A stretch of 64,000 nucleotides of DNA from a bacterium (GTDB taxonomy: Bacteria; SAR324; NAC60-12). The notes under the pieces are model-generated. The model saw only the letters and a program-made list of their open reading frames with translations. It did not search any database and was not told where the DNA came from. The position numbers were made by a program, and so were the translations under genes. Shown here piece by piece: positions 1 to 64,000 of this stretch (positions are counted from its first letter, which is position 1; every line of letters starts with the position of its first letter). The stretch is taken from NCBI GenBank assembly GCA_965233585.1, contig CBDDTI010000212.1, positions 1-64,000 of the forward strand. Direction: 5' to 3'.

Positions 1-376
1 CTTTAATCTTTCCTCATTTAATTTAAAAAAGAACGGGCAATGCGTATTTCCCAAACCTTTTCAACCTAACATAGGGGAAGGGGACGCCGTTGACTTATAT
101 CGGCATTTATACGACAGTATAGGTATTTCGCACGGCAATCAGTCCATTGGCTTGACGTATGATGCTTTTATAAATGGAAGATTTTTTCTCGCGGCCGACT
201 TGACACCGGATCAATGTAATTCGTACCACCCACATCCAGAAAATTATGGAAATTTAGATTTAGAATTGGCTTTTTCCCAAATCACTCCCCATCCAATATA
301 CGTTCTAGCCTTATCTATTTTTAACTCTGGTATTAAAATAGATCAATTTCAACAAGTCATGAAAGGAACCAATTAA
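1..376 (+). CDS. Major capsid protein (double jelly-roll), C-terminal part, copy C
   Basis: Matches the end of the 41881-42606 ORF (FFLAADLTPD...GNLDLELAF), a typical Maverick MCP C-terminus. Confidence 0.88.
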   Translation, partial: FNLSSFNLKKNGQCVFPKPFQPNIGEGDAVDLYRHLYDSIGISHGNQSIGLTYDAFINGRFFLAADLTPDQCNSYHPHPENYGNLDLELAFSQITPHPIYVLALSIFNSGIKIDQFQQVMKGTN

Positions 377-379
377 AAT

Positions 380-862
380 ATGGAGGGTGGGTTATCAAAT
401 ATCTTTTTAAACAATTACATTCGACCCAGATGTAAGAATTTCGTCGGGGTATTTTCGGTCGACGACTTGCCATCTGATCCGCTTTCATTGCCTTGCTGTC
501 TGATCGCTAACTTATCCAAAAGAAATCAAGAAGGATCTCATTTCGTAGCAATGTACATTAACAAAAAAAATCAACTCTATTATTTTGATTCTTTCGGTTT
601 TTTACCACCGATATGGAATAAATGTTTGATGAAGTTTTTATGACCCTGGATAGAGAAGAACTCCTTCAAAATTGTCTTATCTCACTCAATTCAGAGTTTC
701 CGTTCTTTGTTTTGCGGATGGTACACGTGCGCATTTTGTTTATCTGTGGGCAACAATTTATTGACCCCTCAACAATTCGTTAAAATGTTTGTAAAAAATC
801 CCAAATCAGAAAATGATAAAATTGTAACTCATTTTATAAAAAAAAATGAAAATAAATGTTGA
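380..862 (+). pseudogene. Adenain-like cysteine protease, copy C, premature stop
   Basis: GSHFVA, FDSFG and downstream QS..SLFCGWY motifs. TGA at 641-643 where copy B has CGA. Confidence 0.9.
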
Positions 863-874
863 TATATTTTACTT

Positions 875-2335
875 TCATAACTTTGGATATTTTCCTGAAA
901 AAAGTTTTTTAACAGAATCTACTTTAGCTTCTGATTTAGACATTTTTCTTGTTTTTGATCTGGTTTTTGCGGGAGACATACCAGCTTCAATAGGGTCCCT
1001 TTTTATTGGGCTTTTAGATTGTGACATTTTCATTGACTTTGATCTGGTTTTGGTTTGTGCAGGAGTCATGTTAGCATCAGCGGAATTTCTTTTTGTTGCA
1101 CCCTTCGATTGAGCTTTTCCAGCTGAAAATCGTATTTTAACAGGTGTAAGTGGAAATGAAGGAGAAGAGCTTCCAATTCCTCTTAATCTTCTTTTTCGAA
1201 GGGTAGAGGTCATTCCAAAAATTTTATTTTGATTTCTTACAGACAATTCTTTATAATGATCTTTCATCATATGTTTGGCAAATTGTGGAATGCCGACATA
1301 TTGCTTCCCGCAATTGGGAAAGGGACAAACTATTTTGCCGGCCGCATTCTTTTCTTTCACTGCTTTTGCAATAGGTGTATTTCGCCAATTTAACACAACT
1401 GGAGATTTTATTGCGGAAAGTGCGTATGAGTAATCCGTTTCATTTGAGCTGTTTCTTCTAGCGTAAGGGCTGGAAATCATTCCTTTAATGGTCTTTTTGT
1501 CTTTTAAAGCTATATCTATAGGATGGTCTTTTAGCAAAGGTTTGCCTAATTGCCCTTCGTCAACATATTGCTTCCAACAATTAGGAACTGGACAAACTAA
1601 TTTGCCTTTTGAATTTCTTTTTGTCATCGCTTCTAAAACAGGTGTTTCTCGCCATTCTTCTCGTTTGGTAGCAACAGGAGTGGAATAAGCTGATTCGTTC
1701 GGACTTTTTGTTTTTTCAGGACTAAGAGATTTTTCTGCAACAAATTGTCTTTCAATAATGGGGGTACTAGGTAAATTATTTTCTTCTTGTTGGGGAATTT
1801 CAGTGGGTGTTCTGTAAAGAGATACGTCCGTGAGATCCATATTGGTATCAATTCGAGCAGGTGTTAGTGCATTTGGTATTTCTTCTCATTGCGTAATTTG
1901 AACGGATGGTGATCTTGAAACTGGGTGGTAAGCGCGGTCAAAACTGCTACCTTTTTGGGTAACTCGACCAGGGGACATTACATTCTGTATTTCTTCTCGT
2001 TGAGGGATTTGAGTGGATGGTGATCTCGAAAGAGATTGGTAAGTACGACCCATGCTATCAGATTGAGCAATTGATGTGACATTCGGTAATTTATCAGACC
2101 CAAAACGAAGTAATTTATCCCCAGTTTGGATTATTTTCTGTCTGTCTTGTAGATTTTTAAATTTAATGGCGTTTTCAATATAGTTGGTTGTTTCTGGTTT
2201 TTCATTCATAGAAATAAGTTCCTTTTTTGATTCATCGTCTTCCGTATTTTTTATTAATGAATAATATAATCTTTTAGGTACTAAAAACATGGAATACATT
2301 TCATCATGTGGTTTTATTTTTACTCCTGAGCTCAT
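875..2335 (-). pseudogene. PZ-like core protein with two C2H2 zinc fingers, copy C, premature stop
   Basis: Collinear with the intact 486 aa ORF at 39922-41382. Split by TGA at 1886-1888 (CGA in copy B). Confidence 0.88.
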
Positions 2336-2337
2336 TT

Positions 2338-2651
2338 TTAACGACGATGTCGCGAACTCTTATTTGCAATAATTTGAGCCAAAAGAGGGATGACGGTGCT
2401 GGCGATCGCTGATAAAACTCCTAAAATTCCGCCCTTTTGTAATATTTTTCTTTTTTTCGAAATGTCGGAAGAACGACGCGGCGGTGCAGCAAGACGTCTA
2501 AATTCTACCAAATGAGCTCTTATCTTTTTTTGAAGACGTGTTTGTACTTTGCCATGTATGGGCAAGTCTCCGTTCAAAACGTAATGTAATATACGACAAA
2601 GCAATTCAACACCGCGATCGTCCAAATGACTTAAAAAATTGGCACAATCCT
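2338..2651 (-). pseudogene. PM/pX-like small core protein, 5'-truncated by insertion of copy A
   Basis: ILQKGGILGVLSAIASTVIPLL motif. The N-terminus seen in copy B (MSKTLGK...) is replaced beyond 2651. Confidence 0.8.
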
Positions 2652-3066
2652 TGTTGTAGAGAAATGTACCTACATCAAGCTCTTTCGAGCTCGATGTAGG
2701 CACATTTCTTCTCAAAACACTCTCAAAACACCTTAAAACAGTCTAAAACGGGCTTTTAACCATCCGTTTACGCATGAAAACCATCTTGATGCGCTCTTAA
2801 ACCACCTTGATGGCATCTACATTGAGCCTGTTGCAGGCTCAATCGAGCCTGTTTTCATCTGTAATCGGCCTGCAACCGGCTTGTTTTCGTCTGTAATCGG
2901 CCTGCAACCGGCTTGTTTTTGTCTGCAATCGGCTTGCAACAGGCTCGATTGAGCCTGTAATCGGCCTGCAACCGGCTTGTTGCAACATCTATTTTTTCTC
3001 AAGGTTCTGAGAATGAAAAATGTTTAAAAATTCCGTTCTTTTTGCTCCAAACTCGCTCAAATGTAA
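2652..3066 (+). repeat. Left terminal region / TIR of the Maverick with internal short repeats
   Basis: Several AATCGGCCTGCAACCGGCTTG-like repeats at ~2860-2985 and palindrome TTGAGCCTGTTGCAGGCTCAA at 2822-2842. 3001-3066 is an imperfect inverted match to 48952-49015. Confidence 0.7.
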
Positions 3067-3191
3067 AACTTTTTAACAATAAAAATGTTTTAATTCAACT
3101 ATAAAGGAGAGCGCTTAATTTAAATGTTTTACAGTTAAACCATTTTCAGTATATCATTGAGCCTTGTCCAGATAACACTCACTGCAAAATC

Positions 3192-3497
3192 ATGTTCTGT
3201 AACATTGATTTGTTCCAAAATAATCCAAAAGAAGACGTTGTTCTGCGACACATCTCCATTCTTCTCAACACAATAAACAAAACTTTAAAATTGTTGGAGA
3301 AAGAAGTATTAGTTTATTGTCAAGACGTCAAAAATCACACGTTTTTATTTTATGGACCAAGAGATGATTTTGAAACTCGCGCACAAATCATTCCTGTTAT
3401 TCAAAAAGAACTAGAAGTGTACCATTATTACAAAAAAACTTTGGAACTTTTGTACATAATTTTTGCTCAAAATTTTTACACTCAGTTTTTTTGTTAA
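3192..3497 (+). CDS. Small helical protein, paralogue of 48192-48575(-)
   Basis: ATG ORF of 101 aa with TATAAA at ~3100. Shares R.IS..L..IN..L..L..E...Y and D..TR.....IQ.EL.V.H.Y with the right-end ORF. Confidence 0.72.
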   Translation: MFCNIDLFQNNPKEDVVLRHISILLNTINKTLKLLEKEVLVYCQDVKNHTFLFYGPRDDFETRAQIIPVIQKELEVYHYYKKTLELLYIIFAQNFYTQFFC

Positions 3498-3516
3498 AAC
3501 ATCAATATTCCAAATA

Positions 3517-3765
3517 ATGACAATTTTAGACTCGTCGTGCAAAAGCGAAGAAGAACAACAAATTACTTCATACAACGTTTATTATGAGCCTAATTATGTA
3601 GAAGACGATGTTTCGCCCGGGCTATTGAGTTGTTTGTACTTTTTATGGATGACACTTGGTTTATTTGCTTTATTTGAATATCATTATCAATTATATTATG
3701 TGAATGTCAATAATAATACCAATGATTCTTTTTTACGTAATAATACAAACAATTCGTTGATTTGA
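3517..3765 (+). CDS. Small single-pass membrane protein with N-glycosylation sequons
   Basis: Hydrophobic LLSCLYFLWMTLGLFALF followed by NNT, NDS and NNS sequons. Confidence 0.55.
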   Translation: MTILDSSCKSEEEQQITSYNVYYEPNYVEDDVSPGLLSCLYFLWMTLGLFALFEYHYQLYYVNVNNNTNDSFLRNNTNNSLI

Positions 3766-4056
3766 CGTACCATGTCTTATTTTTCCAGCGCGTGTTTTTC
3801 GTTACTTTACATTCAATTCATGCAATGCTGTCAATGCAAACAATTCATTGATTTTGCGCGCAATGTACATTTAAATGTACAATATTATATACATAGTATA
3901 AGCAGTCAAAATCGTCTCTTATTTATAATAAATATGAAGAAGAGCGCGTTTTGACCGAAATTTTTATCATATAAATAAAAATCACAAATTCCATAATTTG
4001 AAATCCTCATTCTAAATTAAAATTTTGTTTAATTGACATCAACACCCAAACCCGTC

Positions 4057-5459
4057 ATGAAATTTTTTATTTCGTTTTTTTGTGTCATTTTTTTGACACA
4101 AAATTCCTTTGCCCAAAACCTTTCTTTTTTTGAAAATATTTTAAAAATGTCTTCTGGATTTTACCCCCTCTTTAATTCCACCATCAACTCAACTGTAACC
4201 AACCAATTGACGACCATCAGCTCCACAACTACTGCTTCTACCACAACCACAATCACTACGACTTCCACCGTCCCGTCTACGACCACTACAATTACCACCT
4301 CGAGCTCCACTACTATTACAACTACCTCTACTTCATTGTCTAGCAGCACCACATCCACAACTACTGTTTCTTCTACCTCACCAATCATCATCTCTTCAAC
4401 TTCATCAATTGTCTCTACCACCACCACTGTACCAACCTCCATGCCTACAACTTCAACAACTTCGACTGTATCAACCACTAGTTACACAACCGCAACAATC
4501 ACCTCTAAGACTCCATTAACCACTGTCTCTTCGCCTACATTAATTACCTCAACTACCACTCCTACTACTTCAACCACCAGCCCACATTCACAACAAACCC
4601 CTCCGCAACAATCACCTCTACCATCACCACTTCAAAGCCTTTAATCTCTATTCCAAAGATGACATTTGGTGAATTTTTGCTTGAACAATTTACCTTTGAC
4701 AGTAAGTCTCATTTGTTTCAGTTTTACATTTATTTTCTCTAATATTCATATTACTATTTTGCAGACGGATTTAAATTACTAGTAATTGTTATTCTTATGA
4801 TCGTATGTCTTTTGGTGACGGTCCTAACAGTTAAATTTTGGAGATTGAATAACCAATTAACTCAACACAATCAACCCAATTCTGAAGTAAGTATTTTATT
4901 TTAAAATTTTTGTTTTACAAAAATTATAATTTTCCTATCTATTTTCAGTTTTATGAAATGTCAACACTTCGTCGAGAGAAAGCCAGTCAAGATTCAACTT
5001 CTGAAACAAATGTTGAAGTTTTGGACGCTCCTTCTTCTCCAGCTGTTGTCAATTCAGGACCAAAAACATGCAACAAAATAATGAATACTGATGAATCATA
5101 TTTGACGGATTTGGCGGTAAAAATATTTTTTATTTTCATAATTGTTCATTATAATCATACATTTACTTTATTATTTTTAGAAGTCTCATTTTCAACCAGT
5201 GATTCGCCCAATTCCGTTGTATCCACGTACTACGCTCGAGAGACGACGGGCTCAATATTTCAATGAGTCTTTCAACCCTCTTTTTCCCGTCACCACTGCT
5301 CAAGATGACCCAACTCCGTTATATTCACGTTCTATGTTTGACAGACGACGAACTCAAATTTTCAATGATTCTTCCAACCCTCTTTTTTCCGTCACCACCG
5401 CTCAAGAGGAGTCTTCAAAATCTACTTCTTCTGTTTTGCATCCGCCCACTTCGCTTTAA
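4057..5459 (+). pseudogene. Spliced type I mucin-like membrane protein (4 exons; one frameshift near 4580)
   Basis: Signal peptide MKFFISFFCVIFLTQNSFA and S/T-rich ectodomain. GT-AG introns 4702-4764, 4887-4948 and 5117-5180 join in frame a TM exon (LLVIVILMIVCLLVTVLTV) and a cytoplasmic tail. Confidence 0.8.
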
Positions 5460-5563
5460 ATTTTTAATTTATATTTTATTGTATTAGTAGATAAGGTGTT
5501 ATTTAGAGTATGCGCATCTCTTTTATTTTAAAATATACATATGTACACAGTAACCACCTCATT

Positions 5564-6777
5564 TCATTGTTGAATTTTGGGTAGTTTTTTTTTAATGCCG
5601 AAACACAATTCCATGAACGCCTTTGTTATTTCTTCCAATCCTCTTAAAGGCACCTGGATTTTCATGATTTTTGTTGAATATTGTTGGTTGTTTTCATTAT
5701 ACTGAAAAAGCATGCGGTTTAAAAGTGATCAATTTTTGCTATCAATTTTACTTACATGTTCCTTTTTCATGTAGATTACCGGCCAGGTCGACAATCCTCC
5801 GGCTTTTTGAATATGCCTCAAACCAGTGATTCCTACGGTCACTTGAGGATTAAGGTATACGACCTTATACATTGGTTTTATTGGAAGGCTAACACTTTTT
5901 TCATCCACCTTTTTGTTTTTGATTAGTTCAATAAACTTCTTTAGTGTAGCCGGATTTATGTACATGTACTGGAATAAAAATTTCATTATTTCTGCAATGA
6001 AATCAGACCAAATTTAATTATCAAAACTTACGTTATCTGGTCCAAAAAAGTACGCTTCTCTTGTAGAATGTTCTTTTTGCCATTCAACAAAATCAATGTC
6101 CCTAGTGTCAGCCATTTTTTCAGTTGTCCAATTTCGAAAAAATACTTTTTGCTCGTCTTCATTCATTAAAATTTGATACGCCATCAACGACGCACCTTCA
6201 TAGACCGCGTGGTTGTTAATTTCATTTTCTAACTTCAGCATCTTCTTAATCGGATTTTTTCTTTTCTTTTCTAAAACATCTTGTGTCTGTTCGTCAAGGT
6301 CTTCATCCGTACTAATTACATTGTCATCATCAACATCATCATCATCATCATCATCGTCATTATTTTCTGAACTTTCATCGCTCGGTTGTTCTACTTCAGT
6401 TGAAGCATCATCAGAGTCGGAAGTTAACTCTTCCGCTTCCGATTCCTCAATTTCTTCAGACATGTCATCTGATTCCGATGTTGACATGATTTCTTTCTTT
6501 TTTTGTTTCTTTTCTAAAATGTTGATCAAAATAGAAAATAAGGTTCATGTAATAAAAATATAAATTTCAAATTACCTGATCTTAATTGATGTTTTTTATT
6601 TGAATTCTTCTTGGAGTTCCTAGTTTCGCGTTTCTTCTTACCAATTTTTTTATCATTTTTTTCTGTCTCCTTTTTGGTCTTCTTTTTCTTCTCCTCCTGA
6701 ATAATCTTATGATTGTCCTCTTTGGCATCTTTGATGCGAGAATTTAATTTTCTCTTTTTCGCTGGTGATTCCTTCAT
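5564..6777 (-). CDS. Spliced nuclear-type protein (basic N-terminus, acidic middle, globular C-terminus), 4 exons
   Basis: GT-AG introns on the minus strand at 6575-6514, 6031-5969 and 5755-5702 link ORFs 6526-6777, 6014-6529 and 5729-5986 and a final exon in frame to TGA at 5564-5566. Confidence 0.78.
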
Positions 6778-6993
6778 GTTCTTTTCTTAAATGCGGGTTA
6801 TTTACTCTAAACTCAAATTTACACTGACATTCAAAGTAAAAAATCCTTTTCTTTTAAACCTTTTTAAAGTTTAATGTCTACCACCAACATGCGCTAGTTG
6901 ACGCCCTAAAGGACCCAACACTGTTCATGTGTGAGGGCAAGTGCTCGATACGATCATTGAATTAAAATTTCAATTAAGAAACTAAGCTTGTGA

Positions 6994-7296
6994 TCAAGGA
7001 ATTTAAAAACTCGAAATGACACGAACATTAATTTTCTGTTGATTGAAGTATTTAACGGAGATTAGATGATGTACATTGCATTGTCAACCAAGCACGTGTT
7101 CAAGGAATTTTAAAAACTCAAAATGACATGAACATCAATTTTCCGTTAATTGAAGTATTTAACAAAGATTAGATGATGCACATTGCATCGTCAACCAAGC
7201 ACGTGTCCAAGGAATTTAAAAACTTGAAATAACATGATCATTAATTTTTCATTGATTTAAGTATTAAACAGTGATTAAATGATGCACGTTGCATCA
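6994..7296. repeat. ~2.8 tandem copies of a ~106 bp unit between divergent genes (candidate enhancer/origin)
   Basis: Units start at ~6994, 7100 and 7207; CACGTG ends the first two. Conserved in copy B. Confidence 0.85.
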
Positions 7297-7432
7297 AAAA
7301 TCAGTGACCATAAATTTACTGTCAGAAATCTAATTTTTCAGGGTGTTGGGCGGGATTTTTCTCATGCAGTTATGATCTTGTGCGATTGGACTAGAAACCG
7401 TTTAAAAGTGAGCGCCTCATCGCTTAAATTTC

Positions 7433-7470
7433 TATAAAAGTCAGGATATATATTTTCCATTCCGTCATTC
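7433..7470 (+). promoter_or_regulatory. Pol II core promoter (TATAAAA plus TCATTC initiator)
   Basis: TATAAAA 7433-7439, TCATTC 7465-7470, reverse CCAAT at ~7385. Same in copy B. Confidence 0.65.
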
Positions 7471-7528
7471 CATTTTCGTTCATTTACCAAGAAAAGTCTT
7501 CTACTCCAAGTCAATTCTCAAGGTAAAA

Positions 7529-8320
7529 ATGCCTGGTCTTAACAATTCTGAATCTCGTCAAGTAACCCATGACTCGCAAGGGTTAAGGGTTACAGTACGT
7601 ATTGCTGATGATTCAACATCAAACTCTAACAACAACAACAACAACAACAACAACGCTGCCGATGATTCAACATCGGACCTCACAAACGTTATAAATAACT
7701 CTGACGATTTGACATCAAGCATCAATTCTGATGATTTAACATCAGTCTCTCCAACTGTTGTACCGATTGGACGAGCCAGGAGGTTAGCGAGACCAAATAA
7801 CGTCTCAAACCCCTCTCCTATCGGTCACGGAGTTGGACGAGGTGGGATTGTCCGCAACACCTCAAATATTTCGAATGTCGGACGTGGTGTTGGTCGAGGT
7901 CAACCAATTCAAAGAAATCCTCAACCATCTACTTCTGCTCCAAGGACTGGGCGAGAGGTTGGAGGCGGTGCTGGCAGGGGTGGAAGATATTTTCACCCTT
8001 ACCGTCGTCCAGCAACTCAAACTTCGGCCTCTACCATAAACGGTACTCGTTCAAGTTCCGTTATTTTTATGGACAGCGATGGGGAAGAAGTTGAGGAGGA
8101 GGAGGATTTTGATGAGACGGATGATGACTACCACTATTCTACTTGTGTCGAACATTTATTCAACAGAAGAAGAGTAATTTTCGATATTAATGAAAGATAT
8201 GCCGAGTCTTTGATTATACGCCAAATACGAGCACTTGAGCGTCAAAATCTTTGGCTTCAAAACGAATGCCAAAGATTAAACACTCAATTGCAACGATGTA
8301 GGGACTTGTTGTCTTCTTAA
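7529..8320 (+). CDS. Low-complexity RGG/acidic protein with C-terminal leucine-zipper-like coiled coil
   Basis: 263 aa ATG ORF intact in both copies, with RGG repeats, RYFHPY, an acidic tract and heptads IRALERQNLWLQNECQRLNTQLQRCRDLL. Confidence 0.8.
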   Translation: MPGLNNSESRQVTHDSQGLRVTVRIADDSTSNSNNNNNNNNNAADDSTSDLTNVINNSDDLTSSINSDDLTSVSPTVVPIGRARRLARPNNVSNPSPIGHGVGRGGIVRNTSNISNVGRGVGRGQPIQRNPQPSTSAPRTGREVGGGAGRGGRYFHPYRRPATQTSASTINGTRSSSVIFMDSDGEEVEEEEDFDETDDDYHYSTCVEHLFNRRRVIFDINERYAESLIIRQIRALERQNLWLQNECQRLNTQLQRCRDLLSS

Positions 8321-8406
8321 GATTTTTTGAGTTTATAATGTATATATTATGAAATGTAGTCTCAAATTAATGTTAAAATAAATTTTGATTTCAGAATTTT
8401 GTAAGA

Positions 8407-9126
8407 ATGCCGAAATCTTACGTGTGTCCCGAATGCCAAAAATCATTTGACAGAAAATCTTCTCGCGACAAACATCATTTATTCCGTCATCGTGAAACTA
8501 CAAAATCTCGAGCTCGGATCCCACTTAATCAGTCGTTTCAATGCCCATTTTGTAAGAACGAAGTAAGTTCCTTTAAATCGAGAAAAGATTTAGTCTCACA
8601 CATTGACGCTTCTCATTTAGAGAATTTAAATTATTTATTGCACAAATCTGCACTTAACGGAAAAATCAAATTTTATCGAAAACACATTTTTTCAAAAGAA
8701 ACGCTTCAAGGATTTGTTGCAAATAAAAAAAATAGACAAGAAATAGTTGACGTTATTTGTCACGAACTAAGTAAAACTTTTACGGTTAAAGTTGCCCTTA
8801 TTTTGACAGCGGCGTATCAAATTCCTGATTTGAATTCCGCTGCAGAGAAGAAGGACATTGAACTAGATACTACCAATATTGATGATACCACTGATAAACC
8901 TTCTGATCAGTCATCGCCTCAAATATTGTCCAATGATCGAGATGTCTTTGCTCTAAGAACCAGCTACATTCAATTCACGTCTTTTGATTCATCCCGCTCG
9001 TTAAAAGGCAAAGTCCAAAAATTATTACATAATTTAGTAAATAGAGAAGAAGATTTGTTAATGAGAGGTTCTGGATGGAGATTTGAATCTTTATCTTTTA
9101 GCGATATTCAAATTACTAGCATTTGA
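8407..9126 (+). CDS. C2H2 zinc fingers plus putative terminal protein (N-terminal pPolB region encoded as a separate ORF)
   Basis: Two C2H2 fingers. C-terminal LLMRGSGWRFESL matches the GSGW motif of Maverick pPolB N-termini. Same stop in both copies. Confidence 0.75.
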   Translation: MPKSYVCPECQKSFDRKSSRDKHHLFRHRETTKSRARIPLNQSFQCPFCKNEVSSFKSRKDLVSHIDASHLENLNYLLHKSALNGKIKFYRKHIFSKETLQGFVANKKNRQEIVDVICHELSKTFTVKVALILTAAYQIPDLNSAAEKKDIELDTTNIDDTTDKPSDQSSPQILSNDRDVFALRTSYIQFTSFDSSRSLKGKVQKLLHNLVNREEDLLMRGSGWRFESLSFSDIQITSI

Positions 9127-9179
9127 TTTTTATGAACTTATTTTGTTTTATTCAAAAAAATTTCAAATAAACTTTGGAA

Positions 9180-12100
9180 ATGGATTTTATAGAAATTCCA
9201 CGTGATTTAAAGAGATCTAATTGCTTGGAATGGAAAACTCGTTACGATAAATTCAATTTTCTTTATCTGTACATTAGACATCTTTTTCCTGAGGAAACGG
9301 TTTCCGTTGTTGATTTTCGTCAAATGCCGATAAAGTATCTTAAAAAGTTTAATATAAGAGGTTTCAAGTTCCCTCTTCAATTTTGTAATTTAAAAAAATT
9401 TCTAAATAGAAACTCCCATTTACCAATTTCAATTTCAGTTTTTTATGAGAGTGAAGGTCAAGTTTCAAAGTTAGGTTTTTTTACTAATAAAAACAACAAC
9501 AGAAACAAAAACATTTTAAATTTGTTAATGATAAAATATGATCCTGAAATCTCTCTTGAAAATGAATCTCCATTTTCTCGCCTTGCAAAACCAATTCAAC
9601 GCAAGAAAAAATCTTCTTGTAAAAAGATTGTCAATTGTAGTTCTAATGTCAAATTGGGTTTTTCTTCCAAGTTTAAAAAGATCAAGGATTTAAATCAACA
9701 GCACCATTTCTTTAAAATTACCAAAATCCAAGGTTTTTTGAATAATCGGGCCGGACTGTTATCGGGTAAAAAAGCAGCTCAACAAAAGCACATCTATTGT
9801 GAAAAATGTCTGCTACATTTTCGATCCAAATCTAAAAAAGAAAAACACGAAGACACTTGCTGCGATAAACAACGTGCTGTCTACCCAACCAAAAATTCCT
9901 CCATAAGTTTTACCAATCATAAACATAAATTTCATGCTCCTGTTGTCGGATTTTGTGATTTTGAATGTGTACTTCAAAGAAACAAAGAACGATCTAAATG
10001 TCAACTCTGTTTAAAAACTGAGTGTTTGTGTGCTTTTCCCACCAGTGACGATATAAACGTGCATAGACCAGTGGGGTATAGCTTGCTTTTTGTGGATTCG
10101 AATGATGAAGTATTTTTTCAAGAAGAATATGTAGGAGAGGATGCAGCCAAACATTTTTTGGATCGAATGCATTTCTATGAAAAAGTTGTTGACGAAAGAA
10201 AACAAAAATTTAGACATATTGTTAAAAATCAATCTAGTCCGCAAGAATGGCAAATGTATCAAAAAGCGAAAGTTTGTCATATTTGTGGTGGTCAATTCAA
10301 AAAGTACTCTAGAAATTACAGAAAAGTTTTAGATCATGATCACGTAACAGGGAAAATAATGGGCGCAGCTCATTCACTGTGTAACTTGACGAGATCCGGT
10401 CCCTTTCACACTCCAATTTTTTTCCACAACGCTCAAGGGTAAGAAGTCTTAATTGGGTTTATTTATTAAACTAACACAAATTATGTACGCGTTTCAGATA
10501 CGATTTGCATTTAATCGTGGAAGAGTTAAATGTTTCCAAATTTAAGCAAAATGTAAAAGTCTTAGCAAAAAACAGTGAAAAGTTTCGCACCCTTACATTG
10601 GGCAAATTTAAAATTCAAGATTCGTTAGAGCACATTTCTGGCAGTCTAGATGCACTTGTTCAAGATTTGAATCAGACCTCGAATTTTACCTTTCCCATTT
10701 TACAACAAATGGAAAGATATAAAAAAATTCCTGTTCGTCAAAAATCAAAAGCTTTAAAACTTTTAAAAAGAAAAGGCGTTTTTTGTTACGAACATTTCCA
10801 ATCTCTACAAGAGATGAAGGAAAGTCGAAACCTTCCGTCCAAAGACTCTTTTTATTCTGAATTGAACGAAGAACACATTACGGAAGCGGATTATTCCCAT
10901 GCTCAAGAAGTCTTTAAATCGTTCAAATGCAAGAATGTGGTGGATTACATGATGCTCTATTGTTCTTTAGACGTTGTTTTGCTGTGTGAAGCATTTCTTC
11001 AGTACAGAAAAATGGTCATGGAACATTTTCAATTGGATCCTGTTTATTATCTAGGTAAATTTTAATCTTTACCGTTGGATGTATCGTAATACTAAATTTT
11101 GTCTACTTAAATTAGGAATTCCTGGTTTGAGTTTTGATGTCATGCTTATGTTCTTTCAAAATTCAGAACAAGCTAAATCAGATAATAAGCCCACATCCGA
11201 ATCTGAAACCTCCAAACCCCTCGGATCATTAGATGTCTATTCTGATCCTGAAATGGAGCGTTTTTTTACAAAGGGTATCAGAGGTGGGCAAAGTTTTATC
11301 GCTCAGCGTTATGCCAAAGGGAATAGCAATCCTAGAAAAAGCGGCGATCACTTGTTATACATTGATGGTAATTTTATACTGTATTATCTGATAAAATCAT
11401 TTTGTTATGATCCGTACAATTTTTCAGCCAACAACTTATACGGGAGTATGGAAACTTTAAAATTACCAGTTTCTGATTTCCAATGGGTTCCAAAAACTGA
11501 ATTTAAAAAATGGACTGCTGAAGATATTATCAACATTCCTTCGCAAGACGATACTGGATATGCGTTTGAAGTTGATTTGCATTATCCTTCTCATCTTCAC
11601 CAGGTAAATCCGATCTTTGTTGTGATACGTTATTTATTGTTTTGACAAGTTACACGATATCATTTTCAGGCACACGATCAATTTCCGCTGGCTCCCTATA
11701 CAGACACGGTTTCTTTTAAACATCTATCTCCTTACAATCGCCGTTTACTGAAACATCACTGCCCTCGAGATTATAGGAACAAAAGATACCGGAGCAAGAA
11801 ATTGTTGAGCACTTTTTATGACCGAAAAAAGTACGTGGTGCATCTGGAAAACCTGCAGTACTACTTGAAAAAGGGCATGAAGTTGCTGAAGATAAGAAAA
11901 GTCATGAAGTTTCGACAAAAAGCTTTTTTGAAGGAGTTCATCGAAAAGGTCACAAAGCTGCGATCAAATGCTCGCAATGACTTTGAACTCCGGCTTTTTA
12001 AACTTTTTGCCAACTCTACTTTTGGAAAATTTATTGGTAAGTTTTGAGATAAGATAATTTAATGATGTTGAGATTGTAAAAGACGCAAAAGCGTAATTTG

Positions 12101-15100
12101 ACGCAGTCCATTTTCCTGTAAAAAATGAATTTGTTAAATACTCAAACAAATTTGGGGTCATTTTTTGTATTTTTCTTTAATTTTGAGGCACAAGTGCGTG
12201 GTGGTACCGGCGACAGTTGCGGCAGTACGTCCTGCCGGCACCAACCACACACTTGGCCTCATCAAAATCATCATCTTCGACAACATCGGCTTCGTTGGCG
12301 GGGCTGACGTCGACGGGGATGACGTCAGTGGGGGTGACGTCGGCGGGGATGACGTCGGCGGGGATGACGTCGGCGGGGATGACGTCGGCGGGGATGACGT
12401 CAGCGGGGATGACGTCGGCGGGGATGACGTCCGGACGGCCGGCGACAAAGTCGGCGACGGAGGCGGCGGCCGTCCTGATCATCATGATCAAGCCTCTGGC
12501 AAACCGTCTAAGACAGCCACCGCCCCACATCAGTGGTGGACGCGGCAGTGTCTCGCTCAATGGCGGGTCCGGCAGCAATTTGAACCTCTCCTCCTCCTCC
12601 TCCTCCTCTTCCGTCCATTTCGCCCTCAACACCTCGTATTTCCCCCTCCTCATCATTCTTCCCAACTTTACCTTGTCCATTTTCCTTTTCCTTCTCCTTC
12701 TCCTCTTCCTTCTGTAAAATTTGTTTTGAATTTTCCCGCATGGTTTTGTCAATTTTAGAAAATGAATCTCCAAACCTTCACATACCAATTAGCAAATTAT
12801 CTCATAAATATTCATAATATTAAATCAATATTAAATTAAAAATTCGCAAAATGAATTAATCAAGTACGCAAACTTTTGAAAAATCAATTTTTATAAAATG
12901 ATGTGTTTATTTTGTAATCAAAAAGAAAAAGAAAAATGATCAAATTTAAATTTTAATTTTTTTTGTAACTTTTCGAGCTGTAGACGGAGACCACACTGAT
13001 GGAAATGCCGTTACTTGACGCACTTCTGGTGTTGGTGAAGGTTCCACGTGACGATAGGGTGGTGGTTTAGATTTTGATGTTGATTGAGAAGACAAATCAA
13101 ATGACACGCGATGAGAGGTCTGCTTCCGTGACTCCGACTCCGGCCTTTGTGGGACGGATTTGTACGGGGTTCGTGATGGCCAAGCAGGTGCTACGGGTCG
13201 CTCGGAAGATGCCCATGATCCCCCACCCAAGGCCGCAGAAGATGACCATGCTCCACCAGTTTTAGTAGATGACCATGCCCCCTCAGTTTTAGTAGATGAC
13301 CATGCTCCTCCGCCCACAGCCCCAGAAGATGACCATGCTCCTCCAGTTTTAGTAGATGACCATGCTCCCCCGCCCCCAGCTCCGGTAGTAGATGCGCTCT
13401 TCCACGACTCTGGCTCTGATTTTTGGGGGACGGACTTGTACGGGGTCCGTGATGGCCAAGCAGGTGCCACGGAACGTTCGGAAGATGTCCATGATCCCCC
13501 ACCCAAGGCCGCAGAAGATGACCATGCTCCCGCAGTTTTAGTTGATGACCATGCCCCCTCAGTTTTAGTAGATGACCATGCTCCTCCACCCACAGCCCCA
13601 GAAGATGACCATGCTCCTCCGGTTTTAGTAGATGACCATGCTCCCCCGCCCCCAGCTCCGGTAGTAGATGCGCTCTTCCACGACTCCGACCCTGATTTTT
13701 GTGGGACGGACTTGTACGGGGTCCGTGATGGCCAAGCAGGTGCCACAGGACGTTCGGAAGATGACCATGATCCCCCACCCAAGGCCGCAGAAGATGACCA
13801 TGTTCCTCCGGTTTTAGTAGATGACCATGCTCCTCCGCTCCCGGACCCGGTAGTAGATGCGCTCTTCCACGACTCCGACCCTGATTTTTGTGGGACAGAC
13901 TTGTACGGGGTCCGTGATGGCCAAGCAGGTGCCACGGGACGCTCGGAAGATGCCCATGATCCCCCACCCGCAGCCCCAGAAGATGACCATGCTCCCCCAG
14001 CCGCAGCCCCGGCAGAGCTACTGCCAGAAGTCGGACTTGAAGTTGCCTCCTCCTGACCTGATTTTATTACTTTTAACCAAAAAGCTTTGCTCTTTTCCTG
14101 ATCTTTTTTATCCATTTTGATTAAGTGTTTATTTTGTAAGAATTTTTGATGACCGTTTATGTCGGGCTTTAAAAAAGGAATGATTTCAAATTGAAGTAAA
14201 TTATAGCACATTGCTAATTACAGAGGAAAATGAAATGTGATATGGGACGGCTAGTTAGCTGAGGTGATTGCGCACATAATCAATTTTCTTTTTAAAATAA
14301 GTTTTATTCTGCATTTCAGAAAATGTTCGAAATTACTCTGAAGTAATCCTTTGTGGTGATGAACAGAGCTTAAGGAAAGCCAGTCTTGGTCAACACATCA
14401 ACAGTTTTCAAATCATCAATGAAAACTTGGTGGCTGTCAACAAGAAGCCAGCAATAATTGAGCTCAGGAAGCCTTTAGCTGTTGGATTTTCTATTTTGGA
14501 ATTGTCCAAGTTGTTTATGTACAGATCGTATTATGACACGATTCAACAACATTTTGGTGAAGAAAATGTGTCTTTATGTTTCTCAGACACAGATTCTTTT
14601 CTATTAAAAGTAAGATGCAACAACTTGGAAAGGGAAATGAAAAAATTGGAGCACATATTTGATTTTTCAAAGTACCCCAAACAACATCCTCTTTTCGATG
14701 ACAGTAGAGCCAATCAGCTTTTTTATTTCAAAGACGAACTAAAAGGCAGAGCAGCTATTACTCACTTTATAGGCTTACGTCCAAAATGTTATTCTATGAA
14801 AATTACTGATTTTTCAGACAAAAACAAAACAGAAGAAAAGAAAATTTGCAAAGGTTTAAAAAAATCTAGCATAAAAAAGCAATTAACCTATAACGATTAC
14901 AAAAAATGTCTGAAACGAACTGTTCTAATTTACAAATCTTTCAAAAACTTAAGATCGAAGAATCATAAAATTCGGACATGTTTTCAAAGAAAGATTGCGT
15001 TATCAGCAATGGATTCCAAAAGACACATTTTGAATTGCGGATATCATACTTTATCACTAGGAAATTGTCTTATTATCAACAACAAATCATCTAAATGTCC

Positions 15101-15113
15101 TATTTGTAAATAA
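9180..15113 (+). CDS. Protein-primed family B DNA polymerase with HNH/EndoVII insert, 6 exons (~1134 aa)
   Basis: Exons 9180-10438, 10498-11054, 11116-11367, 11428-11603, 11670-12036 and 14320-15113. Splicing rebuilds HNAQGYDLHLI, YIDANNLYG, KLFANSTFGKFIENVR and FSDTDS. CHIC...DHDHVTG...AHSLCN insert. Confidence 0.95.
12177..12680 (-). CDS. Intron-nested antisense gene 1: acidic repeat protein with C-terminal Cys/His cluster
   Basis: This frame stays open in both copies despite indels. DVIPA repeats and C-x8-CRNC-x3-HH. Start codon uncertain. Confidence 0.62.
   Translation of the reverse strand: MDKVKLGRMMRRGKYEVLRAKWTEEEEEEEERFKLLPDPPLSETLPRPPLMWGGGCLRRFARGLIMMIRTAAASVADFVAGRPDVIPADVIPADVIPADVIPADVIPADVIPADVTPTDVIPVDVSPANEADVVEDDDFDEAKCVVGAGRTYCRNCRRYHHALVPQN
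12946..14115 (-). CDS. Intron-nested antisense gene 2: Gly/Ser/Trp repeat protein
   Basis: ~389 aa from MDKKDQEK with GGAWSS and RPVAPAWPSRTPYKSVPQ repeats. The minus frame is intact in both copies, while the opposite-strand frame is broken in copy B (TGA 37324-37326). Confidence 0.78.
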   Translation of the reverse strand: MDKKDQEKSKAFWLKVIKSGQEEATSSPTSGSSSAGAAAGGAWSSSGAAGGGSWASSERPVAPAWPSRTPYKSVPQKSGSESWKSASTTGSGSGGAWSSTKTGGTWSSSAALGGGSWSSSERPVAPAWPSRTPYKSVPQKSGSESWKSASTTGAGGGGAWSSTKTGGAWSSSGAVGGGAWSSTKTEGAWSSTKTAGAWSSSAALGGGSWTSSERSVAPAWPSRTPYKSVPQKSEPESWKSASTTGAGGGGAWSSTKTGGAWSSSGAVGGGAWSSTKTEGAWSSTKTGGAWSSSAALGGGSWASSERPVAPAWPSRTPYKSVPQRPESESRKQTSHRVSFDLSSQSTSKSKPPPYRHVEPSPTPEVRQVTAFPSVWSPSTARKVTKKIKI

Positions 15114-15176
15114 ATAAAACATATTGTTACTTTTATTTAAGAAAAAATTTTTAAATATTTTTCAAAAACTAGCAAA

Positions 15177-15848
15177 ATGGATGGTTTTGATTTAAGGTTC
15201 AGTATTCCTTCCAACATGTTAATTGTTGGCCCAACATCGAGTGGAAAAACAACGTGGCTTAAACATTTAGTGGTTGGTAGGCATGAATATTTTGCAACTC
15301 CACCAGAAACAATGTTGTTGTTCTACAAAGAACCACAAAAAGCTTATGAATACATGGAAGATGATATGAATCGAGACAAACGTTCAAACTCTCGCTTTCC
15401 AGCATTTCGTAAATTTAAAAGTATTCCAAATTCGATTGAAGAACTGAAAGATATTTTGGAATCATATCCAAGAAAAATGCCCAAATTAGTTGTTTTTGAT
15501 GATTATTTAGACGATGTTGGACAAATATTAAAACATTTTTTTACGGTTTTGACTCATCACTACAATTGTTTCACTGTTTTTCTGTGTCAAAATTTATTTG
15601 ATAAAAAAGGTGATTTGCGGACATTAAGCATAAACACGCAGTATATGGTTCTTTTTAACAATCCTCGGGACAGAAGTGCGGTTGCGCATTTGGCTAAACA
15701 AATTTTCCCCGGTCGAGTCGGAATTTTAAATAAAGCATACAGGGAAGCTGTTAACGGTCGAAGTCACGGATATCTCCTTCTAGATTTCCATCAACAACAA
15801 GACGATAAAGTCAGAATTCGAAGCAACATTTTTCCGTATGAGGGACTG
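15177..15848 (+). pseudogene. A32/FtsK-like packaging ATPase, copy A, last codons replaced by LTR
   Basis: Walker A GPTSSGKTT and Walker B LVVFDD. Diverges from copy B after GAGGGACTG at 15848. Confidence 0.9.
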
Positions 15849-16175
15849 TGTAAAATAATGCATTTATACGTTTCTATCACATGATGGTTCTCCGCGCCTT
15901 TCTTTCTTTGTACATGTATATTTTTATGTTGTAAAGTAAAAGACAAAAACCGTTGGATTTTTGTGATGGTATTTTCCCCCTTTCTAGACCGCCCAGACTG
16001 TGCAATGGATGCACTTGTCAGACTGGGGGAAAGTATTCAGTTATATTTGAACTGTCTATGTATACGGACGTGAAAATATATTAATTGCATGATTCAGTGA
16101 ACCAACGAGAACTTATTTAAGTGATCTGCGGAAACTCCGTAGATAACGATCATCCATTGAAACGAGAGTTTTACA
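15849..16175 (+). repeat. 5' LTR
   Basis: TGTAAAA...TTTTACA; direct repeat of 29390-29715 with several substitutions and indels. Confidence 0.95.
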
Positions 16176-16176
16176 A

Positions 16177-16194
16177 TGGTGCATCGTCCGGGAA
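16177..16194 (+). promoter_or_regulatory. Primer-binding site, tRNA-Gly(GCC)-like
   Basis: TGGTGCATCGTCCGGGAA lies 1 nt after the LTR, one mismatch from the complement of the invertebrate tRNA-Gly 3' end as I recall it. Confidence 0.8.
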
Positions 16195-16241
16195 AGACGG
16201 TAATCTCTTCCCTGGGCCATTAAAAAGTAAAAAGATCGGCC

Positions 16242-16463
16242 ATGAGGCGTTGGGTCTCAGAGGACAATTTAATTTGCCAGACCCAGACGCTTGAGGAGAA
16301 ACCAGTGATAGGATTTTGGGATTTGCTATATCCACAACATCCCTTCGTGAGGCTGAAGCCGATAATAGAAGCACACGAAGACGATCAGGTTTTCTGCCTC
16401 GAATGTGGTCGATCCCATACGGCAAGAGAAGTTTGCCGTCCAATTAATCGCGAGAGAGCGTAA
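16242..16463 (+). CDS. Small upstream ORF with C-x2-C-x3-H-x5-C cluster
   Basis: 73 aa ATG ORF fills the leader between PBS and gag and ends 15 nt before the gag ATG. Confidence 0.4.
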   Translation: MRRWVSEDNLICQTQTLEEKPVIGFWDLLYPQHPFVRLKPIIEAHEDDQVFCLECGRSHTAREVCRPINRERA

Positions 16464-16478
16464 TAAAACTTTGAAATC

Positions 16479-18799
16479 ATGACCACCCCTCGTACCCGTG
16501 CTCAAGTTGCCGCCAACCCTACCAATGTCGAACTGAGGACCAAGGCCTTCGACGAAAGAAGAGCCTTATGGCCTCAGGAAGACCAGCTAGAAGAGGAACG
16601 TCTTCGAGCGGTAGGAAAAACTTTGGCTGATGCCTTACTCAATTCTGTAAATGTAGTAGGGGATCTCCAAAAAGAAGATCTTGCCAGATTATTCTGCAAG
16701 ATCTTGACCATCGTAGACTTTCGTCAGTATTTCCTCATTGACGAAACATCGGTCTCTATTCTTCAGAGGCTGATGAATGACTTTGAGGAATACACAAATA
16801 AGTTGGTCGATCCGGATGTCCCGGATCAATATATACGAGACCTCCCTTTGGAGAATCTCAAGGTCATGTTGACGGCAAGGCGGGGTCAGTTGTGTGCCCG
16901 ATTGGAGCTCTTGCGAAGCTCCCACAATCAATTGCAAAGTGGGCAATCGATGTGGGACGATGTTTTCATCGAATATAAAACGGTGGGCATCCAATTTTGG
17001 ATGGAAATATTGGACCTGGCTCTGGTCCTCCGTTATAAGTCTGGGGATGCTCTAAAGGAAGAGCTCCAATCCAGACAAGTGTTCTTACAGGAGAGTTTGG
17101 CCCCTGTAATGGACATGTTTTTGATGGAGGTCCGGGATAAACAAGTCAGGAGACCGATACTTTACATTGATTATATGGTCATGTCACCCCCATCTGAAAC
17201 CCTCCGAGGTGATGATTCAGAAGCCTCAGTGGACACGGTCATCCGACCTCCAAATGAAGAGGAGGTGGGACAGATGGGGGCGAGGGTCGAAGCTATGGCT
17301 CTTGGACCTGTCAATGTACCACCGGCAAACGCGACGCAAGTGCAACCGGAACGGGCAGCGGCTCAGGTTATGGGGAGGCCCGCTGAATTCAAATCTAAGG
17401 GCGCAAGCCTGAAGAAAATAATTTCGCTCCCTGGGGTTTCTTCGGACAGGAAACTTCAAATGCTCTCCCAGCAAATTGATCAGTTGGAGAAGAAGTCATC
17501 TGATCAATTGGACGCTCTTACTGGGAGATTAGGCATTAGAAAAGAGGAAGCGTCCTCGGCGGCCTATGGGGATGAAATGGCCGTCGCTCAATATAATGCC
17601 CTACCCAATGTCCAATTGCCGCCCTTCTTTGGTAATGCCTTGGAGTTCCATAAATGGTGGCAGATGTTCATCTATCTGGTGGATAAAAATCCAAAAATCC
17701 CCCAGATTATGAAACTGCACATTTTACAGAAGTCGTTGAAGGGGAGTGCGGAATACCTTTCACATCAGGTCGCCTTCAGTCCAGCAAGTTATGAGATCTT
17801 GAAGGAGAACGTCAAGGATGCGTTTGACGATTCTGATGCTGCACTCCGCCTCTTGGCAGAACGGGTCAAAGCCTGGCCCGTCCTAAAGAGAAACGACCAC
17901 AAGCAATTAGCGGACTTCACGGGGTTTGCCACCAACTACGTAATGCAGTTAATGCAATTCGAGGATGGTGTGTCTTTTAATCCCCGCAATGTCAAGAACG
18001 AACTCTATGCAAGTTTTACCCACAAATGATGGGTGATTACCAGAGAGATTGGGCGCAAGAGGAATTCTTGAAGGGCAAAAGATCAGACAGGGATCAGGTT
18101 GTCTGGCTTTTGCAATGGCTGAAGGCGAAGCTAAAGGTGGCGAAAGCCTACTATAATGCAGACCCTAACCGCCAACCTATTCCATTGGGTATGCCGTCTG
18201 GAATTGCTATGGAATTCAAGAGCGGCAAAAACCAGACGGCAAAGGGAGGCTCCAACTCGAATGGCGGTAAGGGAGCAACGGCGGAAAAGAAAACGGTTGC
18301 AACGGCAGATGGTTTATATGCCACAACCGAAATTTCCGACGCAGAATACGTTGCTGCCACCAATACTCGAGGAAGGGGGAGGGGCTTCCGCGGAGGAAGG
18401 GGCGCTGCGAGAGGACGCGGCAACCAATCCAATCGCGGAAGAGGAAAACCGCCAAATGGCACCCCTTCTGCTGGACCTCCACAGGGTAGTTATAATGAGG
18501 GAGCACAACAGAATCCCTCAACAAATCCTCAAGGCGGGAAAGTTCAATACCCGAGACCCGAAACGAGTTATGATCTTTGGCCCTGCCTATTTTGCGGACG
18601 ACATCAACATCCAGCAAGATTTTGTCCGCAACATATGAAACCGGATACGGTTTATTTGAAGGCTGTGGAGGCGCTTTTGTGTCTCAACTGCCTTCGAGCC
18701 GGGCATTATGCTTCTTCATGCCCACACCCTGGCTGCTCGATGGAGGGGTGCAATGCACGTCACCATAAACTTCTACATGGACATAAGAAAAACCAGTGA
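16479..18799 (+). CDS. gag: BEL/Pao Gag (frameshift at ~18026)
   Basis: DUF1759-type LPNVQLPPFFGNALEFHKWWQMF; knuckles CLFC..H..C, CLNC..GH..C and C..C..HH..LH. One added A at CACAAATGATG would fuse the two ORFs. Confidence 0.9.
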
Positions 18800-18831
18800 G
18801 AAGCTGGTGGGTCCTCATCGGATCCATCTGA

Positions 18832-21800
18832 GGGGGTGGGGGACCCACCACAGCCAGTGTACAGACAAATCTTGACAATAAGACTATCCCTCTACAAGTG
18901 CCAATATCCGAATGTATATATCAAAATAGTGCTAAAAATTATAAGTGTTCCCCGAATGACCCTGGAAAAGAGACCAGTACCCCTTATTCGTTACTTCCTG
19001 TAGTTCGCGTTCCTGTTCAAACAAAGAAGAACGTTGTCTACTTGCGTGCCTTACTTGACACCGGCTCTACTGCATCCTTCATAACGGTAAGTGCCCTTTC
19101 TAGGATTCCGTCCGTTGTAATTGAATCAGAATTCCCCTTAACTATGTGTACAATACAGGGGGTGAGTCGAGAGCCAAGTAGAAAATTGCGCGTAAATTTG
19201 AAAGTAAAGGGGGGGGGTTTGCCGATAGACTGTTATCAGGTCCCGCGCATAATGCAAGTCAGTCATGGGTTCGAATTGGATGGCCCGACGCTGCTTGCAT
19301 TACAAGAATATCTCTTAAATGAACCGGTGTCTGCACGGGGAGGACAATTAGATCTCCTCATTGGAGTACCGGTTTTATGGAAAATTATTAGGGGAATTCA
19401 TGCGCGTATATCTGATTCGCTTGTCCTTCTCGACACCATATATGGTAATGTCATATGTGGGTCGGCCTCAGGAGTGGGGAAAACGGTTGAGGCACGGGCC
19501 GCGACCGTTGAGGACTTGAACAAACGGGTAGAAAAACTATGGCAGTTAGACTCTTTTCCTAGGGATGATTCGGAATCGAAATTAACGATGGATGAGATAG
19601 CAGCAGTCGAAAGCATGGAGAAAAACCTTAAGTTTGATAAAAGCATAGGGCGCTTTCAGACAAGGTTGTTGTGGAAAGGAAAACCCGATTTGGTAAATAA
19701 TTATGCGGCTGCGAAGGCGAGGTTAGACGGACTAATGAGGCGTCTACGCAAGGATCCTCAAGTTAAAGCCGCTTACAAATCGGTAATTTCGGAATTCATC
19801 GACCAAGCCACGGTAGAATTAGTTACCTGGGAAACCCTCGCTCAGATGCAGGAAGCGTCTAGGGTCGATTTGTATTTCCTTCCACATCGGGCGGTTTATG
19901 ACCCCGGAAGGGTCTCAACAAAATGCCGGGTGGTAATGGACGCCTCGGCAAAAACGGCCACAGGCAAATCTTTGAACGATTGTTTGTTGCCTGGGCCTCC
20001 ATTGCAGCAGCAGATTGCTGCAGTGGAGCTACGCTTTCGAAGAAGAAAGATAGCGTTAATCGGGGATTGCAAGAAAATGTTTTTGCAAGTAATTGTACAC
20101 CCCGATGACCGTCCGTTTCTCCGCTTTCTATGGCATGATCCGGATGATATCCATGCTGTTCCAAAGGTATATCAATTCAGAACTTTGATATTTGGTGCAG
20201 CAGATTCTCCGTTTCAAGCTATCTCATGTTTCCAACGACTCGTGGCCGATAGGAGACGACGAGGAAACCTCTCATCCCTTGAGGAAAGAGTTTGTGAGAC
20301 CATTCTTCGGGACACTTACGTTGACGATATCACCACTGGGGGTGATTCCGTTAACGATGCCTTTGACATGTACAAAGGCCTAAATAAGTTATTAGGATCG
20401 GCTCATTTTAAGATCCACAAATGGGCCACCAATTCCCCTGAACTTCTGAAAAGAATTCCGGAGGAAGAAAGAGCACCTGCAACTGAAAATGAGGATTTTG
20501 ATTGGCTGGAAAGCGATGAAACTTCCTCTTTGGGTATCCGGTGGGACCCCCGCACTGATTTGTTTATATTTAGGCGGTACGTTTCCATCGGACAATTCAA
20601 TGACGACACTAAAACGGCAGTTGCTAGCTTGCTGGCCAGACCCTTCGATCCGCTGGGTCTGATTTCTCCCTTTATTCTTTTGGCGCGGAAGATTCTCAAA
20701 CAAACGTTTGAGGAAAATTTGGGGTGGAAAGATAAATTAACGGGTGAAATGCTCGGGTCGTGGCAACGTTGGCTTTCCTATCTGCCTGATTTGGAAAAGG
20801 TCACGTTTCCCCGACACGTGCCCTTTACGCCAGACACAGAGATTCATGTGTTTGGAGATGCAGCTGCAAATATGGGTCATGGAGTTGCAGCATATGCACG
20901 TACCCCCGTTGGCAACAACGGAAAATTTGAGACGCATCTCCTTTTCGCTAAATCACGCATTAACCCTAAGCGAGACATAACGGTCCCCAGACTTGAGCTT
21001 GTCGCATCTTTGCTTTGCGCGCAAACAGCAGAGATGCTGCACAAAGAGCTTGGGGTTGCTAGGGATAAAATCTATTGTTATTCAGATTCAGAAACTGCGT
21101 TATGGTGGCTAACAAAGCCTCCATCTGCTTTATTGCCGTTTGTTTCGAATCGAGTACAAAAGATTATTGAGCTTGGGTACAGGTTCAATTACGTGAACAC
21201 AGCGGCAAACCCGGCAGATGTTGCAAGCCGTGGCTGCACGCCGGATGAACTCTTGTGTACATTGTGGAAAAAGGGACCCAAATTTTTATCGATCCCCAAT
21301 AGTGAATGGACCCCTCCTAAAATTGACTTTTCTAAAGTGGACAAATTGCAGGAGGTTAAAAAAGCAAATGTCTATAACTATTCTTCCTTTGTCAAAAGAA
21401 TTGGAAGGGGGGCTAATCGTAAAATCGTTAATTTGGAAGATTGCTACGGCGATCATGATGAACTTTTACGCCGCATTGCCATCCTCAAAAGTGTGGTGGT
21501 GTTTTGGCGGGACAAAACCAAAGGTAAAGTTCGAGGTCATTATGACAAATTACTCGCCAGCAGTCATATCCATTTCGCTCGGAAGTATTGGATCAAGCAA
21601 TCGCAGGAAAAGGAATTTCCTGCAGAGCTTGCTGCTTTACAAAAGGGGCAGCCTATCCCAACCGGATCTAGGCTTCTTCCTTTGAATCCTCAGCTAGACG
21701 ATGAAGGAATAATGAGGGTACACGGCAGGGTGGTGGAATCAAAGATTTCCCCGGAACAAAGGTATCCCATCATTTTACCCAAAAATCATACGTTTACATC

Positions 21801-22923
21801 GTCACTGATTAAGAAGGTTCATGATGAGAATAGCCATGCACCTGTCGATTGGCTTCATTTCCACATCAGACAGCAATTTTGGATTCTTTCGAGCAGACAA
21901 TTGATACGGTCTGTCCTAAGGAAATGTTTCGAATGTCAAAAAGCAAATGCAAGAAGAGGTCAACAAATGATGGCCCCTTTGCCTGCCAATCGTGTCAACT
22001 TTGAGCCACCCTTTTCAAGAGTAGGTGTCGATTATACGGCGAAATTTTCTATAAAATCGACGTACCGGGGTTCAACTCCATATCCCTGCTACCTGGTGAT
22101 ATTTACATGTTTTGTCACCAGGGCAGTGCATTTAGAGATTGTCCTATCCGATGAAGCGGAAGGATTTTTGATGGCCCTTAAGAGGATGATTAGCGCCAGA
22201 GGGCATCCGCAGCATATGTACAGTGATAATGCGAAATATTTCATTAGAGCTGATAAGGAGATTGCTGAGACAATCGACAAGAACAATGAAATCATAAAAG
22301 ATTTCTCAGAACAGCTCCGTTTTCACTGGCATTATTCTGTGGAATATCATTCTTCGGGGGGTGGGGTATGGGAGCGTATGGTCAAGGCCATAAAAGTACC
22401 TCTCAGGAAAGTCTTGGGAGACTCTTTATTGACCTACGTAGAACTTTTAACGGTAGTCAAGGAAATCGAGGCACAAGTTAATGATCGCCCTCTTGTCCAA
22501 GCTTCGGAAGACACTTTTGAGGTCATTACGCCCTCTATGCTCTGTCTTGGCAGGAGAATCAAACTTTGGCCCGATTTCTTCGCCGAGACCGATTTAAGAC
22601 AGGAATCATCGGTAAGACTTCGATGGGAAGTTCGCAAGGAATTGGTAACCAAATTCCGCGAACTTTGGTTAAAGCAATATTTGCCACAATTGCAAGAACG
22701 GCAACGGTGGCGAACAAAAGAACCCAATTTGAAAATTGGGGACTTGGTTTTGCTTGAAACCGAAAACAAAAAGCAATTTCAATGGCCAATAGCCCGGGTG
22801 AATAAAATCATGCGCGGTAAAGACGGACTCGTGCGCACAGTACTTGTTCGAACCAAAACCAGCCGTGGTTTATTGCGAAGGGGTATCCATGAAATTTTTC
22901 CTCTCGAGTCTTGTCGTGAATAA
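18832..22923 (+). CDS. pol: BEL/Pao Pol (protease, RT, RNase H, integrase)
   Basis: ALLDTGS, YVDD, FGDA/LELVA/YSDS, H..H/C..C, GVDY..SDNA..WERMV and a DUF5641-like tail. Frame open from 18832. Confidence 0.96.
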   Translation, partial: GGGGPTTASVQTNLDNKTIPLQVPISECIYQNSAKNYKCSPNDPGKETSTPYSLLPVVRVPVQTKKNVVYLRALLDTGSTASFITVSALSRIPSVVIESEFPLTMCTIQGVSREPSRKLRVNLKVKGGGLPIDCYQVPRIMQVSHGFELDGPTLLALQEYLLNEPVSARGGQLDLLIGVPVLWKIIRGIHARISDSLVLLDTIYGNVICGSASGVGKTVEARAATVEDLNKRVEKLWQLDSFPRDDSESKLTMDEIAAVESMEKNLKFDKSIGRFQTRLLWKGKPDLVNNYAAAKARLDGLMRRLRKDPQVKAAYKSVISEFIDQATVELVTWETLAQMQEASRVDLYFLPHRAVYDPGRVSTKCRVVMDASAKTATGKSLNDCLLPGPPLQQQIAAVELRFRRRKIALIGDCKKMFLQVIVHPDDRPFLRFLWHDPDDIHAVPKVYQFRTLIFGAADSPFQAISCFQRLVADRRRRGNLSSLEERVCETILRDTYVDDITTGGDSVNDAFDMYKGLNKLLGSAHFKIHKWATNSPELLKRIPEEERAPATENEDFDWLESDETSSLGIRWDPRTDLFIFRRYVSIGQFNDDTKTAVASLLARPFDPLGLISPFILLARKILKQTFEENLGWKDKLTGEMLGSWQRWLSYLPDLEKVTFPRHVPFTPDTEIHVFGDAAANMGHGVAAYARTPVGNNGKFETHLLFAKSRINPKRDITVPRLELVASLLCAQTAEMLHKELGVARDKIYCYSDSETALWWLTKPPSALLPFVSNRVQKIIELGYRFNYVNTAANPADVASRGCTPDELLCTLWKKGPKFLSIPNSEWTPPKIDFSKVDKLQEVKKANVYNYSSFVKRIGRGANRKIVNLEDCYGDHDELLRRIAILKSVVVFWRDKTKGKVRGHYDKLLASSHIHFARKYWIKQSQEKEFPAELAALQKGQPIPTGSRLLPLNPQLDDEGIMRVHGRVVESKISPEQRYPIILPKNHTFTSSLIKKVHDENSHAPVDWLHFHIRQQFWILSSRQLIRSVLRKCFECQKANARRGQQMMAPLPANRVNFEPPFSRVGVDYTAKFSIKSTYRGSTPYPCYLVIFTCFVTRAVHLEIVLSDEAEGFLMALKRMISARGHPQHMYSDNAKYFIRADKEIAETIDKNNEIIKDFSEQLRFHWHYSVEYHSSGGGVWERMVKAIKVPLRKVLGDSLLTYVELLTVVKEIEAQVNDRPLVQASEDTFEVITPSMLCLGRRIKLWPDFFAETDLRQESSVRLRWEVRKELVTKFRELWLKQYLPQLQERQRWRTKEPNLKIGDLVLLETENKKQFQWPIARVNKIMRGKDGLVRTVLVRTKTSRGLLRRGIHEIFPLESCRE

Positions 22924-23276
22924 CTGTCAAAAAGGGGAACAATGGAGGGGGATGAATAGCGGGGACTGAGCAAGTGCAAAGTCACCCTGCAGATGCAATT
23001 TTGACGGGAAAAATTTATGTGTCTGCGCTCATGTTGAAAAGGAACACACATGACAGGTGCAGGGGTAAATGAACTTTCTGTCAGAAACAGGCAACATCTG
23101 CCGTTGCCTTTTGACAGAATGTACAAAGTCTAATGCCTGTGCAACTTTTATGACCTCCTTTCATTGAATGCATGTGCATGAATTCCGTTATTTGCACAAG
23201 CAAACAGGGTAAACAACTCAGTAACCTAGATTGAAGTCATTAACTTTCTCCGATTTTTTGGGGAGATAAAATCCCC

Positions 23277-23311
23277 TATAAAAGGCTTGAGTTTTGGCTT
23301 CAAAATCATTC
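23277..23311 (+). promoter_or_regulatory. Internal TATA plus initiator for the first accessory gene
   Basis: TATAAAA 23277-23283 and TCATTC 23306-23311 at canonical spacing; ATG at 23369. Confidence 0.65.
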
Positions 23312-23368
23312 ACTTCTGAGTTGTCTTTGCATTTGGACAAGTTAAAGAAGAAACTTAAACCTTCAACA

Positions 23369-26300
23369 ATGCTTGGTCACGTCTTGCCGATGGTCATGGG
23401 GATTTTGGGGAATGCTGGCCAATCAGCACCCCCTTCCTCCAATCCGTTGCATTCGACTACTTCGAATGTAATAACGGTGGAGGGTCCCTCTGTTAATGTG
23501 GGGATACCCGGCATGCAAAAGCAACCGGGGGTTCAACAATATCCCCACTCATGGCCTTCGGCGACGGCGCCCTTGCAGTATCCGCCGTATCCGCCCTACT
23601 CCCCTTACGCAATGCCGAATTACTACCCCTATCAACAGCCGTATGGGGGCTATCAACAAGCGCCAGCCCTTTCCAGATGGACTCGTATGGTCCATGAACT
23701 CTTGGAATGGGAAAAGGGCTTAAATGATAGTGATTTTGCACAATTAGAAGAGGCCTTGAATGTGTCAAGTATTTCGACAATCCGAACCGCTTCCTCACCA
23801 TCGAGTAAGTGATCGTTTGTGTTGTTAGAGTCCCCTTCTGATTGCTAATTTGTTTATAGTCACTCGGCCGCGTTTAAATCTGTCGTTGACCAATCGACTG
23901 TCATTGGCTCGACAGACCTTGAATACGACTACATCGATTGCACCCACCGTTGAAGCCTACTCGAATACGCCATCACCGACTACGACAATGCAAACCACCA
24001 CCGAAATGCCTCAGACAACATCGACGATGTCGACAACCACCGTCAAACTGATTCCATATTCCGAAGAAACTGGACCCTTTCCACCTTTGTCCATAACCCA
24101 AGCTGCCCTCATCAAGGTGTTGGAAGAAGCTGTTAAAGTTGAACACCAGCGCCGCGAGAGGGAAAAGGTCATCGCTCGCCAAGAGTTACAGCAGCAAAGA
24201 CCCCGTCGTCATGCTCAGGAATCTGCTTCCTTTCAAAGGACGGTAGCTTCTCCTCGATGTCCTTGTGGAATCTCTTGGCCCGGAATCCGCGTTTGGGGAA
24301 TTAGGTTTGGACACTGGGGTAAAAGGTTTCCCCGATTTGGATGCCCTTGCAAATCCGGATCCGGTAAGCGTCAACACAACGAAGAACCTCTGAAGAAGTC
24401 TAACGAAACACGTCCAGTGTCACCCTTCGGAAAGTGTCCTACTCTTTTGACAGCGGCCAAGGATCTCATACAAATTCCGAAGAGGATACCGGTTCCACGG
24501 TGTTTCTGTCCCGATGCTCCTTCAGCCTCGGAGAATTCTACCAACATCAACTCCACCTCCAGCTATTCCTCATGTTACTGCCTTACTCCTGCACAGCATA
24601 AACGCCTTGAAGAAGATCTCGGACATCGAGTGAAGCGTCTTCATTGGTACCAGCGTTGGAAGAAATGTGCTGGCAAGGAGTTGGAAAGAACAAGACGACA
24701 TCTGCTGGAGGGCGCTGACCAGGAAGAACAAGAAGCTGTTGATGAAATACAACAATCCGAATCAGGAAAGCTGCCGAGGTCAGGACGTAGCAAGGGGGGT
24801 TTCGGATTCAACTTCGGAAGAAGAGGTGGTTGGTTTAATGGCAACTGGAGACAATTCGGACAACGAACAAATGCCAACACTGGAGGTACTTGGGGTCGGG
24901 CTCTCCCTGTTTTAGGGACTTCGCTTTTTGGAAATAGGGGTGGAACGAACACACCCCCCAGAAGTGATTCGCTGCCCGATCTGTCCCTGAGTGGATTGAA
25001 CGCAAGGTTGTTGAATCTACGAAGAACGCCATCGGCTACGGATTTGACTAGGACCAATCCAACATCAGCGAGCAGGACCTCCAGCACGGCAACGTTGGTG
25101 GATGTTTCCCCGAATTCTCCAAGCGTCCTGCCTTCCGGGTCAACTAGGCAATTGTCAAGAACTGCTTCGCAAGAAGTCGCGTCCTTGACTGGAACGATTC
25201 CAGCTTCACCGCCATCCGCATTAGCGGGTGCACCAAATGACCTCTACATGAGGATGGCTTCGTTCCGGCCTATTAATCCGGCGAGGGACTCCGCGAGATC
25301 ATCGGCAACGGGGGCTTCGTCTTCGGTGAGGGCTTCAACTGGAGGAGCGCTTTCGACATCAACATCAATGGAAATGACTCCTATGGCCAATCGTCCTCTT
25401 CCCGCCACTCCACTCCAGAATGTCCGACTTTCTTCTACTTCGTCATCGTCGGGGGCCGACACTGTCATTCCGGTAGGGGAACCAATCTATCCCAACTACA
25501 GGGATTTTTCATCGGTCCCTCCGGAACACATGAAGTGGCACGACGTGGTGGGGTCTAAATGGAGGCATTGGGGACATCGTCACCCTTATCTGCAGGGTGG
25601 AATGGGGCTAGCGGGAACGTCGGCAATGTCAGGAGGGGTCTTTCTTGCAATGCAGGCCCTTTCCAATAAAATGATGAACCCCGGTCCGGATGCTGAGTTG
25701 GTGAAAGCCAATCAGCAATTAAGCAACAATCTGGGAGAAGTAACAAATCGTCTTCACCAGGAGGTTGGGAAATCAGCCCTGGCCACCGACGTATTGGTCA
25801 ATGCTGTCCATACCGGGGACGTTCCTGCAGCGATCGTGGAAGAGGCAAAGGCCATAAAGGAGTCAAAGAACATCGACAAAAACGTTAAAATGACAACTGG
25901 ATCATCAAAGAAGTTACAGATCACCACCACGCCGACGGCAAGGAGAACTACAGCCACAACTGTCACTCCCCCGCCGGCCTCTCCAAACTCAAGAGCAACT
26001 GGATCAGATCTTCCGGATTCGATTTGGGATCTTCGTGCGCCATCCGTAAACAAGGAAACGCAAACACCAAACGAAAGGACACTAATCATTCCGGATGATC
26101 GATCGGCGCATCATCAGTTGTATCAGCGGTTTGGAAGAGCGATCTACGATCCGTGGTGGAGGCCGCCAGAACACCTCAAGGTAACCGATCCTTATCATTT
26201 TAGGCTTGGCTTGATGGCACCTGCGATTTTGGCGTCATTAGAAACAGAGCATCCTCCGGCATCTCGATATCCGCTGCAGCACGAGTACGATCGGGCTCAT

Positions 26301-27014
26301 GGACCCAGGGGCTACAACCCTTACTTGGTGATTCCCAAGAATGAGCGCGATCGCCTCATGATGCAGTCGGTCGAAGACGGCCAAGTCAATCTGGCCAAAT
26401 ATGGACAGCTACTTGAAGAAGCGGCCTTAAAACATCAGCTGCGGCACACAAAGACCAAGAATGTGCCCGCAGAAGTGCCGCAACCGGAGGCAGCTCGCTC
26501 AAATGATCGCTCTATCGACTTGTCGGAACTTCAAGCCGGCCTACGACGGATCGAGGAAGAACACCTGGGGATTCTGGATGAAGCACCTGAACCGCCAGTC
26601 GAAAGGCCTGGCACATGGGTTGAAGATGACCAGCCCTTGCAAACGACACCCAAACCCGCCGACGTTGTCACGGAGTCGCAGTGGAAGCCACTGCCAACCT
26701 CGAAGACCCGGAAACGTCCTCCAAAGCACAAACGAAAAGCCAAGATGGAGGAGCTTCCGGAACCGGCAGAACTTCGTTCAAGTGGATGGGTTTTTACCAT
26801 TGACCTTTCCACTGATGAAAAGAAAACGGTCTTTGGTTTGGGGGTAATGTTTTTGCTTGGGTTAACTCTATTTGTATTGTCCTTGATCGGAATTGGTCTT
26901 TGCCGGCTTGCCGCTTGCTGCAGAAGGTTTTGTGGGGGTTACAAGCAGGCATCAACTAATCCCGATCGTGTAACTCCTGCAGAATGGGAACTGCAGGAGT
27001 TGAATTATGCTTAA
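23369..27014 (+). CDS. Spliced ~1196 aa type I membrane protein with multiple furin sites (unknown family)
   Basis: 55 nt intron 23805-23859 (GTAAGT...GCTAAT...TTTATAG) joins the two ORFs in frame. Hydrophobic N-terminus, RPRR/RVKR/RTRR, C-terminal TM; AATAAA at 27028. Confidence 0.8.
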
Positions 27015-27397
27015 ATTTGTCAGATAAAATAAAATTACAAAACAGCTACATTCATTCTGACTTCTTTCAATTTTTGGGCGCAATTTTGTTAGGATATTTG
27101 GCTCTTGATTTATCTACTTTTGTACATTAGGGGTTACTGATGAAGAGTTGTTTCGGCTACCGCGCCAGGTCCTGTATACCTCCTTTGTATAACAAAGGAA
27201 AATTCCCCGGGGGGAAAATTAACGGTTTTTCCCTTTTTTGCCTCCCTTTGGCGCGTGTCTAGACACACGTCGCGTCACAAATCCGTGAAACATTCGTTGG
27301 GGATACTTTTTCACCCAACACATACGGATTTTCTCATTCAGTTAGGATCCGCAGCTTGATTCGAAAGGTTATTTAAACGACATCAAATATTTTAACC

Positions 27398-29221
27398 ATG
27401 CTTCGCTTGTCCGTGATCTGCTTCCTGGTGGGACTGAGCCATTTGTCTTTGGCACTGGATGGCAACCAACTCCTCTTCACCGTTATCGGTGAAACAACAA
27501 GGGAAAGTGGTTATGCACACTTGGTCGTTCCGTTGCCAGTTCCGAATTTGAGTACTTCAACAGATGTTCTTAATGATCTCATTGAGACTTACCTCAAATA
27601 TACAATGAAGCCTAACAACATGTACCAAAAGACGGAAAGCTACGGAATTGATCGAATCCAGGCCAAGATCAATTTAATCTTGTCCTTAGCCCGTCAGGGA
27701 GGGTTTGTGGCGAAGGAGCTCCACTACGATGACGTCAATCTCATCATGGACGGACTCCGGAGCCTAGGATCTCGACGCAAGCGATCGGTCGCTGCCACAG
27801 TGGGGGCCCTGTTCGGGTTGGCCTCCTTCGGAAGCTCCATTTATAACACAGCCCAGCTCAATCGACTCAACGAAGACAGGCAGAGGATCGAAGAGAACCA
27901 GCAGTTCCTCATGGAGGAATTGATGGAACAGAACCTCAGAATCAACAATATAACAACTTTTATTGAGGTTCAGTACAAGGCCTGGGTCAAACAAGTCAAG
28001 TTGATCCAGGAGTCTCAGAGGCAGACAGTGATGGAGACGATGGGACACCAAATCCACCTCTTGGTCCAGGCGTTCCGAATGGAACTCACAGACTTTCTTA
28101 CTGGAATCACGAGGTTGATGGACCATCGGTTGTCACCACTCCTTGTACAACCCGAAGCCTTGGAAGAAGCCTTCAATTTGTTAAGGAATGCGGCAAGACT
28201 GAGGAACATGAGGCCCATGTCTGAGGATGCAGGGATTTTGTTTCAAGTCCCCACCTCAACATTTGTGGATGCACAAGGAAGACTTTTTGCGGTAACGCAT
28301 CTTCCATTGTATGCCGGGGACCTATTGAGACTTTACCGATATGTCCCGGCCCCGTTCCTCCTCGATGACCAAAAGGTTGCGCTGGAAATCATCAGTCCAG
28401 CGGAGTATCTTGCTTTGGATACTCATGGGATGGTTGGGAAGCAGTTGACTGCTTCCGAATTTCAGTTGTGCAGGCGTTTGGGCAATGTTTATCATTGTCC
28501 AAATATGAACTTGGTCAACAAAGATCTCAAGTCTTTGTGCTTGTACAACGTTTACAGCCAAATCGTCAACCACATCGAGGATACATGCGAGGTTAAGATT
28601 AAGTACCTGCGTAATCACGCGGTACAATTATCGACCTCGTTGTATCGGATCTTGGCCGTGAAACCGATTCAGTTGGTGATGGATTGCAAGGCAGGAAGCA
28701 ACGTCACCACAATATCGGGGGTTCATCTCCTCAAACTAACGGAGGACTGTCCCAAGGCTTCAACCAATGAATTTCTCTTCGTCCGGACACCTGACCTCGT
28801 GGGGTACCACGAGTTGATCACCCTGCCTCTCTTGTCTCAAGCAAAGGAGTGGCTGGGTGATATGAGCAAAGAGCTTGATCTGACTGAAGCGATGAAGTCA
28901 ATGGAGGATCCGGATGTGCCAGAACCGTCAATTCCGTTGCGGAAGTTCAGGAATAAGCTGCGGGGAAGAGATATGGAGGTTTATAAGATTGTTGAATCTT
29001 ATTTAACCACCATAGTGACGTATGGGGTTGTGCTCTTCTCCATTGGAGCCTTGTTTTGGTGCATATACCGGAGACGAAGAAGGACCCGACTTTATCGTCG
29101 ACCGGCTAATGCACTACATGGACCTGGGCGAGTCAGCGGGGACGATTCGGACGGAGTTCTAATGGGCAGGCCGGCTGTCGCATTACCTCCCTTGGTCCGG
29201 CGACAGTTTGTGCCGCAGTAG
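27398..29221 (+). CDS. env: Envelope class I fusion glycoprotein (baculovirus F / errantivirus Env-like)
   Basis: Signal peptide, RRKR|SVAATVGALFGLASFG furin site and fusion peptide, heptad repeat, Cys-rich region, TM and basic tail. Confidence 0.88.
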   Translation: MLRLSVICFLVGLSHLSLALDGNQLLFTVIGETTRESGYAHLVVPLPVPNLSTSTDVLNDLIETYLKYTMKPNNMYQKTESYGIDRIQAKINLILSLARQGGFVAKELHYDDVNLIMDGLRSLGSRRKRSVAATVGALFGLASFGSSIYNTAQLNRLNEDRQRIEENQQFLMEELMEQNLRINNITTFIEVQYKAWVKQVKLIQESQRQTVMETMGHQIHLLVQAFRMELTDFLTGITRLMDHRLSPLLVQPEALEEAFNLLRNAARLRNMRPMSEDAGILFQVPTSTFVDAQGRLFAVTHLPLYAGDLLRLYRYVPAPFLLDDQKVALEIISPAEYLALDTHGMVGKQLTASEFQLCRRLGNVYHCPNMNLVNKDLKSLCLYNVYSQIVNHIEDTCEVKIKYLRNHAVQLSTSLYRILAVKPIQLVMDCKAGSNVTTISGVHLLKLTEDCPKASTNEFLFVRTPDLVGYHELITLPLLSQAKEWLGDMSKELDLTEAMKSMEDPDVPEPSIPLRKFRNKLRGRDMEVYKIVESYLTTIVTYGVVLFSIGALFWCIYRRRRRTRLYRRPANALHGPGRVSGDDSDGVLMGRPAVALPPLVRRQFVPQ

Positions 29222-29389
29222 AGTTTTGATGTTAAGGGAAGCTTGTTGGAAAGGACCTCCATTCGGACTTGGCAACCCGAGTGCCTCTGGTGCCTGATCA
29301 GTACTATGAAGTAAATTGGGAGTCCTCTCCAACGACCTTCGGAGGTGCATATCAAGACTTAGCGGATAACCATCAGGTGACGGGGACAT

Positions 29390-29715
29390 TGTAAAATAAT
29401 GCATTTATACGTTTCTATCACATGATGGTTCTCCGCGCCTTTCTTTCTTTGTGTATATATTTTCATGTTGTAAAGTAAAAGACAAAAAACCGTTGGATTT
29501 TTGTGATGGTATTTTCCCCCTTTCTAGACCGCCCAGACTGTGCAGTGGATGCACTTGTCAGACTGGGGGAAAGTATTCAGTTATATTTGAACTGTCTATG
29601 TATACGGACGTGAAAATATATTAATTACATGATTCAGTGAACCAACGAGAACTTAGTTAAGTGATCTGCGGAAACTCCGTAGATAACGATCATCCATTGA
29701 AACGAGAGTTTTACA
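29390..29715 (+). repeat. 3' LTR
   Basis: Direct repeat of 15849-16175, preceded by purine-rich AGGTGACGGGGACA. Confidence 0.95.
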
Positions 29716-29767
29716 TTAGTAAGTAAGGTATTATTTAGAGTATGCGCATCTCTTTTATTTTAAAATA

Positions 29768-30432
29768 GTCAGCCATTTTTTCAGTTGTCCAATTTCGAAA
29801 AAATACTTTTTGCTCCTCTTAATTCATTAAAATTTGATACGTCATCAGTGATGCGCCTTCATAGACCGCGTGGTTGTTAATTTCATTTTCTAACATCAGC
29901 ATCTTCTTAATCAGATTTTTTCTTTTCTTTCCTAAAACATCTTGTGTCTGTTCGTCAAGGTCTTCATCCGTACTAATTACATTGTCATCATCAACATCAT
30001 CATCATCATCGTCATTATTTTCTGAACTTTCATCGCTCGGTTGTTCTACTTCAGTTGAAGCATCATCAGAGTTGGAAGTTAACTCTTCCGCTTCCGATTC
30101 CTCAATTTCTTCAGACATGTCATCTGATTCCGATGTTGACATGTTTTCTTTCTTTTTTTGTTTCTTTTCTAAAATGTTGATCAATATAGCAAATAAGGTT
30201 CACGTAATAAAAATATAAATTTCAAATTACCTGATCTTAATTGATGTTTTTTATTTGAATTCTTCTTGGAGTTCCTAGTTTCACGTTTCTTCTTACCAAT
30301 CTTTTTATCATTTTTTTCTGTCTCCTTTTTGGTCTTCTTTTTCTTCTCCTCCTGAATAATCTTATGATTGTCCTCTTTGGCATCTTTGATGCGAGAATTT
30401 AATTTTCTCTTTTTTACTGGTGATTCCTTCAT
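29768..30432 (-). pseudogene. Truncated copy of the 5564-6777 gene
   Basis: 571 bp deletion (equivalent to 5536-6106) and a premature TAA at 29819-29821. Confidence 0.8.
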
Positions 30433-30645
30433 GTTCTTTTCTTAAATGCGGGTTATTTACTCTAAACTCAAATTTACACTGACATTCAAAGTAAAAATCC
30501 CATTCTTTTAAACCTTTTAAAGTTTAATGTCTACCACCAACACGCGCTAGTTGACGCCCTAAAGGACCCAACACCGTCCATGTGTGAGGGCAAGTGATCG
30601 ATACGATCATCAAAATAAAATTTCAATTAAGAAACTAAGCTCGTG

Positions 30646-30950
30646 ATCAAGAAATTTAAAAACTCGAAATGACACGAACATAAATTTTCCGTTGATTGAA
30701 GTATTTAACGGAGATTAGATGATGTACATTGCATTGTCAACCAAGCACGTGTTCAAGGAATTTTAAAAACTCAAAATGTCATGAACATAAATTTTCCGTT
30801 GATTGAAGTATTTAACAAAGATTAGATGATGCACATTGCATCGTCAACCAAGCACGTGTCCAAGGAATTTAAAAAACTTGAAATAACATGATCATAAATT
30901 TTTCATTGATTTAAGTATTAAACAGAGATTAAATGATGCACGTTGCATCG
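30646..30950. repeat. ~106 bp tandem repeat, copy B
   Basis: Homologous to 6994-7296. Confidence 0.85.
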
Positions 30951-31182
30951 ACAATCAGTGACCATAAATTTACTGACAGAAATCTGATTGTTCAGGGTGT
31001 TGGGCAGGATTTTTCTCATGCAGTTATTTCCTTGCGCGATTGGTCTAGAAACCGTTTAAAAGTGAGCGCCTCACCGCTTAAATTTCTATAAAAGTCAGGA
31101 TTTATATTTTCCATTCCGTCATTCCATTTTCGTTCATTTACCAAGAAAAGTCTTCTACTCCAAGTCAATTCACAAGGTAAAA

Positions 31183-31974
31183 ATGCCTGGTCTTAACAAT
31201 TCTGAATCTCGTCAAGTAACCCATGACTCACAAGGGTTAAGGGTTACAGTACGTATTGCTGATGATTCAACATCAAACTCTAACATCAACAACAACAACA
31301 ACAACGCTGCCGATGATTCAACATCGGACCTTACAAACGTTATAAATAACTCTGATGATTTGACATCAACCATCAACTCTGATGATTTAACATCAGTATC
31401 TCCAACTGTTGTACCGATTGGACGAGGCAGGAGGTTGGCGAGACCAAATAACGTCTCAAACCCCTCTCCTGTCGGTCGCGGAGTTGGACGAGGTGGGTCC
31501 GTCCGCAACACCTCAAATATTTCGAATGTCGGACGTGGTGTTGGTCGAGGTCAACCAATTCAAAGAAATTCTCAACCATCTACTTCTGCTCCAAGGGCTG
31601 GGCGGGAGGTTGGACGCGGTGCTGGCAGGGGTGGAAGATATTTTCACCCTTACCGTCGTCCAGCAACCCAAACTTCGGCCTCTACCATAAACGGTACTCG
31701 TTCAAGTTCCGTTATTTTTATGGACAGCGATGGGGAAGAAGTTGAAGAGGAGGAGGAGAATTTTGATGGGTCGAATGACGACCACCTCTATTCTACTTGT
31801 GTCGAACATTTATTCAACAGAAGAAGAATAATTTTTGATATTAATGAAAGATATGCTGAGTCTTTGATTCAACGTCAAATACGCGCACTTGAGCGTCAAA
31901 ATATTTGGCTACAAAACGAATGCCAAAGATTAAACACTCAATTGCAACGATGTAGGGACTTGTTGTCTTCTTAA
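31183..31974 (+). CDS. RGG/acidic/leucine-zipper-like protein, copy B
   Basis: Intact homologue of 7529-8320. Confidence 0.8.
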   Translation: MPGLNNSESRQVTHDSQGLRVTVRIADDSTSNSNINNNNNNAADDSTSDLTNVINNSDDLTSTINSDDLTSVSPTVVPIGRGRRLARPNNVSNPSPVGRGVGRGGSVRNTSNISNVGRGVGRGQPIQRNSQPSTSAPRAGREVGRGAGRGGRYFHPYRRPATQTSASTINGTRSSSVIFMDSDGEEVEEEEENFDGSNDDHLYSTCVEHLFNRRRIIFDINERYAESLIQRQIRALERQNIWLQNECQRLNTQLQRCRDLLSS

Positions 31975-32059
31975 GATTTTTGAGTTTATAATGTATATAT
32001 TGTATAATGTAGTCTCAAATTAATGTTAAAATAAATTTTGATTTCAGAATTTTGTAAGA

Positions 32060-32779
32060 ATGCCGAAATCTTACGTGTGTCCCGAATGCCAAAAATCATT
32101 TGACAGAAAATCTTCTCGCGACAAACATCATTTATTCCGTCATCGCGAAACTACAAAATCTCGAGCTCGGACCCCACTTAATCAGTCGTTTCAATGCCCA
32201 TTTTGTGAGAACGAAGTAAGTTCCTTTAAATCGAGAAAAGATTTAGTCTCACACATTGACGCTTCTCATTTAGAGAATTTAAATTATTCATTGTACAAAT
32301 CTGCACTTAACGGAAAAATCAAATTTTATCGAAAACACATTTTTTCAAAAGAAACGCTTCAAGGATTTGTTGCAAATAAAAAAAATAGACAAGAAATAGT
32401 TGACGTTATTTGTCACGAACTAAGTAAAACTTTTACGGTTAAAGTTGCCCTTATTTTGACAGCGGCGTATCAAATTCCTGATTTGAATTCCGCTGCAGAG
32501 AAGAAGGTCATTGAGCCAAATACTACCAATATTGATGATACCTCTGATAAACCTTCTGATCAGTCGTCGCCTCAAATATTGTCCAATGATCGAGATGTCT
32601 TTGCTCTAAGAACCAGCTACATTCAATTCACGTCTTTTGATTCATCCCGCTCGTTAAAAGGCAAAGTCCAAAAATTATTACATAATTTAGTAAATAGAGA
32701 AGAAGATTTGTTAATGAGAGGTTCTGGATGGAGATTTGAATCTTTATCTTTTAGCGATATTCAAATTACTAGCATTTGA
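32060..32779 (+). CDS. Zinc finger plus putative terminal protein, copy B
   Basis: Intact homologue of 8407-9126. Confidence 0.75.
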   Translation: MPKSYVCPECQKSFDRKSSRDKHHLFRHRETTKSRARTPLNQSFQCPFCENEVSSFKSRKDLVSHIDASHLENLNYSLYKSALNGKIKFYRKHIFSKETLQGFVANKKNRQEIVDVICHELSKTFTVKVALILTAAYQIPDLNSAAEKKVIEPNTTNIDDTSDKPSDQSSPQILSNDRDVFALRTSYIQFTSFDSSRSLKGKVQKLLHNLVNREEDLLMRGSGWRFESLSFSDIQITSI

Positions 32780-32832
32780 TTTTTATGAACTTATTTTGTT
32801 TTATTCAAAAAAATTTCAAATAAACTTTGGAA

Positions 32833-35800
32833 ATGGATTTTATAGAAATTCCACGTGATTTAAAGAGATCTAATTGCTTGGAATGGAAAACTCGTTACGA
32901 TAAATTCAATTTTCTTTATCTGTACATTAGACATCTTTTTCCTGAGGAAACGGTTTCCGTTGTTGATTTTCGTCAAATGCCGATAAAGTATCTTAAAAAG
33001 TTTAATATAAGAGGTTTCAAGTTCCCTCTTCAATTTTGTAATTTAAAAAAATTTCTAAATAGAAACTCCCATTTACCAATTTCAATTTCAGTTTTTTATG
33101 AGAGTGAAGGTCAAGTTTCAAAGTTAGGTTTTTTTACTAATAAAAACAACAACAGAAACAAAAACATTTTAAATTTGTTAATGATAAAATATGATCCTGA
33201 AATCTCTCTTGAAAATGAATCTCCATTTTCTCGCCTTGCAAAACCAATTCAACGCAAGAAAAAATCTTCTTGTAAAAAGATTGTCAATTGTAGTTCTAAT
33301 GTCAAATTGGGTTTTTCTTCCAAGTTTAAAAAGATCAAGGATTTAAATCAACAGCACCATTTCTTTAAAATTACCAAAATCCAAGGTTTTTTGAATAATC
33401 GGGCCGGACTTTTGTCGGGTAAAAAAGCAGCTCAACAAAAGCACATCTATTGTGAAAAATGTCTGCTACATTTTCGATCCAAATCTAAAAAAGAAAAACA
33501 CGAAGACACTTGCTGTGATAAACAACGTGCTGTCTACCCAACCAAAAATTCCTCCATAAGTTTTACCAATCATAAACATAAATTTCATGCTCCTGTTGTT
33601 GGATTTTGTGATTTTGAATGTGTACTTCAAAGAAACAAAGAACGATCTAAATGTCAACTCTGTTTAAAAACTGAGTGTTTGTGTGCTTTTCCCACCAGTG
33701 ACGATATAAACGTGCATAGACCAGTGGGATATAGCTTGCTTTTTGTGGATTCGAATGATGAAGTATTTTTTCAAGAAGAATATGTAGGAGAGGATGCAGC
33801 CAAACATTTTTTGGATCGAATGCATTTCTATGAAAAAGTTGTTGACGAAAGAAAACAAAAATTTAGACATATTGTTAAAAATCAATCTAGTCCGCAAGAA
33901 TGGCAAATGTATCAAAAAGCAAAAGTTTGTCATATTTGTGGTGGTCAATTCAAAAAGTACTCTAGAAATTACAGAAAAGTTCTAGATCATGATCACGTAA
34001 CAGGGAAAATAATGGGCGCAGCTCATTCACTGTGTAACTTGACGAGATCCGGTCCCTTTCACACACCAATTTTTTTCCACAACGCTCAAGGGTAAGAAGT
34101 CTTAATTGGGTTTATTTATTAAACTAACACAAATTATGTACGCGTTTCAGATACGATTTGCATTTAATCGTGGAAGAGTTAAATGTTTCCAAATTTAAGC
34201 AAAATGTAAAAGTCTTAGCAAAAAACAGTGAAAAGTTTCGCACTCTTACATTGGGCAAATTTAAAATTCAAGATTCGTTAGAGCACATTTCTGGCAGTCT
34301 AGATGCACTTGTTCAAGATTTGAATCAGACCTCGAATTTTACCTTTCCCATTTTACAACAAATGGAAAGATATAAAAAAATTCCTGTTCGTCAAAAATCA
34401 AAAGCTTTAAAACTTTTAAAAAGAAAAGGCGTTTTTTGTTACGAACATTTCCAATCTCTACAAGAGATGAAGAAAAGTCGAAACCTTCCGTCCAAAGACT
34501 CTTTTTATTCTGAATTGAACGAAGAACACATTACGGAAGCGGATTATTCCCATGCTCAAGAAGTCTTTAAATCGTTCAAATGCAAGAATGTGGTGGATTA
34601 CATGATGCTCTATTGTTCTTTAGACGTTGTTTTGTTGTGTGAAGCATTTCTTCAGTATAGGAAAATGGTCATGGAACATTTTCAATTGGATCCTGTTTAT
34701 TATCTAGGTAAATTTTAATCTTTAACGTTGGATGTATCGTAATACTAAATTTATTCTACCTAAATTAGGAATTCCTGGCTTGAGTTTTGATGTCATGCTT
34801 ATGTTCTTTCAAAATTCAGAACAAGCTAAATCAGATAATAAGCTCACATCCGAATCTGAAACCTCCAAACCCCTCGGATCATTAGATGTCTATTCTGATC
34901 CTGAAATGGAGCGTTTTTTTACAAAGGGTATCAGAGGTGGGCAAAGTTTTATCGCTCAGCGTTATGCCAAAGGGAATAGCAATCCTAGAAAAAGCGGCGA
35001 TCACTTGTTATACATTGATGGTAATTTTATACTGTATTATCTGATAAAATCATTTTGTTATGATCCGTACAATTTTTCAGCCAACAACTTATATGGGAGT
35101 ATGGAAACTTTAAAATTACCAGTTTCTGATTTCCAATGGGTTCCAAAAACTGAATTTAAAAAATGGACTGCTGAAGATATTATCAACATTCCTTCGCAAG
35201 ACGATACTGGATATGCGTTTGAAGTTGATTTGCATTATCCTTCTCATCTTCACCAGGTAAATCCGATCTTTGTTGTGATACGTTATTTATTGTTTTGACA
35301 AGTTACACGATATCATTTTCAGGCACACGATCAATTTCCGCTGGCTCCGTATACAGACACGGTTTCTTTTAAACATCTATCTCCTTACAATCGCCGTTTA
35401 CTGAAACATCACTGCCCTCGAGATTATAGGAACAAAAGATACCGGAGCAAGAAATTGTTGAGCACTTTTTATGACCGAAAAAAGTACGTGGTGCATCTGG
35501 AAAACCTGCAGTACTACTTGAAAAAGGGCATGAAATTGCTGAAGATAAGAAAAGTCATGAAGTTTCGACAAAAAGCTTTTTTGAAGGAGTTCATCGAAAA
35601 GGTTACAAAGCTGCGATCAAATGCTCGCAATGACTTTGAACTCCGGCTTTTTAAACTTTTTGCCAACTCTACTTTTGGAAAATTTATTGGTAAGTTTTGA
35701 GATAAGATAATTTAATGATGTTGAGATTGTAAAAGACGCAAAAGCGTAAATTGACGCAGCGCGAATAGTAATTCAGTAAAAAATGAATTTGTTAAATACT

Positions 35801-38737
35801 CAAATGAATTTGGAGTCATTTTATATATTTTCTTTAAATTTGAGACACAAGTGCGTGGTGGTACCGGCGACAGTTGCGGCAGTACGTCCTGCCGGCACCA
35901 ACCACGCACTTAGCCTCATCAAAATCGTCATCGTCGTCGTCATCAGCTTCGTTGGCGGGGCCCTCATCGAAATCGTCATCGTCATCATCTTTGGTGTCAT
36001 CGGCTTCGTTGGCGGGACCGATGACGTCGACGGGGATGACGTCCGGACGTCCGGTGATGGAGCCGGCGATGGAGGCGGCGGTCGTCCTGATCATCTCGAT
36101 CAAGCCCCTGGCGAACCGTCTGAGACGGCCACCGCCTCCCATCAGTGGTGGACGCGGTGGTGCCTCTTCTGATGGCGGGTCCGGCAGCAGCTTGAACTTC
36201 TCCTCCTCCTCTCCTGTCCATTTCACCCTCAGTACCTCGTACCTCCCCCTCCTCATCATCCTTCCCAACTTTCCTTTGTCCATGACCTTTTCCTTCTCCT
36301 TCTCCTCTTCCTTCTCCAAAAAATTTGTTTTGAATTTTCCCGCATGGTTTTGTCAATTTTAGAAAATGAATCTCCAAACCTTTACATATTAATTAGCAAA
36401 TTATCTCATAAATATTCATAATATTAAATCAATATTAAATTAAAAATTCGCGAAATGAATTAATCAAGTACGCAAACTTTTGAAAAATCAATTTTTATAA
36501 AATGTTGTGTTTATTTTGTAATCAAAAGGAAAAAGAAAAAATGATCAAATTTAAATTTTAATTTTTTTTGGTAACTTTTCGAGCTGTAGACGGAGACCAC
36601 ACTGATGGAAATGCCGTTACTTGACGCACTTCTGGCGTCGGTGAAGGTTCCACGTGACGATAGGGTGGTGGTTTAGATTTTGATGTTGATTGTGAAGACA
36701 AATCAAATGTCACGCGATGAGAGGTCTGCTCATTAGATTTGGTAGGCTTCCATGATTCCGGCTCCGATCTTTGTGGGACGGATTTGTACGGGGTCCGTGA
36801 TGGCCAAGCAGGTGCCACGGGACGCTCGGAAGATGCCCATGATCCCCCACCCAAGGCCCCAGAAGATGACCATGCTCCTGCAGTTTTAGTAGATGACCAT
36901 GCTTCCCCAGTTTTAGTAGATGACCATGCTCCTCCACCTACAGCCCCAGAAGATGACCATGCTCCTCCAGTTTTAGTAGATGACCATGCTCCTCCGCCCC
37001 CAGCTCCAGCAGTAGATGTGCTCTTCCACGACTCCGAGCCTGATTTTTGTGGGACGGACTTGTACGGGGTCCGTGATGGCCAAGCAGGCGCCACGGGACG
37101 CTCGGAAGATGCCCATGATCCCCCACCCAAGGCCCCAGAAGATGACCATGCTCCTGCAGTTTTAGTAGATGACCATGCTTCCCCAGTTTTAGTAGATGAC
37201 CATGCTCCTCCACCCACAGCCCCAGAAGATGACCATGCTCCTCCAGTTTTAGTAGATGACCATGCTCCCCCGCTCCCAGCTCCGGCAGTAGATGTGCTCT
37301 TCCACGACTCCGACCCTGATTTTTGAGGGACGGACTTGTACGGGGTCCGTGATGGCCAAGCAGGCGCCACGGGACGCTCGGAAGATGCCCATGCTCCTCC
37401 ACCCGCAGCCCCAGAAGATGACCATGCTCCTCCAGTTTTAGTAGATGACCATGCTCCCCCGCCCCCGGCTCCGGTAGTAGATGTGCTCTTCCACGACTCC
37501 GACCCTGATTTTTGTGGGACGGACTTGTACGGAGTCCGTGATGGCCAAGCAGGTGCCACGGGACGCTCGGAAGATGCCCATGCTCCTCCACCCGCAGCCC
37601 CAGAAGATGACCATGCTCCTCCAGCCGCAGCCCCAGTAAAGCTACTGCCAGAAGTCGGACTTGAAGTTGCCTCCTCCTGACCTGATTTTATCACTTTTAA
37701 CCAAAAAGCCTTGCTCTTTTCCTGGTCTTTTTTATCCATTTTGACTTGGTGTTTATTTTGTGAGAATTTTTGATGACCGTTTATGTCGGGCTTTAAAAAA
37801 GGAATGATCTCAAATTGTAGTAAATTATAGCACATTGCTAATTACAGAGGAAAATGAAATGTGATATAGGACGGCTAGTTAGCTGAGGTGATTGCGCACA
37901 TAATCAATTTTCTTTATAAAATAAATCTTATTCTGCATTTCAGAAAATGTTCGAAATTACTCTGAAGTGGTCCTTTGTGGTGATGAACAGAGCTTAAGGA
38001 AAGCCAGTCTTGGTCAACACATCAACAGTTTTCAAATCATCAATGAGAACTTGGTGGCTGTCAACAAGAAGCCAGCAATAATAGAGCTCAGGAAGCCTTT
38101 AGCTGTTGGATTTTCTATTTTGGAATTGTCCAAGTTGTTTATGTACAGATCGTATTATGACACGATTCAACAACATTTTGGTGAAGAAAATGTGTCTTTA
38201 TGTTTCTCAGACACGGATTCTTTTCTTTTAAAAGTAAGATGCAACAACTTGGAAAGGGAAATGAAAAAATTGGAGCACATATTTGATTTTTCAAAGTACC
38301 CCAAACAACATCCTCTTTTCGATGACAGTAGAGCCAATCAGCTTTTTTATTTCAAAGACGAACTAAAAGGCAGAGCAGCTATTACTCACTTTATAGGCTT
38401 ACGTCCAAAATGTTATTCTATGAAAATTACTGATTTTTTAGACAAAAACAAAACAGAAGAAAAGAAAATTTGCAAAGGTTTAAAAAAATCTAGCATAAAA
38501 AAGCAATTAACCTATAACGATTACAAAAAATGTCTGAAACAGACTGTTCTAATTTACAAATCTTTCAAAAACTTAAGATCAAAGAATCATAAAATTCGGA
38601 CATGTTTTCAAAGAAAGATTGCGTTATCAGCAATGGATTCCAAAAGACACATTTTGAATTGCGGATATCACACTTTATCACTAGGAAATTGTCTTATTGT
38701 CAACAACAAATCGTCTAAATGCCCTATTTGTAAATAA
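32833..38737 (+). CDS. Protein-primed DNA polymerase B, copy B, 6 exons
   Basis: Exons 32833-34091, 34151-34707, 34769-35020, 35081-35256, 35323-35689 and 37944-38737; same splice sites as copy A. Confidence 0.95.
35834..36283 (-). CDS. Intron-nested antisense gene 1, copy B
   Basis: Same frame and Cys/His tail; different repeat expansion (GPANEADDD instead of DVIPA). Confidence 0.62.
   Translation of the reverse strand: MDKGKLGRMMRRGRYEVLRVKWTGEEEEKFKLLPDPPSEEAPPRPPLMGGGGRLRRFARGLIEMIRTTAASIAGSITGRPDVIPVDVIGPANEADDTKDDDDDDFDEGPANEADDDDDDDFDEAKCVVGAGRTYCRNCRRYHHALVSQI
36558..37739 (-). CDS. Intron-nested Gly/Ser/Trp repeat protein, copy B
   Basis: Intact from MDKKDQEK; repeat arrangement differs from copy A. 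Confidence 0.78.
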   Translation of the reverse strand: MDKKDQEKSKAFWLKVIKSGQEEATSSPTSGSSFTGAAAGGAWSSSGAAGGGAWASSERPVAPAWPSRTPYKSVPQKSGSESWKSTSTTGAGGGGAWSSTKTGGAWSSSGAAGGGAWASSERPVAPAWPSRTPYKSVPQKSGSESWKSTSTAGAGSGGAWSSTKTGGAWSSSGAVGGGAWSSTKTGEAWSSTKTAGAWSSSGALGGGSWASSERPVAPAWPSRTPYKSVPQKSGSESWKSTSTAGAGGGGAWSSTKTGGAWSSSGAVGGGAWSSTKTGEAWSSTKTAGAWSSSGALGGGSWASSERPVAPAWPSRTPYKSVPQRSEPESWKPTKSNEQTSHRVTFDLSSQSTSKSKPPPYRHVEPSPTPEVRQVTAFPSVWSPSTARKVTKKN

Positions 38738-38800
38738 ATAAAACATATTGTTACTTTTATTTAAGAAAAAATTTTTAAATATTTTTCAAAAACTAGCAAA

Positions 38801-39496
38801 ATGGATGGTTTTGATTTAAGGTTCAGTATTCCTTCCAACATGTTAATTGTTGGCCCAACATCGAGTGGAAAAACAACGTGGCTTAAACATTTAGTGGTTG
38901 GTAGGCATGAATATTTTGCAACTCCACCAGAAACAATGTTGTTGTTCTACAAAGAACCACAAAAAGCTTATGAATACATGGAAGATGATATGAATCGAGA
39001 CAAACGTTCAAACTCTCGCTTTCCAACATTTCGTAAATTTAAAAGTATTCCAAATTCGATTGAAGAATTGAAAGATATTTTGGAATCATATCCAAGAAAA
39101 ATGCCCAAATTAGTTGTTTTTGATGATTATTTAGACGATGTTGGGCAAATATTAAAACATTTTTTTACGGTTTTGACTCATCACTACAATTGTTTCACCG
39201 TTTTTCTGTGTCAAAATCTATTTGATAAAAAAGGTGATTTGCGGACATTAAGCATAAACACACAGTATATGGTTCTTTTTAACAATCCTCGGGACAGAAG
39301 TGCGGTTGCGCATTTGGCTAAACAAATTTTCCCCGGACGAGTCGGAATTTTAAATAAAGCATACAGGGAAGCTGTTAACGGTCGAAGTCACGGATATCTC
39401 CTTCTAGATTTCCATCAACAACAAGACGATAAAGTCAGAATTCGAAGCAACATTTTTCCGTACGAGGGACTGATGAAAGCTTACGTTACCGTTTAA
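38801..39496 (+). CDS. A32/FtsK-like packaging ATPase
   Basis: Walker A and B motifs; intact 231 aa. Confidence 0.94.
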   Translation: MDGFDLRFSIPSNMLIVGPTSSGKTTWLKHLVVGRHEYFATPPETMLLFYKEPQKAYEYMEDDMNRDKRSNSRFPTFRKFKSIPNSIEELKDILESYPRKMPKLVVFDDYLDDVGQILKHFFTVLTHHYNCFTVFLCQNLFDKKGDLRTLSINTQYMVLFNNPRDRSAVAHLAKQIFPGRVGILNKAYREAVNGRSHGYLLLDFHQQQDDKVRIRSNIFPYEGLMKAYVTV

Positions 39497-39544
39497 AGGA
39501 TTTTCATATCTATTTAAGAAAAATAAAAAATTGCAACTGTCAAA

Positions 39545-39918
39545 ATGTCTAAAACATTAGGAAAAGCTAGTTCACTTTTTTATGTAATAAAAAAATTAAA
39601 ACATCAGGATTGTGCCAATTTTTTAAGTCATTTGGACGATCGCGGTGTTGAATTACTTTGCCGTATATTACATTACGTTTTGAACGGTGACTTGCCCATA
39701 CATGGCAAAGTACGAACACGTCTTCAAAAAAAATAAGAGCTCATTTGGTAGAATTTAGACGTCTTGCTGCACCACCGCGTCGTTCTTCCGACATTTCGAA
39801 AAAAAGAAAAATATTACAAAAGGGCGGAATTTTAGGAGTTTTATCAGCGATCGCCAGCACCGTCATCCCTCTTTTGGCTCAAATTATTGCAAATAAGAGT
39901 TCGCAACGTCGTCGTTAA
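39545..39918 (+). pseudogene. PM/pX-like small core protein (1 nt deletion in A-run at ~39730)
   Basis: Copy C supplies the in-frame version ending LQKGGILGVLSAIASTVIPLL. Confidence 0.8.
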
Positions 39919-39921
39919 AAA

Positions 39922-41382
39922 ATGAGCTCAGGAGTAAAAATAAAACCACATGATGAGATGTATTCCATGTTTTTAGTACCTAAAAGATTATATTATTCAT
40001 TAATAAAAAATACGGAAGACGATGAATCAAAAAAGGAACTTATTTCTATGAATGAAAAACCGGAAACAACCAACTATATTGAAAACGCCATTAAATTTAA
40101 AAATCTACAAGACAGACAGAAAATAATCCAAACTGGGGATAAATTACTTCGTTTTGGGTCTGATAAATTACCGAATGTCACATCAATTGCCCAATCTGAT
40201 AGCATGGGCCGTACTTACCAATCTCTTTCGAGATCACCATCCACTCAAATCCCTCAACGAGAAGAAATACAGAATGTAATGTCTCCTGGTCGAGTCACCC
40301 AAAAAGGTAGCAGTTTTGACCGCGCTTACCACCCTGTTTCAAGATCACCATCCACCCAAATTACGCAACGAGAAGAAATACCAAATGCACTAACACCTGC
40401 TCGAATTGATACCAATATGGATCTCACGGACGTATCTCTTTACAGAACACCCACTGAAATTCCCCAACAAGAAGAAAATAATTTACCTAGTACCCCCATT
40501 ATTGAAAGACAATTTGTTGCAGAAAAATCTCTTAGTCCTGAAAAAACAAAAAGTCCGAACGAATCAGCTTATTCAACTCCTGTTGCTACCAAACGAGAAG
40601 AATGGCGAGAAACACCTGTTTTAGAAGCGATGACGAAAAGAAATTCAAAAGGCAAATTAGTTTGTCCAGTTCCTGATTGTTGGAAGCAATATGTTGACGA
40701 AGGACAATTAGGCAAACATTTGCTAAAAGATCATCCTAAAGATATAGCTTTGAAAGACAAAAAGACCATTAAAGGAATGATTTCCAGCCCTTACGCTAGA
40801 ACAAACAGCTCAAACGAAATGGATTACTCATACGCACTTTCCGCAATAAAATCTCCAGTTGTGTTAAATTGGCGAAATACACCTATTGCGAAAGCAGTGA
40901 AAGAAAAGAATGCGGCAGGCAAAATAGTTTGTCCTTTTCCCAATTGCGGGAAGCAATATGTCGGCATTCCACAATTTGCCAAACACATGATGAAAGATCA
41001 TTATAAAGAATTGTCTGTAAGAAATCAAAATAAAATTTTTGGAATGACCTCTACCCCTCGAAAAAGAAGATTAAGAGGAATTGGAAGCTCTTCTCCTTCA
41101 TTTCCACTTACACCTGTTAAAATACGATTTTCAGCTGGAAAAGCTCAATCGAAGGGTGCAACAAAAAGAAATTCCGCTGATGCTAACATGACTCCTGCAC
41201 AAACCAAAACCAGATCAAAATCAATGAAAATGTTACAATCTAAAAGCCCAATAAAAAGGGACCCTATTGAAGCTGGTATGTCTCCCGCAAAAACCAGATC
41301 AAAAACAAGAAAAATGTCTAAATCAGAAGCTAAAGTAGATTCTGTTAAAAAACTTTTTTCAGGAAAATATCCAAAGTTATGA
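39922..41382 (+). CDS. PZ-like core protein with two C2H2 fingers and basic SPxK tail
   Basis: MFLVPKRLY N-terminus, CPVPDC..H..H and CPFPNC..H..H fingers. LRGIG fits the adenain consensus (M/I/L)xGx|G. Confidence 0.75.
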   Translation: MSSGVKIKPHDEMYSMFLVPKRLYYSLIKNTEDDESKKELISMNEKPETTNYIENAIKFKNLQDRQKIIQTGDKLLRFGSDKLPNVTSIAQSDSMGRTYQSLSRSPSTQIPQREEIQNVMSPGRVTQKGSSFDRAYHPVSRSPSTQITQREEIPNALTPARIDTNMDLTDVSLYRTPTEIPQQEENNLPSTPIIERQFVAEKSLSPEKTKSPNESAYSTPVATKREEWRETPVLEAMTKRNSKGKLVCPVPDCWKQYVDEGQLGKHLLKDHPKDIALKDKKTIKGMISSPYARTNSSNEMDYSYALSAIKSPVVLNWRNTPIAKAVKEKNAAGKIVCPFPNCGKQYVGIPQFAKHMMKDHYKELSVRNQNKIFGMTSTPRKRRLRGIGSSSPSFPLTPVKIRFSAGKAQSKGATKRNSADANMTPAQTKTRSKSMKMLQSKSPIKRDPIEAGMSPAKTRSKTRKMSKSEAKVDSVKKLFSGKYPKL

Positions 41383-41394
41383 AAGTAAAATATA

Positions 41395-41877
41395 TCAACA
41401 TTTATTTTCAATTTTTTTTATAAAATGAGTTACAATTTTATCATTTTCTGATTTGGGATTTTTTACAAATATTTTAACGAATTGTTGAGGGGTCATTAAA
41501 TTGTTGCCCACAGATAAACAAAATGCGCACGTGTACCATCCGCAAAACAAAGAACGGAAACTCTGAATTGGGTGAGATAAGATAATTTTGAAGGAGTTCT
41601 TCTCTATCCAGGGTCGTAAAAACTTCATCAAACATTTATTCCATATCGGTGGTAAAAAACCGAAAGAATCAAAATAATAGAGTTGATTTTTTTTGTTAAT
41701 GTACATTGCTACGAAATGAGATCCTTCTTGATTTCTTTTGGATAAGTTAGCGATCAGACAGCAAGGCAATGAAAGCGGATCAGATGGCAAGTCGTCGACC
41801 GAAAATACCCCGATGAAATTCTTACATCTGGGTCGAATGTAATTGTTTAAAAAGATATTTGATAACCCACCCTCCAT
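41395..41877 (-). CDS. Adenain-like cysteine protease
   Basis: His (GSHF), Asp (FDSFG) and Gln/Cys (IQSFRSLFCG) all present. Confidence 0.94.
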   Translation of the reverse strand: MEGGLSNIFLNNYIRPRCKNFIGVFSVDDLPSDPLSLPCCLIANLSKRNQEGSHFVAMYINKKNQLYYFDSFGFLPPIWNKCLMKFLRPWIEKNSFKIILSHPIQSFRSLFCGWYTCAFCLSVGNNLMTPQQFVKIFVKNPKSENDKIVTHFIKKIENKC

Positions 41878-41880
41878 ATT

Positions 41881-43229
41881 TTAATTGGTTCCTTTCATGA
41901 CTTGTTGAAATTGATCTATTTTAATACCGGAGTTAAAAATAGATAAGGCTAGAACGTATATTGGATGGGGAGTGATTTGGGAAAAAGCCAACTCTAAATC
42001 TAAATTTCCATAATTTTCCGGATGTGTGTGGTACGAATTACATTGATCTGGTGTCAAGTCGGCCGCCAGAAAAAATCTTCCATTTATAAAAGCATCATAC
42101 GTCAAGCCAATGGACTGATTGCCGTGCGAAATACCTATACTGTCGTATAAATGCCGATATAAGTCAACGGCGTCCCCCTCCCCTATGTTAGGTTGAAAAG
42201 GTTTGGGAAATACGCATTGCCCGTTCTTTTTTAAATTAAACGAGGAAAGATTAAAGTGTTGAAAATTAAAAGGATTTTTGTCGGGAGCATGCGACATAGC
42301 CTGATTGTGAACCATCACAAAAAACACTTGTTTGGGTAATGTTCCATTAGCAATATTAGCGATGTTAAAAGACGACACGCCTTGAGGAATAACGTAATGT
42401 CTTAAACGTGTAGAGCTAAAAGGTAGGTAGCACGGTTCTTTTAAAAGTTTGTTTTTGAAACTTTCTCGTATTATCAACGTGGGCAACACTTTTCTCATAT
42501 GCAATTTGACATCTTTCAACACAATTTTGAAAGGTTTTGCTGCTGCAGGATCTTGAAGCAAACCAAATGTTTCAGCCGATCTAACCAATTTTATCTTGAT
42601 ATCCACATTTGGTGGTAAGAATCGATCAGTGTCAAACAGATCAACGGCTATACGCGAGTTAAAAAATACTTTTTTTCCGTTTAAAATTAAATTTTTCTTT
42701 TTTTTAAAGAATGAGAGGAAACGTCTTCAGTAATTTTGGTGGTGGTAGTTTCGTCTTCAGTTTCAGGATAATATCCTTCAGCAGCCAGATAAGTGTCTTT
42801 TACGTCAATATTGTAACTTAAATATGATTGTAAAAACATTCTCCAGGGGTAGGTGACCGCCGAACTTAAATCAGCTACTTGAACACCGTTCAAATACACT
42901 TCCACTTGACTAAATAAACAAGCAGCAAAATGATTTACCAACGCGGTTTTACTTGCGTCCGTGACAAAGCCGCCGTCATCATTTGTCACTACAAAATGTC
43001 CACTAAGTCTGGTTTGACTCAGTATAAAAGAACACTCGTTGTCGCGAGGAACAAGAAATTCTACCGGACCGGTGTTGGTGATAGAAGCCACGCTATTGTA
43101 AATAACGTGAGCCCCTTCCAATAGACCCGTTTCTACTTCTAAGGGTGCGTGAAGCGCTAAACCACTTTCTGTGCCATCGTTTTGTTCCACGGCCAATCCA
43201 GCAATTCCGCTTTTGTCGGGCAAGCCCAT
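41881..43229 (-). pseudogene. Major capsid protein (frameshift in homopolymer at ~42690-42705)
   Basis: GPVEFLV, FSQVEVYLNG, DLFDTDRFLPPNVDIKIKL, NPFNFQHFNL and DLTPD motifs. Start at ATG 43229 is inferred. Confidence 0.9.
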
Positions 43230-43236
43230 ACCAAAG

Positions 43237-43779
43237 ATGGAAGTGATGGTCAGCAATGTTAAAATCAGTTGCAAAATTCGTCTCATCGACAGCGACAAAA
43301 TTTCTTTTAATACCGATAATGTACTAAAACATTATAATAATTTTACTGTTGTTAAAAAAAAATATTCTTTTATTGTGTTTACTAAAACAAAGCAAAATCG
43401 AAATTTCCACGTAAATATTACTAAAATCCCTTCCACAGAGCATATACCAAAAGCATTAGACGAATTAAAACTTGTTATAAGTAGTAAATTTATTACTGAA
43501 AAGTTTAAAATAGAAAACATGACTTGTTTGTGCCATATGTCATCAAAAATCAATTTATTAACATTTTACAACAATTTGAAATTAAATGTAGATTTTGAAA
43601 TTATCCAAAAGAGATACGACTCTGAGAAATTTCCTGGAATGTTTTTAACATTAAAGAAGTGTTCTGCTTTAATATTTTCGTCTGGAAAAATAGTAATAAT
43701 TGGAGCTTCCTGCGAAAAAGACGCTAAACAAGGAATAAAAATTATTTATGAATTGCTGAAAAAATATAAAACTGAATAA
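43237..43779 (+). CDS. TBP: TATA-binding-protein-like factor
   Basis: Two-repeat pattern VSNVKISC / IENMTCLC; YDSEKFPGMF...ALIFSSGKIVIIGA matches TBP YEPE.FPGL...LIF.SGK.V.TGA. Confidence 0.88.
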   Translation: MEVMVSNVKISCKIRLIDSDKISFNTDNVLKHYNNFTVVKKKYSFIVFTKTKQNRNFHVNITKIPSTEHIPKALDELKLVISSKFITEKFKIENMTCLCHMSSKINLLTFYNNLKLNVDFEIIQKRYDSEKFPGMFLTLKKCSALIFSSGKIVIIGASCEKDAKQGIKIIYELLKKYKTE

Positions 43780-43885
43780 ATTCAATATAATAAAAGATTA
43801 CGTCGGTTTATTTGTAAAATCAGTCAAATTTTGAACTTCATTCAATAAACAATGGAATTATGTTCAAAAATTAGATTGGATTAAA

Positions 43886-44605
43886 ATGTGCATTCATCAA
43901 TATATAATAGAAGACACCAGACAAGGAGACGTAGTGTGTACTGAGTGTGGTTTAGTTATTGATAAAATATATTGTGAACCAAATTTAGAAACAAAATGGG
44001 AAAAAATAAAAAATTTTAATGAAGAATTTGAACAAAACAGCGAACATTTAAAGAAAGAAAAAAATATTTTAAAAAATTTATGTAATAAATTACATTTAAA
44101 TAATGATGTTACAAACACTATTTTTAATTTGTGGTCAGAAATAGCAGCGTGGCATTATCAAAAAAATGGAAAAATTAAAATTAATCCAAAAGGCTTAATT
44201 GCTATGGCATTGTATCAAAGTTTAATAGAGGAAAAAATTCCCCGTCCAATAAGTCATTTGTGTCAGGAAATTGGTATTAGTCCAAAAACGGTATGGCGAT
44301 GGATAAAATTATACAGACAAGATTCGACCAACACAATTAAAACAGAAAATTCTATAAAAGCAAAAGATATGGCAGAATATTTTTTACAGCCTCTACAGTT
44401 AAATTATCAAGAGATGACAACTATAAAAGAAAAACTAAATAAAAATGAAAATAGTTCTTTTGCTCCTAGGACTTTATTAGCAGCATGTGCTTATGCCTTT
44501 TTAAAAGAAACAAGAGCACTATATCCGAGCGTCAAAAATACGGCTCGTATTTTAGGCGTCAGTGTTATGTCTTTATACAGATGTCTTAAAAGTCTAGAGC
44601 AATAA
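43886..44605 (+). CDS. TFIIB: TFIIB-like transcription factor
   Basis: Zinc ribbon C.H..IIED...GDVVCTECGLVI followed by two cyclin-like repeats (PKGLIAMALY..., PRTLLAACAY...ARILGVS). Confidence 0.88.
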   Translation: MCIHQYIIEDTRQGDVVCTECGLVIDKIYCEPNLETKWEKIKNFNEEFEQNSEHLKKEKNILKNLCNKLHLNNDVTNTIFNLWSEIAAWHYQKNGKIKINPKGLIAMALYQSLIEEKIPRPISHLCQEIGISPKTVWRWIKLYRQDSTNTIKTENSIKAKDMAEYFLQPLQLNYQEMTTIKEKLNKNENSSFAPRTLLAACAYAFLKETRALYPSVKNTARILGVSVMSLYRCLKSLEQ

Positions 44606-44613
44606 GAAAATAT

Positions 44614-45015
44614 ATGAATTACCACAGCGGCTTACGTTGGCAACGAGGCTCGGGAATCGGATCACTTTTTTCCGGAATCTTTCGCGGTTTAATGCCGGTA
44701 GCAAGATCAGCGGTAAAAACTATTGGAAAAGTGGCTAGAAGCGCACCGATAAGATCCGCAGGTAAAGCTTTGAAAAAAGAGGCGACAAAGGCGGCGGTAG
44801 AAACTGCATTAGAGGCTTTGGAGGGTCAACCGGTCGGCAGAAAAGCTAAACAACGTTTAAAATCAGCTACTCGCGGTATTTTGCTTAACGCTGCTAGACA
44901 AGCAGATACCAACAACGAATATCGAGCTCAAAATTCGAGCAGAAAGAGGAAAACCCCGTCAATTGCTAAATCTAGGAAAAAAAGACGGAGAATAACTAAA
45001 CAACCCCTGTTTTAA
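44614..45015 (+). CDS. PW-like basic/amphipathic virion protein
   Basis: QRGSGIGSLFSGIFRGLMP motif typical of Maverick PW, plus an Arg/Lys tail. Confidence 0.82.
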   Translation: MNYHSGLRWQRGSGIGSLFSGIFRGLMPVARSAVKTIGKVARSAPIRSAGKALKKEATKAAVETALEALEGQPVGRKAKQRLKSATRGILLNAARQADTNNEYRAQNSSRKRKTPSIAKSRKKRRRITKQPLF

Positions 45016-45021
45016 AAAGAA

Positions 45022-46105
45022 ATGACAACAAAAGAGATTTTTTTAAAAGAATATGCAAGACCAGGCTCACCAATAGCTTTTGCATCTCCTGCGTTGATTT
45101 ATTATTATTATGGAAAAAAAATTCCCTTGACGACAATTGAAGAATGGTTAAAGGGAACTGATTCTTACACACTTCATAAACAACCAAAATTACCTAAACC
45201 TAGAAATCCAACATTTGCTTATCATAAGAGATATCAATTTCAAATTGATCTTATAGATTTAGGAAATTTGATCGAAGAAAATGACGGGAATAGATACCTT
45301 TTAACAGCTATTGATATTTTTACACGATTCGCGTTTGTAGAACCCTTAAAAAATAAAACAGCAAAAACTTTTATGGAGGGATTTGAGTCTATTATGAAAA
45401 GAGCAAAAAAGTTTCCTCGTAGAATTTTAGCTGATAAAGGCGCAGAAATAAAGAATAAATTGTTTCAAGCCTACTGCAAAAACAATAACATTCTTCTATT
45501 ACACAGCAACAATTTTGTGCACGCCCCTTTTGTGGAAAGATTTAACCGAACTTTAAAAAATCTGATGTTTAAATACATGACTCACGAAAATACAGATAGG
45601 TACATCGACGCGTTACCTTTTCTTGTTCATACCTACAACCATCGTAAACATCGTATGATTGGGATGTCACCCGCTGAAGCTGAGCTCCCCGGTCGGACTT
45701 ATTTTATTAGAAGAAAACAGGAATTGCATTATTCAAAGTTTAAAAGAAAAAGACCAAAATACAAAATTGGTCAAACCGTGCGCATTAGCATAATGAAGGG
45801 AAAATTTGACAGAGGTTTTACACAACAATTTAAGGAAGAAATTTTTAAAATAAAATCAATTTTTACTCGTTTGCCTAAACCTACTTATGAATTGGAAACT
45901 TTAGAACAGGATGAAACTCTGGAAGGAAATTTTTATGAGAGTGAACTTACTCCCGTGAATGAGCCGGAATTATTTGTGATTGAAAAGGTTTTACGAACAA
46001 AAAAAGATAAAAAAAACAGGCGAAAAAATGGTTTTGGTGAAATGGAAAGGGTATAAAAACCCTAGTTGGACATATGAGAAAGATGTAGTTGATGTGTCAC
46101 AATAA
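45022..46105 (+). CDS. Retroviral-like DDE integrase with C-terminal chromodomain (extra A at ~46010)
   Basis: YTLHK, FQIDLID, LADKGAE, VERFNRTLK. Shifting frame in the A-run gives MVLVKWKGYKNPSW to TAA at 46103-46105. Confidence 0.92.
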
Positions 46106-46111
46106 CGTGGA

Positions 46112-47874
46112 ATGGATTATAACATTTATTGCGTGTCAAACGCTGGTTCCAATACGGACGTCAAAAATACTTTAAATTCCTTTACCAATTTATTTCCGCA
46201 AAATTTAGATTTGAAAAATAGAGAATGGGAAATTGGAATAGTATCTATGGGGTTACATTATAATTACAACCAATTAACCATGACAAAAGGTCAAATCGGT
46301 GTCATAACGCTAAAAAACGAATTAACATCTATAAATTCTTCAGAAGAGGACATAAAGACTGAGATTTTAGACCAGACAAAATCCGTTTGGGTTTTGCCTG
46401 ATTTAGATGAAGAGGATTTGACAGTTTATAGATTAATGCAAAACTTGATGCAATATATTTACAAGGAAGGAATGAAATTGACTAGTGCTGACCTCAAATC
46501 AGACGGTGAAAATAAAAGAGTCTACATAATTGAAGAAGGTCCTAAAAAAGAAACCGAAAATGAGACGGAAAATGAAAATTACAATTATAATAGATACTTA
46601 CTAATTCATCAACATTTAATAAAAATTATAAAGTTAAGATGTTATAAAGACGGAGTGTTATTTTCTGGAGAAAAATCAATTAAATATTTTGGTAACGAAT
46701 ATGTGTATTATCCGTTACAAAAAAATTTTAGGTTTCAAACCATAGCAAATAAAGTGACTTCCGTTTTAAAACCCGGTTTAGTTCACGTAAAATCAAATAT
46801 TATTTCCGACGTTCCTAACAGTGATAATTATTCCACAATTATGTTTACAACAACTTTACCTAAGCAAATGGAGGGTCATTATTTTTACCATAATGTAAAA
46901 AAGGTCAGATATTATCAAGTGCGGCAAACCAATATTGAGACGATAAACTCTCAATTCACAGATGCTTTTGGAAATCTTTTAAGCTTAAACGAAGGTCAAC
47001 CGTCTCTAATTCATTACCATTTGAGGGAGAAAGAAAAAAACATGGATCACGAATTGAGACACGTGCGAATCGATTCGAAAGTAGATGCCAAATTGGATTA
47101 CGAAAATACAAATAGTAGCTTTTGGGTGCATTTAAAACATCCGCTGCATTTAAATCCAAACGCGAAAATTGCCCTGATGGATATTTCTTTTCCCGACAGC
47201 ATATGTAGCATTCCAGAATCAATCGCTAATGAACCAATAATTATAAAACTGGTTAAGGATGAAAACATAGAGGAAGAACACAAATTGAATATACCAAAAA
47301 ATTATTTTTGTGACTCTAACGATTTAACAACGGCAATGAATGATTTATTGACAGAAGAATTAAAGGAACTAGTATATTTTGAAAACGTCAATGGATATTT
47401 AAGAATTACGGCTAAAACTAATCAAATTTTTATAATTGGATTTCCAAAAAGCCTCTGTCCAATTTTAGGAATGTACGATTACCCCCTGGAAGAAAATCAA
47501 AGAGTCTCTGATGAAAACAACTACCATTTTTTTGCTGTGAGAAATTACTCACTTTATCAAGCACCACAACCAGACATTTACAAATAGACATTTACAAACT
47601 GTATCCTGGTGTTATGATTTGTTATGCCAATTTTGTTCAGCATTCTATCGTCGGAGACAAATTTTACCCAATACTTAGAATTATTCCCACGATCGGCCAG
47701 TCAAAACAAAATGACTACTGCTCTATCCATTTTGAGCATTTAGAATTTATAAAATGCAATGTTGATTATTTAGACAACATGAAGATCGAATTGAGGAGAT
47801 TAGACGGAGACTTGATTGAATTCGACGACAAAAAAAGTGTTGTTTTAAATATTGTAATTAAAAACCCAATTTAA
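46112..47874 (+). pseudogene. Minor capsid (penton) protein with two tandem penton-like domains; broken by a 14 nt duplication at ~47572-47598
   Basis: Motif S....NT..SF...(L/F)...L.L....I appears twice; C-terminal SIVGD..PILRII. AGACATTTACAAA is duplicated. Confidence 0.82.
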
Positions 47875-47885
47875 ATTTTATTTTA

Positions 47886-48195
47886 TTAAAACGAATCATT
47901 TAAAGACAATGAATTATTGGTAAAATTTACCAAAGAAAGTTCTAAAGTACGATTTGTCAAAGCGAGTGATTTTAAAGCGTTACAAGTTGATACTGATAAT
48001 AACCATATACAAGCGCAAATAGCAATAATAATAGTAACGATCATTCCAATCAAACTACAGAAATCAGTACACAGGTCAGGGTAAAAACGGTAGAGGCTAG
48101 GGAGATTGCAAATCTTGATGAAATTGATCCAATTCTTCAAAACGGTGGTTTGGTTCTGAGCGTTGACGCATATTTGGTTGAACGGCGTTGTTCAT
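47886..48195 (-). pseudogene. Small single-pass membrane protein (probable frameshift near 48100)
   Basis: ATG at 48195 overlaps the upstream stop; TM LIGMIVTIIIAICACIWLL and NRT/NFT/NNS/NDS sequons lie in another frame. Confidence 0.45.
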
Positions 48196-48575
48196 ACTTC
48201 TTCTTCAAAAACTGAGTGTTGTTCCAAACAAAAATCTTTGCACAACAATTTCATGCAAAAAGATGCATAAAAATGAAACACTTTTAGTTCGTTTTGGATT
48301 TCACGATACCACCACAACCTGGTAGCTGAGTCGCCAGAATTATTAGGTTTTCCAAGAAGTTTGTCTTTGAGGCAGGTCCTGTAGTTTACCAATTCACTGT
48401 CCAATGATTCCAAAGACTCGTTGATTCTGCGAAGATGAGCAGAAATGCGACGCATACAATGCACAACGTGGGTTGGATCTGAAGTATTGTAAATACCGGC
48501 TTCGTCAGGACCAGAATCCCAGTCAGAATTATGCGGTGATCCTGATGTTGGTTGGTTGTTGACTTGTCCACCCAT
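48192..48575 (-). CDS. Small helical protein, paralogue of 3192-3497
   Basis: Shared motif pattern with the left-end ORF. Confidence 0.7.
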   Translation of the reverse strand: MGGQVNNQPTSGSPHNSDWDSGPDEAGIYNTSDPTHVVHCMRRISAHLRRINESLESLDSELVNYRTCLKDKLLGKPNNSGDSATRLWWYREIQNELKVFHFYASFCMKLLCKDFCLEQHSVFEEEV

Positions 48576-48951
48576 TCTGCACGACTGAAACAACATTTAA
48601 CATAGACACAACTAATAAATAAAAGCGTGCTCGGCAAATATTTGGGCGAGTCGAAAAAAGCATGAAAAAGCATGAGAAATAGAGATGGTCTTCGGAATTA
48701 TTTTAAGTGGAGTAATAACTCACAATTTTAAAATAAATGCGCGAGATAAAATAAAATTGAAAAATTTTAACCCCACACATTTATTAAAAAACCATGAGAA
48801 AAGAGATGTCTTGATATTCGAAACGATTGAAAACGACTGTGAGTTGTATTTTATCAGGATTGGATGAAAACTTTGATTTGCGCGATCAAATTTTTGTCTT
48901 ATCAAAAACAACATTAGAAATTCTTCTTTTTAAAATTTGGAGGTTGAAAAA

Positions 48952-49015
48952 TTACATTTGAGCAGGTTTGGAGCAAAAGGATGGAATTTTAAACAATTTA
49001 CGTTCTCAGAACCTT
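48952..49015 (-). repeat. Remnant of right TIR
   Basis: Imperfect reverse complement of 3001-3066; the outer part is absent. Confidence 0.72.
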
Positions 49016-50385
49016 TCTTCACGCTTTAAAATTAAAAACAAATTGGCCTTGTGCCAGGCGGCTTAAAAATCGACTTTGATAGACCCGTCTTCCTCTCTCT
49101 CAGCATCCAATAGCATCACTTTTGGATTCATCCTTGGGGATTTGTATTTTTGAAATTATTTTATGGCTTTTTTTACTATGAGGAACATTGGTCTACAATA
49201 GCATTCAGCTGCAAAAAATTCAGAGTTTATTATAAGGAATTCATTTCATATACAATTGGGTTCAGTGAAATTTACACCTTTTTTAAAAATGGTTTTCCCA
49301 AACCTTAATCAAACTGGAATATTTTAGTTGGATTTGAACTGTGATACATGGGCTTGAAATGGCATGAAAATTGATGGATTGATATTTTTATCCAGTTCAG
49401 GTAATGCCATCAAACAAAAATATTTCATTTTGCCACACAATTACATGTGAATTGTGTGGACGAAAAAAGATGGCCAGTCCATACCTCACAGAAATGGTAG
49501 AGGAGTGAAAGGAGTTTTCTTTGAGTATCCACTGTTTGTGTATTTCCTTTATTGGGCTGTCTATGGGTTGAGCATGGAAATGCATAACTTTGAATGTACA
49601 TGATTGCATAACCCCATAACTTTTGAACAAAAACAAAAAAGTTTATGCCAGTGAAACTTTAAGCAGTCTATTCAGCTGTCCAACAAATTGTTCAGGAATT
49701 TAATTGCTTAATAATTATACCTGCTGATAACATTATTGCTTTGACTATCCATGTTTATAGCAATCACGGTCAATTTATGGAAAAAATATCTTAAAGTTAT
49801 TAGAATGTCCTTTAATTTTCGTGATTTTTTCCTTTCATTCCTTTTTAGGATTTGTGCCCTTATTCGTCTGAAAATCATTCAAAAAATATGGTAAACAGGA
49901 TTTTTATATGCCATAAAAATTCTGCACAACACCAACTTCACAAAAACAATTTTTTCCCCAAATAATTCTAGGAAAAAAGGTAACCGATGGCATCTTAAAC
50001 ATTCAGACTGAATCAATTCAAAAATGCACTCATCTATAGAACTGCATTGGTTATTTATGGATTCCTTGCACTTGGGGGGAGTGGACGCGACCTTGCTTTT
50101 GGGGGTCTCCTGGCCGGCCCCGGAAACAAGCCCTAAAGGAAAAGGAAATTTCATCATGCAGGACGTGACAAAATCACTATTATATTTGCACTGCGAAAAA
50201 ATATATCTCCATGTGATTTGGAGCATTTGTTTTCCGCGAAACCAAAGCCCAAATACGCAAAAAATTAGCGGTTTTGCAAAAAACTGCCTCTTTGAAGATT
50301 GACGGCGACCATTTGACCTTAGAAGCGGTAACATGACGTGTTACAAGACATTTGGAGATGCACAAAATGCTCGAATGTAGGTCAG

Positions 50386-51920
50386 ATGCCATTTGACATT
50401 TGCCATTCGACATTTGCCATTGGACAAATGCCATTAGTTCAATTTGCCACTTTTAACATTGCCATTGGTACATTTGCCACCAATGACTTTTGCCAGAAGT
50501 ACCAATTGCCACAAGTTACTTTGCCTCCCGAGCTGTAAGCCATTGGGACAATTGCCATCAAGGCAAATGCCTTTAGTCACTTATGCCAGTGAGATTATTG
50601 CCATTTGAGACATTTGCCTGGTTTTATAAAATGAGACTTTTGCCTCCAGAAATGCTTGCCATTTGAGTCATTTGCCATTATTTTGATATTTCATTATTCT
50701 AAAAGACTTTTGCCTGTGGTAATGATTGCCATTTAAGACATTTGCCATTATTTAATATTTTTATTGCTTCAGGAGACTTTTGCATGCAGGGATGTTTGCC
50801 AGTCCAGACATTTGCCTGGTTTTATAAACTGACACTTTTGCCTCCAGAAAGGTTTGCTATTTCAGACATTTGCCATTATATAGATTTTTCATTACTCAAG
50901 GAGACATTTGCCAAGCAAGATGTTTGCCATTTGAGACATTTGCCATTATTCAGATCTTTAGTGCTTCAGGAAGCTTTTGCCTGCAGAAACATTTGCCATT
51001 TGGGACATTTGCCATTATATAGATTTTTATTACTCCCAAAGGCTTTTGCCATTTGAGACATTTGCCATTATTTAGATTTTTATTTATCCAAGAAACATTT
51101 GCCTGCAGAAATGTTTGCCATTGGGGACATTTGCCATTATTTAGATTTTTATTTATCCATGAAGCATTTGCCAGCAGAAATGTTTGCCATTTTGGACATT
51201 TGCCATTATTTCGATTTTTATTACTTTAGGGGGCTTTTGACATTTTGGCCAATTGCCATTTTTTAGGTATTACTTGGGGGGGGCTTTTGCCACTTGGGCC
51301 ATTTGCCATTATTTACATTTTTATTATGTCAGGGGGCTTTTGTCATTTGGGCCATTTGCCACCATTTAGATTTTTATTGCTCCAGTGGCCTGCTGCCATT
51401 TGGGACATCTGCCATTATTTGGATTTTTATTACTCCAGGTTGCTTTTGCCTTTTGGGTCAGTTGCCATTATTTAGTTTTTTTATTGATCCAGGAAGCTTT
51501 TGCCTGCAGAAACGTTTGCCATTTTGGACATTTGCCATTATTTAGATCTTTTTTTTAGTCCAGGATGCATTTGCCATTAGGGATGTTTGCCATTATTTGG
51601 ATATTTATTACGCCAAGAGGCTTTTGCCATTTGGGACATTTGCCATTATCTAGAATTTTATTGATTAAGGAAGCTCTTGCCAGCAGAAAAATTTGCCATT
51701 TGTGACATTTGCCATTTTTTATTGATCCAAGAAGCTTATACCTGCAGAAACGTTTGCCATTTTGGACATTTGCCATTATTTAGATCTTTTTTAGTCCAGG
51801 AGGCTTTTGCCATTAGGGATGTTTGCCATTTTTTAGATATTTATTACTCCCAAAAGGCTTTTGCCATTTGGGACATTTGCCATTATTTAGATTTTTATTT
51901 GATCTAGGAGGCTTTGGGCA
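50386..51920. repeat. Degenerate TTTGCC(A)-based satellite
   Basis: Dozens of CATTTGCCATT variants in ~50-65 bp higher-order units. Confidence 0.9.
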
Positions 51921-53808
51921 AATAAAAAAAAGTGGAGTGCAAACAATGAGCTATAATAGGTCCACTGTTTTCACTCTATTTTTTTTTATTGGTATTACCA
52001 AACTTTTTTTTACTCAATTTTTTTCTATCTCACAATAGAACATTTGGGGAAAAACTTTGGTTGAAAAAACCTGTCCAAAACCCCAGTTTTTTAGGGGAAA
52101 TAAATGAAATTGCTATCAGGGGAACAGAACACAAGCAGAGGCCAAGCCCCTGGTGAGTCATAGAGTTACTCTGGCAATAGATGGGCAGTGTCTGTTAGAC
52201 ATTAAAAATGAGTTTGATTGATCCACATATTGATAGCACTTCTATTTTTCAAAAAAACCTTTTTTGGGAAACTTTGGTGACAAAAAACCTATGAAAAAAT
52301 CCGGGTTTGGGGGTAAATAAATGAAATTGTAACCAGGGAAAGAGAACAGTGATAGAGGCACCTGTCCATCTTCTTTTGTTGTTGTTTACATTTGATTTGG
52401 CAGCTTGAGATGTCAAACTCAGAGATGTTCAAGTACTTCTAGAGTGCTATGTCTGAGAAAAGAAATGGTTCACAGAATGCAACAAGAAAACTAATCTTGG
52501 TTGAAATCTGCTTAGCAGAAAATTACGCATCCCAATATTATCTCTGGTTCAAACTGGATAACTTTTTAACCATTCCTGTATGATCTTGATTAGCATTCTA
52601 TAATTACTGGAACCTCTTTGGTCAAAGCAAATGCTGACTCATAGAGATAATCTGTCATTAGATGGATAGTCTCTGTCAGATATTAAAGATGTGAAACTAT
52701 GTACCCAAAGTGAAAGAAGATTGTTTGCTTGGTCAAGTTGGAGGAATTCTCTTTTAAAAAATTTTGATTTTTATAAAACTTACTTTTTATTTAGCTATTG
52801 GATGTAAAAATAGTTTTTATATCTTCAAATCAAAAAAATCATATCTAAACTAAAATTTAATATTATAGATAATGCATTGATACTATTGGACTCTATGAAT
52901 AAAACTTTCTGCAATGTCCATAAGCTCATGGTCCACCAAGGTTTTTCCAAGCACAAAAGCTGAGGTTTCAAGGTAAAGGTAATTTAGTTTTAAAAAGTCA
53001 TGAAAACAAAATATAGAGTTCCAAAGCTCTCACTAGACTCTCCTGAGACCGCCTGATGGCAGACTGTGGAGGGCAGAAGGTGCCTTGGTCACCTGTCTCA
53101 AGTCCCCCACCCCACCTTGATTTTTTGACTTTTGCAACCAAACTGCCACCCAAACCAGCTTTGGCGCAAGATTCAATCAGAGCCAATGGTGAAATGCCCC
53201 CCACCCCCGGTTTTTAGTGCATTATGATGGCCTGGTCTGGCCAAGACCATGAGGTTTCTGAAGATGAGGATGTGGTCTGGGATGGATCACCTCTCCATGA
53301 ACACATGAAGGAGATTGGGTTGGACTGCAATGGTGCTGTCCAAAGATCCAGACAAGTCCAGAGGAAGCCAGAGAAGCCAAAGACTTGGAAGAAAAAGACT
53401 GCCCAAGGACAGGATATTGGAAGTCAAGGTTGCAGGCAGCTCATTCAAAGTGATCTTCTTGTGCAGGAAGATCAGGACTTTGTTGGCAACTTTGTCCTCA
53501 CCGATGAAGCCCTGGAGCAACACCGTGATGCTCTCCAAGAGATGGAGAGCCAGCAGCTCAAGGGGACACTGGCAGATGCTCTCTTGTTCTTTTATATTAT
53601 ACTATACTGGCAAACCCGTGGCACTTCTCCTTCAACTAAGCTAGGGTCCGGCGTCTGGAGTTCAGGATTTGGGGTTTGGGGTCTGAGATTTGGGATCAGG
53701 GATATGGGATCTGTTGCCTGAGGACTGCTATCTGGGTTCTGTGGCTTGGAATTTAAAACTGGGGTCTGGGATTCAAGATCTGGGATTGTCGGTCTGGTAT
53801 TTTGGGTC

Positions 53809-53891
53809 AGTGATTCAGGGTCAGTGATTCAGGGTCAGTGATTCAGGGTCGGGTCAGTGATTCAGGGTCAGTGATTCAGGGTCAATGATTC
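53809..53891. repeat. 14 bp minisatellite (TCAGTGATTCAGGG)n
   Basis: About 6 visible copies. Confidence 0.9.
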
Positions 53892-53899
53892 ATGGTCCA

Positions 53900-55315
53900 A
53901 GAATTAGGGTCCTTTTGAATGCTTTGAAGTACTGGGTCCGGATCAGTCTTGAAGCAGCAAACTTACTTTTAAAAAGAATACCTTCAAGAAATTGATTAAT
54001 AGCGACTTCCAAGGCTCTTCCCAACCCCTTTAAATGCTTCAAAGTACCTCCAGTTAGGTCTCGGAGCGGCAAACGTACTTTTAAATGAATATGTTCAAGA
54101 AATTAATTAAAAGCAACTTCAGAGGCTTTTCCGACCCCTTCAAATGCTTTGAAGTGTCCAGCAAAAGTACTTTTAAAGACATGAAATCAAATAGATCTCA
54201 AAGTGGGTTCCCCTTTCGCCAACCAACCCTCTTAAATGCTTCAAAGTACTGGGCCTGCATCGGTCTTGAAGCAGCAAAAGTACTTTCAAAGACGTGAAAT
54301 CAAATCAATCTTGAAGCAGGTTGCCCTTTGGCCGACCAACCTCTTTTAAATACTTCGAAGTACCGGGCCTGCATCGGTCTTGAAGCAGCAAAAGTACTTT
54401 CAAAGACGCGAAATCAATCAATCTTGAAGCAAGTTCCCCTTTTGGCCCACCAACCTCTTTTAAATCCTTTCGAAGTACCGGGCCTGCATCGGTCTTGAAG
54501 CAGCAAAAGTGCTTTCAAAGATGCGAAATCAAATCAATCTTAAAGCAGGTTCCCTTTTGGCTGACCAACCTCTTTTAAATGCTTTGAAGTACCGGGCCTG
54601 CATCGGTCTTGAAGCAGCCAAAGTACTTTCAAAGACCCGAAATCAAATCAATCTTGAAGCAGGTTCCCTTTTGGCCGACCAACCTCTTTTACATGCTTTG
54701 AAGTACTGGGCCTGCATCGGTCTTGAAGCAGCCAAAGTACTTTCAAAGACCTGCTTCAAGACCGATGCAGGCCCGGTACTTCAAAGCATTTAAAAGAGGT
54801 TGGTCAGCCAAAAGGGAACCTGCTTTAAGATTGATTTGATTTCGCATCTTTGAAAGCACTTTTGCTGCTTCAAGACCGATGCAGGCCCGGTACTTCGAAA
54901 GGATTTAAAAGAGGTTGGTGGGCCAAAAGGGGAACTTGCTTCAAGATTGATTGATTTCGCGTCTTTGAAAGTACTTTTGCTGCTTCAAGACCGATGCAGG
55001 CCCAGTACTTCAAAGCATGTAAAAGAGGTTGGTCGGCCAAAAGGGAACCTGCTTCAAGATTGATTTGATTTCGGGTCTTTGAAAGTACTTTGGCTGCTTC
55101 AAGACCGATGCAGGCCCGGTACTTCAAAGCATTTAAAACAGGTTGGTCGCCAAAAGGGAACCTGCTTCAAGATTGATTGATTTCAGGTCTTTGAAAGTAC
55201 TTTGGCGTGAAATCAAATCAATCTTGAAGCAGGTTCCCCTTTGGCCGACCAACCTCTTTTAAATGCTTTGAAGTACTGGGTCCGGATCGTTTTTGAAGCG
55301 GCAAAAGTACTTTTA
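53900..55315. repeat. ~120 bp tandem array with an internal inversion (~54752-55205)
   Basis: GGCCTGCATCGGTCTTGAAGCAGC units switch to the reverse complement and back. Confidence 0.88.
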
Positions 55316-55519
55316 ATTAAACATATGTTAAATGATGTGAAATTAAAGCAAAACCTTTTGATGATTAGCCTGAAATGAAACTCCCTCAAAGCTATATTTT
55401 CTCGACGGGTCTGAGCTTTCTTCATATGAAGTCTTAATAGCTTAGGATGTCTGGGTCGAGATTTTAAATGAACTTATTTGCTGAACTTTTTGGGGTCTTG
55501 AGAAGATTCTTTTTCCGGA

Positions 55520-56480
55520 TCATTTTTGCGAAATCATTAGGAAATGACACATTGAATCTTGTTTCATCTCCCTAGTCACAAAGCCATCATGATGACCAAC
55601 AGCCACTCAAACCATTGCTTCCTTCGTTGATCAGCAAGCAACACCACGTCTCCTACTTTGAGATTGACCTCTGGATCTGCAGTCCACTTGGAACTTGTCT
55701 GCAACTCCAGCAAATACTCCTTCTGAAACCTTTTCCAGTAAATGTTTGCTACCTCCTGTCATCTGGACCATAAACTAATCGGGGACTTAGCAATGTCCTC
55801 GCCTTGACTATCTTTGTACCATAGATTGCCAATGGGGTCTCCCAAACATAAGCGATAATGGAGTAATTGTAATTCCAAATCCTCAGGATCACTTCCTACC
55901 ATGGTCAATGGCCTGTTGTTGATCATAGCCTCAATGTCACAAAATTGTTTGAATCTCCAGGAAAGTCAAAGGATGCTTTCCTAGCACTATCTTCAATGGC
56001 ACCTCCACTACCCCCACCTGTTGCTCCTAAAACCCATCTTCCCATGGACTGAAGGTGTGGATGAAACTGAACTCAATATGCAATTCCCCACAAACCTGAC
56101 CACTCTTGGCCAAAAGCTTCCTTAGCTCCTTTGGAGACTGCCAAAATTGTTTGGTGTTTTATCAATCGATAGGGCACCCTGGTCATGCCACAAATCTTCT
56201 CAAAGCCAAAATAAAGGCCTCTGTGGACATGGAATCCACAAACTCCAAGTGGGCAGCCCTACTGATCATACACATCCACAACGTAATCCATTCTTTGGAA
56301 ACCTTGAAGGAATTCCATCAAGGGACCATCTTCTTGTAATGAACAGGGCCCAAGTAATCCACTCCGCAATGAACCCAACATTCATAGGGCTTGACCATCT
56401 CATAAGGCAGTGTCGCCATCATCATTACGAATGCCTTCGCCTTATATAACTTGCACCAACCACTTTGACCAATGACACTT
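55520..56480 (-). pseudogene. Decayed BEL/Pao integrase
   Basis: Minus-strand fragments DYLGP, AHLEFVDSM..E.FILALRRF, IEAMINNRPLT and LKVGDVVL with many stops and indels. Confidence 0.7.
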
Positions 56481-57476
56481 CTGACTATTTTCAATTCTCT
56501 TACAATTCAAAACTTCTCTCTTAGGGAGCTGTGAACCCATTATGGTCCTACATGTTGATTAAGCAAGTGACAATCCATAACAATCAACCCTGTCAAGGTG
56601 GAATCCTCAGGCAGAATATTGAACCGAAAAGCCCAAGACTTGAGGTTCCAATGTACTATCTACCTGGTTATTGTATCTCTGTTGTAAATATTTCTTTCTC
56701 TTTCTCTCCTCCCCAATAACATGTGGATAAAATTATTACTTTCTAATGTAACTGTCATGTAGTGTAAATAAATCAGTTGATTCACGGACAAGTAACAGAA
56801 AGGACGTGTCTCAACATCTGGAATTGCCATTCATAATTCTTGCATTTTTGTTGTGAATTATTTGCTGTGAATTGTTTGTGATTTGTTTGCTCTTTCATCA
56901 GGAATACGATCAAGTCGGAAACCTTTGATTGAGATCAACTTGTCCAACAGCATCTGGCTGTAGTCGATCCTTGCGGACTTAAGCACACCTTAACGTCTGC
57001 AAGGCCGACCTTCGCAGTTGATTCCGGAACCCGATCATCTCGTCCTTTCTTCCGAGTTCACTCATTCAGAATCCATAAGGTTGGAACTCGGCTACACCAG
57101 GGGACCTACCGGAAAAGGCCGGTAAGGTTCACCTGGTAGCAGCGCTGTGCCCTCCTCTTTTTTGGGGGGGAGGTGTACAGGGCGTACCTCGTTGCAGAAG
57201 AGACGCCTCTGCACGACCAATGCTACCACCAAAAGACGGTTTAGTATCAGTTGACCTTTAAAGTTTATTAATCCGTCATCTAATCCGTCATCCATTGTCC
57301 AAAATTATTCAAAATTGTTCAAAATTCTTTTGCCTTTAGGTACCATTTCGTCCTTTTTCGTTTAAGTTTGATCTTTAATTTCCTCAGTTGTTTCAGTTAG
57401 TCACCTCCATGGCCTAACGGCCTAAGAGGAGGTAGAGGATTCGGCTCAGAATGATACAGGAATGTCACAAAGAGGT

Positions 57477-57618
57477 CATTATCATCGCCCCAATCATCAT
57501 CATCGTCCCACTCATCATCATCGTCCCAATCATCATCATCATCCCAATCATCATCATCATCCCAATCATCATCATCGTCCCAATCATCATCATCGTCCCA
57601 GTCCCAGTCATCATCATC
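57477..57618. repeat. 18 bp minisatellite (CCCAATCATCATCATCRT)n
   Basis: About 7 copies; reads WDDDDD on the minus strand. Confidence 0.88.
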
Positions 57619-59079
57619 AGATTCAGGCAATTGGAGTTAAAGTAGAAAATTGGTAGGAGAATAGGACGCGAGGCGTCTGGCAGAGTAACTTGGAGATGCT
57701 GGACTTGAAAGCAAGTGCTGAAGTGCCGGAGAGCATTGCCCAGCGCGGGCAATCAGTGTGAGGGCCATAGGGAGAGGGTCGGGAACTCCGGTGTCCTGGG
57801 GCCGGGTTCCTTACGGTAAGCACGCAACTCTAGTGTGTTGGGGTCTCGCCAGAGGCAAGGGCAAGATCGGTGTCCGGCTACTCCCAGGCAGAGTCGGATG
57901 TAGGCGCGAGGCTGTGGCAGGTCCAGAGGGACGAAGACGGGTATTCTGGATTCTCGAGCTTGGCAGCCTCAACCAGCAGATGGTGAGAAAGCCATGGAAG
58001 CCAGCAACAGGGTAGAGTAATAAAAGTGTGATTTTCGCATCCTGTCATAAAATCACAGGAAAAGGAGTTACTGCGCACAAAGGTGTCCCACAATGGTAAA
58101 ATTATGAGAATCACATCCTGTTGTAAATCACAGGATGAGAATTATCATATGGAAAATTCACACATGATTGCAAGTTGCAAAATGGCCAAATGGTGGCATC
58201 TGCTGGCTCGTCCCTTCTGGGGGGACTATGAGCTCGAGAACCCCGGAGGAGACCGCTTCACCACAGTCGTGAGAGAGTTGTTTTTGCTAAACCAAATGTG
58301 CTGGGGGGTTATCATTAGTGATAATAATTTGGAGAAATTAATAATTCGGAGAATTAACAACTTGGGAAAATTCACAATTTGGAGAAATTAGCAGTTTGGA
58401 GAAATTCACAATTTAGAAAATTAGCAAGAGGGTGTTTTTGAAATTCACATGGTCATAAAAATTTTTGATAGAGGAAATCAAAATTCACATGGCAATTAAA
58501 AATTGATAAGACCCACATGAGGTGGGAAATTTGAAGAAATCACATGGGGAGGAAGTCCCCTCCCCCTTCCTGTTATCACCTGGACATCTGTCCACAAACC
58601 TGGTATCTGAGCACAAACCTGGTATCAAATCATTCTGTTCTCGACCTCTACCTCGACAACATCTCTCAATTGGAAAGTGCAAGAGTCTTCTGACTTCCCA
58701 AAAACTTTGTGAAATTTTTGTGAAATCCATTCATCTCTCTCTTAAGACAATCCATCTAAGGTAAGCCTCTTTGAATCCAATCTTATTACCCAGAAACATC
58801 CAACTGTAGGTAGGTCTCAGTCGGGTTGGAAACTAAGTGGATCCTTTGTCAAGGTTCAACCTTTTCTCTTCATTGAACCATTACCCAAAGTAAGTCAAGT
58901 AGCAGTAGGTTAAATCTTAGATTGTTGGGAGCCCGTCCCGGGCTACCGGCTACAAGCCGGGGGTAAGTATTGCTCTTTTGGTTCAGCATTAAGCCACCAC
59001 TTCATTTCATAAAAATTCCGGTAGGGAAGAACGGGAACCGTTCTTAGTGGCAGGTTTAATCACGTTCCAATTTTCCAGC

Positions 59080-61645
59080 ATGGCCAGCAACAACCTAACC
59101 ACTGACGTGACCATGGCTACTCTAGCCAGAGGAATTCAAGCCATCCAAGCTGAACTTACTGCTATGAGGAACTGGGAGTCTGCCATGAGGGCCGATATCA
59201 CCGCCCTCCAAGGACAAGAAGGGCTTCAGAACCTCTCCCTGGATGAGCGGGGACGGGAACGCACCTACCGGCCGTTCCAAGGGGCCCCGCGTCCGCACAA
59301 TACGAAAGTCCAATATTTTTTCGAACCTTCCGGGAGAGAACTTCCTGGCCTGGCGCTCACAGTTCCAGGTCATCGTGGACTACCATTGATGGTCCGACCA
59401 GGAGGCCAAACAGCTCATGTATGCATACATGAAGGGCACCGCACTCGAGTCCGTCATGGACATTCCCATCACGGGACCGGAGTTGGCCAAAGAAACGTTG
59501 GACGAATACCAACGGCGGTTTCTCCCCGAGAGCGACTCCCAGTTGCTGCGGGCTCAGTTTGCCTGCGTGGTGCAACTCCCCAACGAGTCGGTCCAAAAAC
59601 TGCATGCCAGGATGAGGGTACTCTATCACCTGGCGTATCCCGACGCGTCTACGAGGAACGACGTCTTCCTCATCGAACGCTTCATTGCGGCCCTCAACAA
59701 CCGGGAGGTCCAAAACCACGTGAGGAGATGGAAGCCCCTGACTTACGCTGCTGCCCTGGTGGCCGCCAATGAAGAAACTTCTTTCGTCCTGATGGACCTC
59801 GCAACTCATGCCCCAGGCGGAGTACAGGCCCCCGTCCCGGGGGACACCAGTTCCATCGCCGCCTTGAAGGCCAGACGTTCAAGCACCAACATCCCGGGGG
59901 CCGGCACCTCTGGGACCAACACCAATGAGAAACGAAGGTGCTTCTATTGTGACGGGGAAGGCCACATCCGCGACCGCTGCCCGACACGATTGAAGGATTG
60001 CCTCCGCCAACAGACTCGGATGGGAGGCCGACGATCAGCTCCCTCTACCTCTGGCAAGACACGCCACCCCTTGCCTCGGTCCAACCTGACAAATCTGCGT
60101 CGGGTAAGGTTTGCTGAGGCCGCCAACACTTCGCCCACAGTGTCCGAAAGTTATGGGAGACGATGGATTGACGCCTTGGAGGGAGAAGACGACTCCCCCG
60201 GAGCCGGAAACGACGTTTGGGACGATGTGGATATCACCACATATGATGAGGCTACCGTGGCTGCGATGTACGAAAAACTCCAGGAGGAGGAGGAGGAGGA
60301 TTTTCTAGAAGGGCAGTAGATGAAAGGGCCCGTCCCTGCTGCCCCTTCTCTCATCGGACCCGTCTCCCAGAAATAGATCAGTTTTCTTCTGTGACATCGA
60401 AGCTCCAGCGGTCTCGAAAATGCACTAACCGCTTTTACTCTTTTCCAGCCATGAGTACCACCACAACCCCCGTAGCTGAGATAAACCTGCAGCCCTGCCA
60501 AACACACGGGTACAATGCGTACGTTCCTGTCCGCCTGGGGAAACTCAATCTCAACGCCTTCGTTGACAGCGGGAATATCTTTGCCAATGTCATTTCTCCG
60601 CAGACCATGGCTGCCCTGGGCATAGAGACGTCACAACTGGAGCCGGTACCTCAACTGTCCGTTGGCACTGCGGCCGCGGGTAAGAAAATGCGGGTGTTAG
60701 GACAAGCACGGTGGCTTGAGCTACAATTTGGGCAACATCCTGCGAAGTTCCGAATCCGGCCTCTGGTACTGCAAAGATTGGTACACCCATTTAACCTTTG
60801 TGGACCTTTCCTTCGGCGGGTAGGGATCGACCAACTCCACTCATGAGGCACCCTTCGCATCCATGGAAGAGAAGTCCCGATGTCGGCTCCCCGGGGGTCC
60901 AAGTCTCTGCCGCCCTCACCCGAGGTCTGCACTCTCCAGATGGAGCCCCCTCTTCCTGCGGGTGCTCTAGTGCTCATCCAGCCCACTGTGCGGTCCCTCC
61001 TGGGTGACAACCCCATCCTACAAGAAGTCCAGGCCGACGGCAGCTTGTCTGTGCTGGTCGACAATTTGGAATGCGGGGATGTTGACCTGGAACCGGGGAC
61101 CCTTGTGGGATCTGTCCAAGCGGTCACTGCCACGCTGGCCGCACTCCACTTGGACAACTCCCCTCCCCCGGAAGCTGCCACACACGCTGAGTTCAACGCT
61201 CTCCCCAAAAGGAGAAGATCAAGTGGGTGGTGACGCAGTTTCGCCTGGATGAGGCCCCAGCTCTCCAGAGAGATCCTCGCTTGCGAAAGGAAGTCATCCG
61301 TGTCCTTCTCGAGTTCTCTGACGTCATCTCAATCGGTGGATATGGTAAGACCAACCTCATCTCTCACCATATAGAAGTTCTCCCTGGAACGACTCCGATC
61401 AAGATGAAGCATCGGCCGTTGAACCCCATCATGGAGGAGTCATTGCGACAACAAATCGACAGGTGGCTGGAACAACCAGTGGTGGAGGAGGCCGATTCCC
61501 CGTGGTCCTTCCCGCTGGTCCCTGTTCCCAAGAAGAACAGCAAGGAGGTTCGCTGGGCTGTCGACTACCGCAAGCTCAACGCCGTCACCAAAAAGGACGC
61601 CTTCCCACTGCCGAACATAGCGGACAATCTCTCCCGCCTCTCCAC
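59080..61645 (+). mobile_element. Truncated Ty3/Gypsy retrotransposon (gag, protease, RT start)
   Basis: Gag with CFYCDGEGHIRDRC, protease AFVDSG and RT SPWSFPLVPVPKK...DYRKLN. Frameshifts and stops present; RT cut at ~61645. Confidence 0.92.
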
Positions 61646-62722
61646 TCAGGTTCACTCAGGACATCCAGAGGCTGCCCATTGTTTCACCAGAAGACCTTAG
61701 AAGAGAGATTTTTGTTTATCGGATTTCTCCTGCTCATCTGGAGTCTGGGAAGTAAGTTCACCAGAGCATCCTAATCTCGATTTGGTTCAATATGTAAAAA
61801 TCCATGTAAGCAAAACCCATTATAGAGTATTTATTTATTTCCTCTGCCAATAGTATGTTAGCCTGATAGTAATTTCAGGTTTCCCACATAAAACCCTGTT
61901 TTTGAACGATTTGTCTGAAGTTCACATTTGGTGTGAAAGTGAGGTGTGCAAATAGTGGACCCTATGTTTTCACATATATGAGTGCAAGTTTTGTGTGCCT
62001 ATAGTAGTCTCTATGTCAAGTTCACTATTTACACACCAATTGTTTATGTAGTACTGGCACAAAAGTTGTGCCAAATAAATGTGCAAATAAATCCTGCCTT
62101 GAAGTACATCAAGGTCATGGTGAGGCAACTAACGCCAGGCAGCTCATGAAACAAATGAACTATTGCTCAGATTGTTGAAGTATCAATGAGAAAAACCAGA
62201 CACCCTGATCCATAAGGCCACAGACAATGTTTTGATGACTTTGGGTTGCACATCAAGAGCAATCCTAATGAGACAGTTCAGGAAGTAGTATTGGCCCTGC
62301 AAAGGGTGCCTATGATGAAGATGGAACTCCTGAGGGAAAGAGCTCCTTGCATTCAGCAAGATGAGGAGGCAGCCATGGCAGCTTGGAAAATCCTGGACAA
62401 AGCAGTTGGAAGGACAAGTCCTGGACAGCATTGCAGAAATGGGAGAGCAGGAAGTCACCAAGGAGTATAAGAACTTGACAAGTACACCTACTACCGCTTC
62501 CCCGAATTAATTACACCTTTGATGAGTTAGCTGCTGCAGGATATGGCACTAAGAAGGTCCACAGTTATTTGTTGTATAGAAACCGGGTAGCATGAAGCTC
62601 AAATGAGATGCCTTCAGCCTGAAAGCATCTGAAAGCAGCTCAAATCATCTCAAATGCATCTGTTTTCATCTCATTGCAGATGGAAAGCAGCTTGTTGCAA
62701 TTGAAATGGCATCTGAATGCAG

Positions 62723-63001
62723 CTCAAAGCATCTCATTTCACCTCAATGTAAATTACATTGAGATGCTTTCAGCCTCAAAGCATCTCATTTCACCTCAAT
62801 GTAAATTACATTGAGATGCTTTCAGTCTACATTGAGATGAATTCGGTTCACATCGAGATGAATTCGGTCTACATTGAGATGAATTCGGCTTGCATCGAGA
62901 TGAATTCGGTTTACATCGAGATGAATTTGGTCTACATCGAGATGATTTCAGTCTACATCGAGATGAATTCTGTCTGCATTGAGATGAATTCGGTCTACAT
63001 T
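62723..63001. repeat. 21 bp minisatellite (TACATCGAGATGAATTCGGTC)n with a preceding ~50 bp duplication
   Basis: About 9 copies from ~62826. Confidence 0.88.
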
Positions 63002-63103
63002 CAGCTCGATGCAGTCAGGGTTTTTCACAGACAGAAGAAAAAGGCTTAGTTCAATCTAGATGGTAAATTCTAATCAAAAGTTTCTCTCATGTTCCTTATT
63101 TAT

Positions 63104-63949
63104 TTATTTCTTTCTCGTCAGCTTAGGATATTTTCTAAACAAAGGATTTTTTACCAGGCGCGGCTTTTTCGTTTTAACTGTTAATGATTTTCTGTACATA
63201 GGGTTTCTCACTAAGCGAGCGGGTTGCGGAATTTCATCAACATCTAATGCTCCAAGCATAACTCGCGGTTCCCTTTGAAAACGTTTCTTGTCTTTTAAAA
63301 GTTCCAAACCGATTTTTACAGGTGGTTTCCTTTTCGACAGTTTCTTCCTCAAAGGTTTTACGTTTCGACTTGAGGGGCCCTCGACAATGTTCAATTTTTC
63401 TAGCCTAACCTGAGGTTTGGTTAGAAAAAGTTTCCGATCTTTCAACAGCTCTGAACTTATCTTAATAGGCGGTTTCTTTTTCTCCTTTGATTGCGCGATA
63501 TTTTGCGGTTTTTTATCAACGACTAATTTCTCAAGTGCAACTTGCGGTTTCATTCGAAAAAGTTTCTCATCCTTCAAAAGTTCTACATCTATTTTAACCG
63601 GCATGTTAGTTTTCAACAGATTCCTCTCTGCTAAAGTTTTCTTCCCATCAAGTTTGAGGACATTCATCGGACTTTTCCTGATACCTAATTTCTTAAGCTC
63701 AACTCGCGGTTTCATTCTTAGCAGTTTCCTATCCTTCAAATGTTCCACATTTATTTTGACCGGAGTCTTCTTTTCCGGTTTCGGCACGTCCGTTTCTGAT
63801 GACTGCGGCTTCTTCCCATCAAGACTCATCGCATTTACAGGACCTTCGCTGATATCTAATTTTCCGAGCTCAACTCGAGGTCTCTTTCGCAACAGTTTCT
63901 CATCTTTCAAAAGATCTACACCGATGTTTACGGGCGAGTTCTTTTTCAT
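63104..63949 (-). CDS. Lys-rich repeat protein with five PxVxL motifs
   Basis: 281 aa open frame made of five ~45-55 aa repeats with diverged DNA but no stops. Confidence 0.7.
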   Translation of the reverse strand: MKKNSPVNIGVDLLKDEKLLRKRPRVELGKLDISEGPVNAMSLDGKKPQSSETDVPKPEKKTPVKINVEHLKDRKLLRMKPRVELKKLGIRKSPMNVLKLDGKKTLAERNLLKTNMPVKIDVELLKDEKLFRMKPQVALEKLVVDKKPQNIAQSKEKKKPPIKISSELLKDRKLFLTKPQVRLEKLNIVEGPSSRNVKPLRKKLSKRKPPVKIGLELLKDKKRFQREPRVMLGALDVDEIPQPARLVRNPMYRKSLTVKTKKPRLVKNPLFRKYPKLTRKK

Positions 63950-64000
63950 TTTTTTTTCCTTCGGTCTCTAACCTTGGCGCCATTATTCCCATTTATTACC

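Follow-up and report, generated by a model that had tools for sequence, protein, structure and literature searches.

Core genes of Mavericks/Polintons (adintoviruses) are described as intronless in intact vertebrate elements and in one nematode element (PMC8097293; bioRxiv 10.1101/2022.07.12.499685), and in the known elements accessory regions flank the core modules. The nematode elements have a GC-rich cargo region of low conservation and variable gene content, situated between terminal repeat and integrase; its genes are host-like and moved horizontally (bioRxiv 10.1101/2022.07.12.499685). In herpesviruses, UL15 (terminase), a conserved essential viral gene, has a GT-AG intron, demonstrated by RT-PCR, that contains two opposite-strand ORFs, UL16 and UL17 (PMC3079670). 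Nested genes of Drosophila have a higher rate of evolution, lie preferentially on the opposite strand and show less co-expression with the host gene than its neighbours do (PMC3814207).

The window, i.e. the whole stretch of 64,000 nucleotides analysed here, carries two copies (A and B, rearranged within it) of an element that has in common with Mavericks/Polintons a pPolB polymerase, an rve integrase, an A32-type ATPase, an adenain-like protease and putative capsid-like genes. The retroviral-type integrase was matched at 45022-46053 (rve, E 2.4e-9), whereas the A32/FtsK ATPase (Pox_A32, E 8.7e-4) and the protease (Peptidase_C5, E 0.015) were counted as present on matches below the curated cut-offs. 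pPolB was assigned from a weak DNA_pol_B_2 match on a fragment and from 128 homologues, some with PF03175. Pfam returned no match for a double jelly-roll major capsid protein, and the genes that we take to be capsid-like are so labelled by position. Contrary to the intronless core genes of the described elements, pPolB has five GT-AG introns (Table 1). Counted from the ATG at 9180, the fifth is the large one, the other four measuring 59-66 nt. It runs from GTAAGT to TTTCAG within what is presumably polymerase motif B (motif C is likewise our naming), and motif B, which is uninterrupted in 26 of the 120 listed relatives (62-72% identity), is restored when the intron is removed. Its GT-AG ends, its pyrimidine tract and the restored protein are, at the level of sequence, those of a spliceosomal (U2-type) intron, and none of the six exons, which add up to 1134 codons, has a stop in copy A or copy B. 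No AATAAA occurs on the polymerase strand within intron 5. Contigs from four sequencing runs (two samples) cross the introns, none of their joints corresponding to an intron, as would be expected of DNA. The host spliceosome likely removes this GT-AG stretch from the polymerase gene. The large intron with two GC-richer minus-strand ORFs that the earlier note had described is confirmed to the nucleotide, the ORFs having 61% and 55% GC against 24-30% in the non-coding parts of the intron and 40% and 32% in exons 5 and 6.

Table 1. Features of pPolB, its intron 5 and the nested ORFs (copy A unless stated; positions in the window)
Feature	Position	Strand	Remarks
pPolB exon 1	9180..10438	+	Endonuclease_7-like match inside
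pPolB exon 2	10498..11054	+	after 59-nt intron 1 (10439-10497); overlapping fragment has the weak DNA_pol_B_2 match, E 0.049
pPolB exon 3	11116..11367	+	after 61-nt intron 2
pPolB exon 4	11428..11603	+	after 60-nt intron 3
pPolB exon 5	11670..12036	+	after 66-nt intron 4; 3' end within motif B; dN/dS 0.07
Intron 5	12037..14319	+	2283 nt, GT-AG, phase 1
pPolB exon 6	14320..15113	+	remainder of motif B, then motif C, to stop; 128 homologues
Nested ORF1	12177..12680	-	167 aa; basic/acidic N-terminus, amphipathic helix (~residues 54-80), 15-nt repeat, conserved Cys/His C-terminal motif; dN/dS 0.42 (0.30-0.59)
Block upstream of ORF1	12681..12800	-	conserved non-coding, common to one-ORF subfamily; likely promoter/5' UTR
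AATAAA	12906..12911	-	~35 nt beyond ORF2 stop; possible poly(A) signal, weak evidence as DNA is AT-rich
Nested ORF2	12946..14115	-	389 aa; Ser/Gly/Ala/Thr-rich, conserved C-terminal motif; dN/dS 0.34 (0.24-0.50)
Block upstream of ORF2	14116..14290	-	conserved non-coding; likely promoter; kept in contigs C224, C476 and decayed C288 copy
Copy B intron 5	35690..37943	+	2254 nt
Copy B ORF1	35834..36283	-	149 aa
Copy B ORF2	36558..37739	-	

Both ORFs lie wholly within the pPolB intron and are under purifying selection. Their dN/dS between copies, a check that the earlier note had proposed, is 0.42 (ORF1) and 0.34 (ORF2), with codon-bootstrap 95% intervals below 1, and that of the polymerase is 0.07-0.13. 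Gap runs come in multiples of 3 in 14 of 20 cases in the ORFs, compared with 3 of 17 in the non-coding remainder of the intron (Fisher p=0.003), and the six-frame comparison gave the lowest dN/dS and no stops in minus frames. The description of the nested genes as fast-changing is true of them but not special to the intron, since a non-nested accessory gene (7529-8320) evolves as fast (dN/dS 0.46). Between copies A and B, exon 5 is 99.2% and exon 6 98.2% identical, in agreement with the near-identity noted earlier, and ORF1 and ORF2 are 86.4% and 93.7% identical. This contrast is likely inflated, as copy B probably acquired its intron by recombination, in one block exchange: at informative sites copy B is nearer copy A upstream (54 vs 18), but within the intron it is nearer the copy on C476 (43 vs 122). 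The claim that frames survive repeat indels between the two copies stood in part, as both frames are open in both copies, but only ORF1 has a repeat indel; ORF2 has equal repeat counts, with one 18-nt indel outside the repeat and a final A-run that differs by 1 nt. Disruptions in other copies, which the earlier note had named as a possible refutation, were found in some of them. ORF1 is broken in 3/11 and ORF2 in 2/11 two-ORF copies, compared with 11/143 control genes (a count that leaves out 10 integrase rows for which it is the query that is the outlier), and broken copies make up 6 of 11 in the one-ORF subfamily, compared with 4/124 controls. Breakage is more frequent in the nested frames than in control genes, which counts against the gene model.

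Four states of the intron site coexist in one assembly: no intron, an empty intron of 55-74 nt, an intron of ~1.2 kb with one ORF and an intron of ~2.3 kb with two. All 14 sister copies examined have the short GT-AG intron at the same site and in the same phase, so that the search for relatives with an empty intron 5 was successful, and 9/9 distant junctions have none. A quick tree gives modest support to a single gain (SH-aLRT 83). These comparisons are within this assembly, searches of viral, metagenome and genome contigs having given no confirmed related locus. ORF1 belongs to one family in 24 of the 25 fully spanned long introns, with a remnant in the 25th, and ORF2 is variably present among the filled introns; the content therefore appears mostly inherited, rather than the load of a slot for unrelated cargo. 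Of the loci similar to the intron, 31/32 adjoin polymerase exons 5/6. The non-coding blocks upstream of the ORFs are conserved between subfamilies; the open frame of ORF2 at its longest begins at 14211, but the ATG common to the copies is at 14115. A 24-nt motif is repeated downstream of both ORFs and is nearly confined to intron 5 of the two-ORF subfamily.

Profile searches with ORF1 found 48 proteins, every one a family member, and its tail profile gave 15 matches among 1.84 billion. For the two ORFs, Pfam gave nothing above cut-off, PDB sequences gave nothing and the ESM Atlas no usable match. The AlphaFold model of ORF1 (pTM 0.24) has two helices and a small hairpin, and Foldseek found no match to it among viral structures at E<=0.001. 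As far as these searches reach, both proteins are orphans. ORF2 contains 26 Trp, mostly 9-11 residues apart, in nested repeats of 27/33/60/87/189/276 nt, and its PPxY motif is not conserved across the ORF2 family. By analogy, the Trp/Gly/Ser repeat of ORF2 resembles Argonaute hooks, the Argonaute-binding regions of GW182/TNRC6 and viral WG/GW suppressors (e.g. SPMMV P1) being likewise of low complexity, Gly/Ser-rich and with regularly spaced Trp (PMC4615383; PMC2904775). GW/WG was counted 0 times in ORF2 of copies A, B and C523, and WG 13, 10 and 8 times in the sister variants of ORF2 in C224a, C224b and P0179. No Pfam match to UBA, PAM2 or RRM domains was found in ORF2, and no host Argonaute was found in the partial assembly.

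The earlier note saw the intron as a cargo slot. In its strict form, an exchangeable slot in which unrelated genes of host origin are acquired and swapped, as in the nematode cargo region, we find this quite unlikely, although parts of the idea held. The load varies (0, 1 or 2 ORFs), the intron of copy B was probably exchanged, GC is high and conservation low in the region, a database protein (P0131) fuses ORF2-like and ORF1-like parts, and an unrelated 96-aa ORF lies below an ORF2-type upstream block. However, the latter comes from a single decayed and broken locus, ORF1 is of one family almost throughout, intron and exon distances correlate (Spearman 0.72-0.80), no host homologue of the nested genes was found in the assembly or databases, and exchange was seen only between close copies. 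An invasion of the polymerase by a mobile intron or small transposon would recall the introners of dinoflagellate Maverick-like elements (PMC11957031), but it is largely refuted: the intron ends have no terminal inverted repeat, intron sequence recurs in the assembly only as one 299-bp duplicate in a rearranged locus, and the insert has no transposase or endonuclease match and no Rfam match beyond one attributable to chance.

It is very unlikely that the ORFs are stop-poor by-products of GC-rich tandem repeats, or that the true frame of the ORF2 repeat is on the plus strand. Repeats do amplify stop-free units, many copies are frameshifted, and the plus frame that shares third positions is open over 313-337 codons in 8/9 copies, with a similar dN/dS in the repeat (0.29-0.34). 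Nevertheless, selection is also seen in unique flanks (ORF2 N-terminus, 0.30 minus vs 1.23 plus), the plus frame lacks Met in 9/9 copies and in copy B is also interrupted, conservation of amino-acid motifs beyond the repeats extends over 34 distinct ORF1 tails and to diverged ORF2 relatives, and the breaks in the one-ORF subfamily look private, most being in C/G runs or repeats. The nested genes might also encode virion or replication components, e.g. a core protein, or one active on membranes, that the adenain protease cleaves, instead of host-interaction factors; we regard this as possible but unlikely. The amphipathic helix of ORF1 is conserved, and in the two-ORF subfamily it is preceded by a Gly-Gly stretch resembling the consensus of adenovirus protease sites, which most other members of the ORF1 family lack. 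Adintoviruses encode several membrane-active accessory proteins (PMC8502044), but short-intron sister elements, which have capsid, protease and integrase genes, gave no match to the ORF1 family or to the ORF2 motif.

Our preferred reading, which we consider probable, is that selected opposite-strand ORFs of accessory type are nested in an enlarged pPolB intron, likely with their own promoters, and are likely non-essential and act on the host cell. The ORFs are likely host-interaction accessory genes, a role to which no homologue, domain or fold match points. A short intron would have been gained at one motif B site of this Maverick lineage, as the tree suggests, and one sub-lineage likely enlarged it and keeps one or two selected ORFs there. 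In an element so dense in genes, the intron may be one of a small number of sites at which added DNA leaves core genes intact, and the opposite strand may avoid mis-splicing and early polyadenylation. Its contents would be mostly inherited and now and then exchanged between close copies via recombination. As a guess, ORF1 could be a membrane-binding adaptor with a metal-binding tail, and ORF2 a disordered Trp-motif scaffold, possibly Argonaute-binding. Genes that lie on the opposite strand and have conserved upstream blocks of their own could not be expressed from the polymerase transcript; a link with the polymerase, if any, would therefore be interference between convergent transcription, not co-expression. 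A bolder version, to which we give little credence, makes the intron an anti-silencing module: ORF2 would be a virus-made GW182 mimic occupying host Argonaute by its evenly spaced Trp, convergent transcription would switch between a replicating and a counter-defence phase, and recombination would exchange the intron block between copies in an arms race with the host.

Literature searches found no description of a gene pair nested in a polymerase intron for Mavericks/Polintons, the layout being known from herpesviruses. Surveys that rely on ORFs would overlook the present lineage or score it wrongly, given the published description of Maverick core genes as intronless. Compared with the nematode cargo region, which it resembles in GC, conservation and variable content, the load here is intronic and made of one or two orphan families; and whereas accessory regions of known elements flank the core modules, these ORFs are inside a core gene. 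As with Drosophila nested genes (PMC3814207), they are on the opposite strand and evolve faster than the including gene, but the pair reported here sits in a mobile virus-like element. Two orphan families of proteins, both new and under selection, are candidates for the means by which Mavericks deal with their animal hosts. The closest known case is UL15, with which our locus also shares a nested load that differs between lineages (PMC3079670). No homology is claimed, and the present intron is read from the sequence. The host gene here is the protein-primed DNA polymerase of a ~23-kb integrating element, the nested genes are fast-evolving orphans, and the same assembly also holds sister states with an empty intron and with none. 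The four states of this site offer a rare snapshot of a compact virus-like genome gaining genes inside an essential gene, in parallel to herpesvirus UL15.

The nesting of two minus-strand ORFs in intron 5 of a Maverick/Polinton polymerase gene is real and well supported by sequence comparison, while the roles and expression of their proteins are putative. In copy A, one of two copies (A and B) in the window, the intron starts with GTAAGT, ends with TTTCAG and is in phase 1; the four other polymerase introns are also GT-AG (59, 61, 60 and 66 nt), and removal of all five leaves six exons without stops, 1134 codons in total, in both copies. The predicted boundaries are correct, since the interrupted motif, which we take to be motif B of the polymerase, is unbroken in 26 of the 120 listed exon 6 homologues (62-72% identity), where it agrees at every residue with the close of exon 5 and the opening of exon 6.

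Coordinates of the features discussed (window positions unless a contig is named)
Feature	Position	Strand	Remarks
Thr/Ser-rich gene	4057-5450		Introns and hydrophobic start; left accessory region; resembles mucin-like membrane protein
Tandem repeat	6990-7295		107 bp, about three copies; upstream of gene at 7529
Non-nested gene	7529-8320		
C2H2 ORF	8407-9126		Upstream of polymerase; ends in GSGW-containing stretch
Intron 5, copy A	12037-14319		
24-nt AT-rich motif	12123-12146		Downstream of ORF1
ORF1	12177-12680	minus	
24-nt AT-rich motif	12849-12872		Downstream of ORF2
ORF2	12946-14115	minus	
BEL/Pao retrotransposon	15850-29715		Between copies A and B; baculovirus-F-like envelope gene
Intron 5, copy B	35690-37943		
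TBP-like and TFIIB-like genes	43237-44605		Encoded by the element
Intron 5, decayed copy	C288:44529-45469		ORF1 remnant; unrelated 96-aa Pro-rich minus-strand ORF below ORF2-type upstream block
Short-intron sister Maverick	C212:65701-70978		Just past window end

The Maverick parts in the window include a split family-B polymerase, an A32-type ATPase, an adenain-like protease and an rve integrase, and the TBP-like and TFIIB-like genes are retained in all three intron-bearing subfamilies. The flanks of the BEL/Pao element are non-adjacent Maverick parts without a matching target duplication, which suggests that copies A and B were joined by recombination between LTRs. The contig is eukaryotic despite the filing of its assembly as a prokaryote genome (12 Mb, 747 contigs, 92% complete). 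Dozens of contigs in this assembly, although so filed, bear eukaryotic mobile elements. The GSGW-containing stretch of the C2H2 ORF is of a kind known from Polinton polymerase N-termini. In 7/7 copies viewed, this ORF and the polymerase ORF are set apart by a stop codon and by a shift of frame; the two may represent either one polymerase that is split or two ORFs joined in an unusual way.

Judged from their substitutions and indels, ORF1 and ORF2 are under selection. The dN/dS, from pairs that are not independent, is 0.42 (0.30-0.59) for ORF1 in 13 copies and 0.34 (0.24-0.50) for ORF2 in 11 copies, compared with 0.07-0.13 for the polymerase exons. The proposed minus frames have the lowest dN/dS of the six frames and zero stops, gap runs are divisible by three in 14/20 cases within the ORFs versus 3/17 outside, and the tandem repeats inside the ORFs have periods of 15, 27, 33, 60, 87, 189 and 276, each a multiple of three. 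On the plus strand, too, the ORF2 repeat has a long frame, which lacks Met in 9/9 copies and does not stay open in copy B. Elevated frame breakage counts against selection. Both frames are open in copies A and B, as the earlier note says. Among the two-ORF copies, ORF1 is broken in 3/11 and ORF2 in 2/11, against 11/143 control gene copies (a count omitting 10 integrase rows, where the query itself is the odd copy), and the single ORF of the second, one-ORF subfamily is broken in 6/11 versus 4/124 controls. Since the breaks in the second subfamily are apparently private and mostly in C/G runs or repeats, they fit either assembly error or decay after insertion.

The nested genes had also been called fast-changing. 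Within the element, ORF1 does have the highest dN and ORF2 the third, but this is not specific to the intron, the non-nested gene at 7529 having a dN/dS of 0.46 and the minor-capsid-like gene 0.33. The reported contrast between diverged ORFs and near-identical exons of copies A and B is likewise real but inflated: copy B groups with copy A at 54/72 informative sites in exons 1-5, whereas its intron groups with the copy on contig C476 at 122/165, with a switch near the donor. Recombination is the likely cause, the alternative being lineage-specific acceleration; intron and exon distances are correlated overall (0.72-0.80). A mobile intron was rejected, as 31/32 similar loci adjoin polymerase exons and terminal repeats are absent.

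The earlier note asked whether relatives have an empty or different intron 5; within the assembly, the site occurs in short empty, one-ORF, two-ORF and no-intron states. Both ends are covered for 25 long introns, of which 11 contain two ORFs (2254-2322 nt) and 11 a single ORF (1077-1351 nt); the others are a 1583-nt intron without the start of ORF2, a 2018-nt intron with variants of both ORFs in a diverged copy, and a 941-nt intron in a decayed copy. A GT-AG intron of 55-74 nt occupies the same position and phase in 14 more distant copies (63-72% protein identity), and 9/9 junctions of a remote group have no intron. In a quick exon 6 tree of 101 rows, in which the intron state of database rows starting past the site is assumed, 22 intronless proteins fall outside a clade (SH-aLRT 83) of all intron-bearing copies and four intronless rows. 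The simplest reading, with modest support, would be that the short intron was gained once, lost a few times and enlarged in one sub-clade. The short-intron sisters (contigs C401, C98, C593 and the C212 locus) have two tandem capsid-like genes and another module order. Neither the ORF1 nor the ORF2 family was detected in the short-intron sister elements, a result in favour of accessory functions.

Shared position, a homologous upstream block and a common C-terminal motif identify the single ORF of the second subfamily as an ORF1 orthologue. A profile of this motif matched 26 segments in the assembly, with nothing further below E 0.28, and 15 proteins among 1.84 billion; the full-length profile matched 48 proteins (8000 candidates scored), and every one is an unnamed member of the family. 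Common to them are an N-terminus that is first basic and then acidic, an amphipathic helix (best 18-residue window above 95% of shuffles in 10/14 sequences, copy A itself not among them) and a tail in which Cys, Tyr and His are conserved and which could bind metal; the predicted structure is non-globular. Ser, Gly, Ala and Thr make up 58% of ORF2, whose 26 Trp are mostly spaced by 9-11 residues; it has 7 database matches. In one database protein, P0131, the start is ORF2-like and the end ORF1-like. ORF2 in the window has zero GW/WG and sister variants have 8-13 WG; by analogy with the Argonaute-binding regions treated in PMC4615383 and PMC2904775, ORF2 might be such a region, which we consider rather unlikely.

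Host RNA polymerase II would transcribe the polymerase gene through intron 5, and the spliceosome would excise it, bypassing the eight acceptor-like words found inside. The nested genes would be transcribed the opposite way, each from its own upstream block. Since the polymerase RNA cannot be a source of their transcripts, any coupling would be interference or double-stranded RNA. The two 24-nt motifs are related and nearly confined to the intron of this subfamily, and are possibly 3'-end or protein-binding elements. In Drosophila, according to PMC3814207, the two genes of a nested pair show less co-expression than neighbouring genes do, and nesting on the opposite strand is preferred, probably because it avoids mis-splicing.

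In searches confined to the open literature, including PMC10748475, PMC8502044 and bioRxiv 10.1101/809541, we found no account of a Maverick whose polymerase intron contains genes. Core genes are reported as intronless in intact vertebrate Mavericks (PMC8097293) and a nematode Maverick (bioRxiv 10.1101/2022.07.12.499685), and introners are reported from dinoflagellate elements (PMC11957031). The layout of the polymerase with ORF1 and ORF2 is paralleled by that of herpesvirus UL15 with UL16/UL17, as presented in PMC3079670.

Follow-up and report, generated by a model that had tools for sequence, protein, structure and literature searches.

A predicted intron-bearing gene with its own promoter and poly(A) signal between pol and env of a BEL/Pao LTR retrotransposon

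Foamy virus transcripts end in the 3′ LTR, Ogre elements are known for splicing, and the hookworm element Atlas is an env-bearing BEL/Pao element. Penelope-like elements reportedly bear introns, as Arkhipova is said to have described in 2003. To go by the sections of the cited papers on which we draw throughout, LTR elements have already yielded separate examples of introns, of poly(A) sites and promoters in internal positions, and of extra ORFs (see also PMC6431247; PMC13524379; PMC7828637; PMC5718144). In plant Copia elements, the genomic RNA retains an intron together with an internal poly(A) site (PMC5580714; PMC3735527). In Arabidopsis EVD, early termination is closely bound to splicing, deletion of the intron leaves terminated RNA only, and U1 has been proposed as the protector of the unspliced RNA (PMC5580714). 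The Oikopleura elements Tor3b and Tor4b have an env promoter between pol and env and show no splicing from the LTR (PMC4402516), and foamy virus transcribes accessory genes (tas/bel-2) from an internal promoter (PMC7828637). Env-bearing BEL/Pao elements include Drosophila roo with an F-like env and mosquito elements with a chuvirus-like glycoprotein (PMC13524379), and extra ORFs between pol and env occur in LTR retrotransposons of rotifers and plants (PMC6431247).

Here, we focus on an LTR element in a 64-kb stretch of DNA (the window), which is contig C212 in a bin of 747 contigs and 12 Mb. The five ORF-dense large contigs of the bin are bacterial, the other large contigs that were examined are non-bacterial, and a host gene read in the same bin has ordinary introns. 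The window is eukaryotic DNA binned into a bacterial genome. The host is likely an arthropod, based on TTAGG arrays in 3 of the 747 contigs and on the Inr/DPE grammar, both of which we take to be arthropod markers; a COX1 search of the bin returned bacterial COX1 only. Env protein and alignment searches for related loci found none in metagenome, viral or genome contigs or in 40 related prokaryote genomes, and DNA comparisons are therefore confined to this single bin.

The element (15849-29715; all features lie on the plus strand) is, by its LTRs and Pfam domains, a BEL/Pao (Belpaoviridae) retrotransposon with an F-type envelope. The 327-nt 5′ LTR (15849-16175, TGT...ACA) is repeated directly, at 97.9%, as the 3′ LTR (29390-29715), which is preceded by a purine-rich tract. 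A primer-binding-site-like sequence beginning with TGG is found at 16177-16192, and there are no tRNA genes within the 64-kb window. Gag (16467-18799) carries DUF1759 and three Cys/His knuckles, read directly in the 17981-18799 translation. In the window copy, gag occupies two frames and its region has breaks near 18.0 and 18.8 kb; open frames are kept in pol, in env and in each of the two exons of the extra gene. Pol (18832-22923) comprises protease, RT, a Peptidase_A17/RNase H region, integrase and DUF5641, with Pao-type domains and PR-RT-RH-IN order (Pfam matches to RVT_1 (weak), Peptidase_A17, Integrase_H2C2 and DUF5641), and is under strong selection (dN/dS 0.016-0.084). At the gag-pol junction of the window (18797-18860), a strong inverted repeat rich in GC comes after the gag stop, and in three relatives (C640, C68 and C231) pol is in frame with gag after one stop codon, an arrangement of the read-through type. 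No major splice donor in the 5′ leader is conserved across subfamilies. The LTR has an initiator, TCAGTT (A at 16039), with a DPE-like GGACG at +28, and the same LTR position carries Inr and DPE in C231 and C399. Past the start site, the LTRs hold variant poly(A) hexamers only (such as AATATA or AATACA; in the 5′ LTR, AATATA), whereas the internal signal described below is a canonical AATAAA. None of the four two-LTR copies, in which flanks are rearranged or LTR ends clipped, has a target-site duplication. This is a property of these copies and not of the BEL/Pao assignment but, together with the breakage of several copies, it leaves current activity of the element unsupported. The combination of BEL/Pao gag-pol and an envelope is shared with roo, the mosquito elements and Atlas, for which the sections of the sources used here describe no intron-containing extra gene between pol and env.

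Such a gene lies between pol and env of the window element. A TATA box, an Inr, an ATG at 23369, a 55-nt intron with a branch point, an AATAAA at 27028 and a TCATTCAGTT motif at env had been named in the original prediction, and all were found as described. The predicted core promoter (23277-23339) consists of the TATA box TATAAAAG at 23277, the Inr TCATTC (23306-23311), whose A at 23308 lies 31 nt from the TATA T, and a DPE-like GGACA (23335-23339). Exon 1 (23369-23804) contributes 145 codons plus 1 nt (436 coding nt), and its first 14 residues are hydrophobic. It is followed by the phase-1 GT-AG intron (23805-23859), within which the unspliced frame stops after two codons, and by exon 2 (23860-27014), with 1050 codons past the junction codon and a membrane anchor at ~26838-26894. 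Removing the intron brings the 23829-27014 frame into register with the ATG, just as had been predicted. The intron reads GTAAGT, a branch-point-like CTAAT (23845-49) and TTATAG, and contains 36% GC and 45% T compared with 52% GC and 22-25% T in the exons; its T-richness, GT-AG ends, branch point and restored frame are those of a U2-type intron. The AATAAA (27028-27033) is located 13 nt past the stop and is T-rich downstream. A motif, GTTACTGA..AAGAG.TGT (27132-27152), sits between the poly(A) signal and the env start and is conserved in 4/4 aligned elements, the spacers of which are otherwise dissimilar; the palindrome AAAGAAACC-GA-GGTTTCTTT is common to C231, C640 and C68.

In first-order Markov resamples, TATA plus Inr arose in 43 of 20000 and TATA plus Inr plus DPE in 2 of 20000 (497-nt spacer). 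A consensus intron arose 60 times in 20000 resamples with the 120-nt junction composition and in 3 of 3000. Because the patterns were chosen after inspection, these counts are upper bounds on surprise. Using consensus words for Inr and DPE, 5 of the 45 Inr-like words on the plus strand of the element have a DPE-like word at exactly +28, namely those in both LTRs, at 23308, at 27340 and one within env; on the minus strand, 1 of 49 does. In RNA folding predictions, the intron and the poly(A) region do no better than shuffles (z 0.05, 0.47 and 0.43). Conservation in relatives is a stronger test than resampling.

A TATA-Inr spacing of 31-33 nt is kept in all six relatives with the region (C579, C523, C231, C640, C68 and C47), and a phase-1 GT-AG intron in all four that retain the gene start (58 nt in C579, 60 nt in C231, 57 nt each in C640 and C68). 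C579, with ~69% nucleotide identity to the window, has TATA, Inr, ATG and intron at the same place; the splice ends of the two introns are kept and their interior is at shuffle level (0.52 versus a mean of 0.48). C231, C640 and C68 are more distant (~59% amino-acid identity to the window in pol). Their extra gene is homologous to that of the window across the hydrophobic/coiled core (E 7e-10). For exon 1 the match is suggestive (E 0.019), and hence the intron-1 positions are not callable as homologous across both subfamilies. These three genes likewise have TATA-Inr, a phase-1 intron, a C-terminal anchor and an AATAAA that overlaps the stop codon, so that AATAAA is found at the stop in 4/4 elements whose sequence reaches the gene end; in the C47 cassette, TATA-Inr and anchor are present. 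C523 retains pol and promoter and is missing the gene: at ~43600-43900, sequence is kept up to the Inr, and short repeats and a small zinc-finger-like ORF stand in the gene's place. In C579, the promoter-intron cassette (24370-28074) is found next to tandem repeats and Maverick genes and lacks an upstream pol, and homology to the window starts directly after the position of the pol stop.

A second phase-1 intron is present in C640 (92 nt) and C68 (95 nt) and absent from C231 and the proteins P0097 and P0098. Of the 15 protein clusters taken from public assemblies, 10 end in an intron-2 read-through signature (one is C68 itself), 2 read straight through the site and 3 are uninformative. The comparison of gain and loss of this intron, in trees that left out P0073, P0080 and later P0032 and P0067, gave p-AU 0.13. 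Phase was measured in seven introns and is 1 in all; base content, measured in five, is 26-36% GC compared with 52-54% in exons. Donors are near consensus (GTAAGT, GTAAAT and GTAAGA), and in C231, C640 and C68 an AATAAA overlaps the intron-1 donor (GTAAATAAA), whereas the window-type intron is free of AATAAA. Intron lengths fall into all three classes, 3n+1, 3n (with an in-frame stop) and 3n+2 (the second intron). Thus, splicing alone restores the frame everywhere, and frameshifting or read-through fails as a single mechanism. Exon dN/dS is 0.08-0.13 between C640 and C68 (four pieces), indicating purifying selection, and 0.09-0.22 between the window and C579 where dS is finite. The extra genes of C579, C231 and C68 carry true frameshifts; hence, not all copies are functional. 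Synonymous divergence between C640 and C68 is 0.19-0.26 in the extra gene (0.65 in the first piece) versus 0.04 in pol, which suggests that the extra-gene module was swapped between subfamilies. We conclude that the spliceosomal intron is very probably real and, with barely less confidence, that the extra gene is a stand-alone transcription unit; both are strongly supported by conservation in relatives and by selection on both exons. In four contig sets of unspecified kind from one sample, none of the 15 joints listed, out of 29, is at 23804/23860; the extra gene had a lower summed depth in these sets.

The product is predicted from sequence to be a membrane-anchored, furin-processed protein of ~1196 residues. 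It has a weak N-terminal hydrophobic stretch, S/T/P-rich parts, Cys pairs, one membrane anchor and 2-4 R-x-K/R-R sites, and a glycine-rich hydrophobic segment is followed by a heptad-like region predicted to be coiled. Since the N-terminus is a weak signal peptide, the topology is unsure. Family searches gave no Pfam match, best PDB matches with E 0.068 and 0.61 and no usable Atlas match, and protein searches returned unnamed relatives only (8, 50 and 15 proteins). From the gene layout, we guess that the protein might act beside the F-type env fusogen as a second surface protein.

The downstream gene (27398-29221) is env of the F type on all sequence features tested, namely a signal peptide, an RRKR site followed by a hydrophobic peptide, a membrane anchor and a Baculo_F match (E 4e-11). 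Its predicted core promoter (27335-27371) has TCATTCAGTT at 27335-27344 (A at 27340) and a DPE-like GGTTA at +28, a layout that mirrors the LTR promoter. The exact spacing is not kept in C231, C640 and C68, and an env TATA is found in C640 and C68 only. The TCATTCAGTT motif can, in addition, be taken for a 3′ splice acceptor, which is the rival to an internal start; we consider it fairly probable that env is transcribed from an internal promoter at 27340. A fusion of exon 1 to env through an acceptor at 27341 is ruled out by an in-frame stop before env. Tor3b and Tor4b have the kind of internal env promoter that is predicted here; they belong to another superfamily, and their RNAs are unspliced with one internal unit, whereas two are predicted here, one of them spliced with its own poly(A) signal. 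Foamy virus likewise places accessory genes under an internal promoter, but it is a vertebrate retrovirus, the accessory products of which are not membrane proteins, unlike the predicted anchored product described here.

Reverse transcription makes both LTRs of one element alike. The window LTR pair shares 29 sites relative to the C399 LTR, with 3 and 3 sites in the other patterns, and the C231 pair shares 138 sites relative to C640, with 0 and 2 in the others; the pairs of C640 and C68 are too close to be informative (4/9/3 and 6/2/1). The LTR pairs evolved in concert and, as both C231 and C640 retain intron 1, introns have therefore survived cycles of reverse transcription. Hence, genomic RNA must mostly retain the intron. 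The original claim that genomic RNA suppresses this splice stands to that extent, but the paradox is less new than implied, given EVD, BARE and Tor. Copies without intron 1, for which the original prediction had recommended a search, were not found, and exon 1 is joined to exon 2 in 0/10 window-type and 0/6 C640-type proteins that reach the exon-2 start in other assemblies, a test limited by gene calls on short contigs. As loss of the intron leaves the protein unchanged, its persistence needs a filter. Moreover, genomic RNA must pass an internal signal stronger than its likely own because the former is canonical and the LTR hexamers are variants.

How could both be achieved? The DNA shows the promoter motifs, the intron, open frames and the poly(A) hexamer, the conservation of all these, and purifying selection. 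From them, three RNA polymerase II units in series may be derived. The LTR start would give genomic/gag-pol RNA, the start at 23308 a spliced mRNA with its end near 27050, and the start at 27340 an env mRNA that ends in the LTR. By analogy with Arabidopsis EVD, splicing is likely coupled to cleavage at the internal poly(A) site. On LTR-started RNA, the unused donor would remain bound by U1 and the internal AATAAA would be read through. If genomic RNA were spliced, the last exon would become active and the RNA would be cut near 27050; lacking env, polypurine tract and 3′ LTR, it could not be copied. As a result, only intron-retaining genomes would replicate. We regard this full model, with own promoter, splicing, own poly(A) signal and retention of the intron in genomic RNA through such coupling, as evenly balanced between right and wrong.

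The comparison with EVD is a claim that the two might work alike. Like the present element, EVD and BARE1 are LTR retrotransposons whose genomic RNA contains a short intron of the host type as well as a poly(A) site in an internal position and, in the present element as in EVD, a conserved U1-type donor lies upstream of the internal poly(A) signal. However, EVD and BARE1 are plant Copia elements with the intron in gag-pol and RNA from the LTR, whereas here the intron belongs to an extra gene apart from gag-pol, which has a predicted TATA promoter of its own, in an animal BEL/Pao element, one sub-lineage of which has a second intron. The EVD intron holds a cryptic site, and in C640 and C68 it is the first donor that overlaps AATAAA. 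EVD terminates close behind its intron; here, 3.2 kb separate the donor from AATAAA in the window, and this distance, which is far for U1 protection in animal cells, is the main weakness of the coupling model. The second intron of C640 and C68 is ~0.6 kb from the signal; its absence from C231, P0097 and P0098 would, if a loss, be a leak of the filter. A further point against the model is that relatives do not keep the exact DPE spacing after the initiators of the extra gene and env.

The main rival dispenses with coupling between intron and poly(A) site. Either promoter identity sets RNA fate, LTR-started RNA skipping splicing and 3′ processing, or a protein or hairpin escorts the unspliced RNA; we consider this possible but rather unlikely. 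The LTR promoter is of the Inr plus DPE type and the extra-gene promoter of the TATA type, and in BARE, RNA from one TATA box is packaged unspliced and unpolyadenylated while that from the other is spliced (PMC3735527). An escort has a precedent in Cer1, in which export of genomic RNA requires CERV (PMC10309623), but no candidate export protein was identified here. A conserved inverted repeat upstream of the TATA box (23073-23122), which would be present on genomic RNA only, may be a candidate signal. Its predicted hairpin has z -6.3 (picked after inspection) and double changes in 2/19 pairs (3 sequences); it is without an Rfam match, however, and may instead represent TGACA DNA sites, of which 3-4 per spacer are found in 4/5 spacers.

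It is less probable still that processing is simply leaky, with spliced genomes arising and being selected against because either expression of the gene or a short unspliced product of exon 1 depends on the intron. Such a product is conceivable because every unspliced frame stops 2-3 codons into the intron, and the AATAAA at the donor in C231, C640 and C68 could yield an exon-1-only mRNA; one lineage is also missing intron 2. However, the window-type intron offers no such hexamer, donors are close to consensus, and no copy has lost intron 1.

A further alternative, which we consider very improbable, is that the intron persisted because the element spread as DNA, as Maverick/Polinton cargo or by segmental duplication, rather than through RNA. 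All four contigs with window-type pieces (C212, C523, C579 and C399) bear Maverick sequence, the window copy lies inside the ATPase end of a Maverick between 9.8-kb duplicated flanks, target-site duplications are missing and the C579 cassette is without pol. Against this, C640, C68, C231 and C408 have no Maverick matches, 40 of 101 eukaryotic contigs of at least 20 kb match Maverick as background, and both the concerted LTR pairs and the selection on pol point to RNA. Finally, a reading in which there is no intron and two separate ORFs, a frameshift or a decayed gene happen to carry splice-like motifs can draw on the real frameshifts in three copies and on the Met codons within exon 2, but is highly implausible in view of conserved splice ends, constant phase, three length classes and intron-like base content with selection on either side.

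The Maverick/Polinton surroundings have features of their own. The element sits at the 3′ end of the packaging-ATPase gene, and in place of a target-site duplication, 9.8 kb of Maverick DNA is directly duplicated on its two sides (6107-15848 and 29768-39472, 95.8%); the C399 LTR likewise begins directly within a Maverick ORF. Maverick DNA is also duplicated in inverted orientation over 2.6 kb (window positions 1-2651 and 39606-42256), the two copies being 98% complementary. Homologues of TBP and TFIIB are encoded beside the Maverick integrase (43153-44605) and on several related contigs, and a Maverick gene (7433-7530 and 31087-31185) has TATAAAAG...TCATTC at 32 nt, the same geometry as the extra-gene promoter.

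In the open-access literature, we did not find a complete promoter-intron-poly(A) gene with intron turnover in a BEL/Pao element; subscription papers, Repbase or supplements may describe one. For the extra ORFs of rotifers and plants and for Penelope-like elements, own promoter, intron and poly(A) signal are not reported together in the sections of the sources used, and those of PMC7998251 and PMC5718144 contain nothing on LTR-element introns. An errantivirus survey allowed pol-env gaps of up to 1000 nt and elements of up to 10 kb (PMC13524379), and annotation that requires unbroken ORFs or short pol-env gaps would miss lineages such as this one. The locus also flags an uncharacterised predicted membrane protein paired with an F-type fusogen.

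If the units are as predicted, one short intron and one canonical poly(A) signal must be processed on one RNA yet left untouched on another that overlaps it, which would make this animal system a clean test of the links among promoter choice, U1 binding and 3′-end formation. Tentatively, we picture a retrovirus-like lineage of animals with the layout of a DNA virus, which would combine three serial RNA polymerase II units, one of them a multi-exon gene of host style that encodes a second surface protein, with a splice-and-cut intron filter, and in which introns might be gained or lost during RNA replication. More generally, LTR elements can retain and turn over ordinary introns in captured genes.

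Follow-up and report, generated by a model that had tools for sequence, protein, structure and literature searches.

A TBP-like and TFIIB-like gene pair under purifying selection in a Maverick/Polinton element

The window analysed here is a stretch of DNA of 64,000 nucleotides. On its plus strand, 106 nt apart, lie a TBP-like gene (43237–43779; ATG at 43237, stop at 43779) encoding 180 amino acids in two repeats and a compact TFIIB-like gene (43886–44605; ATG at 43886, stop at 44605) encoding 239 amino acids. Both reading frames are uninterrupted. The initial annotation had described the two as adjacent and co-oriented ORFs at 43237–44605, coordinates that proved exact, and had assigned the surrounding element to the Mavericks. 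This assignment was borne out by a protein-primed polymerase, an integrase and terminal inverted repeats (TIRs). The element, of about 22 kb, is a Maverick/Polinton. Its PolB is protein-primed and apparently split by introns; it further has an rve integrase, TIRs and candidates for a packaging ATPase, an adenain-like protease and a capsid protein of double-jelly-roll (DJR)-like type.

Copies of the element in the window were delimited by self-comparison. Copy B (29768–49015, plus strand), which carries the gene pair, breaks off on the left at an LTR retroelement; the TIR on its right side ends at about 49015, and repeat coverage falls to zero beyond about 49000. Copy A (3001–15848, plus strand) is 95–97% identical to copy B, has its left TIR starting at about 3001 and is cut on the right by the LTR retroelement. 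A fragment of a third copy (1–2651, minus strand) matches 39606–42256 at 98% identity in reverse orientation. None of the copies in the window is complete at both ends. An inverted repeat of about 66–100 bp with about 86% identity pairs the left terminus of copy A with the right terminus of copy B. Dozens of copies of the element are present in the genome. Six sequencing-run rows from two studies contain the stretch, with no RNA run among them.

At its left end the element has about 4.5 kb with little coding sequence. Two left-hand genes follow (31183–32779, plus strand), one of 263 amino acids with a TATAAAAG box upstream and one encoding a C2H2 zinc-finger protein of 239 amino acids. The PolB gene (32833–38737, plus strand) was located by tblastn using the pieces from contig C435, in whose homologous polymerase gene Exo I–III and motifs A, B and C were read. 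All pieces were recovered in the window; between them lie short gaps and a single large one of about 2.2 kb, and in all lineages the gene is in pieces with short gaps. Pfam DNA_pol_B_2 (PF03175) was matched at 35311–35694 with 25.9 bits (cut-off 25.8), and an HNH/EndoVII-like motif is present in the polymerase gene region. The idea of an element without a polymerase was rejected on the strength of the PolB pieces, the exonuclease and polymerase motifs and the PF03175 match. Inside the large gap lies an antisense ORF of 425 amino acids (36558–37835, minus strand), GC-rich, internally repetitive and without a Pfam match, which occurs in two lineages and is absent from divergent ones.

The putative FtsK/A32-type packaging ATPase (38801–39496, plus strand, 231 amino acids) matched Pox_A32 with 19.3 bits and FtsK_SpoIIIE with 16.4 bits, both below cut-off; its homologue in the distant relative L027 matched Adeno_IVa2 with 18.3 bits. 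It is followed by a C2H2 zinc-finger protein of 486 amino acids (39922–41382, plus strand) with weak zf-C2H2 and FOXP-CC matches and an L027 homologue with C2H2 fingers. The adenain-like cysteine protease (41395–41877, minus strand, 160 amino acids) is conserved in position. It matched Peptidase_C5 with 15.5 bits (cut-off 21.3), and its L027 homologue did so with 17.9 bits. The capsid-like gene (41881–43298, minus strand), a double-jelly-roll candidate, is split into frames of 203 and 241 amino acids in the window copy. An intron was rejected as the cause of this split, as other copies have one open frame: the capsid-like frame measures 281 amino acids in the window copy against 457–522 in 23 other copies. 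Its likely start codon is at 43229, 7 nt from the TBP ATG and in divergent direction. No Pfam match was found for the gene; the nearest Atlas clusters carry the DJR-like_dom (PF21738) in 24 and 15% of their members, which we treat as a lead.

Downstream of the pair lies a small basic protein of 133 amino acids (44614–45015, plus strand), always directly after TFIIB and present also in the relatives L022, L023 and L027. It has no Pfam match; a virion core or pVI-like protein would be our guess. The rve integrase (45022–46056, plus strand; 37.8 bits, cut-off 32.6) has an open frame of 346 amino acids in the window copy against 362 in 22 other copies, so its C-terminal (chromodomain) part is interrupted; the L027 homologue has both an rve and a chromo domain. 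A conserved gene at 46112–47874 (plus strand) is split into 491 and 86 amino acids. Seven other copies of the lineage have it as a single frame of 583–585 amino acids, and its nearest Atlas clusters are hypothetical proteins of Preplasmiviricota (again a lead). A 134-amino-acid ORF near the right end (48192–48596, minus strand) is conserved across lineages. The neighbours of the pair are thus as first annotated, with a capsid-like minus-strand gene upstream and the small basic protein and rve integrase downstream. Intactness, claimed there for the two ORFs, holds for TBP and TFIIB but not for the element copy as a whole: interruptions were found in the capsid-like gene, in the 491 + 86 amino-acid gene, at the C-terminus of the integrase and in a small gene that follows the ATPase. 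The statement that the element has no RNA polymerase agrees with our scan, in which no such domain was found in element ORFs and PolB exon pieces (most ORFs of at least 100 amino acids), nor in L027.

The identity proposed for the two proteins was confirmed by Pfam, by profile searches of the PDB and by AF2 models compared with Foldseek, the cyclin fold of TFIIB included. The C-terminal repeat of the window TBP (residues 89–177) matched Pfam TBP (PF00352) with 65.3 bits (cut-off 22.9; E = 4.5e-18); its relatives scored 42–71 bits, with 51.8–56.9 bits in L022 and L027. When the PDB was searched with the TBP family profile, all 35 matched sequences were TBPs. Archaeal TBPs (1.9e-24 to 4e-23) scored better than eukaryotic TBPs (6e-18 and weaker). 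The AF2 model has a pLDDT of 92.3, and Foldseek ranks 1–44 in the PDB are all TBPs (TM 0.57–0.71) with about 190–200 aligned columns spanning both repeats. The N-terminal repeat is visible by fold only; it is undetectable by sequence, and helix H1 is absent from the model. Structural-alignment identity was 18–27% to solved cellular TBPs and 8–19% to any viral TBP-like protein.

In the TBP alignment, residues F48, E130, F132, P133, F136, F147 and G150 are invariant and N35 and F36 are invariant or nearly so. F36 and F48 of the N-terminal repeat and F132 and F147 of the C-terminal repeat occupy matching places in the model, at the start of S3 and the end of S4. These are the places where the DNA-kinking phenylalanines of cellular TBPs are found, and F36, F48, F132 and F147 are therefore predicted from the model to be their counterparts. 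Within the assembly the open frame is kept in 39 of 42 TBP matches. All 41 PF00352 matches in the assembly fall in element genes and none in a canonical host gene. The ORF is a divergent two-repeat TATA-binding protein (vTBP), a real gene under selection.

The TFIIB-like protein begins with a zinc ribbon; a short linker leads to two repeats of the cyclin fold, which carry terminal helix–turn–helix motifs. In most other lineages its start lies about 12 codons further upstream (248–252 amino acids). Taken alone, the protein from the window matched Pfam Zn_Ribbon_TF with 30.5 bits (cut-off 29) and the TFIIB repeat with 18.5 bits, below the cut-off of 23.6; in distant relatives the repeat scored 32.4–42.9 bits, above cut-off. 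In a PDB search with the TFIIB family profile, all 13 matched sequences were TFIIB or TFB, with human TFIIB at 1.7e-10. Profile positions 65–250 align to residues 110–290 of human TFIIB, covering both cyclin repeats, and the ribbon aligns to residues 22–45. The AF2 model (pLDDT 72) gave Foldseek ranks 1–33 that are all TFIIB, TFB or Brf chains, with TM about 0.5 against TFIIB cores and Brf1/Brf2 chains at ranks 25–32. Zinc ligands C2, H4, C18 and C21 are invariant across 23 sequences, the first pair being spaced C-x-H. Between the last ligand and the first core helix lie about 30–45 residues of variable length and sequence, and pLDDT is below 50 for residues 25–51. The model ends with the second cyclin fold. 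Compared with the 316 residues of human TFIIB, the viral proteins (239–252 amino acids) are about 70–100 residues shorter, mostly between ribbon and core. The ORF encodes a TFIIB of compact build (vTFIIB), in which a zinc ribbon and two cyclin folds are joined by a shortened stretch at the place of the reader/linker; it too is real and selected. Prediction of a complex between TBP and the TFIIB core (residues 52–239), run twice without controls, yielded none (score 0.00), a result that weighs neither way on binding.

Genomic context was compared in five lineages of one assembly and six outside contigs. TFIIB lies 80–129 nt downstream of all 39 full TBP copies of the assembly, over TBP identities down to 33%. 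Around these copies the small basic gene was found in 39/39 cases, the integrase in 38/39 and the divergent capsid-like gene upstream in 39/39. Gene order is the same in L022 and L023, whose integrases are 41–48% identical, and in L027. For the distant relatives, three public contigs of sufficient length show the order and two shorter ones agree over their extent. This synteny, for which the initial annotation had asked in related Mavericks, persists down to 22–34% identity and in unrelated samples. The two genes belong to the element as a fixed pair.

Purifying selection acts on both genes, with dN/dS values of 0.16–0.21 for TBP and 0.16–0.28 for TFIIB in every dS bin. They are at the same time the fastest-evolving conserved genes of the element (TBP 39% and TFIIB 33% identical, integrase 61% and ATPase 64%). 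Since identity to solved cellular TBPs is as low as given above and the N-terminal repeat cannot be recognized by sequence, the genes are not recent host copies; the origin as retrocopies under no constraint, which had been named as one outcome that would speak against the pair, was not found. Nor were the two others named there, a lack of TBP or cyclin-fold matches and absence from further family members, since every member examined has the pair.

A candidate core promoter of the TFIIB gene may be read in the TBP–TFIIB intergenic region (43780–43885, plus strand), where a TATAAAA covers the last TBP codons and initiator-like TCAGT motifs follow downstream. A TATA motif with an initiator-like element about 32–35 nt downstream is found at the same place in C112, C435 and C593 (spacings read by eye); in the window lineage, C288, the TATAAAA is present and the nearest TCAGT is, also by eye, about 40 nt away. 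Such a TATA box could be served equally well by the host TBP. Promoters were scanned with the simple pattern TATAWAW, the expectation being the share of the sequence taken up by the zone. Between 25 and 150 nt upstream of start codons, 5 TATA-like motifs were counted against 1.2 expected and 7 against 1.4, which are small numbers. Some element genes are preceded by canonical TATA and arthropod-type initiator motifs; several others, TBP included, have no TATA-like motif upstream. Reading the upstream regions by eye revealed no motif specific to structural genes.

With moderate confidence we infer that the pair is a private initiation-factor module by which host Pol II is recruited to element promoters. 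The element is probably expressed in the host nucleus, since it is without an RNA polymerase and the gene of its DNA polymerase is divided as by nuclear splicing. In the nucleus, vTBP would attach to AT-rich core promoter sequences of the element and bend them. The conserved C-terminal repeat of vTBP would be contacted by vTFIIB, which would also hold the flanking DNA with its helix–turn–helix motifs and attract host RNA polymerase II with its zinc ribbon. The pair would in this way drive part or all of the element's genes, with the structural genes around it as the likeliest targets, and their expression would depend less on host TFIID and regulators or be able to outcompete them. In cellular TBP the side of the N-terminal repeat meets TFIIA and several regulators; the divergence of this repeat in vTBP therefore fits a factor that has left the host regulatory network. 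Productive initiation with Pol II is not assured, as the TFIIB reader/linker is short and poorly modelled, and Pol II need not be the sole target, since TBP serves Pol I and Pol III as well in cells.

The same features might serve other ends. As a decoy, the pair would sequester host Pol II, TFIIF or promoter DNA and drive no element promoter, and host transcription would be shut down or skewed, or silencing host factors blocked; we consider this explanation, cause and effect together, unlikely. It would suit the N-terminal TBP repeat, which has lost its sequence similarity and helix H1, and the shortening of the TFIIB reader/linker, a part that sets the start site and helps to open DNA in cellular TFIIB. 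The rapid evolution of both genes is likewise a pattern typical of host-interface proteins. A pure decoy would not, however, need all of what is invariant here, namely the phenylalanines predicted to face DNA, the four zinc ligands and the stirrup motif of the second repeat, and the fact that the two genes stay adjacent in 39/39 copies and also in distant relatives is better explained by a working pair than by an inhibitor of a single target. That the genes are mere passengers, captured from a host and decaying or neutral without a role for the element, is hardly credible. The partial decay of the window copy would agree with it, but it is already contradicted by dN/dS of about 0.2 at all divergence levels, by the 39 open frames among 42 TBP matches, by synteny kept down to 22–34% identity in unrelated samples and by the lack of close similarity to any cellular TBP.

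The polymerase recruited might also be another one. Dependence on a helper, as in virophages, would have the pair recruit the multisubunit RNA polymerase of a large DNA virus of the host (iridovirus, ascovirus or entomopoxvirus), which appears improbable. Cytoplasmic factories are without nuclear splicing, to which the short gaps in the polymerase gene of all lineages point; the element integrates, has a chromodomain integrase and is present in dozens of genomic copies; its TBP is closer to cellular TBPs than to any viral one (18–27% against 8–19%); and canonical TATA and arthropod-type initiator motifs precede some of its genes. All this has to be set against the fact that Nucleocytoviricota are the viruses otherwise known to encode TBP-like and TFIIB-like proteins and supply the closest BFVD matches to the fold of the TBP model, against the binning of the contig of L027 as a giant-virus MAG and against a report of Polinton-like viruses associated with entomopoxviruses (10.1101/2023.10.16.562556). 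Decidedly improbable is a Pol III (or Pol I) module, in which a Brf-like TFIIB would act with vTBP to drive small non-coding RNAs as in the case of the adenoviral VA RNAs. The viral protein ends with its second cyclin fold and lacks a C-terminal extension of the Brf1 type, by which Brf1 is defined, and TFIIB chains outrank Brf chains throughout. The presence of Brf1 and Brf2 chains at ranks 25–32 of the TFIIB-model matches, the little-coding sequence of about 4.5 kb at the left end of the element and the use of TBP by all three nuclear polymerases (PMC7275037) would be in keeping with it.

Recruitment of host Pol II, the reading preferred here, can be compared with known systems. Cellular TBP/TFIIB and archaeal TBP/TFB have the same two folds and the same domain order as the element pair; unlike in cellular TBP, the N-terminal repeat of the element protein is undetectable by sequence and without helix H1 in the model. 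The Nucleocytoviricota (for example the asfarvirus B263R family and mimivirus-like and phycodnavirus-like TBP/TFIIB) are DNA viruses of the double-jelly-roll lineage that likewise have their own TBP-fold and TFIIB-fold factors; among the viral proteins of BFVD, their TBP-like ones come closest in fold to the TBP model. TFIIB is described as one of their core marker genes (PMC11502894; 10.1101/2022.05.25.493380). These viruses have their own multisubunit RNA polymerase and genomes of 100–2500 kb, and transcription takes place mostly in cytoplasmic factories, whereas the element measures about 22 kb, integrates, has no RNA polymerase domain and shares 8–19% identity with their TBP-like proteins.

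The vTBP of beta- and gammaherpesviruses (the BcRF1/UL87/ORF24 family) acts in concert with several further viral proteins and is not known to have a TFIIB counterpart. It belongs to nuclear viruses without an RNA polymerase of their own and is a TBP-fold protein for late genes; in Epstein–Barr virus, early proteins are reported to form a viral pre-initiation complex (vPIC) for these genes (PMC6713331). In the fold search, the TBP model matched herpesviral BcRF1, UL87 and U58 weakly (E = 2e-4 to 6e-4). The herpesviral protein has 577–1005 residues, in contrast to the minimal two-repeat TBP of 180 residues that the element pairs with a TFIIB homologue. As an analogue, with no common descent implied, the herpesviral vPIC may be the closest guide to how the pair works. 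Poxviral VITF-3, an atypical TBP/TFIIB-like heterodimer, is similarly a virus-encoded pair in promoter recognition (PMC12917281). It serves the poxviral polymerase in the cytoplasm with highly derived folds, whereas the element pair is readily recognized by Pfam and PDB profiles.

The initial annotation knew of no earlier account of such a pair, and our literature search for a TBP + TFIIB pair in Mavericks likewise retrieved no description. This claim needs one qualification: a 'TBP' is labelled in the legends of Figs. 5 and 6 of the adintovirus paper by Starrett et al. (10.1101/697771), which show maps of some midsize eukaryotic linear dsDNA (MELD) viruses from non-animal datasets. The Fig. 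6 legend gives it as a homologue of a host protein; neither the legends nor the accompanying section discuss a TFIIB, conservation or a role (10.1101/697771). It was the sole Polinton-related mention of TBP found.

We regard as doubtful the wider proposition that the pair would be an orthogonal minimal initiation system, loading host Pol II onto element-specific promoters without TFIID or TFIIA, ancestral to a Maverick clade of hundreds of lineages, at a stage toward giant viruses that preceded the capture of an RNA polymerase, and related to the core genes for TBP-like proteins and TFIIB in Nucleocytoviricota. Accounts of Mavericks/Polintons usually list modules for replication, integration and capsid formation and take it that transcription factors come entirely from the host. 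With a conserved and selected TBP + TFIIB pair, a fourth module, transcription initiation, would be added in a virus without RNA polymerase. The pair may show how little suffices to redirect Pol II, two small proteins being a tractable natural experiment, and it could help to explain how integrated copies come to be expressed in spite of host silencing. It also bears on the origins of giant viruses, whose core gene set includes TFIIB and TBP-like genes and whose ancestors, in a nuclear-escape scenario, may have been Maverick-like elements (PMC10328495).

The spread of the two families was examined by database scans. In IMG/VR, the TBP alignment of the window clade gave no relatives among 43 pattern matches, alignment A6 of compact TFIIBs gave none among 330, the TFIIB alignment gave four marginal matches (E = 6e-4 to 1e-3) and TBP alignment A8 gave one locus, L027, which is the contig binned as a giant-virus MAG. 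A scan of genome contigs with the TBP alignment yielded no relatives among 24 pattern matches. The TFIIB profile retrieved 748 cluster representatives at E ≤ 1e-10, and 286 TBP-like clusters were found at E ≤ 1e-5; both sets were obtained without genomic context and so need not all be Maverick genes. As far as sequence similarity goes, family sizes of this order suggest that the module is common and overlooked. Most of these proteins derive from metagenome-type assemblies.

The element carrying the TBP-like and TFIIB-like genes was identified as a Maverick/Polinton of ~22.4 kb. Three copies lie in the window: a reversed third-copy fragment (1–2651), copy A (3001–15848, forward strand) and copy B (29768–49015, forward strand), which holds both genes. 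Terminal inverted repeats of ~66–100 bp were recognized: the left end of copy A, beginning at 3001, is the reverse complement of the right end of copy B, whose last position is 49015. The rve integrase was detected by Pfam at 37.8 bits, and the FtsK/A32-type ATPase and the adenain-like protease gave Pfam matches of the right family, both below threshold. For the capsid-like gene, 24% and 15% of the members of the nearest Atlas clusters have a double-jelly-roll domain, which was taken as a lead only. An initial impression that the element lacks a DNA polymerase was ruled out by a divergent copy on contig C435 of the same assembly, in which a protein-primed family-B polymerase with Exo I–III and motifs A, B and C is spread over several open pieces. 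Homology to these pieces placed the polymerase of copy B at 32833–34092, 34149–34709, 34765–35025, 35074–~35274, ~35311–35694 and 37940–38737, one piece reaching the Pfam DNA_pol_B_2 cutoff (25.9 versus 25.8 bits). Every lineage has these short interruptions, and they resemble introns. In the ORFs of the element that were scanned, Pfam detected no RNA polymerase domain, in line with the initial annotation.

The region between copies A and B is occupied by an LTR retroelement of ~13.9 kb (15842–29715; LTRs 15842–16175 and 29383–29715, 96.7% identical) with ORFs of 516, 257, 1259, 1008 and 607 amino acids, the last being a baculovirus F-type envelope gene (42.7 bits). It resembles an errantivirus. 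An arthropod host is hinted at by the type of this envelope gene and by the bias of the capsid-like clusters towards arthropods.

The TBP-like ORF runs from the ATG at 43237 to the stop at 43779 (forward strand, 180 amino acids) and the TFIIB-like ORF, 106 nt further on, from the ATG at 43886 to the stop at 44605 (forward strand, 239 amino acids); the interval first assigned to the pair was thus exact, and both ORFs are uninterrupted and co-oriented in copy B, as described. The TBP-like ORF matched Pfam TBP with 65.3 bits (cutoff 22.9, E = 4.5e-18) over residues 89–177 only. Relatives of this protein were aligned (27 sequences). At E ≤ 0.001 the TBP profile retrieved 35 different PDB sequences, every one a TBP or TBP fusion, with archaeal TBPs at the top (1.9e-24 to 4e-23) followed by eukaryotic TBPs (6e-18 and weaker); the alignment was confined to profile positions 93–181. 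An AlphaFold2 model (pLDDT 92.3, pTM 0.82) was compared with the PDB using Foldseek, giving 48 matches at E ≤ 0.001. Ranks 1–44 were TBPs, aligned over ~190–200 columns (TM 0.57–0.71, identity 18–27%), so that both TBP repeats were covered; lower ranks were unrelated enzymes with E above 5e-4. In the model the N-terminal repeat has five strands and a long helix, with coil at the position of helix H1. Residues F48, E130, F132, P133, F136, F147 and G150 are invariant and F36 is nearly so. By alignment and model, the protein combines a canonical C-terminal repeat with a strongly diverged N-terminal repeat.

The TFIIB-like ORF matched the Pfam zinc ribbon just over the cutoff (30.5 versus 29 bits) and the TFIIB cyclin repeat under it (18.5 versus 23.6 bits); several Pfam helix–turn–helix models also matched. 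Relatives were again aligned (21 sequences). The TFIIB profile retrieved 13 PDB sequences at E ≤ 0.01, every one TFIIB or archaeal TFB; for human TFIIB (1.7e-10) the ribbon (residues 22–45) and both cyclin repeats (110–290) were aligned. The AlphaFold2 model was weaker than that of TBP (pLDDT 72, ribbon and linker below 50). In Foldseek, ranks 1–33 were all TFIIB, TFB or Brf chains, with cyclins from rank 34. The zinc ligands (C2, H4, C18 and C21) are invariant in 23 sequences; in the sub-lineage of the window the ORF starts ~12 codons later than in most other lineages and still includes all four. The protein is a compact TFIIB with a ribbon, a short linker and two cyclin folds. Both assignments, proposed in the initial annotation, hold on the Pfam, PDB profile and Foldseek results.

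Assembly GCA_965233585.1 is filed as a prokaryotic genome (12 Mb, 747 contigs; by its own measures 92% complete with 2% contamination) and consists of three large contigs of 0.6–1.07 Mb and hundreds of ~9 kb contigs. Copies of the element occur on at least some dozens of the small contigs, probably more, and these contigs also include other animal-type repeats. The assembly is probably a bacterial bin that has swept up high-copy host repeats. A TBP protein search of it gave 42 matches, 39 without a stop, in identity classes of 96–100, 87, 74–77, 38–41 and 33–40%. In all 39 full copies TFIIB lies 80–129 nt 3' of TBP, accompanied by the small basic gene (39/39), the integrase (38/39) and a divergent capsid-like gene upstream (39/39). 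The dN/dS ratio (Nei–Gojobori) was 0.16–0.21 for TBP and 0.16–0.28 for TFIIB in every dS bin; both genes are under purifying selection. They also diverge faster than the remainder of the element: on contig C435 the identities are 39% (TBP) and 33% (TFIIB) versus 61% (integrase) and 64% (ATPase).

Copy B itself is partly decayed. Its capsid-like frame is open for 281 amino acids versus 457–522 in 23 other copies, its ORFs of 491 and 86 amino acids form one open frame of 583–585 in seven other copies, its integrase frame has 346 amino acids versus 362 in 22 copies, and a small gene 3' of the ATPase is interrupted by stops. TBP and TFIIB are intact despite this decay.

A metagenome scan outside the assembly yielded five contigs (L022–L026). 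On L022 and L023 the protease and capsid genes (reverse strand) are followed by TBP, TFIIB, the small basic gene and integrase (forward strand); L023 is long enough to include the large uncharacterized gene too. Identities for these two contigs were 41–48% (integrase), 32–34% (TBP) and 23% (TFIIB), and the TFIIB repeat exceeded the Pfam cutoff in both (32.4 and 33.9 bits). The shorter L024 and L025 agree in gene order over their extent, and L026 contains TBP only. A further 20.6 kb element of the same gene order (L027, from IMG/VR) is labelled a giant-virus MAG; its TBP and its TFIIB repeat gave 51.8 and 42.9 bits, respectively, and a chromodomain is present in the integrase. No giant-virus marker was found among its scanned ORFs and the full Maverick gene set is present; L027 is probably mis-binned.

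A TFIIB profile of 23 sequences, scored against 1.84 billion representatives, gave 3177 matches at E ≤ 0.001, of which 748 had E ≤ 1e-10 and 57 had E ≤ 1e-30. The 150 top-scoring proteins have 105–293 amino acids, most of them matched over nearly the whole profile length, and 16 of 20 sampled matches contained a Pfam TFIIB repeat or zinc ribbon at E ≤ 0.001. Of 2941 candidates for the corresponding TBP profile, 286 clusters reached E ≤ 1e-5, with PF00352 in 119 of the 120 listed (145–237 amino acids). The matches to both profiles lack genomic context and only part of them is assignable to Mavericks. The pair is probably widespread in small integrating elements.

As far as the sequences indicate, the pair was not captured recently from the host: identity to solved cellular TBPs is 18–27%, the N-terminal TBP repeat is undetectable by sequence and each of the 41 PF00352 matches in the assembly is a gene of the element itself. 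Recent host retrocopies free of purifying selection, the refuting case named at the outset, are contradicted by the dN/dS values and the low identity. Viral proteins known to have the TBP fold stand further from the TBP model (8–19% identity); among them are giant-virus TBPs, an asfarvirus B263R homologue, herpesviral BcRF1/UL87/U58 and the poxviral early factor. No Polinton-type virus was among the named matches, many entries having no name.

In gene content the nearest relatives are found in giant viruses, whose TBP/TFIIB genes work together with a viral polymerase; in function the closest analogue is the herpesviral TBP-like late-gene complex (PMC6713331). In the openly searchable full-text literature on Polintons, Mavericks and adintoviruses no paper describing the pair was found; an older mention may exist in subscription-only papers or Repbase. 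Papers naming polinton and TFIIB, in the passages available, treat TFIIB as a giant-virus marker (PMC11502894; 10.1101/2022.05.25.493380). The words transcription, zinc and cyclin are absent from the capsid paper PMC4028283, and in the cryptophyte PLV paper TATA occurs in the reference list. The one precedent is Starrett et al. (10.1101/697771), where TBP is named, in the legends of Figs. 5 and 6, among the genes of certain midsize dsDNA viruses found in non-animal datasets. The initial suggestion that no earlier description exists therefore stands for the pair, within the text available, and not for TBP alone. The element is of a known kind and the proteins are of known families; their combination, a small integrating virus that has no RNA polymerase and maintains a TBP and a TFIIB of its own under selection, is apparently new and undescribed. 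The initial observation is confirmed and the reading given with it is supported.

How the pair works is a matter of reasoning, and recruitment of host Pol II by a private initiation pair is on balance probable. The element would be expressed in the host nucleus, because its polymerase gene is split, because it integrates with a chromodomain integrase and because TATA and TCAGT-type motifs precede some genes. The viral TBP would bend AT-rich core elements, the viral TFIIB would bind the C-terminal repeat conserved in that TBP together with adjoining DNA, and the TFIIB ribbon would recruit host Pol II. A TATAAAA overlapping the last TBP codons precedes the TFIIB gene; read by eye, an initiator-like motif follows ~32–35 nt 3' in three of four lineages (contigs C112, C435 and C593), and in C288, of the window lineage, the nearest TCAGT is ~40 nt away. 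Upstream of start codons TATA-like motifs occur somewhat more often than expected (5 versus 1.2, and 7 versus 1.4); no such motif precedes several of the genes, among them TBP and the capsid gene. The TBP ATG (43237, forward) and the likely capsid-like start (43229, reverse) are divergent and 7 nt apart, a tight arrangement that recurs in L022 and L027, so that each promoter would lie within the coding region of the other gene or far upstream with splicing. Less probable than recruitment of host Pol II are interference with the host, dependence on a helper virus, use of Pol III and, least of all, passenger genes.

A polypyrimidine tract ending in CAG just 5' of the ATG of a zinc-finger gene of 239 amino acids (~32020–32059) is kept at the C112 and C435 sites and hints at a spliced leader. 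The 133-residue basic protein 3' of TFIIB (44614–45015) combines an amphipathic, glycine-rich N-terminus, which is conserved, with a tail rich in lysine and arginine; it gave no database match and is reminiscent, from its sequence, of adenoviral core or pVI-type proteins. The polymerase gene encloses, in its widest gap, an antisense GC-rich ORF of 421–425 amino acids with internal tandem repeats (36558–37835, reverse; in copy A 12946–14211, reverse), which gave no Pfam match; the lineage of the window shares this ORF with the 76% lineage, and it is absent from the divergent lineages. The latter (C435, C98, C593 and C93) have two tandem capsid-like paralogues between protease and TBP, and the window lineage has one.

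Head-to-tail tandem arrays of the element were observed with periods of 18 053 bp on C112 (two units, 99.7% identical), ~20.2 kb on C328 and 17.7 kb on C435; these are unusual for an element with terminal inverted repeats and could be concatemers, nested integrations or an assembly effect. The stretch between the third-copy fragment and copy A (2651–3000) is probably a small high-copy repeat, because its matches elsewhere in the assembly (up to 85) far outnumber those of the Maverick. Two further regions, outside the element (50600–51900 and 54150–55320), consist of degenerate repeats in tandem or inverted arrangement (units 74–96% identical) and look like satellite DNA.
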